A stretch of DNA of 62,962 bases, taken from NCBI GenBank assembly GCA_028695935.1, contig JAQVHY010000001.1, positions 1 to 62,962 on the forward strand, given 5' to 3'. The DNA is from Desulfobacca sp. (lineage in GTDB: Bacteria; Desulfobacterota; Desulfobaccia; Desulfobaccales; Desulfobaccaceae). Below the pieces are notes generated by a model. That model did not search any database. It saw only the letters and a program-made list of their open reading frames with translations, and was not told where the DNA came from. The translations under genes were made by a program, and so were the position numbers. Each line of letters starts with the position of its first letter. The stretch's first letter is position 1. This document shows positions 1-62,962 of the stretch, piece by piece.

Positions 1-23
1 AATTCATAAAATCCCGCAATAAA

Positions 24-56
24 CCCCTCACTAATTAAAAGAGGGGTTTTCTTTTT
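24..56 (+). terminator. Rho-independent terminator-like hairpin (CCCCTC / GAGGGG) followed by TTTTCTTTTT
   Basis: The inverted repeat 24-29 / 41-46 and the T-run 47-56 are read directly. It probably ends a + strand gene lying left of the window. Confidence 0.45.
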
Positions 57-78
57 CAAGATAACCCCTTAAAATTAT

Positions 79-154
79 TGGTGGAGATGAGGAGATTCGA
101 ACTCCCGACCTCTTGCATGCGAAGCAAGCGCTCTCCCAGCTGAGCTACATCCCC
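79..154 (-). tRNA. tRNA-Ala (anticodon CGC), CCA encoded
   Basis: The reverse complement reads GGGGATGTAGCTCAGCTGGGAGAGCGCTTGCTTCGCATGCAAGAGGTCGGGAGTTCGAATCTCCTCATCTCCACCA. It has a 7-bp acceptor stem with the G3:U70 alanine identity pair, anticodon loop TTCGCAT, a GTTCGAATC T-loop, and is 76 nt long. Confidence 0.93.
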
Positions 155-205
155 AAGTGTGTTTCTATTCTATTTGCTAAAATCGAGCATGTCAATAGCC
201 CGGTT

Positions 206-877
206 CTAACAATCCACCCAACGCACCAGTTTATCTACCGGTTCCCGACTGGTACGGAATTCATTAATTTTGGCCTTGTCATCTGGGTAGCCCAGGGCAA
301 TGCCCACCACGATCTTTTGGGTGGTGGGGATCTCCAAGTATTTGCGAATCAGGTCAGGATAGAGGGCCAATTGAGCCTCAATACAGGTTCCCAAATCCAG
401 GGCATAGGCCGCCAGACAAAGGCCATGGATCATCGCCCCCATATCCAACATAGCATAAGGAAGGCTGAAATCGCCGCTGAAAGTCACATAGATGATGTTA
501 GGAGCGGCGAAGGCCCGGGTCATATTGAGCATATGCTCCTGGCGGGCCGTCTTGTTTTCCCGAGCGATGCCCATTAGCTCAAAAAGCTCTTTGGCGACGG
601 TCAGATAGCGGTTTTGGGCGATTTCCGGAAAGGCTCCTGGCATGGGTATATCCGGGTTGGGAGGGACCTTTTGAGCCACGGCCTCGGCAAAGTCGGCGGT
701 TAATTGTTTGACCGTCTGTCCACCCACGACCACCAACTCCCAGGGCTGGGTATTGCCCCAGGAGGGGGCCCAACGGGCCGCGTCAATCAATTCCAGCAAG
801 GTCTCCCGGGGAACCGGGTCGGCTTTGAAGCCTCGGATACTACGCCGTTTTTTCAGGGCTTTTAAAACCTTGTGCAT
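206..877 (-). CDS. Nitroreductase family protein (FMN-dependent)
   Basis: The N-terminus KRRSIRGF...VPRETLLELIDAARWAPSWGNTQPWELVVV is the classic nitroreductase signature. The ORF is 223 aa. Confidence 0.85.
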   Translation of the reverse strand: MHKVLKALKKRRSIRGFKADPVPRETLLELIDAARWAPSWGNTQPWELVVVGGQTVKQLTADFAEAVAQKVPPNPDIPMPGAFPEIAQNRYLTVAKELFELMGIARENKTARQEHMLNMTRAFAAPNIIYVTFSGDFSLPYAMLDMGAMIHGLCLAAYALDLGTCIEAQLALYPDLIRKYLEIPTTQKIVVGIALGYPDDKAKINEFRTSREPVDKLVRWVDC

Positions 878-1110
878 GTCTTTCCCTCCTTAAACCCATG
901 GCAATCTGATCGCCATTTGCAGATTTAGGATTAAATTCATGTCCCTCAAGATCTGAAATGGTTTAGCGGCCAGGATATGTTTGCCAATTGCACTAAGGCC
1001 CTCCAGTCTTACTAGGCCGGGAGGGCGTTGCCAAAATCCTTAATCTTGGTTATAAATAATCCTCAATAACGCATTGTGTCAAATAAATTTCTGAGGAATA
1101 GGGAAACGCG

Positions 1111-2142
1111 ATGGAAACCGCTGAGGCGTGGCGCGGCACTTGGCAGGTAGCGGCCTTCCCCTTGGTAATCGGCTGGCAAGCGGAATATTGGTCGTTGCCG
1201 CTGTTCTTTCCGGACCTGCTAGTGGGTCATCTGGAAGGGCAACCGGACAATACTGGTTTGCAATCCTTACCCTTACCGCCCGTCGATAAGAGCCTGGCCT
1301 TTGACTGGCGGAATTACCGTCCGGGGGAATTACTGCAATGGAAAGCCTATCTGGAGTTTAAGGCCTCGGAAGAAGAGCAGGAGGACACCAATGACCTCAT
1401 CCGAGCCATCAAGGGAAGGCCCGAACCGCCCCCTGCTCTCCCGACCCTGCCGCCGGAAGCTGGTTTCCCCCAACTTCCGGAGACCTCGATGATCTGGACC
1501 CTGGCCTGGCAACTGGAAAGCATGTGGGCCGAACAGGAGGCCAGGCTGCTGGTGTTGCAAGACCAGCAATCTGAGCTCGACACCTGGTTGGCGCCCGAGC
1601 CTTGGGAAGAGACCCCGGCTTTCCGGCCGCCGCCGGATCATGATCCACTCTTGACTCCTGCCGCGCCGCCGGATCCGGAACTGGCCCTACTGCGCTTTTA
1701 TTTCTGGCGAGCCATTCTGGGACCTCAGCTCTCCCCACCCTGGGTGCCGTTAGTCTTATCGTCTCCAGGCTTTTCGGGTCTGCGCGGGGAAGGACCGGAA
1801 CCGGCCTCAGTACGCCTAACCTTGCCAGGGTGTCAGGACCGGGAAGGTTTGGAACAGGCTCGCAATCGGCTGTCGGCCGCGGGATTAGAGGGCCGGTTGT
1901 CCCAGGGGCTGGCCAAGGTTTTGGATGCCCTGGCCACCTCCCCCACTGAGATCGAGCCAGCTCAGCAGGAATTGCAAGGGGTCGTCGCAAAACAACTAGG
2001 ACCGGCGCTGCGGTTGGATACTCCTCAGCCCCTGATCACCCTAGAAATTTGTCCGACCATAAAAGCCCATCCGGAGCTGTCGGATGACCTAAAAGAGATT
2101 TTTCCTGGCCCGATGTTATATTGGCGGTCCAAAGGCAGCTAA
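1111..2142 (+). CDS. Hypothetical protein, Pro/Trp-rich, no recognised family
   Basis: The 343-aa ORF is the longest frame in this region. It is followed 37 nt later by the next + gene. No motif was recognised. Confidence 0.55.
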   Translation: METAEAWRGTWQVAAFPLVIGWQAEYWSLPLFFPDLLVGHLEGQPDNTGLQSLPLPPVDKSLAFDWRNYRPGELLQWKAYLEFKASEEEQEDTNDLIRAIKGRPEPPPALPTLPPEAGFPQLPETSMIWTLAWQLESMWAEQEARLLVLQDQQSELDTWLAPEPWEETPAFRPPPDHDPLLTPAAPPDPELALLRFYFWRAILGPQLSPPWVPLVLSSPGFSGLRGEGPEPASVRLTLPGCQDREGLEQARNRLSAAGLEGRLSQGLAKVLDALATSPTEIEPAQQELQGVVAKQLGPALRLDTPQPLITLEICPTIKAHPELSDDLKEIFPGPMLYWRSKGS

Positions 2143-2179
2143 TCACCTTTATCAGTATTCGGTTAAAGAGGTCCCGGTC

Positions 2180-3214
2180 ATGACGTCGCCTCTCATCCCC
2201 GGCGATTTGCACACCACCGCCATGGCGATTCTGCCCCATAATGAGGTGGCTGAGGCCTTGAACCTGGCCTTGTCGCTGGACATCCCCTTCTGGCCGCAAC
2301 TCCCTCACGTCAGCTACTACGAAGATATGTATGTCCAGGCGGCCGAGCATTTTCCGGGCATCATCCTGTTGCCGGAAAGCAATAGCATCCGCTTTGATAC
2401 CGCCAAGTTCTACGCGGAATTACCGGAGATGCTGGCCCATTGGGAGGAGCCGGACTATTTCGACATTTCTCCGACCCATTCCGTGGTCTATCATCGTTTT
2501 TTGAGCCTGGATCTAAGCGGCTATATCGCCATCCGGGGGCAGTTGGAGGGGCCGGTCAGTTTTGGCATGAAAATCCTGGACGAAAACGATCGGCCGCTGA
2601 TTTTTAATGATGAAGTCCGGTCAATATTGATGGATTTCATGGCGCGGCGGGTGCAGGTGCAACTCCAACGTCTCAAAGCCAAGCATCCCCGGGCCTTTAT
2701 GTTTATCGACGAACCCGGTCTGCAATTTGTCTTTAGCTCGGTTTCGGGTTATACTGACACCAAAGCCCGTGAGGATCTGGACCGCTTCCTGGCCCAGATT
2801 GACCATCCCCGCGGTATTCACCTGTGCGGTAACCCCGACTGGGAATTTCTGCTGAAACGTGATCTCGACATCCTGTCCATGGACATCTACACCAATGCCG
2901 AGATTTTTCGCTGCTATGGCCCCGACATCCGCCGCTTTGTGGAGCGGGGCGCGGTCCTCAGTTGGGGCATCGTGCCTACCGGCTTCGAGGCCTTTAACCA
3001 GGAATCCCAGGATCACCTGATCAGCACCCTGGAAGATATCTGGACCACCCTAGCTCAGGCCGGCATCGAGCGGGAGCAATTGTTGGCTCAGAGTCTATTA
3101 GCCCCGGCTACTTGCTGCCTGATCAATCCGGATCGGGAAAAGACGGTCGCCCAGGCCTATGCCTGGCTGCAAGAATTATCTTACCGGTTGCGAGATAAGT
3201 ACTCTTTACAATGA
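2180..3214 (+). CDS. Hypothetical protein, possibly of the URO-D/CIMS (MetE C-terminal domain-like) TIM-barrel superfamily
   Basis: The 344-aa ORF has the motifs GQLEGPVSFG, FIDEPGL and IHLCGN. These resemble the GPVT / IDEPA / H-x-C pattern of cobalamin-independent methionine-synthase-like proteins. The assignment is tentative. Confidence 0.45.
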   Translation: MTSPLIPGDLHTTAMAILPHNEVAEALNLALSLDIPFWPQLPHVSYYEDMYVQAAEHFPGIILLPESNSIRFDTAKFYAELPEMLAHWEEPDYFDISPTHSVVYHRFLSLDLSGYIAIRGQLEGPVSFGMKILDENDRPLIFNDEVRSILMDFMARRVQVQLQRLKAKHPRAFMFIDEPGLQFVFSSVSGYTDTKAREDLDRFLAQIDHPRGIHLCGNPDWEFLLKRDLDILSMDIYTNAEIFRCYGPDIRRFVERGAVLSWGIVPTGFEAFNQESQDHLISTLEDIWTTLAQAGIEREQLLAQSLLAPATCCLINPDREKTVAQAYAWLQELSYRLRDKYSLQ

Positions 3215-3265
3215 TTATCGGGAGATCTATTTTTTGATAAAAATCTGCAGAAAGGGAGGTCAATC

Positions 3266-3940
3266 ATGAGGGCTAGTAATTTACTCTGGATAACCGGGCT
3301 GGTTATGCTCCTGGTCCTGGCCAACGTTAACGCTTGGGGGGCCGAGATTAAGCCTTACGAGCCTCAGGACTTCAGCCGCTTGAAAGGCATGAAGGGTTTT
3401 AGCGACCAATTGTTACAGCAACATTTCACCCTGTATGAGGGCTATGTCAAAAACACCAACCTGCTGCTCACCCAAATGACGCAGATGGCCCAACAGAATC
3501 AGATGACAACCCCGCAATATGCGGAGCTGAAACGCCGGTTCAGTTGGGAATTCAACGGCATGCGACTCCATGAACTCTATTTCAGTAATCTGGGCGGCAA
3601 TGGCCAGATCAACAAGGAAGGCAAGCTCTATAAAAGCCTGGAGGCCAATTTCGGTAGTTACGACCGTTGGCTGGCGGATTTCAAGGCCATGGGCGGTATG
3701 CGGGGCATCGGTTGGGTGGTGCTCTACGAGGATTTAAAGACCGGTCGGTTGATGAACGTCTGGATCAATGAACACAACGAGGGCAATCTGGCCGGCTGTG
3801 TCGCCCTGCTGGTGATGGATGTTTTCGAACACGCCTTCTTAACCGACTATGGATTGAAGAAAGCCGATTACCTGGAGGCGTTCTTTCAGAACCTGGACTG
3901 GCCCGCGGTCGAAGCCCGGTATCACGCCCACCATAATTAA
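3266..3940 (+). CDS. Fe/Mn-family superoxide dismutase with N-terminal signal peptide (predicted periplasmic)
   Basis: The signal peptide is MRASNLLWITGLVMLLVLANVNAWG. SOD motifs are QQHFTLYEGYVKNTN, LHELYFSNLGG, GWVVLY and MDVFEHAFLTDYG (D-x-[WF]-EHA[YF]). An AGGGAGG SD lies upstream. Confidence 0.85.
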   Translation: MRASNLLWITGLVMLLVLANVNAWGAEIKPYEPQDFSRLKGMKGFSDQLLQQHFTLYEGYVKNTNLLLTQMTQMAQQNQMTTPQYAELKRRFSWEFNGMRLHELYFSNLGGNGQINKEGKLYKSLEANFGSYDRWLADFKAMGGMRGIGWVVLYEDLKTGRLMNVWINEHNEGNLAGCVALLVMDVFEHAFLTDYGLKKADYLEAFFQNLDWPAVEARYHAHHN

Positions 3941-4125
3941 TCAAACCTTTCCCGGTGGCACAGGCAACTGGCCTGTGCCGGGGAACAGGTGAGCAGCGAA
4001 TGCCATCATTTCTTAACCATTGGCCAAGCCCGCGCCGGGAAGCTTGACAATTAAGGACTAATCATTTAAAATTCCTCAACATATTGTGGATCGGAACTTA
4101 GCCTGGGCCCTTTAAGGAGAGCGCC

Positions 4126-4728
4126 ATGAAAGTTTTGGGAATCTGGGGCAGTCCGCGACGCGGTGGCAATACGGAAATTCTGTTGGATGCTTTTTTAACC
4201 GGCGCCGCTCAAGGCGGGGCAGAAGTCGAGAAGATATCCCTGACCAAAGTTAAGATTTCCCCCTGTATGGAAATTTATCATTGCATTAAAGATGGCACCT
4301 GTCCGATCAAAGATGATATGCTGGAGCTTTATCCCAAGCTGTTGGCGGCCGACGTGGTGGCTCTGGCCTCTCCGGTCTTTTTTTACGGCTTGACGGCTCA
4401 GGCCAAGGCGTTGGTTGATCGGACCCAGGCCCTCTGGGCCCGGCGCTATGTTCTTAAGCAAGACTTTCCCGGGCCTCAGCGCCAGGGGGTCTTGTTGTGT
4501 ATCGGCGCCACCCAGGGCAAACATGTCTTTGTCGGCTGTCGGCTGACGGCGCGCTATTTTTTTGATGCCATCAACGTGGTTTATGCGGCTGAAATTCTGG
4601 TCCGGGGGGTGGACGAAAAGGGCGCTATTTTGCAAAAACCTGAGATTTTAGCCGAATCCGAAGTTTTGGGGCGGCGCCTCGGGCAGGGCGAGACCGTAGG
4701 GCCGGTAAAGCTGTTCCCGCTGGCCTAA
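4126..4728 (+). CDS. Flavodoxin-like NAD(P)H-dependent FMN reductase / iron-sulfur flavoprotein (Isf)-like
   Basis: The N-terminus MKVLGIWGSPRRGGNTE is followed by a Cys cluster (C-x5-C-x5-C) and DDM, which is typical of the Isf/NADPH-FMN reductase family. An AAGGAGA SD is present. Confidence 0.75.
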   Translation: MKVLGIWGSPRRGGNTEILLDAFLTGAAQGGAEVEKISLTKVKISPCMEIYHCIKDGTCPIKDDMLELYPKLLAADVVALASPVFFYGLTAQAKALVDRTQALWARRYVLKQDFPGPQRQGVLLCIGATQGKHVFVGCRLTARYFFDAINVVYAAEILVRGVDEKGAILQKPEILAESEVLGRRLGQGETVGPVKLFPLA

Positions 4729-4767
4729 TTGTTCCCATTGACTGAACCTGCATTACGGAGGACACTG

Positions 4768-5178
4768 ATGGAATCTCCTTTTACCGTGGGCATGACCAAC
4801 GAAATGCGGCTCAAGACGGGGCCGGGGCACTCGGCTCGGAAATTCTTTCCGCAATTGCCCGATGCCTTTGCTACTCCTTATCTGGTGGGGCTGATGGAAG
4901 GGGTCAGTGCCGAACTGATGGCCAAACATTTGCAACCCGGAGAGCAGTCGGTAGGCATCGCCATGAATCTCAAGCACCTGGCTCCGACCCCCTTAGGCAT
5001 GGAGGTCCGGGCGGTAACCGAAATCACTCAGGTTGAGGGCCGCAAACTGACCTTTAAGCTGGAGGTCTTTGACGAACAGGAAAAGATCGGCGAAGCTAGC
5101 CACGAACGCTTCATTATCAACGCCGAGAAATTCCAGCAAAAGATCGCGGCCAAGGCGGCTTCTGGTCAGCCAGGCTGA
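4768..5178 (+). CDS. Hotdog-fold thioesterase (FlK/YiiD C-terminal-like family)
   Basis: ATPYLVGLMEGVSAELM...GIAMNLKHLAPTPLG...KLTFKLEVFDE..GEASHERFII is the hotdog thioesterase pattern. I prefer the ATG at 4768 (ACGGAGGA SD 7 nt upstream) over the TTG at 4729 used by the ORF track. Confidence 0.7.
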   Translation: MESPFTVGMTNEMRLKTGPGHSARKFFPQLPDAFATPYLVGLMEGVSAELMAKHLQPGEQSVGIAMNLKHLAPTPLGMEVRAVTEITQVEGRKLTFKLEVFDEQEKIGEASHERFIINAEKFQQKIAAKAASGQPG

Positions 5179-5957
5179 TGTCCAAAGATTTTCCTTATGA
5201 TTTAGTAACCTTGCGGGATTTTGAAAGCGGCTGGGGCTGGGATGCTCAGCTTCGGGGCCTGATCCGCCAAAAGTATCGCCGGGATCTGGAAGGATTGAGC
5301 CATTTGGACCCCCAGCTCTTAGCCCGCAGCTTGCGGGCCGAGGTGCTGCCCGAGCAGCCCTATGCCAGCGTTAAATGGTTTATCCGCCTCTGCCCTTTCC
5401 GGCCCCTGGAGCTTTATTTTCAATATGACTGGGACGAGGAATTCGGTACTGATCTGCGGATCTTTTATGCCCGTAAAAGTTTGACCGTGCCCACCGAAGA
5501 TGCCTTTGTGTTTGGTTGGGATTTTTTGGGCTTATTGGCTCGCTATGGCCGGGGGACCTATCTTCCTGATGGGCTCGGCCCCGGCTCTGGTTGGCTGCCG
5601 TTTGAGGCCATCGAGGCCCGGGCCGGCGGCGCACTAAAGGACTGGGCCTTGGGGCCGCGGCTGGAAGTGCTGCCGCTGATCTCCGCGGCGGTCGCCCAGG
5701 TCGCCATGTTGCGCCTGGATTGCGGCACCTGGGTGGAAACTGCCGGCGGCTGGCTCGCCACCTGGCCGGTATTGCAAGATCTTAGCCTCCACCTGCGGGT
5801 GGCGCCCCCCGAGCTCCAGGTTGCTTTTGACGATCGGGGCGGGAGCAAGTACACCCCGGAATTTCTCTTGAGCTTTGCCTGGCTGTACATCAACGCCCTG
5901 ATTCGCCAGGCCCGGCAGGTGGATCCCAGTTTACCGCGCTTGTCGCGTTACTTTTAA
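5178..5957 (+). CDS. Hypothetical protein (259 aa)
   Basis: Its start overlaps the stop of the thioesterase gene (CTGATG), which suggests translational coupling. No family was recognised. Confidence 0.6.
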   Translation: MSKDFPYDLVTLRDFESGWGWDAQLRGLIRQKYRRDLEGLSHLDPQLLARSLRAEVLPEQPYASVKWFIRLCPFRPLELYFQYDWDEEFGTDLRIFYARKSLTVPTEDAFVFGWDFLGLLARYGRGTYLPDGLGPGSGWLPFEAIEARAGGALKDWALGPRLEVLPLISAAVAQVAMLRLDCGTWVETAGGWLATWPVLQDLSLHLRVAPPELQVAFDDRGGSKYTPEFLLSFAWLYINALIRQARQVDPSLPRLSRYF

Positions 5958-5969
5958 GGGGTCGAAATC

Positions 5970-6164
5970 ATGAAATGTGTTTACTGTGGGGCCGACGAGG
6001 TTACGGTCCGCACCCTCTGACAGGGCGGCCTGGAGGTGCGCTGCCAGGTGTGCGGCCATGAATATTCCCCCCAAGAAATTCGGCAACTCCTCAAAGGCAA
6101 AGGCCGACGGGAGAAAATTGCCGACTCTCCGCCCTCGGCTCCTAAATGCAGTATAACCTCTTGA
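5970..6164 (+). CDS. Small zinc-ribbon ORF (CxxC-N17-CxxC) interrupted by an in-frame TGA at codon 17 (6018-6020)
   Basis: ATG at 5970 lies 12 nt after the previous stop, with AAGGGG upstream. The translation is MKCVYCGADEVTVRTL-TGA-QGGLEVRCQVCGHEYSPQEIRQLLKGKGRREKIADSPPSAPKCSITS. The second CxxC stays in frame after the TGA. The ORF is absent from the supplied track because of that stop. Confidence 0.4.
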
Positions 6165-6360
6165 GGTGATTATTTAGGGGAAACATGATATCATGGTTTT
6201 TAGTTTTAAATGGAAAGCAGAACTGCGGTTGCATGCCATAACCCTAGTAGAGGCAGCTTCTGAAATTGTTTCTTTGAGAAGTTTACCGCTCACTAACCCC
6301 TTAAAACTAATTGAAGTTTAAGTTAAATAAAGTATGATCCGATGATCAAGGAGGCAGCCG

Positions 6361-6573
6361 GTGGCCAGAGTAACCATTGAAGATTGTTTAGATAAATTAC
6401 CTAACCGTTTTGCCCTGGTGCATTTAGGGGCGCAGCGGGTGCGACAACTTTACCATGGGGCGCCGCTGTTGATTAAAGGCCGCCATAATAAAGAAATTGT
6501 GATGGCCCTGCGGGAAATTGCCGCCGGGAAGGTGATTCTGACCGAGCCGCCCAAGGCGCTGCCGGAAAAATGA
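6361..6573 (+). CDS. rpoZ: DNA-directed RNA polymerase subunit omega
   Basis: (M)[29 protein letters not shown] is the canonical RpoZ N-terminus. The start is GTG with an AAGGAGG SD. Confidence 0.9.
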
Positions 6574-6721
6574 GCTAAAGATTGGCCCCAGGACCAAAGT
6601 TAAGGTGATTTTAACTCATTTCCTCAACACCCCCAGGGCCGCGGCTAACCCCGGCCGGCTCCGGTGTTCGGGAGGAGTAACGCGATAATTTTACCGCGCT
6701 GCTGATCCGGGGAGTGAACTG

Positions 6722-7708
6722 ATGCCGGCCAATTTACCCCCCCAGTATTTTGAGGCGGAAAAGCGCTACCGGGAGTCCAGGACTACCAGCGACAAGCTCA
6801 AGTGCTTGGAAGAAATGCTCACCATTATGCCCAAGCACAAGGGCACGGATAAACTCCGGGCTGATCTGCGCCGGCGCATTTCCAAGCTCAAAGACCTGGG
6901 CCAGGCTCGCAAAGGCCCGGGCCGCCGGACCCCGGTCTATCTCCTGGAAAAAGAGGGGGCCGGGCAGATTGCCCTGATCGGACCGCCCAATACCGGCAAG
7001 TCCTCTCTGTTGGCCGCCCTGACCAACGCCCAGCCCCTGATTGCCGACTACCCCTTCAGCACCCGCATCCCCCTAGCGGGCATGATGACTTACGAAAACG
7101 TCCAGATTCAATTAATTGATACCCCACCTTTAAGTTCCGACTTCCTGGAACCCTGGTATCCCGATCTGTTGCGTCGGGCCGATGCCTGGGTCTTGGTGCT
7201 CAGCCTGGCCGACGATGAGGTCTTGGAGCAGATCGAGCAGGCCGAAGCCATCCTGGCGCCGTTTAAGTTGGGGCTGCAAGGTAAGGCTGAGGACCCTCAT
7301 AATGCTGAATTTCGGGGCAGACCGACCATGGTGAGCCTCAACAAAGTGGATCAGGCACTGGACCAAGAGGACGTGGCACTGGCCCAGGAAATTATCCAGG
7401 AGCGGTTTGTCACCCTGGCGGTATCGGCCCGGAAGCGTCAGGGGCTGGCTGAACTAAAGGCCGCCATCTTTAACATCCTAAAGCTAGTGCGGGTCTATAC
7501 CCGGGCGCCGGGGCGGGCGGTTAATTTCGAGGCGCCTTTTGTCCTGCCGGTCAACACCACGGTCCAGGAATTGGCCTCTCGCATTCATAAGGAGTTTACT
7601 CAAAAATTCAAATACGCCCGGGTCTGGGGGCGAGAGACCTTTGAAGGTCAGCGGGTCCAGCGCGACTATGTCCTGAATGACGGCGATATCGTGGAATTAC
7701 ACCTTTGA
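6722..7708 (+). CDS. Obg-like GTPase of the DRG/Rbg type with C-terminal TGS domain
   Basis: There is an N-terminal helical region, the G1 motif GPPNTGKSS, DTPP (G3), NKVD (G4), and a C-terminal TGS-like segment (ARVWG....GQRVQRDYVLNDGDIVELH). Confidence 0.8.
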   Translation: MPANLPPQYFEAEKRYRESRTTSDKLKCLEEMLTIMPKHKGTDKLRADLRRRISKLKDLGQARKGPGRRTPVYLLEKEGAGQIALIGPPNTGKSSLLAALTNAQPLIADYPFSTRIPLAGMMTYENVQIQLIDTPPLSSDFLEPWYPDLLRRADAWVLVLSLADDEVLEQIEQAEAILAPFKLGLQGKAEDPHNAEFRGRPTMVSLNKVDQALDQEDVALAQEIIQERFVTLAVSARKRQGLAELKAAIFNILKLVRVYTRAPGRAVNFEAPFVLPVNTTVQELASRIHKEFTQKFKYARVWGRETFEGQRVQRDYVLNDGDIVELHL

Positions 7709-7726
7709 TCCGAAGCGCGGGATTAT

Positions 7727-7808
7727 CATTAGATGGCCATCAGAGGGATATTTTCGGTAGGGGCTTGATTTATCAAGCCCTTGCAGGCGCTATTCATTGC
7801 GCCCTACC
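7727..7808 (-). repeat. Double-hairpin interspersed repeat, copy 1 of 3 (reverse orientation)
   Basis: The reverse complement GGTAGGGCGCAATGAATAGCGCC..GGGCTTGATAAATCAAGCCCCTACCGAAAATATCCCTCTGATGG aligns with the copies at 26894-26975 and 33648-33725. Confidence 0.8.
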
Positions 7809-7889
7809 GTTAGGGGGAATATTTTCCTGAAAGCAACTGGGCACAACGCCGCGATTAAATATCTAGCGGGAAAAATCGTTGGGCTTGGG

Positions 7890-7992
7890 CTTATACCAAG
7901 TTTGTATTTAAATGCAACCAACTCATTACATAACATATTGATTAAATAATTTATATTAACAGAAAACAGGAAACCGAAAACCGAAAACGGTA
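7890..7992 (-). repeat. Heptamer-array element, copy C (reverse orientation), immediately downstream of the pdxJ stop
   Basis: The reverse complement has five tandem heptamers (CCGTTTT CGGTTTT CGGTTTC CTGTTTT CTGTTAA). About 70 nt later it ends in GCATTTAAATACAAACTTGGTATAAG. It aligns with 17804-17916 and 29476-29580. Confidence 0.8.
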
Positions 7993-8709
7993 TTATTGGT
8001 TGATCAGGGCCGCCATCTCGCGCACCGCCCGCTCGATGCCGACCAGCACCGCCCGGGCAATGATGCTGTGGCCGATGCTGTATTCGGCAAACTCCGTCCG
8101 GCCTTGAAATCGTTTGATATTGCGATAGTTGAGGCCATGCCCGGCCTTGACCTTGAGTCCCAACTGCTGGGCCTGACGGGCCGCAGTCAGTAATTCTTGA
8201 AACCGGGATTCGGCCTCGGCTTCCGTATTGGCTTCGGCGTAGGTGCCGGTATGCAGTTCGACGCAATCGGCGCCGACCGCTTTCGCCGCTTCAATCTGGG
8301 CGGCTTTGGGATCTACGAACAGGCTGACATAAATTTCTGCCGATTTCAATTCCTTGATATAGTCTTTCAGGGGAGCTTTATAGCGGGCCACATCCAGACC
8401 GCCTTCAGTGGTCAGTTCCTGGCGCTTTTCCGGCACTAAGGTAACCAGATCGGGTTTAACGTCAATAGCAATGGCAATGATCTCTGGAGTCGCGGCCATC
8501 TCCAGGTTGAGGCGCGTCTTGACCGTCTGGCGCAGCAGGCGTAAATCGCGATCCTGGATATGGCGGCGGTCTTCTCGCAAATGGACAATAATCCCGTCGG
8601 CCCCGGCCAGCTCGGCCAGAGCCGCGGCGGTGACCGGGTCAGGTTCGTCAATCAGGCGGGCTTGACGCAAGGTGGCGATATGATCGACATTCACTTCTAG
8701 TTGGGGCAT
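7993..8709 (-). CDS. pdxJ: Pyridoxine 5'-phosphate synthase
   Basis: [18 protein letters not shown]...HLREDRRHI...ELHTG.YA...GHGLNY are canonical PdxJ motifs. Confidence 0.92.
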
Positions 8710-9164
8710 AGCGCTTCCTCCTTCAGGTGGGGATGAATCAGACTGAGCAGTTCCCGGGTTTTATCGGCCATTCGGGCCGCCTCCGCCTCGCTGGCCTCGT
8801 GATCATAACCTACCAGATGTAAAATGCCATGGATCAGATAAAGGTCGAACAATTCTTCAAAAGTCCAGTCGCATTGCTGGGCCTGACGCTTAGTGGTTTC
8901 CAAAGAAATGACCACATCTCCTAACATTTGGGACTTAAGAGCCGCAAAGGGTCCACCCTGGAGCGGGAAGGCAATAACATTGGTAGGGCCAGGGCGTTGG
9001 AAAGTAGCGCGATTAAGGCGGGCCATAGCCGGATCATTGATTAGGGTCAGACCAAATTCGGCCTCAGGAAATCCCAAGGCGTTTAAGATCTTCACGACCT
9101 TTTTCCTGATTGCCGTTGGGTTTATGGAGATCTTTCTTTGCCGGTTGTTTATCCAGATCTTCAT
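8697..9164 (-). CDS. ybeY: rRNA maturation endoribonuclease YbeY
   Basis: The zinc motif [11 protein letters not shown] is present, the ORF is 155 aa, and it sits in the conserved phoH / HD-protein / ybeY order. Confidence 0.9.
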
Positions 9165-11541
9165 GGCTTTTCTTTTTATCCGCGGCGCTCTTGTCAGCCG
9201 GAGTCGGATATTCGATGCGTTGATGGAAGATGCCGCTCAGGATCCTGATAAAGCACTTGGCAATCTGGTGCAAATCTTTGAGGGTTAGTTCACATTCATC
9301 CAACTGGCCATCCGCAAAGACGCTGTTAATAATCTTCTGCACCAGGCCGTTGATCCGGGCCGGAGTGGGATCGGTTAAGGTCTTGGAAGCGGCTTCCACC
9401 TGATCGGCCAGGAGCACCAATCCGGCCTCCTTGGTCTGGGGCCGCGGCCCGGGATAGCGGTAGTCTTCAATATTGACCTGCTGCGGATTAGCTGCTTGTT
9501 GTTTGGCTTTATTATAGAAATAGCTGATAAAACAGGTACCGTGGTGTTGACGGATAATATCAATGATCCTGTCCCCCACCTTATTCTGTCGGGCCAGCTC
9601 CACGCCGTCTTTGACATGGGAAATAAGGATCAGGCTGCTCATGGAGGGGGCCAATTTTTCGTGCTTATTTTCTCCCCCTAGCTGGTTTTCGACGAAATAA
9701 GCCGGTTTTTTGATCTTGCCGATATCATGGTAATAAGCCGCGGCCTTGGCCAACAGGGGATTGGCGCCAATAGCCTCGGCGGCAGCTTCGACCATATTGC
9801 CGACGATGATCGAGTGGTAATAGGTGCCGGGGGCGGTCACCATCAGCTCTTTGAGAATCGGCGTTTCCAGGTTAAGCAACTCCAGGAGGCGGATATCGGA
9901 GGTGAAATTAAAGATGATTTCCATCACCGGAGCAAACCCGGTAACTAGAACGCCCACTAACAGGCCACCTCCTACCGCGCACAGCATACCAACCACAAAA
10001 TCCGCCCCGCTGAGCGGAGCAGAGTCCAACAATTTTATCGCCACCACCATGGCTAGATTGGTCAGACCGATAAATAATCCGGCTTTGATCACCGCCCCGC
10101 GATGACGGCAATGCTGCAAGCATCTGACTCCGACCAGACCACCGACGACAAAGTAAATAAAGATCGGGAAGGGCTGCTGGAGGATCAGCCCGGTCATCAT
10201 GGCGGCCAGAAAGGTCAGTCCGACCGCTACTTCCAGACTGATGAAAATTCTTACCAGCATCGGCACCAGCGCTACCGGCAGCAGAAAAACCAGGTTTTTA
10301 GCGGCCAAGGGGCTAATCGGTGCCAAGGCTCCGGATAGACTTATCAGCCCCTGATTAAGCAGGGTGACGGCCAGGAGCACGCTAGCCAGAAAAATCAACT
10401 CCTGCAAGGTTAGGACAAATTTTTTGATATAAAGGCGGGCCAACCAGTAGGAGATGCCCATGAGCAATCCGATTATCAGAGCAGTGGCCAAAAAAGTCAC
10501 CGGCCAGCGTTGCGGGGGCAGCTCTTTATTTTGGGCCTGTAGCTTGATTAGTTGGTTAGAGTTGATAATATCCCCTTCCCGAACCAACATCTCCCCTTTT
10601 CGAACCAGAAAATAGACCGGTTGGAGTTCCTCCAGTTGGGCCAGTTTCCGTTCCTCGGTTTCGGCCCGGTTAAGCACCAGGTTGGGAATCAACAGCGTCT
10701 GCACCAGACCGCAGATGGCCTCCCGTTGCGCCGGAGTCATACTGGCCGCGACCTGGAGGCAATAGTTGTTAATCTGATTTTGGGCTTTCTGAAGATCTAA
10801 GAAACGCTCCGGATTTTTTTCCACCCACTCATCACGGGAAGGCAAACAGCGGACCAGAATGCCCCGGCCGCGCTCCCCGCCCAGGGTGGCGCGATCGGAA
10901 ATAATCCCCTGGCTCATAATCTGGCCGACCTGTTGATTGATCATATTTTCCAAATTAACCGAAAACTTGAGCTGAGCTAACTGATGGAAATCCTGATCGG
11001 TCAAGGAGGTCCCTAATAAGCGGTCAAATTCCGGCTTTTTTGCCAACAGCAGGGGATAGATCTGGTCAAAGGATGGTTCCTTGGAATTATTGCCAGGTTC
11101 GGAACCAACATTTGCCGCTAGCTGGTCGCGGGCTTCTCGATAAGATTGACGCATGAATTCAAAGGCCTCATGCAGACGCTCCTGAATTTCCTCACCGACC
11201 CGGCCGTCCAGATCATACACCGAGAGCACCTGGTCCAGAAGTTCTTTGCGCCGTTGCGCCGTAGAGTCCTGATCTTCAACTAAAAAATCAGCCGTGGCTT
11301 TGATATTTTCTGTAGCCACGTTCCCCACCTGATAGGTTTGGGGAGAGGGCCGAGCATAAGGGTGAACAATCAAGGCCGCCAAGAGGCTGAAACTTACCAG
11401 CAGCAATATTTTGGCATATCTCTCCTGGCTCTTGGTCAACTTGCCGGTTTTGGACCACAAGGTCCGCCACGGGCCCCAGGCCTGATGGAGCCAGGTGTTC
11501 ACTTTATCTTTAGGTTTTAAGGGCTTATCCGGCATGAGCAC
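9064..11541 (-). CDS. 7TM-receptor HD-domain phosphohydrolase (7TMR-HDED / PgpH-like)
   Basis: The 825-aa ORF has an N-terminal extracytoplasmic region and a multi-TM block. The C-terminal HD domain shows YYHSIIVGN...AAYYHDIGK...SHV.DG...IIRQHHG. Confidence 0.85.
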
Positions 11542-12556
11542 TATCTGGGCGGGAGGTAGCTTCTGGTCGAGCCCCCTTCCGTTTACGAGTTTCGTAAGCC
11601 CGAATGATATCCAGAACCAGGGAATGACGCACTACATCCAGTTCATTGAAATAAACAAAGGCAATGCCCTCGATTCCGGCCAGGATCTCCTGAGTCTCCA
11701 CCAGCCCCGAGGTAGTGCCCGGGGGTAGATCGATCTGGGTTACATCACCGGTGATCACCGCCTTGGACCCAAACCCCAGTCGGGTCAGAAACATCATCAT
11801 CTGTTCCGAGGTGGTATTTTGGGCCTCGTCCAGGATCACAAAGGAATCATTAAGGGTCCGGCCCCGCATAAAGGCCAGGGGCGCGACCTCGATGACTCCG
11901 TGTTGGATCAGGCGGGAGGCCTTCTCAAAATCCATCATGTCATGCAGGGCATCATAGAGGGGCCGAAGATAGGGGTTGACCTTTTCGTACAGATCACCGG
12001 GCAGAAATCCCAGCTTTTCCCCGGCCTCCACCGCGGGTCGGGCCAGAACAATACGAATAACCTCGTTGTTCATCAGACCGGCCACTGCCATGGCCATGGC
12101 CAGATAGGTCTTGCCGGTGCCCGCCGGGCCGATCCCGAACACCAAATCATGGGTGCGGATCGCCTCGATATAACGTTTCTGATTAAGACTTTTGGGAGTA
12201 ATCCGCCGTTTCATGGCGGATATGTATATCGTATCCAGGAGAAGATCTTTTAGGTGGGTGTTTTGCTTTTGCTGGATAATCCGCAAGGCGTACTGCACAT
12301 CCTGAGGAAAGACCTGATAACCGGCCTGGATCAGATCATAGAGCTCTTCCAAGACTCTACGACCTAGTTGTACCTCCTGCTGGTCTCCGACCAAAGTAAC
12401 CTGATTGCCGCGCACCTGGGACTTGAGATGCAGGGCCCGGTTAATAATTTTCAGGTTCTGGCCGTGCTCGCCAAACAAGGCCCGGGCGGCCACGTTATCT
12501 TCAAAGATCAATTTCTGACCCTGATCGGCGGGCTGAGGGTCCGCTGAGGTCTTCAA
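11525..12556 (-). CDS. phoH: PhoH-like ATPase (PhoH/YbeZ)
   Basis: Walker [17 protein letters not shown] and Walker [10 protein letters not shown] are present, with a KH-like N-terminal region. Confidence 0.9.
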
Positions 12557-12990
12557 CCGGCCGATGGCTTGATCCCCATAATCTGTCCCCGAATAACTCG
12601 CTGGCGGGGACGATTATCAAAATCCAACAACACGATCTGCTGCCAGGTACCCAACATCAGGCGCCCGCCGACAATCGGTATACTCAGAGACGGTTTCAGC
12701 AGCGCCGCCCGGACGTGGGAATAGCCATTGCCGTCCTGCCACCGTTTATCGTGTTCGTAGTCTAGATCTGAAGGCACCAGGCGTTCCAGGGCGGCCCGAA
12801 GATCATTGATCACCCCTCTCTCGAATTCAATAGTGGTCAAGGCCGCGGTCGAACCCGAAATAAACAGGGTCAGAAGCCCTCCCTGAAAGTCTAACTGCAA
12901 GACCTTTTCGGTTACAGCCGGAGTTAAATCCAGGATATCGGTACCGCTGGTGGTGACGATCGTTAAATCAAAATTGTCAATGTGAAGCAT
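12553..12990 (-). CDS. YjbQ/UPF0047 family protein (secondary thiamine-phosphate synthase-like)
   Basis: The ORF is 145 aa. [19 protein letters not shown]...ERLVP....YEHD......[14 protein letters not shown] is the UPF0047 pattern. Confidence 0.75.
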
Positions 12991-13295
12991 CTTCTTAGCT
13001 GATTAAATCACTATAAAAATTTTTTTATCAAAAGATTTAGTCCTTGGCAAGGCCCACCGGGATATGGTCCTCCGGCTTACCGGCCCGTTTAGCGCTCTGG
13101 GCACTGCCCCGCAAGGCGATCCGACAAAAGCACTTGTCTTTTCGCTTGTAGATGTGATAATAAAAAATCAGATATTTAGCAAGAAAAATGTCAATCTCCC
13201 CAATATTTGGCCCTGGCGGCGGGCGGGAAGGGTGATCCGGCCTTTCTCCGGAGGCAGACCAAATCTGGGTGTAAGTTACCAGGGATGTCAAGTTT

Positions 13296-14057
13296 ATGAC
13301 CTATTGTCCCCAGTGTCATCTTGTGCATGGCGAAGGTCAGCAATTCTGTCAACGTTGTGGCCAGCCTTTGGTCGCCGCCAAGACGGTGCCGCACTTGCCC
13401 TGCCCTAATTGCGGGGCTTTAACCTACCCCGGCCAGAATTTTTGTACAGAATGTGGTCATCAGATCCGATCCCGGGTACAAGGCGCGGGAACCTCCAGGC
13501 GTGCGGCCCGGGAGCCCCTTTTTTATCCGCCGCCGCCGAAAACCAGGAATCTGCAAGGCTGGCCCGGGGTTTGGCTGGCTGGCCTGGGAGTGTTGCTGGG
13601 ATTATCCCTATTGGTTTATTTCTGGACCAGGGAACCAGCCCCGACCACTCATAGTCTGCCCTTTACGCCGGGGCATACCTATCAACCCTCAACCCAAATG
13701 GATAACTTACAGAAGCAAGTCGAACATATTGCCGAAAAAATTCGAGCTGCCCATTTGAATAAAGATATCAATAGATTTATGAGCTGTTACCATTCCGCTT
13801 ATCCGGAATTAGGTCGGCTGGAAGCCCTGACCCTGGAAAATTGGAAAAATTATGACTTTAAAAATATCTCCTATAATATTTCCAATCTCCGGCTGATCGG
13901 CCCAAACCAGGTAAATGCTGAGATAGTGTGGAATTTTCAACTTTACAATCATCAGACCAAAGCCTATGAATTGCATCGGGCCGCCTTCCAGATCACTTTA
14001 GAAGCAATCGGAGACGGCTGGAAGATCCGGGAAAGCAAAGAACTGGGTTATTCTTAA
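13296..14057 (+). CDS. Double zinc-ribbon membrane protein with C-terminal NTF2/SnoaL-like domain
   Basis: The N-terminus has CPQC..CQRCG...CPNCG...CTECG (two zinc ribbons). One TM segment (WLAGLGVLLGLSLLVYFW) follows, then a globular C-terminal domain. Confidence 0.65.
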   Translation: MTYCPQCHLVHGEGQQFCQRCGQPLVAAKTVPHLPCPNCGALTYPGQNFCTECGHQIRSRVQGAGTSRRAAREPLFYPPPPKTRNLQGWPGVWLAGLGVLLGLSLLVYFWTREPAPTTHSLPFTPGHTYQPSTQMDNLQKQVEHIAEKIRAAHLNKDINRFMSCYHSAYPELGRLEALTLENWKNYDFKNISYNISNLRLIGPNQVNAEIVWNFQLYNHQTKAYELHRAAFQITLEAIGDGWKIRESKELGYS

Positions 14058-14070
14058 GGAGAATCTTTTC

Positions 14071-14775
14071 GTGTTGCCCATGCCAGTTTTAGGCCAGCCG
14101 GGATGGCGAGGATTACTGTGTTTAACAATATTAATATCCCTTAGCCTGGCCGGCTGTTATCGTCAGGTAGTTTTTGCTCCCACCCCGGAGCCGGAGGCAG
14201 CAGCCCCCGCGGCTCCCAAATCTCAACCGGCGTTGTATTACGTGGCCGTCTCCCGTCTGAATCTGCGGGCCTGCCCGGGTATGGATTGTCCCCGCATCAG
14301 CTTCTTGGAGCGCAATCAAGTAGTGGAAAAATTAGGGGAAAGCGAAGATTGGTATCAGGTCCGGGTTCGACCAACCGATACCATCGGCTGGGTATCCTCT
14401 CGTTATTTATCGGTGTCTCCGGTGCCCGAGCCCCCGCCCACTGAAGTGGTCAGCCCGCCCGCTACAACCCTTGAGCAACCGGTAACCAGTAAGCCGGGAG
14501 AAGTGATCCCCCGGGTAAGGAAGCCGGAAACCCCGGAAGCCAAGGAACCATCTACCCCACAGGTAAAAAAGCCCGCAGCTCCGACCGAAAAGCCGGTTAG
14601 CGAGCCGCCGGTGACGGTTTCCCCGACCGCGACCCCCGCCGCGGCCGAGGTTAAATCGATCCCCGAACCGGCCACCGCACCGGAGGCTACTACCACGCCC
14701 TCGACTCCGCCAGCCCCGGAACCACCGACCGAGCCTACCCCCGAATCTGGCCCCAAGCGGATCCGGATTATGTAG
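14071..14775 (+). CDS. SH3b-domain lipoprotein with long Pro/Thr/Glu-rich tail
   Basis: GTG start after AAGGAGA. It has a lipobox-like LSLAGC, an SH3_3-like core (YYVAVSRLNLRACPG..C..I..L.RNQVVEKL..SEDWYQVRV....IGWVSSRYL), and a low-complexity P/T/E tail. Confidence 0.65.
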   Translation: MLPMPVLGQPGWRGLLCLTILISLSLAGCYRQVVFAPTPEPEAAAPAAPKSQPALYYVAVSRLNLRACPGMDCPRISFLERNQVVEKLGESEDWYQVRVRPTDTIGWVSSRYLSVSPVPEPPPTEVVSPPATTLEQPVTSKPGEVIPRVRKPETPEAKEPSTPQVKKPAAPTEKPVSEPPVTVSPTATPAAAEVKSIPEPATAPEATTTPSTPPAPEPPTEPTPESGPKRIRIM

Positions 14776-14813
14776 CAGGGTTGTTGGCCTTGTTCTCAAG
14801 CTGAACTTATTAC

Positions 14814-14964
14814 GTTCCCAAGGACAACTTGGGAACGAGGTGTGGAAAGCAGGCCGTAGGGCGGGAAAGCGAAGCGCATCCCGCCTTTTGCATTTGGGTA
14901 CGCCTTGCCGAGCCAAGCTTAGCTTGGCATCCAGTTATGTTCCCAAGGACAACTTGGGAACGAG
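14814..14964. repeat. Two identical 26-nt units (GTTCCCAAGGACAACTTGGGAACGAG; each a 9-bp perfect palindrome) 125 bp apart, flanking a hairpin-rich spacer
   Basis: Unit 1 is at 14814-14839 and unit 2 at 14939-14964. The spacer contains GGCGGGA..TCCCGCC and GCCAAGCT-T-AGCTTGGC palindromes. Confidence 0.85.
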
Positions 14965-15000
14965 CCGGTTAAAATGAACGCAATTATTTGATCAAACAGC

Positions 15001-15717
15001 ATGTCGGTATTTAACCGCTTATTGCAGACCTTGGGCGGTCGGTTTGCCACTGAGCTGGGGATCGATCTTAAAGCTGGCCCCGAAGCGCGGCAGAAGTGGT
15101 TGTTGGCCGCCATGCTTTTTGGGGCCCGAATTTCCGGAGCAATCGCGGCCCGCACCTATCAGGTATTTGCCACGCACGGAGTGATCGGACCCGCGGCCAT
15201 CCGTGCTCAGGGCTGGGACCGCCTGGTAGCCTTGTTGGATGCCGGCGGCTATGCCCGATATGATTTTAAAACCGCCACCAAGCTCTTGACCGCGATGGAA
15301 AACCTGCAGCAGGACTATCAGGGCGATCTGGAACAATTGCACGCCGTCGCGCAGGATGCCAAGGACCTGGAAGCACGGTTAATGAGACTGGCCCCGGGGA
15401 TGGGGCCGACCACGGTAGAGATTTTTCTCAGGGAGCTGCGCGGCATCTGGGCCAAAGCCGAGCCGCGCTTAAGCCCCCTGGCCGGGGACGCGGCCCGGAA
15501 TCTGGCTTTAGTCCCAGATAACCTAGCCGCGGGGCCAGCCTTGGAGGCCCTGAAAAAGCGTTGGGGGGCTGAGCCCCTTCCCGGTTATGACTTTCCGGAC
15601 CTAGAAGCCGCCCTGGTCCGCTTAGGACGGGATTATTGCCGTAAGCCCAAAGGCCCGCCCTGTCCCTTAGCGCCCTATTGTCGCCGTTCCCCGTGTCCGC
15701 GCCGATCACCTGCCTGA
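15001..15717 (+). CDS. HhH-type DNA glycosylase/endonuclease III-like superfamily protein with C-terminal Cys cluster (tentative)
   Basis: The 238-aa ORF is mostly helical and ends C-x8-C-x5-C-x4-C (CRKPKGPPCPLAPYCRRSPC), reminiscent of an Endo III-type FeS loop. The family call is weak. Confidence 0.4.
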   Translation: MSVFNRLLQTLGGRFATELGIDLKAGPEARQKWLLAAMLFGARISGAIAARTYQVFATHGVIGPAAIRAQGWDRLVALLDAGGYARYDFKTATKLLTAMENLQQDYQGDLEQLHAVAQDAKDLEARLMRLAPGMGPTTVEIFLRELRGIWAKAEPRLSPLAGDAARNLALVPDNLAAGPALEALKKRWGAEPLPGYDFPDLEAALVRLGRDYCRKPKGPPCPLAPYCRRSPCPRRSPA

Positions 15718-15797
15718 CATCGGCGGCATCTCATACTTAAGGACGACCCCTTATGGTTTGGCCCAAATTGGAACTGTCAACTTCTGAGGTTTAGCTG

Positions 15798-17798
15798 TTG
15801 CGTCTCTTATTAAAGTGGCTTTCGTCGCTCACCGGTCGCGCCCTGATCCTGACGCTGGCCGTCTGGAGTGTAATCGGGCTTTTAAGTTTTATGAGCCTGG
15901 GCCAGAACTTGGAAAATCATGCCCTGGATCTGATTTACCGCCTGCGACCTGGCTCCCCTCAGCCCCAGGACCTGCTGATCGTCGGCATTGATGAGCCGTC
16001 TTTTAAGGAGATCGGCCAGCCCTGGCCCTGGCCGCGCCGTATGCATGCCGCTTTGGTGGACAGGCTGGCCCAGATGGGGGCCCGCCTGATCATCTTCGAC
16101 ATTCTTTTTGCTGAACCCACTACCCCGGAAGATGACGAGCTCTTGGCCAGAGCGCTGCACCGGGCCGGAAACGTCATTTTGGGGCAGACTCTAGAGGTCA
16201 CTAAAGACCCCCGTTTTGCCCGGCGAATGTTGATTAAGCCCTTAGAGCCATTACGTCAGGCGGCCCGCGATTTAGGGTTGATGATGGTTACTCCCGATGC
16301 TGATGGGGTGGTGCGCCATTTCTGCCTGCGGCTTGATAAATTGGAGACGCTGGCGGCCGCGGCAGTGCAAAATCTGACGCCGCGGCCAGAGCTGCCGACC
16401 GATCTCTCCGGACTAATTAACTACGTCGGCCCGCCCCGTAGCCTGGACACGGTTTCCTATTATCAGGTGCTGGACCCTGAGCACCCCTTGCCGGAAAACC
16501 GGGTCCGAGGACGACTAGTTCTGGTCGGCTGGAATCTAGAGGCCTCGGTAACCCCGCAGCAGCAGGCGGATTCTTTCAACAATCCTTTTTTTGCCAGCAC
16601 CGGCCAATTTATGTCGGGCGTAGAAATTCACGGACAAATTATCTACACCCTTTTAACTAAAAGCTGGGGTCAGGAGTTGGGGCCAGGACTGCGGTTAGCC
16701 GTTTCCTTTCTGCTTATCGCCTCCTGCTCACTGCTGCTGGGGCGGCTCCGGTTGGCTGCGGCTTTGGCAGTTCTAATGGCCCTAATTTTGCTGACCTGGG
16801 GGACGTCTCTGGGGTTATTCGTCAGCTATCATCTCTGGCTGCCGCCCGTGCTCACCAGCCTGGGCCTGGTTCTAGTCTATCTAGGACATATCAGTTGGAA
16901 ATATCTCTCCGAATTTCGGGAAAAGCGCTGGCTCCGACAGGCATTTGGTCGCTATGTCTCCGCGGCCCTGGTGGAAGCCATTATTGCCCACCCGGAGCGC
17001 CTGGAACTAGGCGGCGAAGAAGCCGAGGTCACCGTGCTCTTTGCCGACCTGGCCGGATTTACCGGGCTGGCCGAGACCATGCCGCCCAAGTCCTTGATTC
17101 AACTGTTGAACGAATATTTCTCCACCATGACCGAGATTATTTTGGCGCGGCACGGCACGCTGGACAAATTTATCGGGGACGCCCTGATGGCGGTATGGGG
17201 GGCGCCGGTGGCCATGGCTGACCATGCCCGCCTGGCCTGTCAAGCCGCTTTAGAAATGCAGGAAGCCATGATCCGGCTTCAGGAAGGTTGGAGTACCCAG
17301 GGCCTGCCCCGGCTGGCAGCCCGGATCGGCCTCCACTCGGGGCGGGTGCTGGCCGGAAACATCGGCTCTAAGGAACGGTTCGATTATACCGTGATGGGGG
17401 ATACCGTAAACCTGGCCTCCCGCCTGGAAGGCGTAAACAAGCTCTATGGGACGGAAATCATCCTGAGCGAGGATACTTATCAGCGGGCCGCCGATTATTT
17501 TCTATTCCGCGCCTTGGACCGCGTCCAGGTCAAAGGTCGCTGGCAACCGGTGACCATTTATGAACTCTTAGGTCCAAGTCCCCAAGAGGGCGAGCCCGGC
17601 TGGTTACAGGCCTTCGCAGCCGGACGGGCAGCCTATTTAGCTCGAAACTGGGATCAGGCCCAAGAGTATTTCCAAGCCGCGCTGCGCCTGAAGCCAGAGG
17701 ACGGCCCCACGCAAGCATTATTAAACCGCTGTCAACAGCACCAGCAACAGCCGCCCGGAGCCGATTGGCAGGGTGTTTTGGTCTTGACAGAAAAGTAG
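15798..17798 (+). CDS. CHASE2 sensor-domain adenylate/guanylate cyclase (class III)
   Basis: TTG start. It has an N-terminal TM segment, a CHASE2 pattern (LLIVGIDEPS...WPWPR..HA.L...L...GA..I.FDILF), three TM segments, and the cyclase core VTVLFADLAGFT...KFIGDALMAVWGAP...GDTVNLASRLE. Confidence 0.88.
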   Translation: MRLLLKWLSSLTGRALILTLAVWSVIGLLSFMSLGQNLENHALDLIYRLRPGSPQPQDLLIVGIDEPSFKEIGQPWPWPRRMHAALVDRLAQMGARLIIFDILFAEPTTPEDDELLARALHRAGNVILGQTLEVTKDPRFARRMLIKPLEPLRQAARDLGLMMVTPDADGVVRHFCLRLDKLETLAAAAVQNLTPRPELPTDLSGLINYVGPPRSLDTVSYYQVLDPEHPLPENRVRGRLVLVGWNLEASVTPQQQADSFNNPFFASTGQFMSGVEIHGQIIYTLLTKSWGQELGPGLRLAVSFLLIASCSLLLGRLRLAAALAVLMALILLTWGTSLGLFVSYHLWLPPVLTSLGLVLVYLGHISWKYLSEFREKRWLRQAFGRYVSAALVEAIIAHPERLELGGEEAEVTVLFADLAGFTGLAETMPPKSLIQLLNEYFSTMTEIILARHGTLDKFIGDALMAVWGAPVAMADHARLACQAALEMQEAMIRLQEGWSTQGLPRLAARIGLHSGRVLAGNIGSKERFDYTVMGDTVNLASRLEGVNKLYGTEIILSEDTYQRAADYFLFRALDRVQVKGRWQPVTIYELLGPSPQEGEPGWLQAFAAGRAAYLARNWDQAQEYFQAALRLKPEDGPTQALLNRCQQHQQQPPGADWQGVLVLTEK

Positions 17799-17803
17799 GG
17801 TTT

Positions 17804-17916
17804 AATACAGTTTTTAGTTTTCTGTTTTCTGTTTTCTGTTTTCTGTTGAAATGCTTAATCTATTCAATGCCTTAAGATATGATTTTGTTACATTTGAATT
17901 AAAACTTGGTATAATT
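17804..17916 (+). repeat. Heptamer-array element, copy A, immediately downstream of the cyclase stop
   Basis: AATACAGTTTT TAGTTTT CTGTTTT CTGTTTT CTGTTTT CTGTTGAAATGCTTAATCT...GTTACATTTGAATTAAAACTTGGTATAAT. It is about 85 percent identical by eye to copy B over the non-heptamer part. Confidence 0.85.
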
Positions 17917-17940
17917 TCTATCAGACACCTTTGTTTTTCC

Positions 17941-17972
17941 CGACCTTAGTGAGGACCAAAAAGGTCGTTTTT
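17941..17972 (+). terminator. Hairpin CGACCTT / AAGGTCG followed by TTTTT
   Basis: Read directly from the sequence. It lies between the convergent cyclase and FecR-TPR genes, downstream of repeat copy A. Confidence 0.45.
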
Positions 17973-17992
17973 CAACAGCCAGTTAGGAGACG

Positions 17993-20900
17993 TCAGAAAT
18001 AAAAGGCCAGCTTAAACAGTATGCGCCGGGCCGGGTACAAGGCATCAAAAGTGACGAACTCTTTCTGAAAATAGAAGTGGCGATCAAAAATGTTGGTAAT
18101 CTCCAGGGAAGCCAGCCCCCGCTTGCCGGGAAATTCATATCCCAGGGTGGCGTCCGCCAATCCATAAAAGCTATCCCCGCGGTCGGTCAGATCCTGCCGC
18201 ACCAGATAAGTGCGAAGCAGCCCCTGCCAGCCGGAGCGGTGCAGAAAGGAGAGTTGTACCAAGGCGCTTAATTCGGAGAAATCATAACTATTCTTGATAC
18301 TGGGGTCAAATTTTTTGCCTATGATTCCGGTGGTTAGACCCCAAGCGGGACTGAGGATGCGGTTAATGGTCAGGCTGGCCGTATAGCGCTTCCAGCCCCA
18401 CCACACCCGGTGCTCTTGTAGTTGATCATCCACCTCATATTGCGGTGTAAAAATGCGATTAGCATTAAGGCGCAGCACCGAGTAAGTCAAGGGGTTCCAT
18501 TGGGCCTCCCAAGCCACCCCGACCTCTCGCACCTCTGAGCCGTCATCGACGTTGATTTGCCACGGGAAGCTGGCAATTTCGGCAGGTACCAAAAGCGGGG
18601 CCAACAGATTGTGCGTGGCCAGAGAACGCTGGAGGACCAAACGCAAGGTATGGTCAGCGTTGACCTGGTAGTTGAGGCCGACGCGGGGATTCCAACTCCA
18701 GAGGGATACTGACTCTGCAAAGCCGGCCCGGGAGCTTTTGGTATTATCGTAAAAAATTCCCAGTTCCGCCAACAAGCTCGGAGTTAACCGCCAGTAATCC
18801 TGGAGATAAAAGCTGTAGGAGCGGTCCGGCGGCCTAAAATTGTAATACAGTGGAATAGAGAAAAGCGGAATGCCAAAGATTGAGTACTCCAGCAGCTCAT
18901 CATATTTATACTTCAAGTGCCCAGAAAAATAATCAAATCCTGCCATCAAGGTATGATTTCCCAGAACCAACTGCTGCTGGAGCTGAATATCATAAAATTC
19001 TCGGTCATAGCGGCGGTTAAGAGTGCTGCTAATGTCCAGAGGGAGGCCGAAAAACGACTCGGTGTCAAGGGTCTTATCCCTGAGATGCCAATCACTGTTA
19101 GCATAGGCTAAATAACTAAGGAGGGTGGCGCGGGGCGTAAAGCGGTGCACGTAGCCTAATTCGTAGAAGCGGGTGCGGAAAAATTGCCTGAGATTAGTAG
19201 AGTTGGCAAAGCCAAAGTCGTTAAGATTGCTGAGATCACCGGCTTCAGAATCGGAATACGAAAATCCCGCCATCACTGAGTTTTTGACCGTCGGCTCCCA
19301 TTTAACCAGGTTAAGAATATTATAAACCTGATCGTCACCGTTCCGGGCCCGGAAACCATCATCCTCCTGATAGCCGCCGAAGACATCGAAGGCCAGCCCT
19401 GGTACCCCGCCGTAAACCTCCAGGCTATGATCCTGGATGGCCCGGGAATGGCCCCAGGTGCCGATTCCACCCTGGGCCTGCACCCGCAGATAGGGCATTT
19501 CAAACATTGGGGTATAATCATTGTAGAGCGTAAAGGTATTTTGGTTGGCCGGGGACAACAGGCGATAGAGTAATAATTCGGAACCAGCCGACCCCAGCCG
19601 CTGGCGGGTCGCCAGGTAGGCACCGGCCAGGAACAGACGGGCTGAACTGTTCAAAGGATCCTTTTTTACCGCGGTGACGGCTTTGCTATACGCCCATTCT
19701 CCTAAACCTAACTGATTATACGCCCGGGCCAAATCGTAGTTGCGCACCGCCAGGTCACGGTCGAGCATCAGGCGGGAGCGGAAAATGGCGTTGTTGTCAT
19801 TCAAGGCTATGGAGCGATTGATCTCCTGGACGGCTTCTCCGGGCCGGTTAAGGTCGGTCAGGGCAATACCTTTATACAAATGCGGGGTAGGGTCGTTCTG
19901 GTCCAGGTTTTGGGCATAGTCATAGACTTCCAGAGCTTTGTCAAAGGCCCGCACCTGATAGAGCGCCTTGCCCAGGGTGGATTGATAGAGGGACACCCTA
20001 GGCTCCAACAGGGTGGCGGTTAACATTTCCGCCAGGGCCTGGCGCGGTTCCCGGTAGCGGAAATAATAGATTCCCAGCCCCAGGTGCGGTTCGCCCAGGC
20101 CGGGATTGGCCCTGATGGCCTGCTCGAAAAATTTCCGGGCCGCCTGATAATCCCGGAAGCCTAGCTTGATAAAGCCGGCCAGGGAGAGAACCTCCCCCTC
20201 CTCGGGGGCCAGCCGACGGGCGGCTTCAATGGTTTTCCAGGCTCGCTCCAGATAATCTCCCCCCAACCAGAGCTTGGCCAGATATACATAAGCCGGGACA
20301 AAGCTGGGATCGGCCTTAATGGCCTTCTCCAGATGGGCTTGGGCCGCCGTATGATTGAAGTGCGCAATCTCTACCAGGGCCATAGTAAGTTGGGCCGCGG
20401 GAGAATCCGGGGCCGGGGCCAAGGTCCGGGAGGCCTCTGCACGCGCCGCGGCTTTGCGGTTTTGCACCAATAACATTTGGGCCAACAAGGCGCGGGCCAG
20501 GGTATAATTTGGCTCTAGGGTCAGGGCACGCTCCAGGCAAGCCTGAGATTCCGCGATGCGCGCGGCCAGCAGGGCAAAATAGCCCTCCATGGTCCATAGC
20601 AAGGGCGAAGGCGGCAGTTGCTGACGCGCGGTTCTTACCAGCTCATAGGCGGGGACGAGTTCGCCCAGGCGGTAGCGGGCCAGGGCCAGGCCCACCAGGG
20701 CCAGGGCCTGCGGCCGCGCTACTTGCTGAAAGGCGCGTCGCGCCTCCAGGGGAGCCTGCTGTTGTAAGTTGATCCAACCCAAGACGGTCAGCGCCTGATC
20801 GTCTCCCGGAGCTTGCTGCAGGATGGCCTGGGTCGCGGCCCGAGCCTCGAAAAGACGCCCCTGGTCATAAAGCATTGCCGCTTCCGCCGCCGAGCCGGAC

Positions 20901-21619
20901 GGCACCCCGGTTTCCATCCCCGGGGGCGCCAAGGGCAGATCCCGATAACTAAAAATCCCGGGATAATAAAGGGACCACTGCACCGCATCCTCGGGTTGCA
21001 GCACCAGCCGCTTGGTCGGCGCCTGGCCGGGACGGGTAAGGCCTTCTTCGCCGGAATTGAGAATCAACTCGCCCTGGGGATTAGCCAGCCGCAGCTTGCC
21101 CTGGAGCAGGATTATTTGGGTGGTGCCGTCCGCCCCAACCCGCAGATTGAACTCGGTACCGCGAATTCCGGCGGTAACCGCCGGCGTTTCCAGCTCGAAA
21201 CGGAAGGTCTCTTTAGTATTCCGCAGCCAGACTTCTCCTTGCGGGACGCGATAGAGGCTGAGGGCCGGTTTTTCCCCTGCCGCGGGGACGATTTCCGCCA
21301 GCCCCAGGCGAGGTGAGGTCATTACACTCTTGAGCTCCAGGACCGTATTTTCGTGAACTTTAAGCTGGCTTTCATCTACACAAAGGATGGCCGCCACCGA
21401 AGCCGGGCCAGTTTTAACCACATCACCGCCAAAAAGGGAGTCGCCGATCTGCGCGGTTTGCCAGCCCCCAGTTGCAGCCCGGCAAAGATTAACCTCGCCC
21501 TGGAGATAAACCAACTTGCCCGCTAAGGCTGAAGCACCAGGAGCAGAATTAACCCTACCGACCAGACCGAAAATTACCATGATCGCCAAAAGCAGCAATC
21601 GCCAGATCTTAAGCCGCAT
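17993..21619 (-). CDS. Giant outer-membrane protein: signal peptide + FecR domain + TPR repeats + C-terminal beta-barrel
   Basis: The ORF is 1208 aa. Signal peptide MRLKIWRLLLLAIMVIFGLVGRVNSA is followed by a FecR-like region (GEVNL.R..GGWQ.A..GD.L..GDVVKTG..S.A.I). About 450 aa of TPR-like helices come next. The C-terminal ~500 aa have alternating beta-strand character and end ...FKLAFYF (terminal Phe OMP signature). Confidence 0.8.
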   Translation of the reverse strand: MRLKIWRLLLLAIMVIFGLVGRVNSAPGASALAGKLVYLQGEVNLCRAATGGWQTAQIGDSLFGGDVVKTGPASVAAILCVDESQLKVHENTVLELKSVMTSPRLGLAEIVPAAGEKPALSLYRVPQGEVWLRNTKETFRFELETPAVTAGIRGTEFNLRVGADGTTQIILLQGKLRLANPQGELILNSGEEGLTRPGQAPTKRLVLQPEDAVQWSLYYPGIFSYRDLPLAPPGMETGVPSGSAAEAAMLYDQGRLFEARAATQAILQQAPGDDQALTVLGWINLQQQAPLEARRAFQQVARPQALALVGLALARYRLGELVPAYELVRTARQQLPPSPLLWTMEGYFALLAARIAESQACLERALTLEPNYTLARALLAQMLLVQNRKAAARAEASRTLAPAPDSPAAQLTMALVEIAHFNHTAAQAHLEKAIKADPSFVPAYVYLAKLWLGGDYLERAWKTIEAARRLAPEEGEVLSLAGFIKLGFRDYQAARKFFEQAIRANPGLGEPHLGLGIYYFRYREPRQALAEMLTATLLEPRVSLYQSTLGKALYQVRAFDKALEVYDYAQNLDQNDPTPHLYKGIALTDLNRPGEAVQEINRSIALNDNNAIFRSRLMLDRDLAVRNYDLARAYNQLGLGEWAYSKAVTAVKKDPLNSSARLFLAGAYLATRQRLGSAGSELLLYRLLSPANQNTFTLYNDYTPMFEMPYLRVQAQGGIGTWGHSRAIQDHSLEVYGGVPGLAFDVFGGYQEDDGFRARNGDDQVYNILNLVKWEPTVKNSVMAGFSYSDSEAGDLSNLNDFGFANSTNLRQFFRTRFYELGYVHRFTPRATLLSYLAYANSDWHLRDKTLDTESFFGLPLDISSTLNRRYDREFYDIQLQQQLVLGNHTLMAGFDYFSGHLKYKYDELLEYSIFGIPLFSIPLYYNFRPPDRSYSFYLQDYWRLTPSLLAELGIFYDNTKSSRAGFAESVSLWSWNPRVGLNYQVNADHTLRLVLQRSLATHNLLAPLLVPAEIASFPWQINVDDGSEVREVGVAWEAQWNPLTYSVLRLNANRIFTPQYEVDDQLQEHRVWWGWKRYTASLTINRILSPAWGLTTGIIGKKFDPSIKNSYDFSELSALVQLSFLHRSGWQGLLRTYLVRQDLTDRGDSFYGLADATLGYEFPGKRGLASLEITNIFDRHFYFQKEFVTFDALYPARRILFKLAFYF

Positions 21620-22047
21620 TATTCACCTCGAGATTTTGCCGGGTTGGGGATTGAGAAATTATTTTCAAGTCTATATAGCTATCATCTGCGAAGGTCATCT
21701 TAACCTTCCCGGTTGGGCCACCCCAAACCATTCTTAAAATTAACCCTCCTTTACCATAGAAATTATTGAGAGTTCCACCAAAAAGTCAAATTTAGAATAA
21801 ATTTAATGTGCTATCGAGGAAATTTAGAACTCCGATTAAGGCCGACCCATGGCTGGGGAAGCACAAGGGGTATCAACCTAGACCTGGAGTTAATCTAGGG
21901 GAAAAACACCCCACGTTGTTGGGAGAAAATACCCGTTCAGTCTTTTTGGGTTAAGCAAAAGGCGGGCGAACTTAGCGCCGAATTACACAAGCTATCGTTT
22001 TAATGAAAAGTTTTAAATTCAAAGTACTTAATCACAAGGTAAGCAAG

Positions 22048-22063
22048 TGGCAACAGATTTGCA
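22048..22063 (+). promoter_or_regulatory. Sigma-54 (-24/-12) promoter TGGCAA-CAGAT-TTGCA
   Basis: GG and GC have the canonical spacing and flanks (consensus TGGCAC-N5-TTGCW). It lies ~175 nt upstream of the ATG at 22239. Confidence 0.75.
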
Positions 22064-22238
22064 CAACAATAAATTAATGAATTTCGGGATCGGTATGAAA
22101 GGAGGTGAGAGGTTAGAGACCAACAGCACTCCCGCGTTTAAATTAAGCGGGGGTGTTCTGTGTGTAAGGTATTGCCAATAATTGGGTTGGAGTATCCTAA
22201 AGGATTAAGGGCAATAACGCTTAATTGGAGGTCAAAAC

Positions 22239-23726
22239 ATGGCGGAAAGAAAAGAAATTGAGATAACTTGCCGGGCTGACACCCTTGATCTGATGCATCC
22301 TGACATCAGGCCCTGGCCAGTCACCCCGCCGCCGCCGCGCGAAGAGGTAGATAAAGTCTATGCCCGGCGGAAAGCGACGGATTTCGGCAACTGGTGTGAG
22401 GATAACCTCAGATATGAACTGGCCTTTGGCAAACCCGAGGCCCTACAAGGCATGAAGTTCCTGTGCGTCGGTATGTGGCGCATGGGCAACATGTTCTGTG
22501 CTGGCCTGCTGTGTGAGGCCGGGGCCGAGGTGATTAAGATCGAGCCGCCCGGGGGCGACCCGCTGCGCCAATTAACCCCGTTTGGTCGGGAAGAGTACAT
22601 GCTCGAATCCAAGATCACCGGGGAAAAATGCGGCCTCGACTTCCTGCATGAAATGCGCGGCCAGAAATCGGTTACCCTGAATCTGGAGACCGAGGAAGGC
22701 CGGGATATCTTCCGGGCCATGTGCAGCCAAGTGGACGGGGTCATCGATGAAATGCCGGCGGGCTATATGGACGGCCTGGGCATCGGCTATCGGCACATCT
22801 CCAAGCTGTATCCTGGATTGGTGTGGTGCAATATTGCGGTTCGGGGCACCTGGGGACCCTACAAAGACAAGGTGTCTAAGTTCGGGCAATGGACCCTGGA
22901 ACCCTTCGGGGGCTGCGCCAATGCCTTTATCCACAACACCGGCTTCCCGCAGGATCAATTGCCTCGAGGCCGGGGTGGTGACCCCACCCGTTCCGGCGTC
23001 TGGTTTGCCGACTATGTCGCCGGCGAGCAGGCTGCTAATACTCTGCTGGCCGCCTTATATTGGAGAAATGAATTAGGCGGCACCGGTCAGTTCTGCGAGG
23101 TCACCGGGGCTGAGTCCCAGATGGACATCCTGGACTTTGATATTAGCTGGTACGGCTTCAATGCCAGCATCAAGGCCCGTACCGGCGCTTGGGACCCCAA
23201 CCTCAACCAATATGAGTGGAACCCCTGCCGGGACGGCTACATGATGATCGGCGGGCAGACCGACCGGCTGTGGTATCGCATCGGTATGTGTATTGAGCGC
23301 GACTTCCCGCAGTTCGGGCGGCTGATCCACGAAGACCCCATCCTCAAAGAGATGGGAGCCCGGAATGCCCTGGAAATGCTGACCAAAACCTATACCCTGA
23401 CCACCCGCTGGCTCAGAGACATCAACCGGATTGAAGCGGAACAGAAACTGTTGGAGTACGAAATCGCTGCCGGTCCGGTGCTGTTCATCGACGAAGTCTC
23501 CGAGTTCCCCCACTTCAAGTATCGTCCCTGGGTGTGCACCATTGATACCGATCATTACGGCACGCTGTTGTTCTCGGTGCCCCCGAACAACTATCAGATG
23601 CGGACCCCGCACCGGGTCAAAGTATTAGGCCGGCCGTTGGGCTATGATACTTATGAAGTCATGATGAAGTACGCCGGGATCGGTCAGACCAGAGTAAACG
23701 AACTCAAGGAAAAGGGGGTTATCTAA
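22239..23726 (+). CDS. Family III (CaiB/BaiF) CoA-transferase-like protein, long divergent paralog 1 (putative non-canonical subunit)
   Basis: [42 protein letters not shown] matches the family III N-terminal signature (LxxLGAEVIKxE.P..GD..R). The ORF is 495 aa. The usual YD..aqA.sG...tG Asp context is replaced by [17 protein letters not shown]. Confidence 0.75.
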
Positions 23727-25141
23727 TGGCGAAGGACCCAAGAGTATGTCGGCTGGAGGAGCTGGACGGCCCCAAAAGCAAACAAGAACTCGACGAAATG
23801 AAGATGCCCTATGAGGATTACTGCCGGGCCGCCTTCGCGCCGGGCGGGGAGTTCTCCAAGCCCATGTCGCTTAAAGGCATCCGCTGGATGAGCACCACCA
23901 TGTATATCTTCACGCCCCATTCGGTTTCTAACCTGGCCGAACTGGGGGCCGAGGTCATCAAAGTCGAGATGCCCCGCATGGGTGACCCCATGCGGCACTG
24001 TGCGCCGTTCAATGAGACCTACCTCTATCCCTTGCATGACACCCGGCCGATGACCGGGACCGGCATGGGTTATTTGAACGCTAATCCCAATGAATATCAC
24101 ATCTCCATGGACTATCACCTGGACGAAATGAAGGAAGCCTTCTATCGTCTGGTAAAGATGTCCGATGGGCTGACTGAGTGCTATCGGCCAGGGACCTTTG
24201 ACCGCTGGAAACAGAGCTACCGCTACCTGATTGAGATGAACCCCCGGTTTATCTATGTTTGGGGCGGCGGCTTCGGTTACGGGCCCAAGGTCTTCGGCGG
24301 CTCCTATGATATCCTAGGTCAGGCCCACGCCGGGCTGGCTTCGGTGACTGGAATGCATCCCTTTATGGGCGGCCACTGCACCAAGCACTCCAACTGGTGT
24401 ATTGACTGGTACTCCGGCACCCAGATCACCTTCGGCATCCTGGCCGCGATCCACTGGCGGCGGAAAACCGGCCTGGGCACTATGATCGAATTCTCCCAGG
24501 TGCAGGCCGCTACCCGTTGTCTGGGTTATGCCGCGCCGCTCTATGGCCGCTTTGGCATCGTCCGCCAGCGCTGGGGCAACTGGGATACCCAGCTCTGCGT
24601 CCATGGCATCATCCTGGCCGGCAAGTCCGCCTACCCGGATGCCATCAACCCGCAGGACCGGCTGGATGCCCGCTACGTCATGGTCTCGGCCTTCAACGAC
24701 CCGGACTTCAAAGAGCTGTGCGAGGTCATCAAGAAGCCCGACCTCTACAGCCGTTATCAGCAGCATAAGGATCGGGTTGAGGGCGAGGCGCAGGTGGAAA
24801 TCTACGCCGCCCTGGAGGAATGGGCTAAAGATAAGTCCAGGACCGACGTCGTCCGGATTCTGCAAGGCGCGGGTCTCTTGGCCGAGCCGGTGTTGAATGA
24901 CCGGGAGGTCTATGAACTAGAACACTGGCGCCGGCGCGGCACTATCCGGTGGCAGGATGATCCCATTTTCGGCGATGTCATGGTAATGGGGTCTTACGGC
25001 GCCGGCTTGATGTCCAAGACTCCCCGCCGCCTCTACTGGATCTGGCGGCCGGTGGGCGCTGACAACGTCAAGATTTACCACGAGCTGCTCGGGTATCCAA
25101 CAGCCAAGATCGAAGAGTGGTACTCCAAGGCCATGATCTAA
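23726..25141 (+). CDS. Family III (CaiB/BaiF) CoA-transferase-like protein, paralog 2 (retains catalytic-Asp context)
   Basis: [41 protein letters not shown] and [17 protein letters not shown] are present. The ORF is 471 aa. Its start overlaps the upstream stop (TAATG). Confidence 0.78.
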
Positions 25142-25155
25142 AAGGAGGGAGCGCT

Positions 25156-25641
25156 GTGTGTGATATTATTTGGTGTAAAAAAATGGTGGACGGGAAACCG
25201 TGCAACACCGTGAATTACCTGGATCCGTATTGCTTCTGGAACTGGAAGGGCAAGGTCAACTGCGCCGAATGTGGCACGGTTTACTTCATCCACATGATCC
25301 AGGGCCATATGTATATCGGTCCGGAAGAGAGACCTGGTGAGAAGCCCGATACCAGCCCCCTCTACGCGGATAAGCCCCTGGATGGCTACTCCAACTATTC
25401 CCCGGGGGTCGAAGGCCGGACTCGGCCCTTCGAGTGCCTGCCGCGGCATATCTACTTGGGAGTGCCGGATATGGTGAAGTTCAGCATCCGCGGCCGCCCG
25501 GTCCGGGGATGGCGTCCGCAGCCGCCGGACGGGGGCATCGCCGGTAGCTATCTGTTCAATTGGGATCTGAAGCGGCTCTCTCCCGATGTCTATGAGGAGT
25601 ATCTTCGGAAACTCAGGGACGGGGAAGTTTCGGACTGGTAA
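25156..25641 (+). CDS. Small Cys/Trp-rich protein (162 aa from GTG), unknown family
   Basis: GTG at 25156 lies 7 nt after AAGGAGGGA. The ORF track start at 25117 overlaps the upstream gene. Cys pattern: C-x4-C-x8-C-x9-C-x9-C-x2-C. Confidence 0.6.
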   Translation: MCDIIWCKKMVDGKPCNTVNYLDPYCFWNWKGKVNCAECGTVYFIHMIQGHMYIGPEERPGEKPDTSPLYADKPLDGYSNYSPGVEGRTRPFECLPRHIYLGVPDMVKFSIRGRPVRGWRPQPPDGGIAGSYLFNWDLKRLSPDVYEEYLRKLRDGEVSDW

Positions 25642-25672
25642 TATGGAGCGGTGATAAGGAAAGGAGTGTTAC

Positions 25673-25909
25673 ATGAGCGGGACTGAAGGATTAACCCCAC
25701 GCCAATTCTTAGATAAAGTCCTGGAGCCGGATAAAGAATCGGATCATATCTGCTGGCAGTGCGAGCATCTCAAACCGGTGATTAGAGGTTCCAGTTTTCC
25801 GCCCGCCGACATCATTGGTTGGTGTATGAAAATCCACTGGCCGCATTTTTGGTGTGTAGCGGACTTTAACGTGGTCAAAAAATGTTACGCCTTTGAGCAG
25901 AAGAAGTAG
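25673..25909 (+). CDS. Small Cys/Trp-rich protein (78 aa), unknown family
   Basis: ATG follows a GGAAAGGAG SD. Motifs are HICWQCEH ... WCMKIHWPHFWCVADFNVVKKCY. Confidence 0.55.
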   Translation: MSGTEGLTPRQFLDKVLEPDKESDHICWQCEHLKPVIRGSSFPPADIIGWCMKIHWPHFWCVADFNVVKKCYAFEQKK

Positions 25910-25910
25910 C

Positions 25911-26243
25911 ATGGAAGACAACGTCCGAAAAGAGCTGGATGTTCTGAAGACCATGGTCCTCAACTGGAAGCGGAGTTATCTCGGGTTTGCCACCCCTGAG
26001 GGCGGAGATGAATACCTGGCGGAGGAATTCGCCGCCGAGATTGCTGAGCACATCTCTCCCTTTGTGATGCGGTTGTATGCCTGTAAATATCTCACCCCGG
26101 ATGAGGTCAATGATTTCATGGACGTCTGCTACAATGAGGTGGAGGACCTGCGCCAAACTCTGGAAGCCGTGGCGGCCCCACCTCAGAAAAAAGGAATATG
26201 GATTAAGTTTGTCGAGCACACCAAGGAGGTTTTGCGGAAATAA
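25911..26243 (+). CDS. Small helical acidic protein (110 aa), unknown family
   Basis: ATG lies 2 nt after the upstream TAG. An alternative TTG at 25893 would overlap the upstream gene. It is packed tightly on the same strand. Confidence 0.5.
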   Translation: MEDNVRKELDVLKTMVLNWKRSYLGFATPEGGDEYLAEEFAAEIAEHISPFVMRLYACKYLTPDEVNDFMDVCYNEVEDLRQTLEAVAAPPQKKGIWIKFVEHTKEVLRK

Positions 26244-26342
26244 GATCAGCCTTGAAGACAGGCCTCGAGCTTATTTAGCCGCCAAACCTCTGATGGTAGT
26301 AGGACCGAATAACTTGGGATTTAAAATATAAGGAGGGTAAGC

Positions 26343-26768
26343 ATGCCAGCAAAATGTCGTGTTGGTGTATGCGGATTCGACCCCATGCTCGTCAAAGGAT
26401 ATGTCAAGACCGGGTTTAGAGCCTTGTGGTGGCATATACCTGATGAGCTCTATGAGGAATTTAAAGTTAAGCCCAATGATAATATTTCAGGCAAGATCCT
26501 GAAGGTTTACACCGGCAAGACCGGGCAGGCGACCCATGAGCCCAATGAGACCTTCCACTGGAAATTTTCTCGGGAGTCGGGCCTGGCGGTGTTGCTGCCC
26601 CCAGAAATCATCACCAAATATGAGCTCACCGAGTTCCATTTCCTAGAACTGGTGATTGAGACTATTAATGAGCAGCCGGTCTATGCTGGCGAAGAAAAGA
26701 TGAGCACCAAGTGGTGGCCGGAAGACAAGATGAAACTGGGGTTCACCCTGGATTATATCCCGGCCTAA
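26343..26768 (+). CDS. Small protein (141 aa), Trp-rich, unknown family
   Basis: ATG follows a TAAGGAGGG SD. It is the last gene before the terminator at 26791-26827. Confidence 0.6.
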   Translation: MPAKCRVGVCGFDPMLVKGYVKTGFRALWWHIPDELYEEFKVKPNDNISGKILKVYTGKTGQATHEPNETFHWKFSRESGLAVLLPPEIITKYELTEFHFLELVIETINEQPVYAGEEKMSTKWWPEDKMKLGFTLDYIPA

Positions 26769-26790
26769 CTCAACTAATAGTATAACCTAG

Positions 26791-26827
26791 TCCCCCTTCC
26801 CATATTATGGGGAGGGGGATTTTTTTA
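26791..26827 (+). terminator. Rho-independent terminator (TCCCCCTTCCC-ATATTAT-GGGGAGGGGGA + TTTTTTTAT)
   Basis: An 11-bp GC-rich stem (one G.T pair) and a T-run are read directly. It lies 23 nt after the stop at 26768. Confidence 0.85.
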
Positions 26828-26893
26828 TCGGTTCTCACAACCTTGCGGTCAATTAGATGATGATGGTCTTTTCGATGGTATTGAACAGTTTTT

Positions 26894-26975
26894 GGTAGGA
26901 GCGCAATTCATTGCGCCCTCTCGGGCGTGATAAATCAAGCCCCTACAATCAGAATATTACTTTTTTGATGACATC
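26894..26975 (+). repeat. Double-hairpin interspersed repeat, copy 2 of 3
   Basis: GGTAGGAGCGCAATTCATTGCGCCCTCTCGGGCGTGATAAATCAAGCCCCTACAATCAGAATATTACTTTTTTGATGAC. Hairpin 1 is GCGCAAT/ATTGCGC and hairpin 2 is GGGC.TGAT/ATCAAGCCC. Confidence 0.85.
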
Positions 26976-27078
26976 TTGGAATTAGTCCTGACGACGGCCC
27001 GTCCCAAATATTCTTGAGAATTCCCCTAGATTAGAATAATATATAAAATCAGTATAATTATTAAGTAAAGGAGCACCT

Positions 27079-28290
27079 ATGACCGACAGAGCTGAAGGCC
27101 AAGACCCGCGAGAATCGCTAGAGGGAGCGCAACCGGAGGAGCCTCTACACCCGGGCTGGCAAACCTTGGCCCAGGTATTTCAGAGCACCGAGCCATTTTG
27201 GGAAAGATTTCTTTATCTGCTGGGCTATGATTATTCTTGCAACGTTTATGTCATCAGAGGCGACTATTTGAGCGTGGTGGATCCGGGCAACGACTACACC
27301 ATGTTCATGGATCTGTTTCGCCTCGGTTACAAACCCACTGAGGTTAAAAAGATCGTTCTCACCCACGGGCACCGTGACCATGCCATGGGGGCCTTTGAGT
27401 TTATCAGATCGTACCCTAGCATTACCCAAACCGGCGGCTTTGAGCTCATCTTGCACCAGGAAAGTCCGGAGGTGCTGAAAAAAACCATCACCGATTTCGG
27501 CTGCCGCTATACCGAAGTCAAAGGTGGAGAAAGATTAGAGCTGAGCGGCCTGGAATGGGAAGTGATTTATACCCCCGGCCATACCGTTGACGGGATCACC
27601 CTTTATCATGCCCCCTCGAAAACTGCCATTACCGGTGATACGGTGTTGCCGCATGCCATGGCCGGACCGGACCAGAAGGCCGGGGGGCGGCTAGACCATT
27701 ATTTATTTGGAGTAAAAACCCTGCTCAAAAAAGATATTGCCCATGTCTTGCCGGGACATGGCCTACCGGTAAAGGATCTGGGCAATTTGGTGGTCGAACA
27801 GACCTACGAGAGCCTGATGCTCGAAGTTATTGGGGTGAAGGACAAAATTCCCTGGGTGGATGGCGCGGCCAAACTGGTTCAAAAGGGCCTGCTGGAAGAG
27901 GCGATATTTTGCTGCGGTAAAGAACTGGCCCGCGAACCGGAAAATATCACTGCCCTACAATTAAAGGCCTTCTGTCTGATCGATCTGAACCGGTGTGAGG
28001 AAGCGGTAGCCCTGCTTGAAAAAATCCTGGCGCAGCAACCAGACAATGCCCACGCCCTGACCGGCATGGGTCAGGCTTTACTGGGGCAAGGCCAACATGA
28101 CCAGAGCATCGCATATTTTAACCGGGCTTTAAATCTCAACCCCGACCTGAAAGAGGCCCAAATTTTTAAAGGTATGGCTTTATATCTGGCCGGGCGCTAT
28201 GACGAAGCCATGGATATCGAGGCCTTCAGCACCGAATTTGTCAGCCGCTTTAAGGAGCAATTGGCTGCCAAGGTCCAGCCGACAGAATAA
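27079..28290 (+). CDS. Metallo-beta-lactamase-fold hydrolase fused to C-terminal TPR repeats
   Basis: The HxHxDH motif is THGHRDHAMG, followed by TPGHT and GDT. The C-terminal ~130 aa hold TPR-like repeats (ALQLKAFCLIDLNRCEEAVALLEKILAQQPDNAHAL...). Confidence 0.8.
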   Translation: MTDRAEGQDPRESLEGAQPEEPLHPGWQTLAQVFQSTEPFWERFLYLLGYDYSCNVYVIRGDYLSVVDPGNDYTMFMDLFRLGYKPTEVKKIVLTHGHRDHAMGAFEFIRSYPSITQTGGFELILHQESPEVLKKTITDFGCRYTEVKGGERLELSGLEWEVIYTPGHTVDGITLYHAPSKTAITGDTVLPHAMAGPDQKAGGRLDHYLFGVKTLLKKDIAHVLPGHGLPVKDLGNLVVEQTYESLMLEVIGVKDKIPWVDGAAKLVQKGLLEEAIFCCGKELAREPENITALQLKAFCLIDLNRCEEAVALLEKILAQQPDNAHALTGMGQALLGQGQHDQSIAYFNRALNLNPDLKEAQIFKGMALYLAGRYDEAMDIEAFSTEFVSRFKEQLAAKVQPTE

Positions 28291-28409
28291 TCTCGGGCTG
28301 GCTCGCGTGCCATTTCGAAATCAGCCTTAAAGCATCAAAAGAATTGCCCAGGAATGGCGAGATCTGGGCCACGACGATAAATTCAGTCGTACTCGTAAGT
28401 CAGGCAGGG

Positions 28410-29261
28410 CTAACGATGGGCATGGAGCCAGGCCTTGAGGCCCAGCACCAAGTCATAGGTCAGATGGCGTTGATGAGGTCCTCTACCTAATTCTATGCCG
28501 GGTTTGTTGGCCCCGTGAAAATCCGAGCCCCCGGTTACTAACAGCCCCAGTTCCTTTGCTAGCTTGAGATAATCGGCTTGCCGGGTGGGGGAGTGTTCGG
28601 GATAGTAAACTTCCAGGCCGACCAGGCCCAGTTCCTGTAATTCCTGGAGCTGGCGTTTGAGTTGCTCCAGCCCTAATCCCAGGGTAAAGGGGTGAGCCAG
28701 GACCGGAATGCCGTGGGCCTGACGAATTAAGGCAATCGATTCCGCCGGGGACAGGCGAAATTTGGGCACATAGGCCGGTCCGCCCTGGCGCAGGTAGTGG
28801 TCAAAGGCCTCTTGCTGATCCTGGACATAACCTTTGACCACCAGGGCCCGAGCAATATGCGGTCGGCCGATCTGCCCCCCACCCGCCACCTGGAGAATGT
28901 CTTCCCAGGAAATTGACATTCCTAGTTGGTTTAATTTTTCGACGATACGCGGGTTACGCTCGGCCCGGGCCTTTTTCAATACCTGGAGACGCTGGTTAAA
29001 GGCAGAATCCTGGTAATCAATAAAATATCCCAGGATATGCATGGTGCCTTCGGGAAAATCGGCACTGATTTCGATTCCCGGGATTACCTCAATCCCCAAT
29101 TGCTCGCCGGTCTGAACAGCTTCAGCCACCCCATCAACGGTATCGTGATCGGTCAGGGCCATGGCCTTAAGACCACGCTCATGAGCCCTAGCTACTACTT
29201 CCCGTGGGCGGTAAGAGCCATCCGAGGCAGTAGAATGGGTATGTAAATCCACATAATCCAT
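28410..29261 (-). CDS. PHP-domain phosphoesterase (TrpH/YciV-like)
   Basis: MDYVDLHTHSTASDG...ALTDHDT..G...EIS....MHILGY...AHP...GLEVYY..H...GGSDFHG is the PHP metal-ligand pattern. Confidence 0.88.
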   Translation of the reverse strand: MDYVDLHTHSTASDGSYRPREVVARAHERGLKAMALTDHDTVDGVAEAVQTGEQLGIEVIPGIEISADFPEGTMHILGYFIDYQDSAFNQRLQVLKKARAERNPRIVEKLNQLGMSISWEDILQVAGGGQIGRPHIARALVVKGYVQDQQEAFDHYLRQGGPAYVPKFRLSPAESIALIRQAHGIPVLAHPFTLGLGLEQLKRQLQELQELGLVGLEVYYPEHSPTRQADYLKLAKELGLLVTGGSDFHGANKPGIELGRGPHQRHLTYDLVLGLKAWLHAHR

Positions 29262-29475
29262 AACCGCGCCTTACCCGTTAGCCTGGAAAATTAATCACTG
29301 GATCTAAACCCCGGCTTTTGGGGCCCCCACCAGCGCCACCGCTCCTGGGAGCCATCCTAAAAGTTTAATCTATAATTTTACCAGTTTTTCACCCCAATGG
29401 GTAAAAAGAGAGGGACTATGAAACCCTAAGGCCCCTGAAGCGCAAGCTTTCTTAGTGCCTTATGGTTTCATAAAT

Positions 29476-29580
29476 AATACAGTTTTTAGTTTTTAGTTTT
29501 TAGTTTTCTGTTGAAATGCTTAATCTGATCAATGCGTTAAGTGATGAGTTTGTCGCATTTGAATAAAAACTGGGTATAAG
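29476..29580 (+). repeat. Heptamer-array element, copy B
   Basis: AATACAGTTTT TAGTTTT TAGTTTT TAGTTTT CTGTTGAAATGCTTAATCTGATCAATGCGTTAAG...CGCATTTGAATAAAAACTGGGTATAAG. Confidence 0.85.
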
Positions 29581-29602
29581 TCTTTTTTTTCAATCTCAGG
29601 CC

Positions 29603-29638
29603 ATAAAAAACCCGGAGGCCGGGTTTCCAACCTCCGGG
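29603..29638 (-). terminator. Rho-independent terminator of the acyl-CoA synthetase gene
   Basis: The minus strand reads CCCGGAGG-TTGGAAACCCGG-CCTCCGGG followed by TTTTTTAT. It lies 17 nt after the stop at 29655. Confidence 0.8.
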
Positions 29639-29654
29639 TCTAAAAAATATAAGC

Positions 29655-31331
29655 TTAGGCCAGTCTGACCTTGTTGGGATACTCGTCGTAGAGCCGACGC
29701 ATATCCTTTTTGATCATCTTGCCGGTAGGAGTGCGCGGAATGGCTTCCAGGAACACCACTTCCCGGGGCAGCTTGTATTTGGCTAATACGTCAACCGTGG
29801 AATTAACAATTTCTCTGGCCAATTCTTCCGACGGCTTATGGCCAGGTTCCAGTTCGACCATGGCGGTGGTCCGCTGGCCGATGATTTCATCAGGAATACC
29901 GACCACGGCCGCGTCCCGGACGGCAGGATGGCGGATCAGGGCGTCTTCAATCTCGCTGGGGGCCAGACGGAAGCCGGAAGACTTGATCATATCATCTTCC
30001 CGGGCCTGGAAGTAGATATAGCCTTCTTTATCCATGTAAACGGCATCGCCCATCATATTATAGCCGTCCTTGATGCCCTTCTTCATGGTCTTCAAGAGTT
30101 TGTTTTCCTGGATGTACGGCTTCCAGTAGATCGTGCCGGTGGGGCCTTTGACCAGCATGCTGCCCACTTCGCCCGGGGAGCATTCTTTGCCGTCAACATT
30201 GACCACTTTGACCTCAAAACCAGGCAGCGCCTTACCGATGGAGTCGGGCACGGGGAACTTGCCCATGGTGTTCGAGGTTACCAGGTGGACCATTTCGGTC
30301 GCCCCCAGCCCTTCCCAGATGGGCATGCCGGTCTTGTCTTGCCAGGCGGCCAGGGTCTTACCGGTCAGGGCATCGCCACCAGTGGTGTACATCCGCACAC
30401 TGGAGCGGTCATAATCATCAAAATTGGGCATTTCCAGCAGCTTCCGGTAGGCAGTGGGTAAGCCGGTGACCACATTAACCTTGTGTTTCTGGATAATACC
30501 CATCATGTCGTCGGGGGTGAACTTGGGTAACAGCGAGATGGTGGCCCCCGCCGCAAAGGGGATTAAGCAGAAAGTGCCATAGCCCGCGGCAAAGGAGACC
30601 GGCGCCGAACCGCCGAGCACTTCTCCGGGTTGGAGCTTATAGACATATTTATTAACTAAATGGGATTCGACCAGCACCTCTTTGACAAAATGGACGCAAC
30701 CCTTAGGCTGTCCGGTAGTCCCGGAGGTATAAAGAATGACGCCGATGTCATCCATATTGAGTTTATAGTTTTCAAAAGTATCAGAAGCTTTAGCCATCAG
30801 CTCTTCAAAGCACAGATATCCCTTGGCCTTGACTGCATCGGCAGCGCCTCCCACTACGATGATCTTAGTGGAAAACTGGAATTCGTGCTTCCCCTCTTCT
30901 ACCGCTGGCATCAGGGGGGCGCTGACCGCAAACGCCGCAAATTCAGCATTATTTAAAGTAAAAGAGATCTCTTCCTTAGCCCATAGCGGAGATACTGGCA
31001 CCGGGATGGCCCCGACTTTCTGAATGCCAAAATTGATGGCTACCGCCTGGGGAGTGTTGGTCATCCGGATGCCCACCCGGTCCTGAGCTACCACGCCCAG
31101 CTCTTTCAGAATATTGGCAACCTTGTTAGCATTTTGCATAAGTTGTTTATAAGTGACCTTCGTGTCGCCAAACAGAATGGCAACGTTATCGCCTCGACCC
31201 TCTTTGACATGCTTATCGAGAAATTCCTCGGCAATGTTTGCCTGGTCAGGCAGTTTGAACTCTTCCGGTATTGGTTCATTAGGCCAGAGTTCTTTGGGGG
31301 GTAAATAATCTGCAGGAATCTCTTTCTTCAT
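29655..31331 (-). CDS. AMP-forming acyl-CoA synthetase (benzoate/aryl-carboxylate-CoA ligase-like)
   Basis: The AMP-binding motif is LYTSGTTGQPKG, followed by YGTFC.., TGD and a C-terminal PRTPTGK.IK. The ORF is 558 aa with an AAGGAGG SD. Confidence 0.85.
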   Translation of the reverse strand: MKKEIPADYLPPKELWPNEPIPEEFKLPDQANIAEEFLDKHVKEGRGDNVAILFGDTKVTYKQLMQNANKVANILKELGVVAQDRVGIRMTNTPQAVAINFGIQKVGAIPVPVSPLWAKEEISFTLNNAEFAAFAVSAPLMPAVEEGKHEFQFSTKIIVVGGAADAVKAKGYLCFEELMAKASDTFENYKLNMDDIGVILYTSGTTGQPKGCVHFVKEVLVESHLVNKYVYKLQPGEVLGGSAPVSFAAGYGTFCLIPFAAGATISLLPKFTPDDMMGIIQKHKVNVVTGLPTAYRKLLEMPNFDDYDRSSVRMYTTGGDALTGKTLAAWQDKTGMPIWEGLGATEMVHLVTSNTMGKFPVPDSIGKALPGFEVKVVNVDGKECSPGEVGSMLVKGPTGTIYWKPYIQENKLLKTMKKGIKDGYNMMGDAVYMDKEGYIYFQAREDDMIKSSGFRLAPSEIEDALIRHPAVRDAAVVGIPDEIIGQRTTAMVELEPGHKPSEELAREIVNSTVDVLAKYKLPREVVFLEAIPRTPTGKMIKKDMRRLYDEYPNKVRLA

Positions 31332-31595
31332 AAGCCTTAACCTCCTTGGTGGATTGATTAAATAATGATTTTTTTAGCCCTGTTATAGTTATACTAAATC
31401 ATGTGAATGCTATAACAATCTTTGGCCTTTGTCAAGAAATTTGCAAGGCCTTGGCTTGCCAAAGGAAAGATATCTGCTATTTCCTCACGAAAAACGGAGA
31501 TTATGGGCCGGTCGACCAAAAGTGGAGAACCATATCGGCTTGGCCAGTGCAGCAGTTACTTGTAAGTGTTAAGAAAAAAATATCACCTAGATCTT

Positions 31596-31629
31596 AAAGA
31601 TCAGGCCTTCCTCAGGAGGCCCGATCTTT
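31596..31629 (-). terminator. 13-bp hairpin between the porin and acyl-CoA synthetase genes (possible terminator/attenuator)
   Basis: AAAGATCAGGCCT / AGGCCCGATCTTT with one G.U pair. T-runs lie 7 nt (+ strand) and about 15 nt (- strand) beyond the stem. Confidence 0.4.
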
Positions 31630-31651
31630 AATCAGGTTTTTTTTGATCAGC

Positions 31652-33274
31652 TTAAAAGAGCCAATAAGCGGTGAGGCGGAAGCGGTTATCCTCTTGATTG
31701 CTGCCGCCGTAAAACTCGCGGATCAGGCGGCTGTAATCAACCTGGTATTTTTGGTTGTGGCCATTGACATAGAGGTTGAGGCCGGCAGTATATTCCCGCA
31801 AAATTCCTTCCCGGGCGAAGTTACCGGCCTGATCAACCTGGACCAGATAATTGGTCTGGTTGGCATCGGTAGCTAAGAAGCTCCAGGTATAAGGATTGTC
31901 AGCGTTCTGCACCCGGTTGGCATAGGCATAACGGACCACCGCCTCCAAGCGCTGGGGCAGGATAAAATAGCCGCCCGCAACATACCAGGCCTCGCGATGG
32001 CCAGTACGGTGGCCCTGCCCTAACTGACCGGGAATAAAGACGTTGGGCCGGAATTCGGTAAAGGTTTCCCGGGCCCATTCCGCCTGCAAAGAAAAGCCAT
32101 GCCACTTGAACACCGCCGCTAGATCAAAGCCATGATTAGCGGTATCGTAAGTTTCTTGGGGTAGGGCATCTCCTGTAACTGGATCACGACCGGGGCGGTT
32201 AGATCTATTTTTATCCCGGTTGGTGAACAGCGACCCCAACACATAAAACATCGGCCAGCCGGTGTGATTTTTATAATCACCTTGCATAAATAGCTCGGCA
32301 TCATCCGGACCGCCATTGGGTAAGGGGGCAAATAGCAACCGACCGGTATATAAAAATTCCGCGTCATTCATATTGTCGGTGCCGCGGGTATTGGGACCGT
32401 TCCAGATTCCCGCCCAATAGCGCAGGTTGCGCGGCGCCCAGAGATCAAGATCGCCCATGAGCATGAAGCCTTGGGAGCGGTAGACATTGAAGCCGCCGGT
32501 GTTATATCTATTGTTGCCAATCCCGGTGGAACCCGCCGGACCGTTGAACTCGGCATTACCCCCGGGCCAGGGTTGGTCGGTCTCCCCGGAAAAGATAGAA
32601 CGCTCGACAAAGTTTAAGCCCCAGCCGGATTGCCAGAATTCCAGACCATAAGCGACCTTACCGCGGCCGATCCAGGGCTGTAAGTACTTTAAGCCGGAAT
32701 AATAAACATAGGCATCATGGACATTGACTTGCTGGTTAGGTTCCAACTGGATGTGAAACATGTAATTAAGATCTTTATCAAAGGCATTGCCGTCAAAGAA
32801 TAACCGGAGGCGGCGGAATTTGAAATAGGCATTACTGGAGGTGTCCCGCAGCGTGCGATCCGCCGCGATCACACTTTTGTCGCGGTTTAAATAGGTGTAT
32901 CGGGGCTGGAGACCGAGGCGGATGCGCATCTTAAACTTGTCATCCGGGGTCTGCATGAAAAAGCCTTTCTTATACCCCACCTCGACCTTGGGCTTGGGCA
33001 CTGCCTTTTTAGCTTCCTTAATGGCTTCGGCCTTGGCTTCTTGCTTAATTTGCTCTAACTCTTGAGCCCGTTCCGCGGCCTCCCGGCTCTGGCGGGCCCG
33101 ATCCAACTGCTCAGCCTTTTCCTTTAATTTCTGGGCCTTGTCTGGTGTAATGACCTTTTCTTCCACCAATAGGTCCAATAAGTCCTCAGCATTGATGGCT
33201 AGAGCTGATCGGACCGGAAAAATTAGAACTAAAATTAATAGACCTACTCCCCACAACTTCGGCCAGGCTCGCAT
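31652..33274 (-). CDS. Outer-membrane porin (phosphate-selective porin O/P-like) with N-terminal coiled-coil
   Basis: The signal peptide is MRAWPKLWGVGLLILVLIFPVRSALA, followed by a charged coiled-coil segment. The body is aromatic/Gly-rich beta-strand and ends ...FRLTAYWLF. An AAGGAG SD is present. Confidence 0.75.
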   Translation of the reverse strand: MRAWPKLWGVGLLILVLIFPVRSALAINAEDLLDLLVEEKVITPDKAQKLKEKAEQLDRARQSREAAERAQELEQIKQEAKAEAIKEAKKAVPKPKVEVGYKKGFFMQTPDDKFKMRIRLGLQPRYTYLNRDKSVIAADRTLRDTSSNAYFKFRRLRLFFDGNAFDKDLNYMFHIQLEPNQQVNVHDAYVYYSGLKYLQPWIGRGKVAYGLEFWQSGWGLNFVERSIFSGETDQPWPGGNAEFNGPAGSTGIGNNRYNTGGFNVYRSQGFMLMGDLDLWAPRNLRYWAGIWNGPNTRGTDNMNDAEFLYTGRLLFAPLPNGGPDDAELFMQGDYKNHTGWPMFYVLGSLFTNRDKNRSNRPGRDPVTGDALPQETYDTANHGFDLAAVFKWHGFSLQAEWARETFTEFRPNVFIPGQLGQGHRTGHREAWYVAGGYFILPQRLEAVVRYAYANRVQNADNPYTWSFLATDANQTNYLVQVDQAGNFAREGILREYTAGLNLYVNGHNQKYQVDYSRLIREFYGGSNQEDNRFRLTAYWLF

Positions 33275-33454
33275 GCTAATTACTCCTTTCCCCTTGATAT
33301 CAAAAATTCCCCCTAACCAGGCGCCGGATAAATTGGCCCCAGTTTATCTCATAAAACCATAAGCCTTAAAGAACGAAGGTAACATCGAAATCCAAAATGA
33401 GGATGGCTAGGATTTTTGTCCCGAGGTTATTCTGGGTAAAACATTCTTATTTTT

Positions 33455-33470
33455 AGCAACCAGTGTGCCA
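33455..33470 (-). promoter_or_regulatory. Sigma-54 (-24/-12) promoter TGGCAC-ACTGG-TTGCT
   Basis: The minus strand reads TGGCACACTGGTTGCT, a perfect match to TGGCAC-N5-TTGCW. It lies ~180 nt upstream of the porin ATG (33274). Confidence 0.8.
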
Positions 33471-33647
33471 TGCCGGGGGAGTGGATAAATTTAGTTACCG
33501 TCCTATAATCATTATACTTTAATCAGGACCGCTAAACTTCCCGGCAGGTTTGCTGCCGCTTCCCTGCCAGGTTTTTTGCTAGATTGTAAAATTAAATTAC
33601 TGGAGCCGAACTTATAACAGGTTGCGTTCAAAAAAATAATGTAACCG

Positions 33648-33725
33648 TCGGGGCAAATTCATTGCGCCCTAAAGGGCTTGATAAATCAAGCCCCTCCAAT
33701 GAGAATATTCCCTTTTTGATAACAA
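33648..33725 (+). repeat. Double-hairpin interspersed repeat, copy 3 of 3
   Basis: GGGGCAAATTCATTGCGCCCTAAAGGGCTTGATAAATCAAGCCCCTCCAATGAGAATATTCCCTTTTTGATAAC. Confidence 0.85.
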
Positions 33726-33853
33726 CTTGGTATTACGCCCAAGAGAAGGCTATCCGAGCCCAGGGGTGGACAGCAGGATATTACGGTTTCGTAGTGATAT
33801 CGATCCCCGCCTGTGAGGGTGGAATAACCTAAAAGTGGACGTTATTACCTCAT

Positions 33854-34483
33854 CTAGGCGGTTTTGAGTTTGCGCGGTGGAACCTGCCGGGCGATGGCTT
33901 CCTGGCCGAGTTGGAAGGCCCGCAGATTGGTGTCCACATGCTTCGGGGGAGTGCGGGTAGCGATGACCCCGGCGATGATTTTTCCAGGAAAAGGCAGACG
34001 GCCGGTTTGGGCCAGTGCTCCCAACAGCACCATATTGACGGCCAGGGAACTGCCGGCCTGCTGAGCCAAGGTCTCGGCGCCCAGGGTCAAAAGCTGCCCC
34101 ACTTGCGGGGCAATCAACTCCATTAGGCGTTCGACCGCGGGGTAATGAGCCTGACCGATGGCCACGGAGTAGGGGATGATGGCGGCGGTGTTGGTAATTA
34201 CCACGGTTTGGGAGTGACAGCGGCTTAAGGCCCGGAAGGCCTCCAAGGCCTCAAAACTCACCACTATATCGGCTTCTCCAGGCGAAATAATCGGGCTGGC
34301 CAGTGCCCCGATAATCACCGTCGAAGTCACTACCCCGCCCCGTTGAGCCATACCATGAGTCTCGCTGACCAGAACCGCATAGCCTGCGGTCATGGCCGCC
34401 TCCCCCAACACTCTGGAGGCCAGCAAGGTTCCCTGACCGCCAACCCCGGTAAAATAAATTTTTAGTTGAACTGAGTCATTCAT
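33854..34483 (-). CDS. iorB: Indolepyruvate:ferredoxin oxidoreductase subunit beta
   Basis: KIYFTGVGGQGTLLASRVLGEAAM...ETHGMAQRGG. The ORF is 209 aa and lies downstream of iorA. Confidence 0.88.
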   Translation of the reverse strand: MNDSVQLKIYFTGVGGQGTLLASRVLGEAAMTAGYAVLVSETHGMAQRGGVVTSTVIIGALASPIISPGEADIVVSFEALEAFRALSRCHSQTVVITNTAAIIPYSVAIGQAHYPAVERLMELIAPQVGQLLTLGAETLAQQAGSSLAVNMVLLGALAQTGRLPFPGKIIAGVIATRTPPKHVDTNLRAFQLGQEAIARQVPPRKLKTA

Positions 34484-34489
34484 GACACT

Positions 34490-34516
34490 GATCTATTTGA
34501 TCTATTTGATCTATTT
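34490..34516. repeat. Perfect 9-bp tandem repeat GATCTATTT x3 abutting the iorB start codon
   Basis: Read directly from the sequence. It ends 6 nt from the iorB ATG (minus strand: AAATAGATC x3 - AGTGTC - ATG). Confidence 0.9.
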
Positions 34517-34562
34517 GGGAAATTATCTTCTTACGCCCGACCTGGGTTAAAGTTACCAAGTC

Positions 34563-34685
34563 TTCATACGAAAACTCCCCCGCCCCTGGTGGGAGGGGGT
34601 TGGGGGGAGGGGGTATAAATTTCAAGATACTGAGATTAGATAATATTTTTCACCCCCACCCTACCCCCCATCAAGGGGAAAAGAA
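34563..34685 (+). repeat. G/C-run interspersed element, copy 1 (full length), inserted between iorA and iorB
   Basis: TTCATACGAAAACTCCCCCGCCCCTGGTGGGAGGGGGTTGGGGGGAGGGGGTATAAATTTCAAGATACTGAGATTAGATAATATTTTTCACCCCCACCCTACCCCCCATCAAGGGGAA. It aligns with the reverse complement of 40548-40678. Confidence 0.85.
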
Positions 34686-34735
34686 CAAAGGTTTAGGATG
34701 GATACTAGATAGTAAACTGACTCCCCCTATAGACG

Positions 34736-36601
34736 CTATTGGGCATGAATCGCCTCGCACCATTGGGAACAGAAACCGCAGCCGGCACACAAGGCCGCAT
34801 CGATCACCATCCGGCCGCCCTCCGACGGCACTAAGCTGGGATGTAAGGCCGGGCAACCGAAATAATCCAGACAGTGACGGCAATCATGGCATTCCGGGCC
34901 CACATAAAAAGTCCTGGTCTTTTTATGACCAGTTAAACGCTGGACATAGAGCAGACAGGGCGCTCGGGAGATCAGCACCCGGACCCCTGATTGGCTTAAT
35001 AACTCCTTCACGGTTTGCAGGGTCGGGGCGTATTGCAGCGGATGCACCACTTTTACGGCATCCACGCCCAGGGCTTGTACCAGCTCCTTTAAATCAATGC
35101 GTTGTCCGTCATAACCGGGAGGCGCAGGTTTGACGCCGGGATGGGGCTGATGGCCGGTCATGGCGGTCGTGCCGTTGTCCAGGATTACCAGCAGAAAATT
35201 ATGACGATGGTGGACCGCATTGACCAGCGGCGGAATCCCGGCATGAAAAAAGGTGGAATCGCCGATAAAGGCGACTACCGGCTGGTCCGTGGCCCGCGAA
35301 ATGCCAGCCGCGGTGCCAATGCTGGCGCCCATACTGATCATGTAATCCGCCATGCCCAAAGGCGGTAACAGGCCCAGGGTATAACAGCCGATGTCGCTGG
35401 GGAATACCGCGTCCAGGCCCAATTCTTCCAGGGCAATCTTAATGGTGTAATACATGGCCTGATGGGGACAGCCAGGGCAGAGAGTGGGCGGCCGCTCCGG
35501 CACCGGGCAACCTAAAATCTGGGCCGGACCCAGGACTTCCGGGGGCTGATAGTCGATCCCGAAAAAGCGGGCTATCACTTGGCGGACAAGACGGGGATGG
35601 TACTCGTAGAGCCGGGAGAATAACTCCGGCGCCTTACCCTGGATGGGCAGAGTCAAGCCCTGGCTCTGGGCCACCGCCCGCAAGGCCTCTTCCAGGTAGG
35701 GTTCCAGTTCCTCCACTACCAGCACCTTTTCCACCTGGCCCAGGAAGGCGCCGATCAGTTCAGCCGGCAGGGGATGAGTGAAGCCCAGTTTTAGCATAGT
35801 GACCCGGTCCGCCAGACCCAGATCGGCTATGGCATCCTGGACATAATTCACGCTGACCCCGCTGGCCACTACCCCCCACGGCCCCTGGCCCTGTATGTCA
35901 TTAAATGGACACTGCTCCGCCTCCTGCGCGGCCAGGGCCTGCTGTTGCAGCAGCCGGGCATGGGCCCGGCGAGCGACCATGGGAACCAAAACCTGACGAA
36001 ACGGATCTTTCTGAAAATAGCCGTGGGGTTGCGGTGCCTTCAGACGGCCCAGGGTCACCACCCCGCGGGCATGGTTGATACGGGTGGTGGTCCGAAGAAT
36101 CACCGGCAGTTTCAGGGCTTCCGAAAGGGCAAAGGCATAGACCACCATGTCCTTGGCCTCCTGGGGACTGGCGGGCTCCAGCAGGGGCAGCCCTGACAGC
36201 CGCGCATAATAGCGGTTGTCCTGCTCATTCTGACTGGAAAACATGGCCGGGTCGTCAGCGGATACCAGTACCAACCCCCCTTTGACCCCGGCATAGGCCA
36301 GGGTGATCAGGGTGTCGGCGGCGACGTTGACGCCAACATGTTTCATGGCACACAGGGTTCGAAGCCCGGCCGCGGCCGCACCCATAGCAACTTCCAGCGC
36401 TACTTTCTCATTGACCGAATATTCAAAATAGAGCTCGGTTTCCCGAGCCACCTGGTAAAGTCGATCGCCGATTTCTGAGGCCGGGGTGCCGGGATAAGTT
36501 GTAGCCAGGCTCACTCCAGCCTCCAAGGCCCCCCGAGCCATGGCTTCATTGCCCAGCAACAGGCACTTATCACCCGGTTGACCGGCGAGCAAGAAATGCA
36601 T
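34736..36601 (-). CDS. iorA: Indolepyruvate:ferredoxin oxidoreductase subunit alpha (TPP- and 4Fe-4S-binding)
   Basis: LLGNEAMARGALEAGV...YPGTP.SEI, a TPP motif GDSTFFH.G, and C-terminal ferredoxin-like Cys clusters (CHDCRHC...CP; CAGCGFCSQWC). The ORF is 621 aa. Confidence 0.9.
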   Translation of the reverse strand: MHFLLAGQPGDKCLLLGNEAMARGALEAGVSLATTYPGTPASEIGDRLYQVARETELYFEYSVNEKVALEVAMGAAAAGLRTLCAMKHVGVNVAADTLITLAYAGVKGGLVLVSADDPAMFSSQNEQDNRYYARLSGLPLLEPASPQEAKDMVVYAFALSEALKLPVILRTTTRINHARGVVTLGRLKAPQPHGYFQKDPFRQVLVPMVARRAHARLLQQQALAAQEAEQCPFNDIQGQGPWGVVASGVSVNYVQDAIADLGLADRVTMLKLGFTHPLPAELIGAFLGQVEKVLVVEELEPYLEEALRAVAQSQGLTLPIQGKAPELFSRLYEYHPRLVRQVIARFFGIDYQPPEVLGPAQILGCPVPERPPTLCPGCPHQAMYYTIKIALEELGLDAVFPSDIGCYTLGLLPPLGMADYMISMGASIGTAAGISRATDQPVVAFIGDSTFFHAGIPPLVNAVHHRHNFLLVILDNGTTAMTGHQPHPGVKPAPPGYDGQRIDLKELVQALGVDAVKVVHPLQYAPTLQTVKELLSQSGVRVLISRAPCLLYVQRLTGHKKTRTFYVGPECHDCRHCLDYFGCPALHPSLVPSEGGRMVIDAALCAGCGFCSQWCEAIHAQ

Positions 36602-36750
36602 CTACTAACCTCTCTTTAAAACAATCGGAAATTATATATGATATACCGAACCGGCTTAAGGGACATCGCCTCTGGCCAACTCCACCGGCTGCATATCATA
36701 ATGTGATTGAATTTGCACCTAGAAAAGCAACCTGCCTGATGTCCAGAGCC

Positions 36751-36766
36751 TGCTTCCGAGGTGCCC
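36751..36766 (-). promoter_or_regulatory. Possible sigma-54 promoter GGGCAC-CTCGG-AAGCA upstream of iorA
   Basis: GG-N10-GC spacing is correct and the -24 half is good, but the -12 half is AAGCA rather than TTGCA. It lies ~150 nt upstream of the iorA ATG. Confidence 0.3.
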
Positions 36767-36901
36767 CGTTAAAGAAGATTAACCTTGCTCCTATTGGTTA
36801 GCCAAGCGATAATAATCATAATTGAAACTTAAACAATGATTTTTGAGGCTATAATAATCTTCTAAAGAGTCTTAAAAAGGCATGGCGGGGCGGGGATTAG
36901 G

Positions 36902-37675
36902 ATGATGGGGCTATCGGCTTGGGAACATTGGATTGAACGAACCTTTATCTTTTTTCCTAGTCGTCGCCTGGAGTGTACTCCTCAGCATCAGGGTCTGAAA
37001 TTTCAGGAATGCTTTTTTAATAACACCGACGGCTTACAACTCCACGGCTGGTATGTGCCGGCGGCCGCATCGGCACCGGTATTAATGTGGTGTCATGGCA
37101 ATGCCGGCAACATCAGTCATCGGGTAGAATATCTGGCTCGCGTGCACCAAGTCGGTTTGGGGGTGTTTGTCTTTGATTATCGGGGTTACGGCCTCAGTCA
37201 GGGATGCCCTAGCGAGGCCGGGGTTTACCAAGATGCCGGGGCCGCTTTCCAACACCTCTGCGGGCCTTTGGGAGTCTCGCCCTCCCAAATGGTGCTTCTT
37301 GGTCATTCGCTGGGCAGTGCCGTCGCCACCGAGCTGGCCACCAAGGTGTTCGTTCGAGCCTTGATTTTACAGTCGGCCTTTACCAACATCGCTGATATGG
37401 CCAGACACCACTATCCCTGGCTGCCGGGTAAGCGCTTGGTGGCCCACAAGTTTGATCTGGCCCGGCGGCTTCCGGCCTTAAAATTGCCCAAGCTCTTTAT
37501 TCATGGCCAGAAAGATAAAATTGTGCCCTTTTGGATGGGAGAACAGCTTTATAGACTTGCCCCGCCGCCCAAAGAATTTTATCCTATAGTGGAGGCCGGA
37601 CATCATGATATCTATCAACTCGGCGGCCGGAATTATTTTGATCGCCTGAAAAGCTTTGTCGAATTTAGTCTTTAA
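36902..37675 (+). CDS. Alpha/beta hydrolase (serine hydrolase)
   Basis: HGNAGN oxyanion region, nucleophile elbow GHSLGS, and a late HGQKD...GH pattern. The ORF is 257 aa. Confidence 0.8.
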   Translation: MMGLSAWEHWIERTFIFFPSRRLECTPQHQGLKFQECFFNNTDGLQLHGWYVPAAASAPVLMWCHGNAGNISHRVEYLARVHQVGLGVFVFDYRGYGLSQGCPSEAGVYQDAGAAFQHLCGPLGVSPSQMVLLGHSLGSAVATELATKVFVRALILQSAFTNIADMARHHYPWLPGKRLVAHKFDLARRLPALKLPKLFIHGQKDKIVPFWMGEQLYRLAPPPKEFYPIVEAGHHDIYQLGGRNYFDRLKSFVEFSL

Positions 37676-37774
37676 AAAATCCTTGCAAAAGCTGAGCGGG
37701 ATGTTTATAAAACATTGAATTTGGCCTGTTCTCGGCACCAAGATTGCGAACTAAGGAGAAAAAAGGAATTGAGA

Positions 37775-38185
37775 GTGATTGGGGAAATACGCTATAGCCG
37801 AGACCATCTTTGGGTCAGGATAGACGAGGACGGCTTTGCCACCATCGGCATCTCTGATTACTTACAGGAGCTATTGGGGGAAATTAGTGCCTTCAGTCTG
37901 CCTGATGAAGGTGAAGAGCTGGTCAAAGATGAGACTTTTAGTATCATCGAAACGCCAGAAGGCCGTCTAGAACTCGTGGCACCGATTTCCGGTGAGGTCA
38001 GCGAGGTCAATGAAGAGCTGCTCGAATCTCCTGAGCTCGCCAATGAGGAACCTTATAATGAGGGCTGGATTATCAGGATAGAAAATCTCCTGGAGTCAGA
38101 GTTTGACGAGCTGCTCACCCTGGAAGAATACGAAGAGTACCTGCAGGAAGAACTAGAAGAGGAAGAAGAATTAGACGAGGATTGA
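37775..38185 (+). CDS. Glycine-cleavage H-protein-like protein lacking the lipoyl-lysine, with poly-acidic C-terminal tail
   Basis: YSRDHLWVRIDEDGFATIGISDYLQELLGEI..FSLPDEGEEL...IETPEGRLELVAPISGEVSEVNEEL...P.L.NEEPYNEGWIIRIE follows the GcvH fold pattern. The E-S-V-K-A lipoylation site reads E-T-P-E-G. I chose the GTG at 37775; the ORF track starts at 37715. Confidence 0.65.
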   Translation: MIGEIRYSRDHLWVRIDEDGFATIGISDYLQELLGEISAFSLPDEGEELVKDETFSIIETPEGRLELVAPISGEVSEVNEELLESPELANEEPYNEGWIIRIENLLESEFDELLTLEEYEEYLQEELEEEEELDED

Positions 38186-38315
38186 TATTGCCTCATGCTT
38201 CTAAACCTTTATTCACCTGGGTACCTTGCGATGTAATCACAACTAATTGATTATTATGTAATGCTGCTTACTATAAATTAACCATGATTATCCTGCCCTT
38301 TTTAATCCTTAGATT

Positions 38316-39668
38316 GTGACCGCCGACCAATCTCCGCAAAATTTGCTCCAGAAGTGGTGGAGCAATTTATCCTCCATCCGGCTGGCCCTGATCCTGTTAT
38401 TGCTGCTGGCCGGGGCCTCCCTGATCGGCACGCTCTTGCCCCAGGGAGAAAAATATGCTTTTTATCTCAGTCGCTTTGGCCCGCGGCTGGGGAAATTGAT
38501 CTGGTGGCTGGGACTGGGCACGGTTTATCAGAGTCCCTGGTTTTTAGCCCTGCTCGGCCTGTTGCTGGTCAATCTGATCGTCTGTTCCAGCCGTCGTCTG
38601 CCCGATACCCTGCGGCGGGTTAAGCAGCCCCTCCAGTTGGACCGATATCAAAATTTGCCCGCCCGCCTTGAGGTTCATTGGCCAGCCGAGCCGACCGACC
38701 CCCGACCCCGGTTGGAAAGCTGTCTGCGCCAGGTTTTGGGACCAATTAAGGTTCATCCCGAGGGGGAAACCCACTGGTATCTGAGTCTGCGCGGGCGTCG
38801 GGGCTATTTGGGACCCTACCTGATCCACCTGAGCATCGTTTTAATTATCCTGGGCGGCCTGATCGGCATGATTTGGGGTTTTCAGGGACACGTGCTGATT
38901 GCCGAAGGCGACGCCGTAAACCATCTGGACCTGCCGGGGCACCAAGAGAGCCGACCATTAGATTTTTCAGTGCAGCTTAACAAATTTCAGGTATTGTCTT
39001 ATCCCGACGGCACGCCCCGGGAATATCGCTCCGACCTCAGTTTTATCCAAGCCGGTCAAGAGATCTTTAAAGGTATCAGTCGGGTTAATGAACCCTTAAA
39101 ATTCGGCGGGTTGACTTTCTATCAGGCCAGCTACCAGACCGTGCCGGCCGGTCCGATCCGCTTAAATGTCTGTCATGGCAATCTTTGCACCCCGATGGAG
39201 GTCCCCTGGCGCACCAAGGTAGATCTGCCCGGTGGCGAGGCTTCGGTGATGATCTTGCGGATTGAGAAAGATTTCCAGGGATTAGGCCCGGCCTTGCTCA
39301 TGGCCTACAAAAATGGTCCGGGGCATCCGGCGATTTTTTGGGTAGTGCAGAACCCTCCGGAAGACATGGAGGATCAACCGGGGCCGCACCGCTTTACCCT
39401 GGCCGAGATGCGCACCCGCTATGCCTCGGGGTTAATGGTGAAAAAAGATCCCGGGGTCTGGTGGGCTTATGCCGGGTTTATTCTATTGTTGCCCGGCTTC
39501 TGGTTAGCCTTCTTCACCCCCCGACAGCGCTGGGCGGTGGCTCTACAGCCGGACTCCCCAGGCGGTTGGCGCATCCAGGTGAATGGCAGCGGGGTCCGCC
39601 ATCAGGAAGCCTTCCAGCGCCGATTAACCCGGCTCCAGAGCCGACTGGAAAAAGGAGCGGGGCCATGA
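38316..39668 (+). CDS. resB: Cytochrome c biogenesis protein ResB/CcsB (system II)
   Basis: SSIRLALILLLLLAGASLIGTLLPQG N-terminal TM segment, a large periplasmic domain and a C-terminal TM segment. Its stop overlaps the ccsA start (ATGA). GTG start with a weak SD. Confidence 0.8.
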   Translation: MTADQSPQNLLQKWWSNLSSIRLALILLLLLAGASLIGTLLPQGEKYAFYLSRFGPRLGKLIWWLGLGTVYQSPWFLALLGLLLVNLIVCSSRRLPDTLRRVKQPLQLDRYQNLPARLEVHWPAEPTDPRPRLESCLRQVLGPIKVHPEGETHWYLSLRGRRGYLGPYLIHLSIVLIILGGLIGMIWGFQGHVLIAEGDAVNHLDLPGHQESRPLDFSVQLNKFQVLSYPDGTPREYRSDLSFIQAGQEIFKGISRVNEPLKFGGLTFYQASYQTVPAGPIRLNVCHGNLCTPMEVPWRTKVDLPGGEASVMILRIEKDFQGLGPALLMAYKNGPGHPAIFWVVQNPPEDMEDQPGPHRFTLAEMRTRYASGLMVKKDPGVWWAYAGFILLLPGFWLAFFTPRQRWAVALQPDSPGGWRIQVNGSGVRHQEAFQRRLTRLQSRLEKGAGP

Positions 39669-40498
39669 GCGCTCATCTCTTGGGACTGGTAACCATAATC
39701 TATTTTGCTGCGGCGCTGTTTTTGCTGATCGGCGCGATCTTCCACCGTCCCCGTCTGGAGGGACTGGCCCGCGGCGCCCTGGTCCTGGGCTGGGGCGGTC
39801 ATACCGGGGCCTTGCTCTACCGCTGGATCGAGTCTTATCAACTGGGGATCGGCCATGCCCCCTTGTCCAATTTTTACGAATCCTTGATCTTCTGCTCCTG
39901 GTCCCTGGTATGCATTGCCTGTCTGGTTTTTTGGCGGCAGATCAGATCTTACCTGGGGGCCTTGATCGCCACCCTGGCCTTCCTGCTGCTGGCCTATGCC
40001 TCGTTGGGCGGCATCGACAGCCAGATTACCCCGCTGATCCCCGCCCTGAGAAGCAACTGGCTGGAAATTCACGTCATCACCTGTTTCCTAAGTTACGCCG
40101 CCTTTGCCCTGGGTTTTGGCGCGGCCTTGCTCTACCTGATCCGGACCCGGCAATCCCGACCCCACAGTTGCAAAGGTGATCCGCTCCCGCCGCCGGCGGA
40201 ATTAGACCGCCTGATCTATCGGACCATCATGATCGGGTTTTTTATGCTCACCCTGGGCATCCTCACTGGCGCAGTCTGGGCCGAAGCGGCCTGGGGCAGC
40301 TACTGGAGCTGGGATCCCAAGGAAACCTGGTCGCTGATCACCTGGCTGATCTACGCCGCCCTGCTCCATGCCCGCCTGGTCAGAGGCTGGCAAGGCAAAC
40401 GCATCGCCCTCCTGGCAGTAGTGGGCTTCCTGGCGGTGTTATTCACCTATTTCGGGGTAAGCTTTCTGCTCCCTGGCCTGCATGCCTATCTGACCTGA
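39665..40498 (+). CDS. ccsA: Cytochrome c biogenesis protein CcsA/ResC (system II heme handling)
   Basis: The WWD-type heme-binding motif WGSYWSWDPKETW is present with multiple TM segments. ATG at 39665 is coupled to the resB stop. The longer track ORF from 39338 overlaps resB and was rejected. Confidence 0.88.
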   Translation: MSAHLLGLVTIIYFAAALFLLIGAIFHRPRLEGLARGALVLGWGGHTGALLYRWIESYQLGIGHAPLSNFYESLIFCSWSLVCIACLVFWRQIRSYLGALIATLAFLLLAYASLGGIDSQITPLIPALRSNWLEIHVITCFLSYAAFALGFGAALLYLIRTRQSRPHSCKGDPLPPPAELDRLIYRTIMIGFFMLTLGILTGAVWAEAAWGSYWSWDPKETWSLITWLIYAALLHARLVRGWQGKRIALLAVVGFLAVLFTYFGVSFLLPGLHAYLT

Positions 40499-40547
40499 AG
40501 ACCGTTTATGGTTCCCAAGATTTAAAATAGTGTCCATTCGGAAACCA

Positions 40548-40678
40548 TTATTCCCCTCGCCCTTTATGGGAGAGCGTAAGGGTGAGGGTGAAAATTTCAT
40601 ATAATCTCAATATATTGAAATTTAAGCCCCCTCCCCCCAACCCCCTCCCACCAGGGGCGGGGGAGTTTTCGGATGGAA
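40548..40678 (-). repeat. G/C-run interspersed element, copy 2 (full length, reverse orientation)
   Basis: The reverse complement ...CCGAAAACTCCCCCGCCCCTGGTGGGAGGGGGTTGGGGGGAGGGGGCTTAAATTTCAATATATTGAGATTATATGAAATTTTCACCCTCACCCTTACGCTCTCCCATAAAGGGCGAGGGGAA matches copy 1. Confidence 0.85.
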
Positions 40679-40698
40679 AGCAGGCAGCCTTTTGACCT

Positions 40699-41403
40699 TT
40701 AGGGCACTTCGCCTTCTTCCCAATGGATTTCTTGTAACCAATTCAACTCTGACAACTGTTTGACAATTTGTCCCCAGGGTATATCTTCTTTGCTCTGCAA
40801 GCGCAGACGATAGGTCACCGAGTCAGTGGTCAGCTCCGCGGTATAGTTAACGAAATTGATCAGGACCTGATATGCGGACAGAATTTCCTTTATCTGATTA
40901 AGTGGTTTCGCCATGCGGCCAAATTTTAAGGTTAGCAGGGTATGCTCTTCGTGGGGTAGAATGGATTTGATCTGACGGAATCCGAACAGGACAATTAAGC
41001 TAATAAAGGTACAAAATACCGCGGGCATCAGATATCCGGCGCCAATGGTCAGGCCGAGGCCGGTAACCAACCAGAGACCCGCGGCGGTGGTTAACCCCCG
41101 CACTGAACCGCGGCCGGTAATGATGGCTCCGGCTCCCAGAAAACCCATGCTGGCGATGGCATACGAGGCAATCCGGGCCGGATCCAGACGCACTACCGAG
41201 TTATGCTCCATCAGATGTCGGTAAAGTTCTTCCATATGCAACGAGAGCATCATCATCAGGCAGGAGCCGACACAGACCAAAATATTGGTTCTCAGCCCGG
41301 CGGCTTGCCCGTGCGACTCCCGTTCAAAGCCGATGCAGCCGCCGATCAACGCGGCCAGCAGTAATTTCTCAAGTTCCCAAAGCAGTTGTGACCATTCCCC
41401 CAT
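40699..41403 (-). CDS. MgtC/SapB family membrane protein
   Basis: GFERESHGQAAGLRTNILVCVGS and four to five TM segments, plus a C-terminal soluble domain. Confidence 0.8.
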   Translation of the reverse strand: MGEWSQLLWELEKLLLAALIGGCIGFERESHGQAAGLRTNILVCVGSCLMMMLSLHMEELYRHLMEHNSVVRLDPARIASYAIASMGFLGAGAIITGRGSVRGLTTAAGLWLVTGLGLTIGAGYLMPAVFCTFISLIVLFGFRQIKSILPHEEHTLLTLKFGRMAKPLNQIKEILSAYQVLINFVNYTAELTTDSVTYRLRLQSKEDIPWGQIVKQLSELNWLQEIHWEEGEVP

Positions 41404-41426
41404 GGTTAAACCCTCTCATTAAAGCA

Positions 41427-42329
41427 TTAGCCCTCGATTTGTAAACTTCCGGTTGAGGCCGCAACTACGGCCCAGGCCCCGATGGGCAGGGTATGATTAT
41501 CCGGCTGATGGCCCACCGGCAAACCGGCTAACACCGGAATCTGAAAAGGTGCCAGGACCGCGCCAAAGATTTCTAACAGCGGCTCTACGGGACCGCAGCG
41601 AGTAAAACTCCCCAACACTACCGCGGCCACCTCCTGCAACAGGCCGGACAGCCTCAGGTGATGCAACAAACGGTCGATCCGGTAGCAGGCCTCATTGTGG
41701 TCTTCCAGGAACAGCACATGCCCGGCGAGTTGAGGCGCAAACGGCGTGCCGATCAGGTGGCATAAGGTGGTCAGATTGCCGCCCACCAACGGCCCCTGGG
41801 CCTGACCCGAACATAAAACCGTCAGCCCGGTAAACTGCCGGTTTAAAGGCCCTTTAGCGGTCAGCGCGGCCCGCAGGCTGGCCCGGGCCGCGGGGGTCAC
41901 TTCTCCCAGATGCGCCACGGTAGGGCCGTGAAAGGTCACCATATTCAGACGCTGATAAAAGGTGCACAGCAGGGTGGTCACATCGCTGAAGCCGATAAAC
42001 CGCTTGGGGTGGGCGGCCAGCGCCGGGTAATCCAAATATTCCAAGACCTTCAACGATCCATAGCCGCCCCGGGCGCACAGCACCCCTTTAACTTCCGGGT
42101 CGGCCAGGAGCTGAGCCAGAAGGCGGCTGCGCTCCTGGTCGGCATGGGGCTCATAGGGCCGTTCTTGAAAAATCTCCTCTCCATAGCGTACCCGGAAGCC
42201 CCACTCTTGCAGCCAGCGGACCCCGGCCCGAAACGGCTCCGGGGCCACCGGGCTGGCCGGGGCCACCACTGCCAGTACATCTCCGGGCTGCAGCGCCGGC
42301 GGCCAATCGATCGATAGGGCTGAATTCAT
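41427..42329 (-). CDS. ldcA: LD-carboxypeptidase (peptidase S66, muramoyltetrapeptide carboxypeptidase-like)
   Basis: GD.L.VVAP.S, RGGYGS, the nucleophile motif GFSDVTTL and a late E/H pattern (FLEDHNE..YRIDR.L). The ORF is 300 aa. Confidence 0.8.
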   Translation of the reverse strand: MNSALSIDWPPALQPGDVLAVVAPASPVAPEPFRAGVRWLQEWGFRVRYGEEIFQERPYEPHADQERSRLLAQLLADPEVKGVLCARGGYGSLKVLEYLDYPALAAHPKRFIGFSDVTTLLCTFYQRLNMVTFHGPTVAHLGEVTPAARASLRAALTAKGPLNRQFTGLTVLCSGQAQGPLVGGNLTTLCHLIGTPFAPQLAGHVLFLEDHNEACYRIDRLLHHLRLSGLLQEVAAVVLGSFTRCGPVEPLLEIFGAVLAPFQIPVLAGLPVGHQPDNHTLPIGAWAVVAASTGSLQIEG

Positions 42330-42584
42330 TGCCAGATCTGGTAAATCTCACCTTCGGGTTAATTGTTGATTAAGTGTTCAGTTGCCAGTTGCCAGTTAAA
42401 AATAGATATTTATCCGTTAAAGGGCTATAATTGCCCCCCGCCAGGTCTTAGATATAACCCTTAAAATTTGCTTATCTTACTGATCACTAATAACTGACCA
42501 CTGACCACTTAAATTTTTTGTTCCAGTCTCCTTGCCCTCTAATGTTATTATAAGGCCATCCGCCAGAAAAATCATGGGGAAAAC

Positions 42585-44102
42585 ATGGATTCGGCTGCAC
42601 CCCTGAAAACCTCCCGGCTGCTGCCCGTGCTCGGGTTAATTTTGGCCCTGGGCCTGTTTTTGCGGTGCTACGGCCTGGGCGAGCGCAATCTGTGGACCGA
42701 CGAGGCCTGGGTGGCCCTGGCCGCCCTGGAGGAGCATCCCGCCCAGGTCCTTCAGGAAGGCCAATCCACCCCGCCGCTTTATCTCTGGTGCGTCTGGGCC
42801 ATGGTCCGACTGGGCGGCCCGAGCGAAGCCCGGCTGCGCCTGACCTCCTGCCTGTTCGGTGTAGGCACGCTTATACTGATTTGGCCGCTGGCCCGGCGAC
42901 TGCTCTCTCCGGGAGCCGCACTGCTGGCCCTGGCCCTGGTGGCCATATCCCCCCGTCTGGTCTATTATTCTAAAGAACTTAAGCAGTACAGCGCCGATGC
43001 CTTTTTTGCGGTACTGGCCCTGATATTGGTGGAGCGATTGTTGCGAACCCAGGGAGAGCGGGGCTGGCTGGCCTTTACCCTGGCCATGATTTTAGGGCTG
43101 GGTTTTTCTCACCCGCTGATTTTTGTCCTCCCGGTAGCCGCAGCAGTGCTATGGTGGGAGCTACCCGCGGCGCGGGGGCGCGTAGCCTTAAGCTTTGGCA
43201 CCCTAGCCCTGGCCTTCCTGGGTTATTATCTGCTGTTTTTCCGTTATCAGGTTGATCCGGAGTTGGTAACCTACTGGCAGCGGGATTTTCCTGATCTCGC
43301 CAGCCTGCCGGCCTTTCTCCAGTGGCTGGCCGGATCGTGGGCCCGTTATTTGGGCTATTTTTTGGGGGATTGGCCCCGGTGGCTGGTCGGTTTGGGCTTT
43401 TTGGGTCTGGGATTGTATAAGCTGGGGCGCGGCCCCCAGCCGCGGGCGGTCCTCTATTGGCTGGGGCCACTGGTCCTGGCCCTGGGCGCGGCCTTTCTGC
43501 ATCGCTATCCCTTTATGGCCCAGGCGGGCGGGGTGCGCCTGATGCTTTTTAGTGCGCCGCTGCTCTATTTGGTAGTAGGAGCGGGAGTCATGGCGGTAGC
43601 CGCCAGGGTCTGGGAGCAGAAACAGATGTGGCTCAAAGTGGCCCTGGTGGCCGGGCTGCTAATCTGGATTAACCCCTGGACTACCTGGCCGGAAAACCTC
43701 CATCCACAGGCCAACCGGGAGCAAATTCACCCCCTGGTGGACTATCTGGAAGCCCATCTGGAGCCGGGGGAAGTGGTTTATGTCTATTATTTTGCCATTT
43801 ATCCCTTTAAATTTTATTATCAGGGAGCGCAGGATCAGGTGATTTGGGGGCAATCCTGTCAGGACTGCAACCTTACCTGGCCTCCCGGCCGGAAGTCGCC
43901 GCCGCCGCGATTATGGTTAATATTTTCCCATTTTGAGGACCAGCGTTGGATCGAACAGTTCAGTCAGCGACTGCTGGGAGACGGTTGGCACCAGGTTCTC
44001 AACCTGTCCCGTCCGGGGGCCGCGCTTTGGTGTTTTGTCCCCCGAACTCGGCCCGCCATTACTGGTCAGCTTAACGTAGTCCCTAACCCAGGGCCTTCCT
44101 GA
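42585..44102 (+). CDS. Glycosyltransferase family 39 (ArnT/PMT-like) polytopic membrane protein
   Basis: An N-terminal TM segment is followed by LWTDEAW (the DE motif of GT-C/GT39). About 10 TM segments follow, then a C-terminal soluble domain. Confidence 0.72.
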   Translation: MDSAAPLKTSRLLPVLGLILALGLFLRCYGLGERNLWTDEAWVALAALEEHPAQVLQEGQSTPPLYLWCVWAMVRLGGPSEARLRLTSCLFGVGTLILIWPLARRLLSPGAALLALALVAISPRLVYYSKELKQYSADAFFAVLALILVERLLRTQGERGWLAFTLAMILGLGFSHPLIFVLPVAAAVLWWELPAARGRVALSFGTLALAFLGYYLLFFRYQVDPELVTYWQRDFPDLASLPAFLQWLAGSWARYLGYFLGDWPRWLVGLGFLGLGLYKLGRGPQPRAVLYWLGPLVLALGAAFLHRYPFMAQAGGVRLMLFSAPLLYLVVGAGVMAVAARVWEQKQMWLKVALVAGLLIWINPWTTWPENLHPQANREQIHPLVDYLEAHLEPGEVVYVYYFAIYPFKFYYQGAQDQVIWGQSCQDCNLTWPPGRKSPPPRLWLIFSHFEDQRWIEQFSQRLLGDGWHQVLNLSRPGAALWCFVPRTRPAITGQLNVVPNPGPS

Positions 44103-44469
44103 TCCGCTCTTCTAACTCCTTGATTCGATAAGGTTTATCTATCAATCCACTGGCTCCTGCGGCCTGAAGCTGATCTATCTCCTCTTGGCCAAAGAACCCG
44201 GAAGCCATGATAACTTTAGCCTGGGGATCAAATTGCCGCAGTTGTTGCAAGACCTGGCCCCCGTCCTGACGTGGTAGTAGATAATCTAAGATAACCAAGT
44301 CGATGGGGGGATTTTTGGCTTTATAAAGGTGTAAGGCCTGGTCGCCGTCAGCGGCCACCAGCACCTGATACCCCAGGTGTTCCAGGAGTTCCTGGCCCAG
44401 ACTGAGGACTTGGGGATCATCGTCCACCAGCAAGATCGTAATTTGCTGGTCAGCCATCCGTAGCTGCAT
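44083..44469 (-). CDS. Stand-alone response-regulator receiver domain (CheY-like)
   Basis: ILLVDDD, phospho-acceptor context LVILDYLLP, then MASG and DKPY. The ORF is 128 aa. Its start overlaps the radical SAM gene by 20 nt. Confidence 0.88.
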   Translation of the reverse strand: MQLRMADQQITILLVDDDPQVLSLGQELLEHLGYQVLVAADGDQALHLYKAKNPPIDLVILDYLLPRQDGGQVLQQLRQFDPQAKVIMASGFFGQEEIDQLQAAGASGLIDKPYRIKELEERIRKALG

Positions 44470-46306
44470 AGTGTTCCTCTCTAAGGGCTAAACTGAGGTA
44501 AATTGAGCCGGTCCGAAACATCAAGCGTTGATTGACCAAGCCATTCAGAAAGGTGAGCAACCGTTCCTGGGAAAAACCGGGAAATTGTTGCTGAATTTTA
44601 TCCAACGAGCGGGGTTTCTGGCAGAAAAGATAAATTTCCCGCGACCGCCCTTTTAGCCGAAAGTTTTCATGCGGCGAGCGGGGATCAAGGCGTTTGATTA
44701 AGATGAAGTCGCCGCCTTCCCGCCAGCTTAACTGCGGCTGGCCGGGATAGGCCCTGGCCACGGCCCGATAATGGCGCTGCCCGTCTTTCAGGGCCCGGAG
44801 CACTGGCCGCCAGGAAGGGCGAAAACTTTTGGACATCACCTGATAGCCTTGTTTAACCAATTTTAGATGCGGAAACTGAGACTTGGGCCATATAGTTTCA
44901 TAATCGGCATGATTCCCGGTTAACGTTAACCCCGCGGCCGCGGCTTGGCGATAAAGCGAGCTGCCGATACCTAAAAAAAACCGCACCGGCGTGAGCGGCG
45001 GATAGGAGATCAGAAAGGGTAGGACCTCCAGGGTTTCAGAAATTTCCTCGGCACTGGCCCCAGGAAAATCGTAGATCAGATTGGCATGGGCGGCAATACC
45101 CACCTCAGCACAGCATTTCAGCGCCCAGACATTATCCATCACCGTGGTGCCTTTGCCCATTTTTTTCAACAGACTGGCGCTCAGGGCCTCAATACCGATC
45201 TGTACCTGGCGCACCCCGGCCCGGCGCAGTGGCAGCCCCTGATTGGCCAGCAACCCGGCCCGGAGTTCAACGAAAATCCGTAGGTCTCGGTGCAAATGCG
45301 TCAGACCCTGACAGAACTCCGGCACCCCCTGACGTGGCAGGACATTATCCATCAAGGCAAAATCCAAACAGCCGTAAGTGGACGATAAGGTGTCGATTTC
45401 TTGGCTTAACCGCCATGGCGACTTGCTCCGGTAACCCTGCCACTGCAAATTGAGGTTGCAGAACTTACAGCCCTGCCCGGTAGCCGACTGCCACCAGCAC
45501 CCCCGAGAACCCTCTACCGGGAGCGTCGCCAGAAAGGGGGCCGGCCCTAGATGCTCGGCAATTTCCTGAAAATAGGGCCGGTAATCGGGCAGCGGTAAAC
45601 TGTCCAGATCAGCAATCTGGTTTTCAGCAAGCAAGGTTGGAGAGCCGTCAGCCGCCAATTCTGGCCGGTCTGGGCAAAGAATATTGGGGTTATTAAATTC
45701 GGTATGGTCGCTTCCTGAGAGTAGGGCCTGAGCCAACTCCAGGAGGGCCGCTTCCCCTTCGCCGCGGACAACATAATCGATTTCCGGGAAGGTTTGGAGC
45801 AGGCTGGCCCCCATCTCCCCCCCGCAGCCCGAGCCTCCCAGCACTACCGGCAAATCCGGATACCCGGCCTTGAGTTGACGCAGGGCATAAATACTGGCCG
45901 TCAACTGCCAGGTGCAGTGCGAAAATCCTACCAGGGCAAACCGGTGCCACTCAACCCGATCCAGTAAATTTTTAAAAGCCTGGGCCAGGCGACTGGCAAT
46001 TTCGGGTAGGGAGATCTTTTTCCCCGCGGGATGGCGACGACGCCAACCGTCCGCTAACGCCTCCCGCCGTTCGGGATAGAGCAGCTGGGCGTAAGCGAAT
46101 TCGGTTTCCAACCCGCCCGCGGCAATCTGCTGATAGAGCTCGATCCCTAAGCAGGCCCCCACCGCCACATAATGATGAAAAATCTCTACCTGAAGATCCG
46201 GGGCGCGGCGTTCTACATAAGCCTTCAGTGCCCCCAATTGAATGGACGGCCGCTCATACAGAGGCCAGGGCATGGCAATCAGGGCGATAGCGCCGTGAAC
46301 AGGCAT
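44450..46306 (-). CDS. B12-binding-domain radical SAM protein resembling the RiPP-maturation radical SAM family (TIGR03975-like, from memory)
   Basis: The N-terminus IALIAMPWPLYERPSIQLGALKAYV and the cluster motif GCWWQSATGQGCKFCNLN match the GCWWG...C.FCGLN pattern I recall for that family. The ORF is 618 aa. Confidence 0.65.
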   Translation of the reverse strand: MPVHGAIALIAMPWPLYERPSIQLGALKAYVERRAPDLQVEIFHHYVAVGACLGIELYQQIAAGGLETEFAYAQLLYPERREALADGWRRRHPAGKKISLPEIASRLAQAFKNLLDRVEWHRFALVGFSHCTWQLTASIYALRQLKAGYPDLPVVLGGSGCGGEMGASLLQTFPEIDYVVRGEGEAALLELAQALLSGSDHTEFNNPNILCPDRPELAADGSPTLLAENQIADLDSLPLPDYRPYFQEIAEHLGPAPFLATLPVEGSRGCWWQSATGQGCKFCNLNLQWQGYRSKSPWRLSQEIDTLSSTYGCLDFALMDNVLPRQGVPEFCQGLTHLHRDLRIFVELRAGLLANQGLPLRRAGVRQVQIGIEALSASLLKKMGKGTTVMDNVWALKCCAEVGIAAHANLIYDFPGASAEEISETLEVLPFLISYPPLTPVRFFLGIGSSLYRQAAAAGLTLTGNHADYETIWPKSQFPHLKLVKQGYQVMSKSFRPSWRPVLRALKDGQRHYRAVARAYPGQPQLSWREGGDFILIKRLDPRSPHENFRLKGRSREIYLFCQKPRSLDKIQQQFPGFSQERLLTFLNGLVNQRLMFRTGSIYLSLALREEHYAATDG

Positions 46307-46329
46307 CTTTCTTAGGGCTTACCAGGAAT

Positions 46330-46941
46330 TCAATCCGAAGGCTGATAATTCGGGGTCAGAATCTTGACCTCGCCGGAGCCCAGGAAATATTTGGCCCCCA
46401 CCATCCGGCAGCGGCCTTCGGTAACCGCCGCCCTGATTATGGGGCTGTCGGTGAAGAGTTGCTCGGCCAAATAGTCCAGGTTGAAATCAGTCACCGCTTC
46501 AATAAACTCTGCGGCCGGAATCCCTATTTTTCGGGCGCGGTCCAGGGATGGGAGTATTTTGCTGAACAAAACTCCGATATTACCCTCGCCCCGGCATTCG
46601 TGGGTCACCGCGGCAGTTACTCCCCCGCAATTATCATGACCCAGGATCATCAGAAGCGGGGTGTGCAGATGGTCAACGGCATATTCGATACTGGCGATCG
46701 TGGTAGCCTCCAGGACCTGGCCGGCGGTGCGCACCACGAAGATGTCGCCCAAACCCTGGTCGAATAGCAATTCCGGTGGCACCCGGGAATCAGAACAACC
46801 CAAGACAATGGCAACGGGCTGCTGTCCGGCTAACAGTTCTTGGCGTCGGGCAATAAAATTCTGCGGAGCCGGCTCGTTGCGGACAAAGCGTTGATTTCCA
46901 GCCAGCAAATTATTCAGGGCCGTGGTAGCCGCGTCATTCAT
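46330..46941 (-). CDS. Beta-class carbonic anhydrase
   Basis: Zinc ligand motifs CSDSRV and GHDNCGG are present. The ORF is 203 aa with an AGGAGG SD. Confidence 0.88.
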   Translation of the reverse strand: MNDAATTALNNLLAGNQRFVRNEPAPQNFIARRQELLAGQQPVAIVLGCSDSRVPPELLFDQGLGDIFVVRTAGQVLEATTIASIEYAVDHLHTPLLMILGHDNCGGVTAAVTHECRGEGNIGVLFSKILPSLDRARKIGIPAAEFIEAVTDFNLDYLAEQLFTDSPIIRAAVTEGRCRMVGAKYFLGSGEVKILTPNYQPSD

Positions 46942-47180
46942 TTGACTTGACCTCCTGTGCTAGGTAAAAAACTCAGCTTCCCCCCTCCGATTGCGCGTTC
47001 GGGAAATATTGGTGACCACTATAGCACGATTATCATCCGGTTTCTACGCTGTTTTGCCGTCAGCGCAGATAAATGGTTAATTTGCGCCCCGGACTGGCAG
47101 ACCGCCAGCCCCATCTCATAAAAGCAATTGTTCTGACCCCTCCCCTGCGGTTATTTTCTGACTTTAACCATAACAAGTTT

Positions 47181-47235
47181 TCATCCGGAAACTCCCCCGC
47201 CCCTGGGGGGAGGGGAACGTAAAATTCAACATTTA
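47181..47235 (+). repeat. G/C-run interspersed element, copy 3 (truncated)
   Basis: TCATCCGGAAACTCCCCCGCCCCTGGGGGGAGGGGAACGTAAAATTCAACATTT matches the 5' part of copies 1 and 2 with an internal deletion. Confidence 0.7.
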
Positions 47236-47237
47236 GC

Positions 47238-47555
47238 TTATTTTTCAGTCCCCATTCTAAAACGCAAATCGTTGACTACCCCTGGCCCCAGCAATTCAGT
47301 TAAATTTGCTAAGATCTGGGGCTTGAGAAATTGCAACTCCTGCATCCAGAAGCTGGATGGCACCTCTAGCCAGAGGATTTTGCGCTGATAATCCACCAGC
47401 CGGGTCTGGGGCTTAAAGTACTCATCAACAGACTGCTCCCACGCCCAACGGATCCGGGCCCGTTGCTCGGTGAGGCGTAGATCAGCAGGTTTCAGAATCT
47501 TTTGTAGCACTTCGCCCACCGGCACCGGGTGGGGGAGATGGGTTCGCCTGGACAT
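47238..47555 (-). CDS. DUF721 (DciA-like) domain protein
   Basis: The 105-aa ORF has ...W...V.......T.L......ILWLEV.SS.WMQELQF.K..IL..L, the DUF721 pattern as I recall it. Confidence 0.6.
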   Translation of the reverse strand: MSRRTHLPHPVPVGEVLQKILKPADLRLTEQRARIRWAWEQSVDEYFKPQTRLVDYQRKILWLEVPSSFWMQELQFLKPQILANLTELLGPGVVNDLRFRMGTEK

Positions 47556-47561
47556 CGGGCT

Positions 47562-48743
47562 TTACTCTACCCGTCCGCGGGCGCGGGCAAAACCCGCGGC
47601 AGCTCGCTCAATCACTGATTGAGGAACACAGAAGGCCAGCCGGAAATAACCGGCCCGACCAAAACCGCGCCCCGGCACCGCCAGGATATTCTCCTGCTTC
47701 AATTCCTGGATGAAAGCCACGTCATCGGGGATGGGACTACGGGGGAAAAGATAAAAGGCCCCTTGGGGCTTGACCAGATCATAGCCGGCGTCGGCCATAA
47801 TCTGGCAGAACCGTTCCCGGCGTCCTAGGTAAGGCGTCAGATCAACCGCCGCATGCGTCAGACAGCCCACCAACCGCTGCATCAGGGCCGGGGCATTAAC
47901 AAACCCTAGAATCCGATTAGCCAGAATCATGGCGGTGACCAGCTCGTGGCGACCCTGGGCTTGAGGACTGACGGCCACGTAGCCGATCCGCTCTCCGGGC
48001 AGACACAAGTCTTTGGAAAATGAGGTGGCCAGCAAGGTATGTGGATAAGCCGCGAACACACTGGGCACGGTCAAACCCTCATAGACCAAACGGCGATACG
48101 GCTCATCATTAATCAAGTAGATCGGCCGTCCGTAACGTTGGCTCTGCTCGGCGAGCAACTGCCCCAGGCCGCGCAGACTGGCGGCGCTATAAATCTGGCC
48201 GGTAGGATTATTGGGAGAATTGATCAGTACCGCCCGGGTCCTGGCACTCAGAGCCGCGGCCAAGGGCTCCAGCTCTAGCTGGAAGTGGTCATTGGTTTCC
48301 ACGACCCGGCACACCCCGGCATGATTATCGATGTAATACAAATACTCCGGGAAAAATGGGGCTAGGATGATCACCTCATCCTCTGGATCGAGCAGGGCCT
48401 TGAGGATGACATTGATCCCCCCGGCCGCGCCGCAGGTCATGATTAAGTCGGCGGCGGTAAAAGGCAGCCCGTGCAGTTCTTCCAGGTAGCGGGCCAAACT
48501 CTGGCGGGTCCCCAACAATCCGGCATTGGGCATATAGCGGTGTAATCCGGGCTGCGGGTCGCTGGCCGCTTCCTGGAGGGCCATCTTAAAGGCCGGGGGC
48601 GGCTCTAGATCCGGGTTGCCCAGGGTAAAGTCAAAGACCTGATCCGCGCCGAGGCGGTCCTTCAGCTCCGCCCCTTCTTCAAACATGCGCCTTATCCAGG
48701 ATGAGTCCTCAATCGCCGCCTTAATTTTTCGAGAAATTACCAT
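47562..48743 (-). CDS. PLP-dependent aminotransferase, class I/II (aspartate/aromatic aminotransferase-like)
   Basis: NSPNNPTG and the PLP-lysine motif SFSKDLCLPGERIGY are present. The ORF is 393 aa. Confidence 0.85.
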   Translation of the reverse strand: MVISRKIKAAIEDSSWIRRMFEEGAELKDRLGADQVFDFTLGNPDLEPPPAFKMALQEAASDPQPGLHRYMPNAGLLGTRQSLARYLEELHGLPFTAADLIMTCGAAGGINVILKALLDPEDEVIILAPFFPEYLYYIDNHAGVCRVVETNDHFQLELEPLAAALSARTRAVLINSPNNPTGQIYSAASLRGLGQLLAEQSQRYGRPIYLINDEPYRRLVYEGLTVPSVFAAYPHTLLATSFSKDLCLPGERIGYVAVSPQAQGRHELVTAMILANRILGFVNAPALMQRLVGCLTHAAVDLTPYLGRRERFCQIMADAGYDLVKPQGAFYLFPRSPIPDDVAFIQELKQENILAVPGRGFGRAGYFRLAFCVPQSVIERAAAGFARARGRVE

Positions 48744-48909
48744 ACCTTAAATCTCACCTAAGTATACTTGCTGACTTGGTCTAACCTCTGAACAAGAAAA
48801 AATTTTTTATCATCATCCTGACCCTCCCGGAAGGGCGGAGGCATAACAGATTTCTTTGTTAATCCTTTTACTTACCAAAAACAGAAGGCTTAACCCAGAA
48901 AACCATCTG

Positions 48910-49629
48910 TTAGCGCCGCCCGCGACGCAGAGTCTCAGCGGCCGTAAGCGGCAATCCCCGGGCGACGATCGCCTGGGCGGTCCGCTCAATGTCATATTCT
49001 ATTCGCCGGATGGCAATGCCCAGGGTCTCGCCCAGTTCTAAAATGGCGTAGGACGCCCGAGGGTCGCCATCTTTGGGAAAGCCGACGCTCCCCGGATTGA
49101 TCAGCCATTGACCATTAAGATTGCGGACCAAGGGAATATGAGTATGGCCGGTAAGCACGATCTGGGCCTCCACCCCGGCCAGGATGTCCTTTAAGGTCTC
49201 ATCGGCCAGATGGGGACGGACATACTCCCGGATCTGCCGCGGGCTGCCATGCGTCAACAGTATCTGCCACTGATTGATCTGTAGGGATAACTGCTCCGGC
49301 AAGCTAGCCAGATAGGCCCGGGTGTCGGCCGTTACTTCCGCCAGGGTCCAGTGATAGATCTCTAAGGCCATGGGGCTGATTTTGGGGTTGAGATAGGTCG
49401 CAATGGCCTCCGGTCCCGAGTCGCTCACCGCCCGGTCATAATTGCCGGTCAGGCCCGGGAGACCTCGCTCCCGCACCAGGGCCACGGTTTCGTTGGGAAA
49501 CGGATTATAGCCCACCAGGTCCCCCAAATGATAAATTTCCCTAATGCCCTGTGCCTGAATATCGGCCAGAACCGCTTCCAGGGCAGGCAGATTGCCATGC
49601 AAGTCAGATATAATCGCTAAGCGGGTCAT
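48910..49629 (-). CDS. Metallophosphoesterase (calcineurin-like, YfcE/MJ0936-type)
   Basis: ISDLHGN, GDLVGY, GNYD, LTHG and GHTH motifs appear in the canonical order. Confidence 0.85.
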   Translation of the reverse strand: MTRLAIISDLHGNLPALEAVLADIQAQGIREIYHLGDLVGYNPFPNETVALVRERGLPGLTGNYDRAVSDSGPEAIATYLNPKISPMALEIYHWTLAEVTADTRAYLASLPEQLSLQINQWQILLTHGSPRQIREYVRPHLADETLKDILAGVEAQIVLTGHTHIPLVRNLNGQWLINPGSVGFPKDGDPRASYAILELGETLGIAIRRIEYDIERTAQAIVARGLPLTAAETLRRGRR

Positions 49630-50205
49630 TTTGAATTGCTAGTTTGGCGTTCCCAGAGAATAATTTCGGTTAATTATCGCCATTTATCGGAAAATTTAGT
49701 CTATTCTGAAATACTCCCGGAAGGGAACTGCCAAGTATAGACTTTTCCCACCTATGGTTTAATCTACCATAAAGCCCAGCCTCGGGGTTATAGAAAATAC
49801 ACCCTACCACTCCCTTTTTATACGCTCTTCCACCCGGGGGCGCAAATTATAATCTTTTTAATGTTCCCCCGAACTCTTGGAGATCGCCCCCCCCTGAAGC
49901 TTCCTAAGGCGTGATTGCGCAATTTGCAGATGCAGGAGCACTGAAAACTTTTCAGGACAAAAGTCTAGACTTTAAATAAAGAATGGGGGCTATTACTTAT
50001 CACCACTGCCCTCCCGGCTTAACTGGATATAATCTTATTTATCAATGATTACGCATAATTGCTGGTTTACCCAACCTTCCACGTCAATTCTTTGACAATT
50101 ACCAGGATCTTTGACGCTCCTGCTCAGCTACGGCAGTGGTTCTTAGTCAATCTATCATACGAATATTTTTAAACAATTATAACTGGCGGAACAATTTTCC
50201 TTTTC

Positions 50206-50221
50206 TGGCACAATGATTGCT
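50206..50221 (+). promoter_or_regulatory. Sigma-54 (-24/-12) promoter TGGCAC-AATGA-TTGCT upstream of fliL
   Basis: It is a perfect match to TGGCAC-N5-TTGCW. It lies 40 nt upstream of the fliL ATG (50261). Confidence 0.85.
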
Positions 50222-50260
50222 CTTAGATTACCAAACCAGAAATATCAGGAGCCAGCTTAA

Positions 50261-50767
50261 ATGGCCAAAACAGAAACACCTCCCGTAAGCGAGCAAATCA
50301 CCCCTAATAAGAAAAAAACCAAATTAATCATAATGTTAGCCCTGTCGGTACTAGGTATTATCCTGGTCGGTGGCGGTTATTGGTCGTACAGCAAGTATAT
50401 GCAGAGCGGGGAATCGGAGGCAGTTTCGGCCGTTCATGGCAGTCTGGGCGGTGAGGCCATTAGCGGCAAAAGTGAATCCATCGCCCTGGAACCGTTCTTG
50501 GTCAATCTTGCCGACCCGGGAGGGCGCCGCTACCTCAAGGTCAAGATTGATCTCGAGGTTAACCGGGACTTCAGTAAGGAAATCGAGAAATCCTTGCCCA
50601 AGATTCGTGATGCCATCATTCTCCTGTTATCTTCTAAAACCTATGATGATCTAGCTACTTTATCTGGTAAGCAGGCCTTGCGTCAAGAAATTATCGCCAA
50701 GCTCCGAACCCTGCCCGGCGGCCGAGCCGTTATGGGGGCCTATTTCCTTGAGTTTGTGGCTCAATAA
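50261..50767 (+). CDS. fliL: Flagellar basal-body-associated protein FliL
   Basis: Single TM segment, then ...LEPFLVNLADPGGRRYLKVKIDLEV......I...LP.IRDAI...LSSKT..DL. It sits ahead of fliM. Confidence 0.85.
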   Translation: MAKTETPPVSEQITPNKKKTKLIIMLALSVLGIILVGGGYWSYSKYMQSGESEAVSAVHGSLGGEAISGKSESIALEPFLVNLADPGGRRYLKVKIDLEVNRDFSKEIEKSLPKIRDAIILLLSSKTYDDLATLSGKQALRQEIIAKLRTLPGGRAVMGAYFLEFVAQ

Positions 50768-50791
50768 GCTCCAAAGCATTAGGGTGACCGA

Positions 50792-51772
50792 ATGACTAAG
50801 GTTTTATCTCAAGACGAAGTCGATGCCCTCCTGAAGGGCATGGTGGAAGGAGAAGTTGACACCGAGACGGATAAGCCCAGTGAGGAAGATACCGGCATCA
50901 TCAACTATGATTTTACCTCGCAGGAACGCATTATTCGGGGGCGGATGCCGACCTTGGAGGTAATCAATGAACACTTCGCCCGAGCCTTCCGGGTGTCGTT
51001 ATCGATGAGCTTACGACGAACGGTAGATATTCAGACCAGCTTCGTACAAATGATCAAATTTGGGGAACTGTTACGTTCTTTACCCTTACCGACCAGTTTT
51101 CACATCTATAAGATGGAACCGTTACGGGGCCAGTGTGTCCTAGTAGTGGATAGTAAGCTGGTGTTTTCCTTTGTTGAATGTTTTCTAGGGGGGACAGCCA
51201 AACGTCGCTTTAAGATCGAGGGCCGCGATTTTACCGCGGTCGAGCGCCAGTTAATTCAAAAAGTAGTTCTGATGGCCTTTACTGACCTGGAAAAATCATG
51301 GGCTCCGGTTCAGCAGGTAAGACTAGTCCACGTGCGCTCGGAGATTAATCCGATGTTTGTCGGCGTAGCTACTCCTAACGATATTGTAGTGGTTACTAAA
51401 TTAAAGGTAGAACTTGATCACGCCGAAGGTCCCATGATTATCTGCATCCCGTATTCTACCATCGAACCGATCAAAGGGAAACTGTATTCAGGATTTCAAA
51501 GCGAACAATTAGGTGCCGATAGCCGTTGGACGGCGCGCATTAAAGATCAACTCCAAGACCTAGCTGTCAATGTCATAGTGCAATTGGGTACTACAACCCT
51601 AACAGCCAAAAAACTTTTGGAATTGAAGTCTGGGGATATTATCGTTCTGGACAAAAAGGTGACTGACCCCATTTTTGCCCAAGTCGAGGGGGTCAAAAAA
51701 TTTGCCGGGGCAGCCGGTTTAACCAATCAAAGCAAAGCCTTCAAGGTTAATAACTTGCTCTATCCTCAGTAA
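50792..51772 (+). CDS. fliM: Flagellar motor switch protein FliM
   Basis: The N-terminus [10 protein letters not shown] (CheY-P binding motif) is present, with FERIIRGR-like context. The ORF is 326 aa. Confidence 0.92.
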
Positions 51773-51795
51773 TTTCCAAGGAGAAAGAAACAACC

Positions 51796-52215
51796 ATGTC
51801 ATCCGAAATGCAATCTCCCGAAGTAAACGATTTTAATTGGGATGTGGGCTTATCTGAGCCAGGCCCCACTAGTGATATTTCCCAACCACCAAAACCAAAC
51901 CAAGTAACTCCTCCCGGAGACCGTGATTCAGAGAAGCCGGAGGCTTCCAAAGACTCCCCTAATCTAGCTCTACTTCTTGATATACCCTTGGAAATTTCGG
52001 TAGAGTTGGGCCGTACCAGAATGATCATTAACGATCTCTTACAGTTAGGTCAGGGATCGGTAATTGAACTAAATAAATTAGCCGGTGAGCCCCTAGAAAT
52101 CTTAATCAATCAAAAACTTATCGCCCGGGGTGAGGTAGTGGTGGTAAACGAAAAATTTGGTATCCGCCTCACTGATATCATTAGCCCGATGGAACGAATT
52201 AAACAATTAAGTTAA
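51796..52215 (+). CDS. fliN: Flagellar motor switch protein FliN
   Basis: The C-terminal SpoA domain reads [69 protein letters not shown]. Confidence 0.92.
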
Positions 52216-52225
52216 GAGGATTACA

Positions 52226-52720
52226 ATGGGCCGCTTTTTTAGTTGGCAGAAGTTATTCTTCTTTCTGATAGGTTGGGTCGGATGGCTGAGTAGGGACGAG
52301 TGCTTGGCGGTCTCGGCCGTATCGGGTCAGCTAGCCGCGGAAACGGCCCAGTTTCCTGCCTTCGGAACTCAGATTGTTAAGGTTTTCGGAGTCTTGGGTT
52401 GTTTACTGGGTGTCCTGCTGCTCACCTGCCATATACTCCGAAAACCTTGGCGGGGTAATATTAGATCGTGTTCCACCCGCCGACTTATTCAGGTATTAGC
52501 CACCCATTATCTCGAGCCCAAAAAAACCCTGATTCTGGTGGAAGTAGCGGGACAGCAATTACTACTGGCCAGTGGCCCGGAAAATTTGACCCTCCTCACC
52601 CCGTTAAGGGCCAAACCAGAAGTTATGAGTCAGAGTTCCAGAATAACCGCGAATTCGAAGCTGCATAATGCCCAAGAAAAGTTCGGATGCTTACCCAGCC
52701 TAGAGAGCCGTCATGGTTAG
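52226..52720 (+). CDS. fliO: Flagellar biosynthesis protein FliO
   Basis: It lies between fliN and fliP. It has a single central TM segment and the motif IQVLATHYLEPKKTLILVEVAGQQLLLASG. Confidence 0.75.
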   Translation: MGRFFSWQKLFFFLIGWVGWLSRDECLAVSAVSGQLAAETAQFPAFGTQIVKVFGVLGCLLGVLLLTCHILRKPWRGNIRSCSTRRLIQVLATHYLEPKKTLILVEVAGQQLLLASGPENLTLLTPLRAKPEVMSQSSRITANSKLHNAQEKFGCLPSLESRHG

Positions 52721-53489
52721 CCCTACTAAAAAGCACAACAGGTTGCTGAGCTTACTAATTTTAGGGTTAACCGGGATCCTGTGGCTAGCCCCTGCGGCGG
52801 CGGCTCAAGAATTGATGTTCCCTTCCCTACAGTTAGGAATCGCCCCAGCCAAAGATCCGGCTAATCTGAGTCTCTCCTTACAGATTCTTTTTTTGCTGAC
52901 GGTACTCTCCTTAGCCCCGGCCTTTATGGTGATGATGACTTCGTTCACTCGCTTAATAATAGTATTCTCCTTTCTTAGACATGCCCTGGGTACCCAGCAG
53001 ATGCCTCCTAACCAGATCCTGATTGGGTTAGCCCTGTTTCTAACCTTTTTTATCATGTCGCCAGTGTGGCAAGACATCCATCAACAGGCTATCCAACCTT
53101 ACATGGAAAAGCGTTTGGGACCGGAAGATGCCTTACAGAAGGCGGCGGCACCCTTACGCCGCTTTATGTTTAAACATACTCGTGAAAAAGACCTTTCCTT
53201 ATTCGTCTCGGTCATGAAGGTGCCTCGTCCCCATTCTCTGCAGGACGTTCCGATCAGTGCCCTGATTCCCGCTTTTATGACCAGCGAACTTAAGACCGCC
53301 TTTGAAATCGGCTTTTTGCTCTATATGCCTTTTCTGGTCATCGATATGGTAGTGGCCAGTGTGTTGCTTTCTATGGGCATGATGATGTTACCACCGGTAA
53401 TGATCTCTTTAGTTTTTAAAGTTCTTCTATTTGTCTTAGTAGATGGCTGGAATTTGATTATCGGCTCCCTAGTAAGAAGTTTTAATTAG
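52713..53489 (+). CDS. fliP: Flagellar export apparatus protein FliP
   Basis: LLTVLSLAPAFMVMMTSFTRLIIVFSFLRHALGTQQMPPNQILIGLALFLTFFIM.PV and the C-terminal FLVIDMVVASVLLSMGMMMLPP are canonical. Confidence 0.95.
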   Translation: MVSPTKKHNRLLSLLILGLTGILWLAPAAAAQELMFPSLQLGIAPAKDPANLSLSLQILFLLTVLSLAPAFMVMMTSFTRLIIVFSFLRHALGTQQMPPNQILIGLALFLTFFIMSPVWQDIHQQAIQPYMEKRLGPEDALQKAAAPLRRFMFKHTREKDLSLFVSVMKVPRPHSLQDVPISALIPAFMTSELKTAFEIGFLLYMPFLVIDMVVASVLLSMGMMMLPPVMISLVFKVLLFVLVDGWNLIIGSLVRSFN

Positions 53490-53499
53490 GAGATAGACT

Positions 53500-53769
53500 G
53501 TGACTCAAGAATTAGTCATGGGGATCGCAACAGATGCCATCCGCATTACCTTAATTATCTCGCTACCGATTTTGGGAATCGGCCTAACGGTAGGCATATT
53601 AATTAGTTTGATCCAATCTGCCACTCAAATTCAGGAAATGACACTGACCTTTATCCCCAAGATTTGCGCAGTGTTTGTCGGCTTATTGCTTTTTTTACCT
53701 TGGATTATGAATCAGTTAATCTCTTATACGATCACTTTATATAACAATATTCCAAGATATATCCAATGA
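53500..53769 (+). CDS. fliQ: Flagellar export apparatus protein FliQ
   Basis: The ORF is 89 aa and contains GLTVGILISLIQSATQIQEMTLTFIPKI. GTG start. Confidence 0.92.
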   Translation: MTQELVMGIATDAIRITLIISLPILGIGLTVGILISLIQSATQIQEMTLTFIPKICAVFVGLLLFLPWIMNQLISYTITLYNNIPRYIQ

Positions 53770-54557
53770 CCGGCAGTCAAGTAGCTTGGCTACTAGCTAA
53801 TTTCCAAAGTTTTGTCCTGGTGCTCATGCGGGTCAGTGTCTTTCTATTTTTCTTACCGATCTGGAACAGTCGTATGATCCCTACCACTATTAAAGTGGGC
53901 ACGATATTAGTCATCTCCTTGTTGCTTACCCCGGTAGTCCAGGGTTATCTGCCCTCATTCCCAGCCTCGATCTGGGCCGGAGGGGGCATCCTGTTTACCG
54001 AATTGATGTTAGGGCTGACCTTCTCGTTGATTGTAAGCTTTGTTTTTGAAGGCATAAAAATGGCTGGAGGACTGGTAGGCATCCAGATGGGATTCGGCAT
54101 GGTAACCCTGATTGATCCCCAGGCCGGGGGACAGACCCCTTTATTAGCTGATTTCCTCTACTTAGCGGCATTAGTCCTCTTTTTAATAATTAATGGTCAC
54201 CACCTGATCCTGAGGGCTTTGGTGGACAGTTTCGTGCAAATTCCCATGGGTGCACAGTTGGATGGCTTCCTCAAACTTCCGCAAGCCATTATTCACTTAG
54301 GAAGTCAGATGTTCGTTCTCGCGGTAAAGCTCTTGGCCCCGATTATGGTAGCGCTGTTTCTAATTCAAGTAGCCCTGGGTTTGGTGGCTAAGACTGTACC
54401 GCAGGTCCAAATCTTGTTTATTAGTTTTCCCCTAACCATCGGTTTAGGATTGCTTTTCCTTTCCATAACCCTGCCCTTGCTAACTCCTTACCTAGTGAGT
54501 CAATTCCAGGGGCTAGGGTCGATCCTGAATCGAGTAATGGTGACGATCAACGGCTAG
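53766..54557 (+). CDS. fliR: Flagellar export apparatus protein FliR
   Basis: It is a 263-aa polytopic protein following fliQ with a 4-nt overlap. LVLMRVS.FLFFLP is the typical N-terminus. Confidence 0.9.
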   Translation: MTGSQVAWLLANFQSFVLVLMRVSVFLFFLPIWNSRMIPTTIKVGTILVISLLLTPVVQGYLPSFPASIWAGGGILFTELMLGLTFSLIVSFVFEGIKMAGGLVGIQMGFGMVTLIDPQAGGQTPLLADFLYLAALVLFLIINGHHLILRALVDSFVQIPMGAQLDGFLKLPQAIIHLGSQMFVLAVKLLAPIMVALFLIQVALGLVAKTVPQVQILFISFPLTIGLGLLFLSITLPLLTPYLVSQFQGLGSILNRVMVTING

Positions 54558-54561
54558 CTAG

Positions 54562-55635
54562 ATGGGTGATAACGGATATCAAGACCGCACCGAACCTGCC
54601 ACCCCTAAACGTCGGCAAAAAGCCCGTTCGGAGGGACAGGTAGCCAAAAGCCGAGAGCTCAACACCGCGATGGTATTACTCACTGGGTTTGGCGCTCTGA
54701 CTATTTGGGGCACCAGCATGTATCAGCAAACGACCAATATGTTCCAGTATTGGTTTACCCAGCTTGGCACCAACCACCTTAATCCTGCTGAAGTGCATAA
54801 GATTTTTGGCCAGATTACCCTGACCAGCGCCTATATGTTAGCTCCGATAATGTTCTCCTTATGCCTGGTGGCCATTTTGAGTAATTATCTCCAAGTAGGG
54901 GCAATGTTTTCCTTAAAGAGTATTAGTTTCAATTTTTCTAAACTTAATCCTTTAAATGGCATAAAACGTCTGTTTTCACCAAACTCTTTGGTAGAATTGT
55001 TTAAATCAGTGATTAAAGTCACTATTATCGGCAGTATCGCCTATATTACTCTTAAAACTGAACTTCTACAGCTATTTCCGTTACTTGATCAAGAAGTAAC
55101 CCAGATATTAAGTTTTATGTTTCGGGTGGCAGGAACACTATTTTGGCGCGTCTGTCTGGGCTTAGTAGTGCTCGCTATATTAGATTATATTTATCAAAAG
55201 TATCAATATGAAAAGAAGCTTCGAATGACCAAACAGGAAGTCAAAGATGAGTTCCGCCAAGCAGAAGGAGACCCCAAGGTAAAATCCAGATTGCGCAGTC
55301 TCATGCGCCAATTAGCCAAGAAAAGGATGATCGCTCAGGTTCCCAACGCTGATGTGGTAATTACCAATCCTACCCATTACGCGGTAGCTCTGCAATACGA
55401 TAGTGAAAAGATGATTGCTCCCCTGGTAGTAGCCAAAGGCCAAGGGTATCTAGCTTTAAAAATTATCGCAATAGCCCAAACTTCGGGAGTGCCTAGAATT
55501 GAAAGACCCGATCTGGCCCGGGCTCTCTATCGGTTAGTAAAGGTCGGAGAATATATCCCCTCCACCTTATATCGCGCCGTAGCCGAGATTTTAGCTCATA
55601 TTTATCGCCTTCGAGCTCGGTCAACGGAGATTTAG
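54562..55635 (+). CDS. flhB: Flagellar export apparatus protein FlhB
   Basis: The N-terminus is QDRTEPATPKRRQKARSEGQVAKSREL. The autocleavage site NPTH is in VVITNPTHYAVAL. Confidence 0.95.
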   Translation: MGDNGYQDRTEPATPKRRQKARSEGQVAKSRELNTAMVLLTGFGALTIWGTSMYQQTTNMFQYWFTQLGTNHLNPAEVHKIFGQITLTSAYMLAPIMFSLCLVAILSNYLQVGAMFSLKSISFNFSKLNPLNGIKRLFSPNSLVELFKSVIKVTIIGSIAYITLKTELLQLFPLLDQEVTQILSFMFRVAGTLFWRVCLGLVVLAILDYIYQKYQYEKKLRMTKQEVKDEFRQAEGDPKVKSRLRSLMRQLAKKRMIAQVPNADVVITNPTHYAVALQYDSEKMIAPLVVAKGQGYLALKIIAIAQTSGVPRIERPDLARALYRLVKVGEYIPSTLYRAVAEILAHIYRLRARSTEI

Positions 55636-55779
55636 AAGGAGCTAAAACCAGTGTTGCAGACCCGCACAAGATTACCAAGCAACTTCTCTCTAAACTTTTG
55701 GAAGAAATTCGAGCAGCGCATAGTCTTTATTAATAGATCAATTAATATCGTTAAAGCTAGGAGAGTTATCTAATAAGCC

Positions 55780-57879
55780 ATGAGTCAATATCTGGAGGCC
55801 ACCATATCCCATAAATTTGGAGTCGATAGAGGCGAACTGATAATTGCCTTGGGAGTGGTATCGACTCTATTAATCATGGTGGTTCCGCTGCCCCGGTTAT
55901 TATTGGATGTCCTATTAAGCTTCAACATAACTTTTTCTTTAATGGTGCTACTGCTTTCTCTTTACACCGTGCGCCCGATCGATTTCTTTATCTTTCCGTC
56001 CATGCTGTTAGTGACCACTCTTTTTCGTCTCTCTCTCAATGTCGCCTCTACCCGATTGATTCTGCTTCATGGCAACGAAGGTTTGGGAGCCGCGGGTAAT
56101 GTCATCCAAGCTTTTGGGAGCTTTGTGGTGGGTGGCAACTTTGTGGTGGGCTGTGTAATCTTCGTCATCCTGGTAATCATCAACTTTGTGGTCATTATCA
56201 AGGGCTCGACTCGAATTGCCGAGGTCGCGGCGCGTTTTGCCCTGGATGCCTTACCAGGCAAACAAATGAGTGTCGATGCCGATCTAAATGCTGGCTATAT
56301 TGATGATAATGAAGCCCGACAACGACGGGACAAACTGGCGCGGGAAGGCGAATTTTACGGGGCCATGGATGGAGCCAGCAAGTTTGTCCGAGGTGAAGCC
56401 ATCGCTGGCATTCTGATCATGCTGACCAATGTGATCGGTGGCTTGGTCATTGGCATGGGACAGTATCACATGCAGTGGGGGGAGGCCGCCCAAACCTTTA
56501 CCATCTTGACAGTGGGCGATGGTCTGATCAGTCAGATTCCCGCTCTGTTTATCTCCACCGCGGCGGGGATTGTCATCAGCAAGGCTGCCTCCGAAACCAG
56601 CTTGGGGCAAGAGTATGCTGCTCAATTTAAGCTTAAACCACAAGTTATGTCTATTGCGGCCGGCATTATCTTTTTGCTCGGTTTGTTGCCCGGTCTTCCT
56701 CACCTGCCCTTCTTTATTCTGGCTTTGGGTACCGCTGGCCTGTCCTATCTGACCAACCAAGCCAAGAAAAAAGAAATTACCCAAAAACAGATGGAAATCC
56801 GTAAGGCCCAGGAGAAACACAAGGGACCTGAACCGGTAGAGAACCTGCTTTCTCTGGACCTGCTAGAGTTAGAAGTGGGTTACGGCCTCATCCCTTTGGT
56901 AGATGAAGAACAAGACGGTGAACTGTTGGAGCGGGTTCGGTCCATCCGGCGTCAATTTGCCTTAGAGATGGGTATCGTCGTCCCACCGTTACATATCAGG
57001 GATAATTTGCAACTCAAGCCGGGGGGTTATGCAGTGCTAATCAAAGGCGTCGAGATCGCCCGGGCCGAACTGATGATCGGTTATTATCTGGCTATAGATC
57101 CTGGCGATAGCCTGCGCAAGATCGACGGTCTGCCTACTAAGGAACCTACTTTTAATTTGCCGGCCTTATGGATTCCGGAATCAAAGAAAGAAGAAGCCCA
57201 ACACTGTGGCTATACCGTGGTAGACCTGGCGAGTGTAATAGCTACCCATCTTTCAGAAATTATTAGACTTCACGCCGATGAACTTTTGGGACGGCAGGAA
57301 GTACAGCGCTTATTAGACCAATTAGCCCGAAATAATCCTAAGGTGGTAGAGGAATTGATCCCTAATTTGCTTTCCTTAGGGGGAGTTCAAAAAGTTTTAC
57401 AGAATCTAGTCCGCGAACGAGTGTCTATCCGCGATTTACTCACCGTTTTGGAGACCTTGGCTGATTATGCACCGTACACCAAAGAACCTGATGTGCTTAC
57501 CGAATATGTGCGTCAGAGATTGGCTCGGGCCTTGATCAAACCATTAGAAAGTTCCGACCGCACCCTGTCCCTATATACACTAGACCCCAGCTTGGAAGAA
57601 CTGCTAAAAAACGGCTTGCAAAAGACCGATTACGGCTCTTATTTAGCCATACCTCCGGAAACCGCCCAACAAGTGGTGGAAGCCTTGCGTCGCGCGGCTG
57701 ACCGCGCCATGGCTTTGAACGTTTCCCCCGTAGTAGTATGCTCGCCGCTCATCAGACGGCATGTCAGACAGCTAGTGGAACGACATCTTCCTAATCTAAC
57801 TGTATTATCTCACCATGAGTTAATCACCGAGGCCAATATCTTATCTTTAGGGGTGGTGAGTTTGGGACATGAAGCTTAA
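55780..57879 (+). CDS. flhA: Flagellar export apparatus protein FlhA
   Basis: The ORF is 699 aa. FPS.LL..TLFRL.LNVASTRLIL, the FHIPEP region GAMDGASKFVRGEAIAGI, and a large cytoplasmic C-terminal domain are present. Confidence 0.95.
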   Translation: MSQYLEATISHKFGVDRGELIIALGVVSTLLIMVVPLPRLLLDVLLSFNITFSLMVLLLSLYTVRPIDFFIFPSMLLVTTLFRLSLNVASTRLILLHGNEGLGAAGNVIQAFGSFVVGGNFVVGCVIFVILVIINFVVIIKGSTRIAEVAARFALDALPGKQMSVDADLNAGYIDDNEARQRRDKLAREGEFYGAMDGASKFVRGEAIAGILIMLTNVIGGLVIGMGQYHMQWGEAAQTFTILTVGDGLISQIPALFISTAAGIVISKAASETSLGQEYAAQFKLKPQVMSIAAGIIFLLGLLPGLPHLPFFILALGTAGLSYLTNQAKKKEITQKQMEIRKAQEKHKGPEPVENLLSLDLLELEVGYGLIPLVDEEQDGELLERVRSIRRQFALEMGIVVPPLHIRDNLQLKPGGYAVLIKGVEIARAELMIGYYLAIDPGDSLRKIDGLPTKEPTFNLPALWIPESKKEEAQHCGYTVVDLASVIATHLSEIIRLHADELLGRQEVQRLLDQLARNNPKVVEELIPNLLSLGGVQKVLQNLVRERVSIRDLLTVLETLADYAPYTKEPDVLTEYVRQRLARALIKPLESSDRTLSLYTLDPSLEELLKNGLQKTDYGSYLAIPPETAQQVVEALRRAADRAMALNVSPVVVCSPLIRRHVRQLVERHLPNLTVLSHHELITEANILSLGVVSLGHEA

Positions 57880-59047
57880 AACCTATGTTGCCAGGAATTT
57901 GAAGGAAGCTTTGGCCCGAGTCAAAGAGGAGTTGGGGCCGGAAGCGGTTATTTTATCAACCCGAAGGCTTTGGCTGAAGCAGGGAGCCTTGAACTTGCAT
58001 CGCCAACCGGGGGTGGAAGTCACCGCGGCCATAGATCCAGCCCCTTGGTCTAATGGTCAACCATTGGGTTCGCCCATCGCGGATCGAGATTTTAGGCCGA
58101 ATCAAGTTCTGTATCGAGATCCTTTAAAACTACCTTCAAATCGTGAAGATCATCCTGGTTGGGGTAGATGGCAAACAGAATTACAGGAACTTAAGGGTTT
58201 GGTCCGCCAATTAATCCGTCATAGCGATCCCCCCACCTGGTTAGCACATCATCGGGAATTGGAGATCTTCTACCGTTTTCTGCTGAAAACCGGAGTTGAC
58301 GATAATTTTCTGAGTAATTGGTTGGAAAACATCAAGCTCGGGTTGGCCCAACCCCTTAATAATGGTCAGAATTGGCGGGAATTAGCTCTGCGGCCATTAA
58401 TGAATGCCTTCGAGGTACTCAACCCCTGGCCAGAGCAACAGGAAGGAGCGCAGATTTGGACCTTTATAGGCCCCACCGGGGTTGGCAAAACTACGACTAT
58501 TGCGAAACTAGCAGCCCATTTCTCCTTAGCCGAGAAAAAAAACGTCGGTTTGATTTCTCTGGATAACTATCGGTTAGGGGCGCAAAGCCAACTTGAAGCC
58601 TATGCTCGGATTATGGGCATGTCGCTGGCCAGCGCCGCTGAACCGCCGGAGCTAATGCAATTAATTGATAAATTTAATGATTGCGACCTGGTTCTGATAG
58701 ATACCGCCGGACGCAGTCCCAACCGACCGGAACTGATCTCAGAATTATACCGCTTGTTTGCAGGTCTGTCCGGGGTACGTCACCATTTGGTGTTAAGTGC
58801 CACCTCAGAAGAAATGGTTCTTTCTAAAACCATAAATATATTCAGTATGTTACCTTTGACCAGTTATGTAGTCACCAAAGTAGACGAAGCCATTAATTTC
58901 TCCGGAGTTTTTAACCTATTGTGTCGTCATCGGACTCCCGTATCTTATCTGACCACGGGGCAGCGAGTTCCTGAGGATCTCGAATTAGCTTCTCGACGAC
59001 GAGTGGCTGAGTTGCTGTTAAATTCTCCGCCTCTGGGTAATGCTTAG
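57869..59047 (+). CDS. flhF: Flagellar biosynthesis GTPase FlhF (SRP-type)
   Basis: The N-terminus MKLKTYVARNLKEALARVKEELGPEAVILS, G1 GPTGVGKTTTIAKLA, then DTAGRS and TKVDE are present. Confidence 0.92.
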   Translation: MKLKTYVARNLKEALARVKEELGPEAVILSTRRLWLKQGALNLHRQPGVEVTAAIDPAPWSNGQPLGSPIADRDFRPNQVLYRDPLKLPSNREDHPGWGRWQTELQELKGLVRQLIRHSDPPTWLAHHRELEIFYRFLLKTGVDDNFLSNWLENIKLGLAQPLNNGQNWRELALRPLMNAFEVLNPWPEQQEGAQIWTFIGPTGVGKTTTIAKLAAHFSLAEKKNVGLISLDNYRLGAQSQLEAYARIMGMSLASAAEPPELMQLIDKFNDCDLVLIDTAGRSPNRPELISELYRLFAGLSGVRHHLVLSATSEEMVLSKTINIFSMLPLTSYVVTKVDEAINFSGVFNLLCRHRTPVSYLTTGQRVPEDLELASRRRVAELLLNSPPLGNA

Positions 59048-59135
59048 ACTTGGCATGGCCATGGAACGAAGATAACCACGGTAAAATTTATGGGCACAGG
59101 GATAGGCCGATATTCTTCTGATTAAGGGGTTCGGA

Positions 59136-60026
59136 ATGGATCAAGCCTTGGGTTTAAAAAGTGTTATTAATTACCAGCAGGGTCTGGCCAGTTCGATGTT
59201 GATGGATTCTGATCTTCGACCACGAGTTATTACCGTGACCAGCGGCAAGGGCGGGGTCGGGAAATCTAACATCGTAGTAAACTTGGGCCTAGCCCTGACC
59301 CGTTTGGGTCAGAAGGTGCTAATCGTGGACGCTGATCTGGGATTAGCTAACATTGATATCCTTTTGGGATTAGCGCCCCGGTTTAATATCAAGGATGTTT
59401 TTTCCGGGGAAAAAAAATTAGCCGAAGTAATAATCGAAGGCCCCGGCGGGATGAAGATTCTGCCAGCCGCTTCGGGTATTCAGGAAATGGCCGAACTGGA
59501 CGGCACCCAAAAATTATTGCTATTAAACGAGCTGGATAACTACTCCGAAAGCCTCGACACGGTTTTGATTGATACTGGGGCGGGAATTTCCAGTAATGTG
59601 ATTTATTTCAATGTTGCCGCTCAGGAACGTATTGTGGTGGCCAATAATGAACCGACCTCAATAACTGATGCTTATGCTCTGATCAAGGTCCTAGTTACCA
59701 AGTATGCCGAAAAACGATTCAAACTCTTGATAAATTGTCTCTCCCAGCCCAAAGAGGCCGAGATGGTCTATCGCAATTTAACCAAGGTTGCGGATCGCTT
59801 TCTGGGAGGTGAGGTTTCTATTGATTACCTCGGTTTCATCCCTCAAGATGAGGCCATTCACAAAGCAATATTGAAACAACAGGCAGTTTTGGAGCTTTTT
59901 CCGCGCTCCTCGGTAAGCCGAAGTTTTACCGAACTAGCCCAGAAACTCATGGAATTAAAGCCCGGGCCGCGGCTTGATGGTAATATAAAATTTTTTTGGC
60001 GACGCCTGGTCAAACTTAAGGTCTAA
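59136..60026 (+). CDS. flhG: MinD/ParA-type flagellar number regulator FlhG (FleN/YlxH)
   Basis: The deviant Walker A is SGKGGVGKSN, followed by DADLGLANID. It lies between flhF and fliA. Confidence 0.9.
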   Translation: MDQALGLKSVINYQQGLASSMLMDSDLRPRVITVTSGKGGVGKSNIVVNLGLALTRLGQKVLIVDADLGLANIDILLGLAPRFNIKDVFSGEKKLAEVIIEGPGGMKILPAASGIQEMAELDGTQKLLLLNELDNYSESLDTVLIDTGAGISSNVIYFNVAAQERIVVANNEPTSITDAYALIKVLVTKYAEKRFKLLINCLSQPKEAEMVYRNLTKVADRFLGGEVSIDYLGFIPQDEAIHKAILKQQAVLELFPRSSVSRSFTELAQKLMELKPGPRLDGNIKFFWRRLVKLKV

Positions 60027-60053
60027 GGGTGCCCTAAGAAGGAGTAAGTGATC

Positions 60054-60839
60054 ATGGAAAAAAATCTCGCCGTTCAAGTGGGTCAACCTCCTCCGCAATA
60101 TAATTGGCCGGAGAAGATTGATCCAGAGTGGCAAGAACGTATGGTGATGCAATATGCACCCCTGATTAAGTATATCGCCAGTCGCATGGCCTTGCGTCTC
60201 CCCCCCCACATATCTATGGATGATTTGATCAGTTCGGGAATGCTGGGGCTCCTCGATGCCATTCAAAAATTTGATCCCCGGAGAAATATCGACTTCAAAA
60301 CTTACGCCGAGTTTAGAATAAAAGGTGCTATTTTAGACGAATTGCGCAGCCTTGATTGGATTCCGCGGTCAGTCCGTAAGAAAACCAGTGTAATCGAAAA
60401 AGCGTATGCCACTCTTCAAAAAGAGTTGGGGCGACCCGCCGAAGCTGAGGAAGTGGCCGGCGCCCTCCAATTAAGTTTAGAAGATTTTTACCGTCTTTTA
60501 GATGAGACCAAGACGGTATCGCTAATCGATATTGATGTCCTCTGGAACAGTGTCCCTGAATTGCCGGAAGATGAATTGTATGAAACGCTTCAAGACGAAA
60601 AGTATCGAGATCCTTTTATTTCGGTCTATTGCGCGGAATTGCGCGAGGCCATTATGAACGCTATCGAATCCCTCCCTGACAAAGAAAAATTATTGATATC
60701 CCTTTATTATTATGAAGAATTAACTATGAAAGAAATTGGTGAAATCATGGGTTATACCGAATCCCGGATTTCCCAAAAACACAGTCAGGCGATCGCTCGG
60801 CTGCGAGGTAAACTTCGTGAATATGCTGAAAAATTATAG
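60054..60839 (+). CDS. fliA: Flagellar sigma factor FliA (sigma-28)
   Basis: Region 2 (DDLISSGMLGLLDAIQKFDP.....F.TYA..RIKGAILDELR..DW.PR) and region 4 (LYYYEELTMKEIGEIMGYTESRISQ.HS.A...LR) are present. ATG at 60054 lies 9 nt after GAAGGAG. Confidence 0.92.
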   Translation: MEKNLAVQVGQPPPQYNWPEKIDPEWQERMVMQYAPLIKYIASRMALRLPPHISMDDLISSGMLGLLDAIQKFDPRRNIDFKTYAEFRIKGAILDELRSLDWIPRSVRKKTSVIEKAYATLQKELGRPAEAEEVAGALQLSLEDFYRLLDETKTVSLIDIDVLWNSVPELPEDELYETLQDEKYRDPFISVYCAELREAIMNAIESLPDKEKLLISLYYYEELTMKEIGEIMGYTESRISQKHSQAIARLRGKLREYAEKL

Positions 60840-61401
60840 ATTCTTATCGGAAAGCCGGATGATCTTGAGATACTATGTTGAGCAAAACTTAGCCTCTAAA
60901 CCTCGCTCACTAATCATTGGACAATTATTATCCATCTGGCTGCAACGACGAAATCCGGGATTTAGCTTGACACTGGTTGGTTTATTCGTGGCCTTGGCCT
61001 TAACTGTCCCTGCCGCGGTGACTGCTGCTCCGGAACCAACTCTACCTCCTGCTCCGTTGATGAAGATGGAGGTAGTTTGTCAACCACAAACTACGTCTTC
61101 AAACCTTTGCTTTGCCTTAGAGCCATTCTACCTTCTACAATCTCATGATTCACAGTTAAAACTCCACACGGTCTTAATAACCCTCGAGCTCAACCAACCC
61201 GATAAATTAAAGTATTTAGATAATCACCGACTTGAACTCCGACAAGAGATTTTTAAGTGTTTGGTTTCCGAAGAAAATAAAGTCAGTAACCCTATGGAGC
61301 AGCCCTCCGAAACTTACTTATCGCAGCGGTTAAACCAGTTTTTCAACACAGCCTTGATTACGTCGGTCAAAATAAAATGTAATTCCCTTAAATTACCTTA
61401 G
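60823..61401 (+). CDS. Membrane-anchored protein with FliL-like C-terminal pattern (start uncertain)
   Basis: There is a TM/signal segment LTLVGLFVALALTVPAAVTAA. The segment FYLLQSHDSQLKLHTVLITLELNQPDKLKYLDNHRLELRQEIFKCL parallels FliL RYLKVKIDLEV...LPKIRDAIILLL. Candidate starts are 60823 (overlaps fliA by 17 nt) or 60859. Confidence 0.5.
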   Translation: MLKNYRFLSESRMILRYYVEQNLASKPRSLIIGQLLSIWLQRRNPGFSLTLVGLFVALALTVPAAVTAAPEPTLPPAPLMKMEVVCQPQTTSSNLCFALEPFYLLQSHDSQLKLHTVLITLELNQPDKLKYLDNHRLELRQEIFKCLVSEENKVSNPMEQPSETYLSQRLNQFFNTALITSVKIKCNSLKLP

Positions 61402-61417
61402 AAATAGCTATGATCCC

Positions 61418-61639
61418 ATGGATAGCCTGGATTCCGGCAATACCAAGTTGATCACTCTTTTCCCGACCGAAAAAGTTCTTTCTAGCGAAAAGATCAGGGA
61501 AACGAGGCCAAGTGGTGAGGAAGACAGAGAAACGTCATCCTCACCCAAGAAACTTCAAAAACATCCTCCAAAGACCAAAAAAGCTGCGGAAAATGGCAAA
61601 ACCGAAAATAATGATCACATCATTGATATCTTGGTTTGA
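61418..61639 (+). CDS. Small hydrophilic low-complexity protein (73 aa), unknown
   Basis: It is an ORF on the same strand within the flagellar string. It is rich in K/E/S/T, and no motif was recognised. Confidence 0.35.
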   Translation: MDSLDSGNTKLITLFPTEKVLSSEKIRETRPSGEEDRETSSSPKKLQKHPPKTKKAAENGKTENNDHIIDILV

Positions 61640-61649
61640 ACTGGTCTAA

Positions 61650-62126
61650 ATGATTATGGCTATAACTAATATCGAATACTGGATTTTTGCCCAGTTAGGC
61701 GTGGAAGCCCTATTAGTTGGGGCCCTAGTCTATTTTCTTCTTAAGATCAAAAAGCTTGGCAAGACTAGCTTAAATTCTGAGGCACTGCAAAATTTGCTTG
61801 CCGAAACCCAGCAGCTCAAGGATCAGCTATTAGGAAATCTTAACCGCGAAAAAGACCTTATCCACAATTCCATTAAACAACTTGACCTCCGGCTCAACGC
61901 TGCCCGAGAATTACTCCAAACTTTGGAAAAACGGACTGCCTCAAGATCTAGTTCCAGTACCTTACCTGATAATGCCAAAACTCCGCCATCCGCCGGCTCG
62001 ATCCTGGACAGGTTGGAGTTTTTGCATCAGCAAGGCTACTCAGTGGAGGAAATTGCCCAACAGCTCCAAATGAGCAAAGGTGAAGTCTTGGTAGGATTAG
62101 ACCTGTCCCGGGCTAAGGCTAAGTAG
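61650..62126 (+). CDS. Membrane protein with C-terminal HTH-like segment (DUF2802-like, flagellar-cluster associated)
   Basis: An N-terminal TM segment (YWIFAQLGVEALLVGALVYFLL) and a coiled-coil are present. The C-terminus ILDRLEFLHQQGYSVEEIAQQLQMSKGEVLVGLDLSR resembles the DUF2802 pattern I recall next to flagellar/chemotaxis genes. Confidence 0.5.
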   Translation: MIMAITNIEYWIFAQLGVEALLVGALVYFLLKIKKLGKTSLNSEALQNLLAETQQLKDQLLGNLNREKDLIHNSIKQLDLRLNAARELLQTLEKRTASRSSSSTLPDNAKTPPSAGSILDRLEFLHQQGYSVEEIAQQLQMSKGEVLVGLDLSRAKAK

Positions 62127-62372
62127 CGGAAGGACAATGCACGCTGGTCAGCCGCTAGGACAACTGACCACCGCTTTGATTTAGGGAGCAAACGGAAAAA
62201 CCGGAGAACCCAAAAAATTTTTTTCTACCCCCGCCAATAATCTGAAAAAATCTTGCCTTCACTTTTCAAGATTATTAAGATAGGGCTAATTTAAGCCCTT
62301 ATCGTAACCTTGCTTTCATACCCTTTAACTCCCTTAATTTTCAGCATAACCAATTAGCAAGGATAACCTGCT

Positions 62373-62962
62373 ATGCCCATAGAAAGACTAAAAAAACGGA
62401 TTCTCGCCGCTCGCGGCACTATTCCCCCTGACCTGGTGTTAACCGGAGGTCAAGTAGTAAACGTGTTCACCGGCAGCTTGCTGAAAACCGATGTCGCATT
62501 ATTTGACGGAGTCATCGTCGGGTTGGGCAATTATCAGGGTCCCAGCCTGGAGGTTACCGGTCAATTTATCGCTCCCGGTTTAATCGATGGTCATATTCAT
62601 CTGGAAAGCACTATGCTTACGCCCGCGGCGTTCGCCGGCGCGGCCCTGCCTCGGGGGACCACTGCCATAGTAGCTGATCCTCATGAAATTGCCAATGTCA
62701 TGGGAACCAAAGGTTTGGATTATATGCTGACAGCCAGCGAGGGGCTGCCTTTAGATCTCTTCCTGATGCTGCCTTCCTGTGTCCCGGCTTCGCACCTGGG
62801 GACTTCGGGGGCCAGCTTAGGGCTGGCAGCATTGCAGGCGTATCGCCACCATCCCCGAGTCCTCGGACTGGCGGAAATGATGAATTTCCCTGGGGTGGTT
62901 AACGCGGTCCCGGAAGTTTTAGAAAAAGTCGCTCTGTTTGCCGACGGTCTGGTAGATGGACA
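62373..62962 (+). CDS. ade: Adenine deaminase, N-terminal part (ORF runs off the window end)
   Basis: ATG at 62373. The sequence LVLTGGQVVNVFTG......DVALFDGVIVGLG.........VTGQFIAPGLIDGHIHLESTML.P..FA.AALPRGTTAIVADPHEIANV is the canonical Ade amidohydrolase N-terminus. There is no stop before 62962. Confidence 0.88.
   Translation, partial: MPIERLKKRILAARGTIPPDLVLTGGQVVNVFTGSLLKTDVALFDGVIVGLGNYQGPSLEVTGQFIAPGLIDGHIHLESTMLTPAAFAGAALPRGTTAIVADPHEIANVMGTKGLDYMLTASEGLPLDLFLMLPSCVPASHLGTSGASLGLAALQAYRHHPRVLGLAEMMNFPGVVNAVPEVLEKVALFADGLVDG

Follow-up and report, generated by a model that had tools for sequence, protein, structure and literature searches.

The genes g1 to g6 make up the central part of a conserved module that comprises at least seven genes and occurs in many anaerobic bacteria and archaea; it was identified here in a stretch of 62,962 nucleotides (the window). 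Two of the genes encode clear but very distant family III CoA-transferases, four encode small proteins and the seventh encodes an MBL-fold hydrolase fused to TPR repeats (MBL-TPR). With about even confidence we read these genes, probably together with a nearby AMP-forming ligase, as an inducible multi-subunit acyl-CoA-handling system that would catabolise a monocarboxylic acid. To our knowledge none of the seven module proteins has ever been studied.

Table 1. Features of the module and its surroundings in the window
Feature	Position	Strand	Basis
Sigma-54-type -24/-12 promoter element TGGCAACAGATTTGCA	22048-22063	+	Exact consensus match
Leader, about 165 nt, promoter to g1	22064-22238	+	Comparison with L007, Rfam search
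g1, family III CoA-transferase paralog, 495 aa	22239-23726	+	Pfam PF02515, E 3e-56
g2, family III CoA-transferase paralog, 471 aa	23726-25141	+	Pfam PF02515, E 2e-64
g3, small protein and proposed subunit, 161 aa, GTG start	25156-25641	+	Conserved Cys, AF2 model
g4, His/Cys-rich protein, 78 aa	25673-25909	+	Invariant His/Cys set
g5, 110-aa protein	25911-26243	+	ATG one base past g4 stop codon
g6, 141-aa protein	26343-26768	+	AF2 model, Foldseek
Intrinsic terminator closing the g1-g6 transcription unit	26789-26828	+	15-bp stem, T-run
MBL-fold hydrolase fused to TPR repeats, 403 aa, seventh module gene	27079-28290	+	Pfam Lactamase_B and TPR
AMP-forming acyl/aryl-CoA ligase, 558 aa	29655-31331	-	Homology to ligases near other clusters

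Checks of open reading frames, motifs and terminator confirmed the six-gene string described in the first-pass annotation, in which a -24/-12 motif is followed by six close-packed genes and a strong intrinsic terminator (8 of the 15 stem pairs are GC). The stop and start codons of g1 and g2 overlap as TAATG, with one base common to both reading frames, and the length of the first small protein, given earlier as 162 aa, was corrected. Three of the small ORFs had been credited with good Shine-Dalgarno sequences, which were found as AAGGAGGG before g3 and g6 and as AAAGGAG before g4; inspection of the region 5' of the g5 ATG revealed none.

The conservation of gene order proposed as a check in that annotation was found in 72 of 86 related (clade-1) loci, belonging to Thermodesulfobacteriota, Acidobacteriota, Chloroflexota, NC10 and several archaeal lineages, with median intergenic gaps of -23 to +18 nt. 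The six-gene core is thus conserved, but as a complete unit it was drawn too small: the MBL-TPR gene comes next, in the same order, in 61/86 loci, which span several bacterial phyla and four archaeal lineages, and the module is therefore larger than first reported. Given that the small ORFs are conserved across phyla at median identities of 47-77%, they are real genes, and g3, g4 and g2 encode the most conserved proteins of all (75-77%). The taxonomic distribution is patchy and resembles horizontal transfer; no compositional anomaly was found at the module. No characterised system with a matching gene neighbourhood was found, which agrees with the first-pass annotation.

A Pfam profile search matched both g1 and g2 to CoA_transf_3, with domains starting only at residue 69 in g1 and residue 49 in g2. 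This indicated that the N-terminal extensions and extra length are real, in agreement with the earlier description of oversized, divergent paralogs. All NCBIfam equivalogs scored far under their cut-off against g1 and g2 (108-130 bits versus 700). The two proteins are full-length paralogs with 24% identity and a common N-terminal extension, which in g1 comprises 68 aa; g1 also carries an invariant insertion (SKFGQW) and Glu221 at the nucleophile position. The catalytic-Asp motif of g2, SYDILGQA, contains Asp195, which aligns with the Asp of SUGCT; across 68 clade-1 orthologs six of its eight positions, Asp included, never vary, and nearly all sequences of the second and more distant clade (clade 2) retain the motif. 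In a BLASTP comparison of the two paralogs, and likewise in the stretch aligned in the first-pass annotation, Glu221 of g1 sits opposite Asp195 of g2. The corresponding column is E in 45, D in 11 and S in 1 of 57 g1 orthologs, and clade-2 g1 proteins have a canonical D-x3-Q-A Asp there. Based on this alignment and on both sets of orthologs, g1 retains an acidic residue at the nucleophile position and is not clearly degenerate, so that the suggested pairing of a catalytic with a degenerate subunit is not supported.

The small proteins g3 to g6 have no match in Pfam, NCBIfam or PDB sequences. The earlier statement that they could not be placed in any family is accordingly correct for sequence, but g3 and g4 have metal-site-like patterns and g6 a predicted barrel; similarly, the reported Cys spacings are present, although only some of those Cys are conserved. 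In g3 the invariant residues are C7, C16, C36, C39 and C94, and the AF2 model (pLDDT 80.7) predicts an N-terminal four-Cys zinc-ribbon-like beta domain followed by an extended C-terminal part; with this model Foldseek returned no PDB match with E < 1. Relatives of g3 number only 58 among 1.84 billion representatives. In every one of the 86 clade-1 loci, barring cut contigs or rearrangement (Thermoplasmata), the gene comes after one CoA_transf_3 gene or a pair of them, and the same was seen in clades 2 and 3 in loci with enough flank. This rarity and constant adjacency, together with the high conservation of g3, g4 and g2, would fit obligate subunits. In g4, H25, C27, C30, C51, H55 and C71 are invariant, and a weak profile match (E 0.003) with the common motif G[WY]CxKxxWP links it to a clade-2 counterpart. 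No clade-2 counterpart of g5, the least conserved member (median 47% identity across loci), or of g6 was detectable by sequence, and clade 2 has unrelated small proteins in their place. The g6 model (pLDDT 85.8, pTM 0.80) predicts a swapped-hairpin (AbrB/PhS018-like) barrel with an N-terminal hairpin carrying the invariant C10; its top Foldseek match was PhS018 (2glw; E 0.01, probability 1.00, target-normalised TM 0.62). Homologs of g6 fall into 587 clusters, and the named ones among 120 listed are all 'hypothetical protein'.

Sigma-54 control of g1-g6, as put forward in the first-pass annotation, is plausible. The element TGGCAACAGATTTGCA is positioned 191 nt 5' of the g1 ATG, and TGGCA-N6-TTGCW occurs three times in the window compared with 0.17 expected (three or more in 1/100 shuffles). 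One of the two other sites precedes a fliL-to-flhA flagellar operon, a type of operon that many bacteria control through sigma-54. The closest relative, L007, keeps the motif at the same distance (-188) with diverged flanking DNA, a weaker element TGGTCAAGGGACTGCA is present at -190 to -195 in six Syntrophobacteraceae-type loci, and a PAS/sigma-54 activator gene lies directly upstream in 32/86 related loci. Against this, most related loci showed no canonical motif 5' of g1 in a simple scan. Among the annotated ORFs of the window no activator gene was found when, as the sole check made, the clade-1 activator served as query. The leader matched no Rfam family; it shares a strongly conserved 3' half with L007, in which a complementary pair TATTGCC...GGGCAATA is retained.

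The metal motifs of MBL-TPR (THxHxDH, H, D, H) are conserved in 64 orthologs, and its closest named families are glyoxalase II (GloB, E 7e-12) and AHL lactonases, with scores far below threshold. Such genes also occur beside a third variant of the module (L176). In the window the gene sits behind the strong terminator, which counts against the proposal. The ligase is probably associated with the module, judging from its recurrence near related clusters: the window protein shares 57% identity with the ligase encoded close to the cluster elsewhere in clade 1, a match lies near the cluster in 12/86 clade-1 loci, Archaeoglobus among them, and ligase genes also adjoin it in the Thermoplasmata and Syntrophobacteraceae loci L087 and L088. 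In 45/84 clade-2 loci an ortholog with about 45% identity is part of the operon, where it comes immediately after the small ORFs. In this window, the ligase is encoded on the opposite strand from the module, which also counts against the proposal.

The best PDB matches of the ligase are anthranilate- and benzoate-CoA ligases, and this aryl-CoA-ligase-like character, together with UbiU/UbiV-like U32 pairs, hints at an aromatic substrate. Conflicting with these are aliphatic hints, namely a lactate-type transporter and neighbours from beta-oxidation and the 4-hydroxybutyryl-CoA-dehydratase family. An SfMCT-like monocarboxylate MFS transporter adjoins the module in 16 clade-2 loci and in Archaeoglobus, and genes for ADP-forming acyl-CoA synthetase, beta-oxidation, aldehyde dehydrogenase and aldehyde oxidoreductase (AOR) are recurrent neighbours. 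No CoA-ester-transforming enzyme was found to be conserved with the module in the clade-1 and clade-2 neighbourhoods, which leaves the purpose of a CoA cycle without explanation and counts against the proposal.

In the system that we propose, g1 and g2 would form an interlocked heterodimer as the core, in which g2 would supply the canonical Asp nucleophile and g1 a Glu (Asp in some orthologs), so that the dimer would probably have two active sites that differ from each other, instead of a live and a dead one. The g3 and g4 proteins may be metal-binding subunits (most likely Zn) clamped onto the enlarged transferases, with g5 and g6 as putative accessory or assembly subunits. An imported monocarboxylic acid would first be activated by the AMP-forming ligase, which would prime the system, and the transferase would then recycle CoA by passing it from a product thioester on to new substrate, in the manner of the CaiB/CaiC and FldA-type cycles. 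MBL-TPR might dock via its TPR repeats and hydrolyse a thioester or related ester. Transcription would be sigma-54-dependent and switched on by a PAS-domain activator, whose gene adjoins the operon in many relatives and not in this window.

It is possible, if somewhat doubtful, that g1, with its Glu/Asp site and SKFGQW insertion, and the His/Cys proteins g3 and g4 jointly build a second and novel catalytic centre. There the CoA thioester that g2 produces would undergo, for example, dehydration, isomerisation or loss of a ring or alpha substituent, and the product would be channelled, much as phenyllactate dehydratase has FldA as a built-in transferase. Such a centre would agree with the lack of a separate conserved CoA-ester-converting enzyme, with a conservation of g3 and g4 equal to that of the catalytic subunit g2, with the invariant g4 pattern H-x-C-x2-C...C-x3-H...C, which resembles a functional metal site more than it does a plain ribbon, with the position of the SKFGQW insertion close to the active site and with a g3 fold that has no PDB match. 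However, redox, radical or cofactor-binding domains are absent from the module, ribbons with four Cys usually have a structural role and g5 and g6 are not conserved between clades. The replacement of g5 and g6 by unrelated proteins in clade 2 would also suit an unlikely arrangement in which g3 to g6 are co-transcribed helpers rather than subunits (g6 and the zinc-ribbon proteins acting as nucleic-acid-binding regulators or chaperones) and the enzyme itself is a family III CoA-transferase of the ordinary two-subunit type, as are BbsEF, SmtAB and the phthalate enzyme. Binding of nucleic acids is common among zinc ribbons, the predicted g6 fold is shared by AbrB, MazE and MraZ, DNA-binding proteins with a swapped-hairpin barrel, and there are known heteromeric family III enzymes that lack accessory proteins. 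On the other hand, the fixed order, tight spacing and very high cross-domain conservation of g3 and g4 are atypical for regulators, g3 relatives occur only beside CoA_transf_3 genes wherever neighbours are readable, a dedicated sigma-54 activator already provides regulation, and we know of no demonstrated DNA binding by PhS018.

The version of the first-pass annotation, with g2 alone catalytic and g1 a purely structural, degenerate partner, appears improbable. The Glu of the window g1 lies in LEPFGG, which departs from Y-D-x3-Q-A, a HMMER alignment to PDB entry 4ed9 places Trp218 in the Asp column and one ortholog has Ser at the nucleophile position; yet the BLASTP pairing of E221 with D195, the acidic residue in 56/57 orthologs and the canonical clade-2 residue all argue against degeneration, as do the ungapped spacing between E221 and the TG motif downstream of it, which equals the Asp-to-TG spacing in 4ed9, and the retained N-terminal CoA-binding signature. 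Furthermore, Glu is the nucleophile in family I CoA-transferases. Highly improbable is a non-metabolic role in defence, stress or signalling, with the MBL domain as a nuclease or cyclic-nucleotide hydrolase. Anti-Pycsar_Apyc1 is among the precomputed Pfam matches of this domain and the patchy spread, which resembles horizontal transfer, would suit such a role, but PADLOC found no defence-protein match for g1-g6 and only generic TPR-repeat models for MBL-TPR (E 0.002-0.004), the composition is not anomalous and the adjoining genes have metabolic functions (ligase, monocarboxylate transporter, ADP-forming acyl-CoA synthetase and beta-oxidation genes).

The proposed multi-subunit system resembles known ones in its parts. 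The predicted g6 fold is like that of PhS018 of Pyrococcus horikoshii at residues of about 25-110, and the g6 sequence has a duplicated beta-alpha-beta element like AbrB-type barrels; however, there is no sequence similarity to PhS018 (15% identity), the Foldseek E is only 0.01, and g6 has an N-terminal Cys-containing hairpin and a C-terminal tail in addition to this fold. MBL-TPR shares the full HxHxDH...H...D...H ligand set with glyoxalase II/MBL thioesterases and lactonases but scores far under the family cut-off (45 bits versus 200.8), and neither its C-terminal TPR fusion nor its fixed partnership with a CoA-transferase operon has been described for these families. Ligase-primed CoA recycling is exemplified by CaiB/CaiC (carnitine) and by FldA of the phenyllactate dehydratase FldABC, which likewise have a family III transferase genetically linked to an AMP-forming ligase and, in Fld, physically part of a larger enzyme complex. 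These systems carry a CoA-ester-converting enzyme (CaiD/CaiA; FldBC with activator), whereas none is conserved with g1-g6, where the partners are orphan small proteins. In BbsEF (benzylsuccinate; PDB 9fn0), SmtAB (succinyl-CoA:malate) and SptAB (succinyl-CoA:phthalate), two adjacent PF02515 paralogs form an interlocked heteromer for anaerobic acid catabolism, as would be expected for g1 and g2, and g1 is closer to chain 9fn0_A than to 9fn0_B while the reverse applies to g2. Unlike these enzymes, whose subunits measure about 400 aa and which lack accessory proteins, g1 and g2 have N-terminal extensions, insertions and a non-canonical loop before the CoA signature, and are accompanied by four small proteins and MBL-TPR.

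The first two genes of the six-gene operon, g1 and g2, encode unambiguous members of the CaiB/BaiF (family III) CoA-transferases, with Pfam PF02515 matched at 191.5 bits by g1 (profile positions 1-347 of 366) and at 218.3 bits by g2 (positions 1-358) against a cut-off of 23.3. The PF02515 domain starts only at residue 69 in g1 and residue 49 in g2, which confirms the claim of the first-pass annotation that the two proteins are oversized paralogs of this family. Neither protein reached the NCBIfam equivalog models for formyl-CoA, mesaconate, glutarate, carnitine and oxalate transferases. The cut-offs of these family III models are 400-750 bits, and the best scores (108.5 bits for g1 and 130.3 bits for g2) were obtained with NF041294, whose cut-off is 700, all other models scoring lower. 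The best PDB matches had E-values of 1e-22 to 1e-23 and, judged by sequence, both proteins are remote from every characterised enzyme. g1 and g2 are 24% identical over their full length including the N-terminal extensions and are therefore ancient paralogs. The extension of g1 holds a conserved proline-rich motif, RPWPVTPPP (residues 24-32, 22308-22334); that the TPR domain of the downstream metallo-beta-lactamase-fold/TPR protein (MBL-TPR) could dock on this motif is pure conjecture.

The catalytic Asp of g2 (SYDILGQA) aligns with the Asp of SUGCT and fits the (G)YD-x3-QA context, in which the Asp of family III enzymes forms the acyl-aspartyl anhydride. Six of the eight positions, the Asp included, are invariant among 68 g2 orthologs from clade 1 (the 86 related loci with a module like that of the window), and nearly all of 43 sequences from clade 2, a more distant version, retain the motif. 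The partner g1 had earlier been read as degenerate, and this reading was not supported. BLASTP of g1 against g2 places Glu221 opposite Asp195, Glu221 lies at the canonical ungapped distance from the TG motif that follows it, the column is acidic in 56 of 57 orthologs (E 45, D 11, S 1; the Asp occurs in archaeal, Desulfosoma and CSP1-8 loci among others), and the clade-2 g1 motif NLDPTAQA is the canonical D-x3-Q-A. It follows that g1 keeps an acidic, though non-canonical, residue at the nucleophile position. An HMMER local alignment of g1 to 4ed9 instead puts Trp218 at the Asp column and needs two gaps to do so; the SKFGQW insertion before Glu221 is clade-specific, with its G, Q and W invariant. 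On these alignments, two non-equivalent active sites are more likely than a working site paired with a dead one. A function of g1 as a CoA-dependent racemase was also considered and rejected, since conservation is lacking at H186, the one nearby His that was checked in place of the catalytic His of racemases.

The small proteins g3-g6 had been described as belonging to no recognisable family, and the database searches agreed with this: Pfam and NCBIfam gave no match with E-values up to 1 other than a meaningless 0.09 for g4, and PDB sequences gave nothing meaningful when searched with profiles of g3, g4 and g6. In g3, C7, C16, C36 and C39 as well as C94 are invariant; the spacing is that of a CxxC...CxxC ribbon in most orthologs, and the window copy has a 6-residue insertion. 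The Cys set previously noted for g4 was upheld in part, H25, C27, C30, C51, H55 and C71 being invariant but C61 variable. Both g3 and g4 thus carry what looks like a zinc-ribbon or rubredoxin-like pattern (four Cys or Cys/His in two knuckles). The AF2 model of g3 (pLDDT 80.7) begins with a domain of about 90 residues that is rich in beta structure, after which the chain is extended and predicted with less confidence, and a Foldseek search with this model against PDB gave no match with E < 1. For g6 (pLDDT 85.8, pTM 0.80) the best structural match, with the predicted model as Foldseek query, was PhS018 (2glw; E 0.01, probability 1.00), with TM values of 0.43 when query-normalised and 0.62 when target-normalised; PhS018 is a single-chain swapped-hairpin barrel of the AbrB type. 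The protein g5 is poorly conserved. Homologs of g3 formed 120 clusters (46-84% identical) and those of g6 587 clusters; 'hypothetical protein' was every source name present for g3 and the sole name among the 120 clusters listed for g6.

With g3 as marker, a pattern scan of a collection with one genome per species yielded 215 g3-encoding stretches. In Desulfobacca/Desulfobaccales g3 is 94-95% identical to that of the window; other bacterial carriers are Syntrophobacteraceae, the ethane-consortium partner Eth-SRB2, the isolate Desulfoferrobacter suflitae DRH4, Terriglobia, Anaerolineae, Methylomirabilis, Binatia and others, and the archaeal carriers are Archaeoglobus, Thermoplasmata, Methanocellales and Hydrothermarchaeota. 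The small proteins are co-inherited with g1 and g2 across domains of life. The 86 clade-1 loci were compared by mechanical ORF calls (longest ORFs) and BLASTP against the window proteins, so that the counts are approximate and some N-termini over-extended. The order g1-g2-g3-g4-g5-g6 followed by MBL-TPR, all on one strand, was found at 61/86 loci. Another 15 loci, partly contig ends, lacked the MBL-TPR match alone, 11 of them in strict g1-g6 order, giving a fixed g1-g6 order at 72/86 loci overall; the remaining loci are truncated or have small inversions. The unit of six genes previously proposed is accordingly conserved in its order but too short. In the window the MBL-TPR gene (27079-28290, +) lies behind the terminator and has its own sigma-70-like site; despite the terminator, it is taken to belong to the module given the synteny at 61 loci. 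Median identities to the window were 68% (g1), 76% (g2), 77% (g3), 75% (g4), 47% (g5), 65% (g6) and 54% (MBL-TPR), and the median gaps inside g1-g6 ranged from -23 to +18 nt at the 86 loci. Gene fusions among g1-g6 were sought and only over-extended ORFs or frameshifts were found. Two whole-module copies on different contigs of one genome were seen in several genomes (L019/L021 in Eth-SRB2, L011/L012, L010/L074 and L017/L058), a pattern typical of substrate-specialised catabolic paralogs. A full-text literature search found no description of the g1-g6 cluster, and no defence protein was matched in PADLOC, where MBL-TPR alone gave matches, to generic TPR models.

When 1.84 billion representatives were searched exhaustively by HMMER with a profile of g3, only 58 proteins were found. 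More distant g3 relatives (33-38% identical) define clade 2, with 407 metagenome-contig stretches. Their g3' is accompanied by g1' (41% identical) and g2' (49%) and followed by three small ORFs of 64-73, 110-126 and 123-138 aa; a gene for MBL-TPR is absent. The first small ORF and g4 have the motif G[WY]CxKxxWP in common (hhalign E 0.003), and the other two showed no similarity to g5 or g6 by hhalign. Directly after the small ORFs, on the same strand, an AMP-forming ligase about 45% identical to the acyl/aryl-CoA ligase of the window (29655-31331, -) was present at 45/84 loci. A third variant, L176, combines two transferases, a g3-like gene and two MBL-TPR genes, and is surrounded by genes for acyl-CoA dehydrogenase, hydroxyacyl-CoA dehydrogenase, enoyl-CoA hydratase, thiolase, a 4-hydroxybutyryl-CoA-dehydratase-family protein and an aldehyde oxidoreductase, a context that hints at short aliphatic hydroxy acids as substrates.

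Among solved structures, anthranilate- and benzoate-CoA ligases come closest to the window ligase. A ligase match lies within 10 kb at 12/86 clade-1 loci, including the closest relatives of the window and Archaeoglobus, and ligase genes also stand beside the cluster in a Thermoplasmata locus (L087) and a Syntrophobacteraceae locus (L088). U32-family proteins resembling UbiU, UbiV and TrhP, which are oxygen-independent hydroxylases, occur at 13/86 clade-1 loci, in L087 (three copies) and as pairs in clade 2, and these might add an oxygen-independent hydroxylation step; ligase and U32 proteins together hint at aromatic substrates. One to three U32 copies and DUF169 were seen beside the module and its ligase in L087 (126-4804), L001 (14191-18913) and clade-2 loci such as L152 and L100, and the U32/DUF169 recurrence spans archaea and bacteria. 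Recurrent near the module are further an ADP-forming acyl-CoA synthetase, an alpha/beta hydrolase, an aldehyde dehydrogenase and DUF169, and a receiver-like protein of 145 aa follows MBL-TPR at 27/86 loci. An MFS transporter above or near the NCBIfam cut-off for SfMCT, an L-lactate monocarboxylate transporter, was found at 16 clade-2 loci and in Archaeoglobus, which points to a monocarboxylate. SfMCT also binds thiosalicylate (PMC6573034). The characterised SfMCT does not itself adjoin the module in Syntrophobacter-like genomes, where close homologs lie elsewhere. On a 2.9 Mb metagenome contig (L175, 7908-11263) an 83% identical SfMCT homolog directly follows a two-subunit family I CoA-transferase, near methylmalonyl-CoA mutase and MeaB; the locus suggests that transporters of the SfMCT type serve physiologically to supply CoA-transferases. 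In the window itself, a CHASE2-adenylate/guanylate cyclase (666 aa, +) faces a 1208-aa protein (-) at 15798-21619, immediately upstream of the module; the 1208-aa protein is an unusual fusion of FecR, many TPR repeats and a TonB-dependent-receptor-like beta-barrel. The downstream genes at 33854-36601 (-), 36902-37675 (+) and 44450-46306 (-) include indolepyruvate/pyruvate:ferredoxin oxidoreductase-type subunits (POR_N/TPP_enzyme_C, POR), an alpha/beta hydrolase and a B12-binding radical SAM protein.

Genes of the operon and transcription signals in the window (gene coordinates and lengths from the ORF table).
Feature	Position	Strand	Description
-24/-12 element	22048-22063		TGGCAACAGATTTGCA; exact match to TGGCAC-N5-TTGCW, GG-N10-GC; upstream of g1
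g1	22239-23726	+	495 aa
g2	23726-25141	+	471 aa; TAATG overlap with g1
g3	start 25156	+	161 aa; GTG start; preceded by AAGGAGGG
g4	25673-25909	+	78 aa
g5	start 25911	+	ATG start one base past the g4 stop; without SD sequence
g6	26343-26768	+	141 aa
Terminator	26789-26828		15-bp GC-rich hairpin and T-run; closes the g1-g6 unit
-24/-12 site before porin gene	33455-33470	-	TGGCACACTGGTTGCT; exact match; about 180 nt upstream of Porin_O_P-family gene 31652-33274 (-)
Sigma-54 consensus site 3	50206-50221	+	40 nt before flagellar operon 50261-57879 (+), fliL-fliM-fliN-fliO-fliP...flhB-flhA

The -24/-12 motif, the packed genes, the TAATG overlap and the terminator were all found in the window where the first-pass annotation had placed them. 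The gene g3 is likewise real but its previous length of 162 aa is one residue too long, the GTG start agreeing with the MCDIIWC N-terminus of every homolog. For the word TGGCA-N6-TTGCW, 0.17 occurrences would be expected in the window and three are present. The closest relative, L007 (g1 98% identical), retains the -24/-12 bases at an unchanged distance, and the bases next to them have diverged. RpoN dependence is common among flagellar operons and, because one copy of the motif precedes an operon of this type, the motif looks meaningful in this organism. The ligase gene is the next same-strand gene downstream of the Porin_O_P gene, and porin and ligase might form a second sigma-54 unit in the same regulon as g1-g6; a common upstream activator word of at least 10 nt was sought between the g1 and pre-porin sites and none was found. 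Compared with a coding control, the regions upstream of g1 at 66 related loci were not enriched for -24/-12 sites in a simple consensus scan, with conserved sites only in the closest relative and one Syntrophobacteraceae group. A sigma-54 activator (PAS-PAS-AAA+-HTH_8) lies directly upstream on the same strand at 32/86 related loci; no such activator was found among the annotated ORFs of the window, where the clade-1 activator as query had no match. The 3' half of the g1 leader (22096-22238) is almost identical in L007 despite the diverged promoter flanks, and this half contains complementary TATTGCC and GGGCAATA segments that could pair near the SD sequence; no conservation was seen for an upstream ORF of 28 codons that starts at 22095. 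Rfam found no riboswitch or other RNA in the leader or the whole window except one tRNA, and the base composition was unremarkable.

Family III CoA-transferases are obligate interlocked dimers, and g1 and g2 would for this reason be expected to form a heterodimer, here with two different active sites. Since g3 and g4 are conserved like g2 and found only in this context, they are most simply explained as obligate, probably Zn-binding, subunits on the enlarged g1/g2 scaffold. By analogy with the CaiB/CaiC and Fld systems, a first thioester made by the ligase would prime the system, after which CoA would be recycled by the transferase. The MBL-TPR hydrolase, whose metal site is intact, may hydrolyse a thioester or ester and dock via its TPR repeats.

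The principal rival explanation assigns a catalytic part to the same small proteins: g1, g3 and g4 would together make up a second and novel catalytic centre with the thioester as its substrate, a reading that we regard as unlikely. We also hold it doubtful that g1-g6 is as a whole a new type of metal-containing multi-subunit enzyme on a family III scaffold, which would both make and transform a CoA thioester by means of two non-equivalent sites and a His/Cys metal centre of g3/g4, and so fill an unassigned step in the anaerobic breakdown of a common monocarboxylic acid. If true, the acid could be a 2-hydroxy acid or an aromatic acid with an ortho substituent, to give two examples, and such an enzyme would span sulfate reducers, syntrophs, anaerobic Acidobacteriota and archaea.

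The catalytic core belongs to a known family and, as far as sequence comparison goes, what is new is the module with its four orphan protein families. The module is widespread in organisms of carbon turnover in anoxic sediment, peat and soil, among them Syntrophobacteraceae, Desulfobaccales, Eth-SRB2, sulfur-cycling Acidobacteriota and Archaeoglobi, and cultured carriers are Desulfoferrobacter suflitae DRH4 and possibly a Desulfosoma isolate. If g3-g6 prove to be subunits, the module would represent a new CoA-transferase architecture and probably an unrecognised catabolic route. In the benzene degrader BzS1, a two-transferase cluster with dehydratase and ligase is described, and the available part of that account mentions no small subunits (PMC13416013). 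The heteromeric family III enzymes BbsEF, SmtAB and SptAB resemble g1/g2 in having two paralogous subunits of the known family. In these enzymes, however, two subunits of about 400 aa suffice, compared with 495 and 471 aa here, and conserved operon partners are absent, whereas g3-g6 keep a fixed order at 72/86 loci and are joined by MBL-TPR at 61/86. For none of the three is there a report of accessory subunits, N-terminal extensions or a partner like MBL-TPR; the module described here has the last two and, in its small proteins, predicted accessory subunits.
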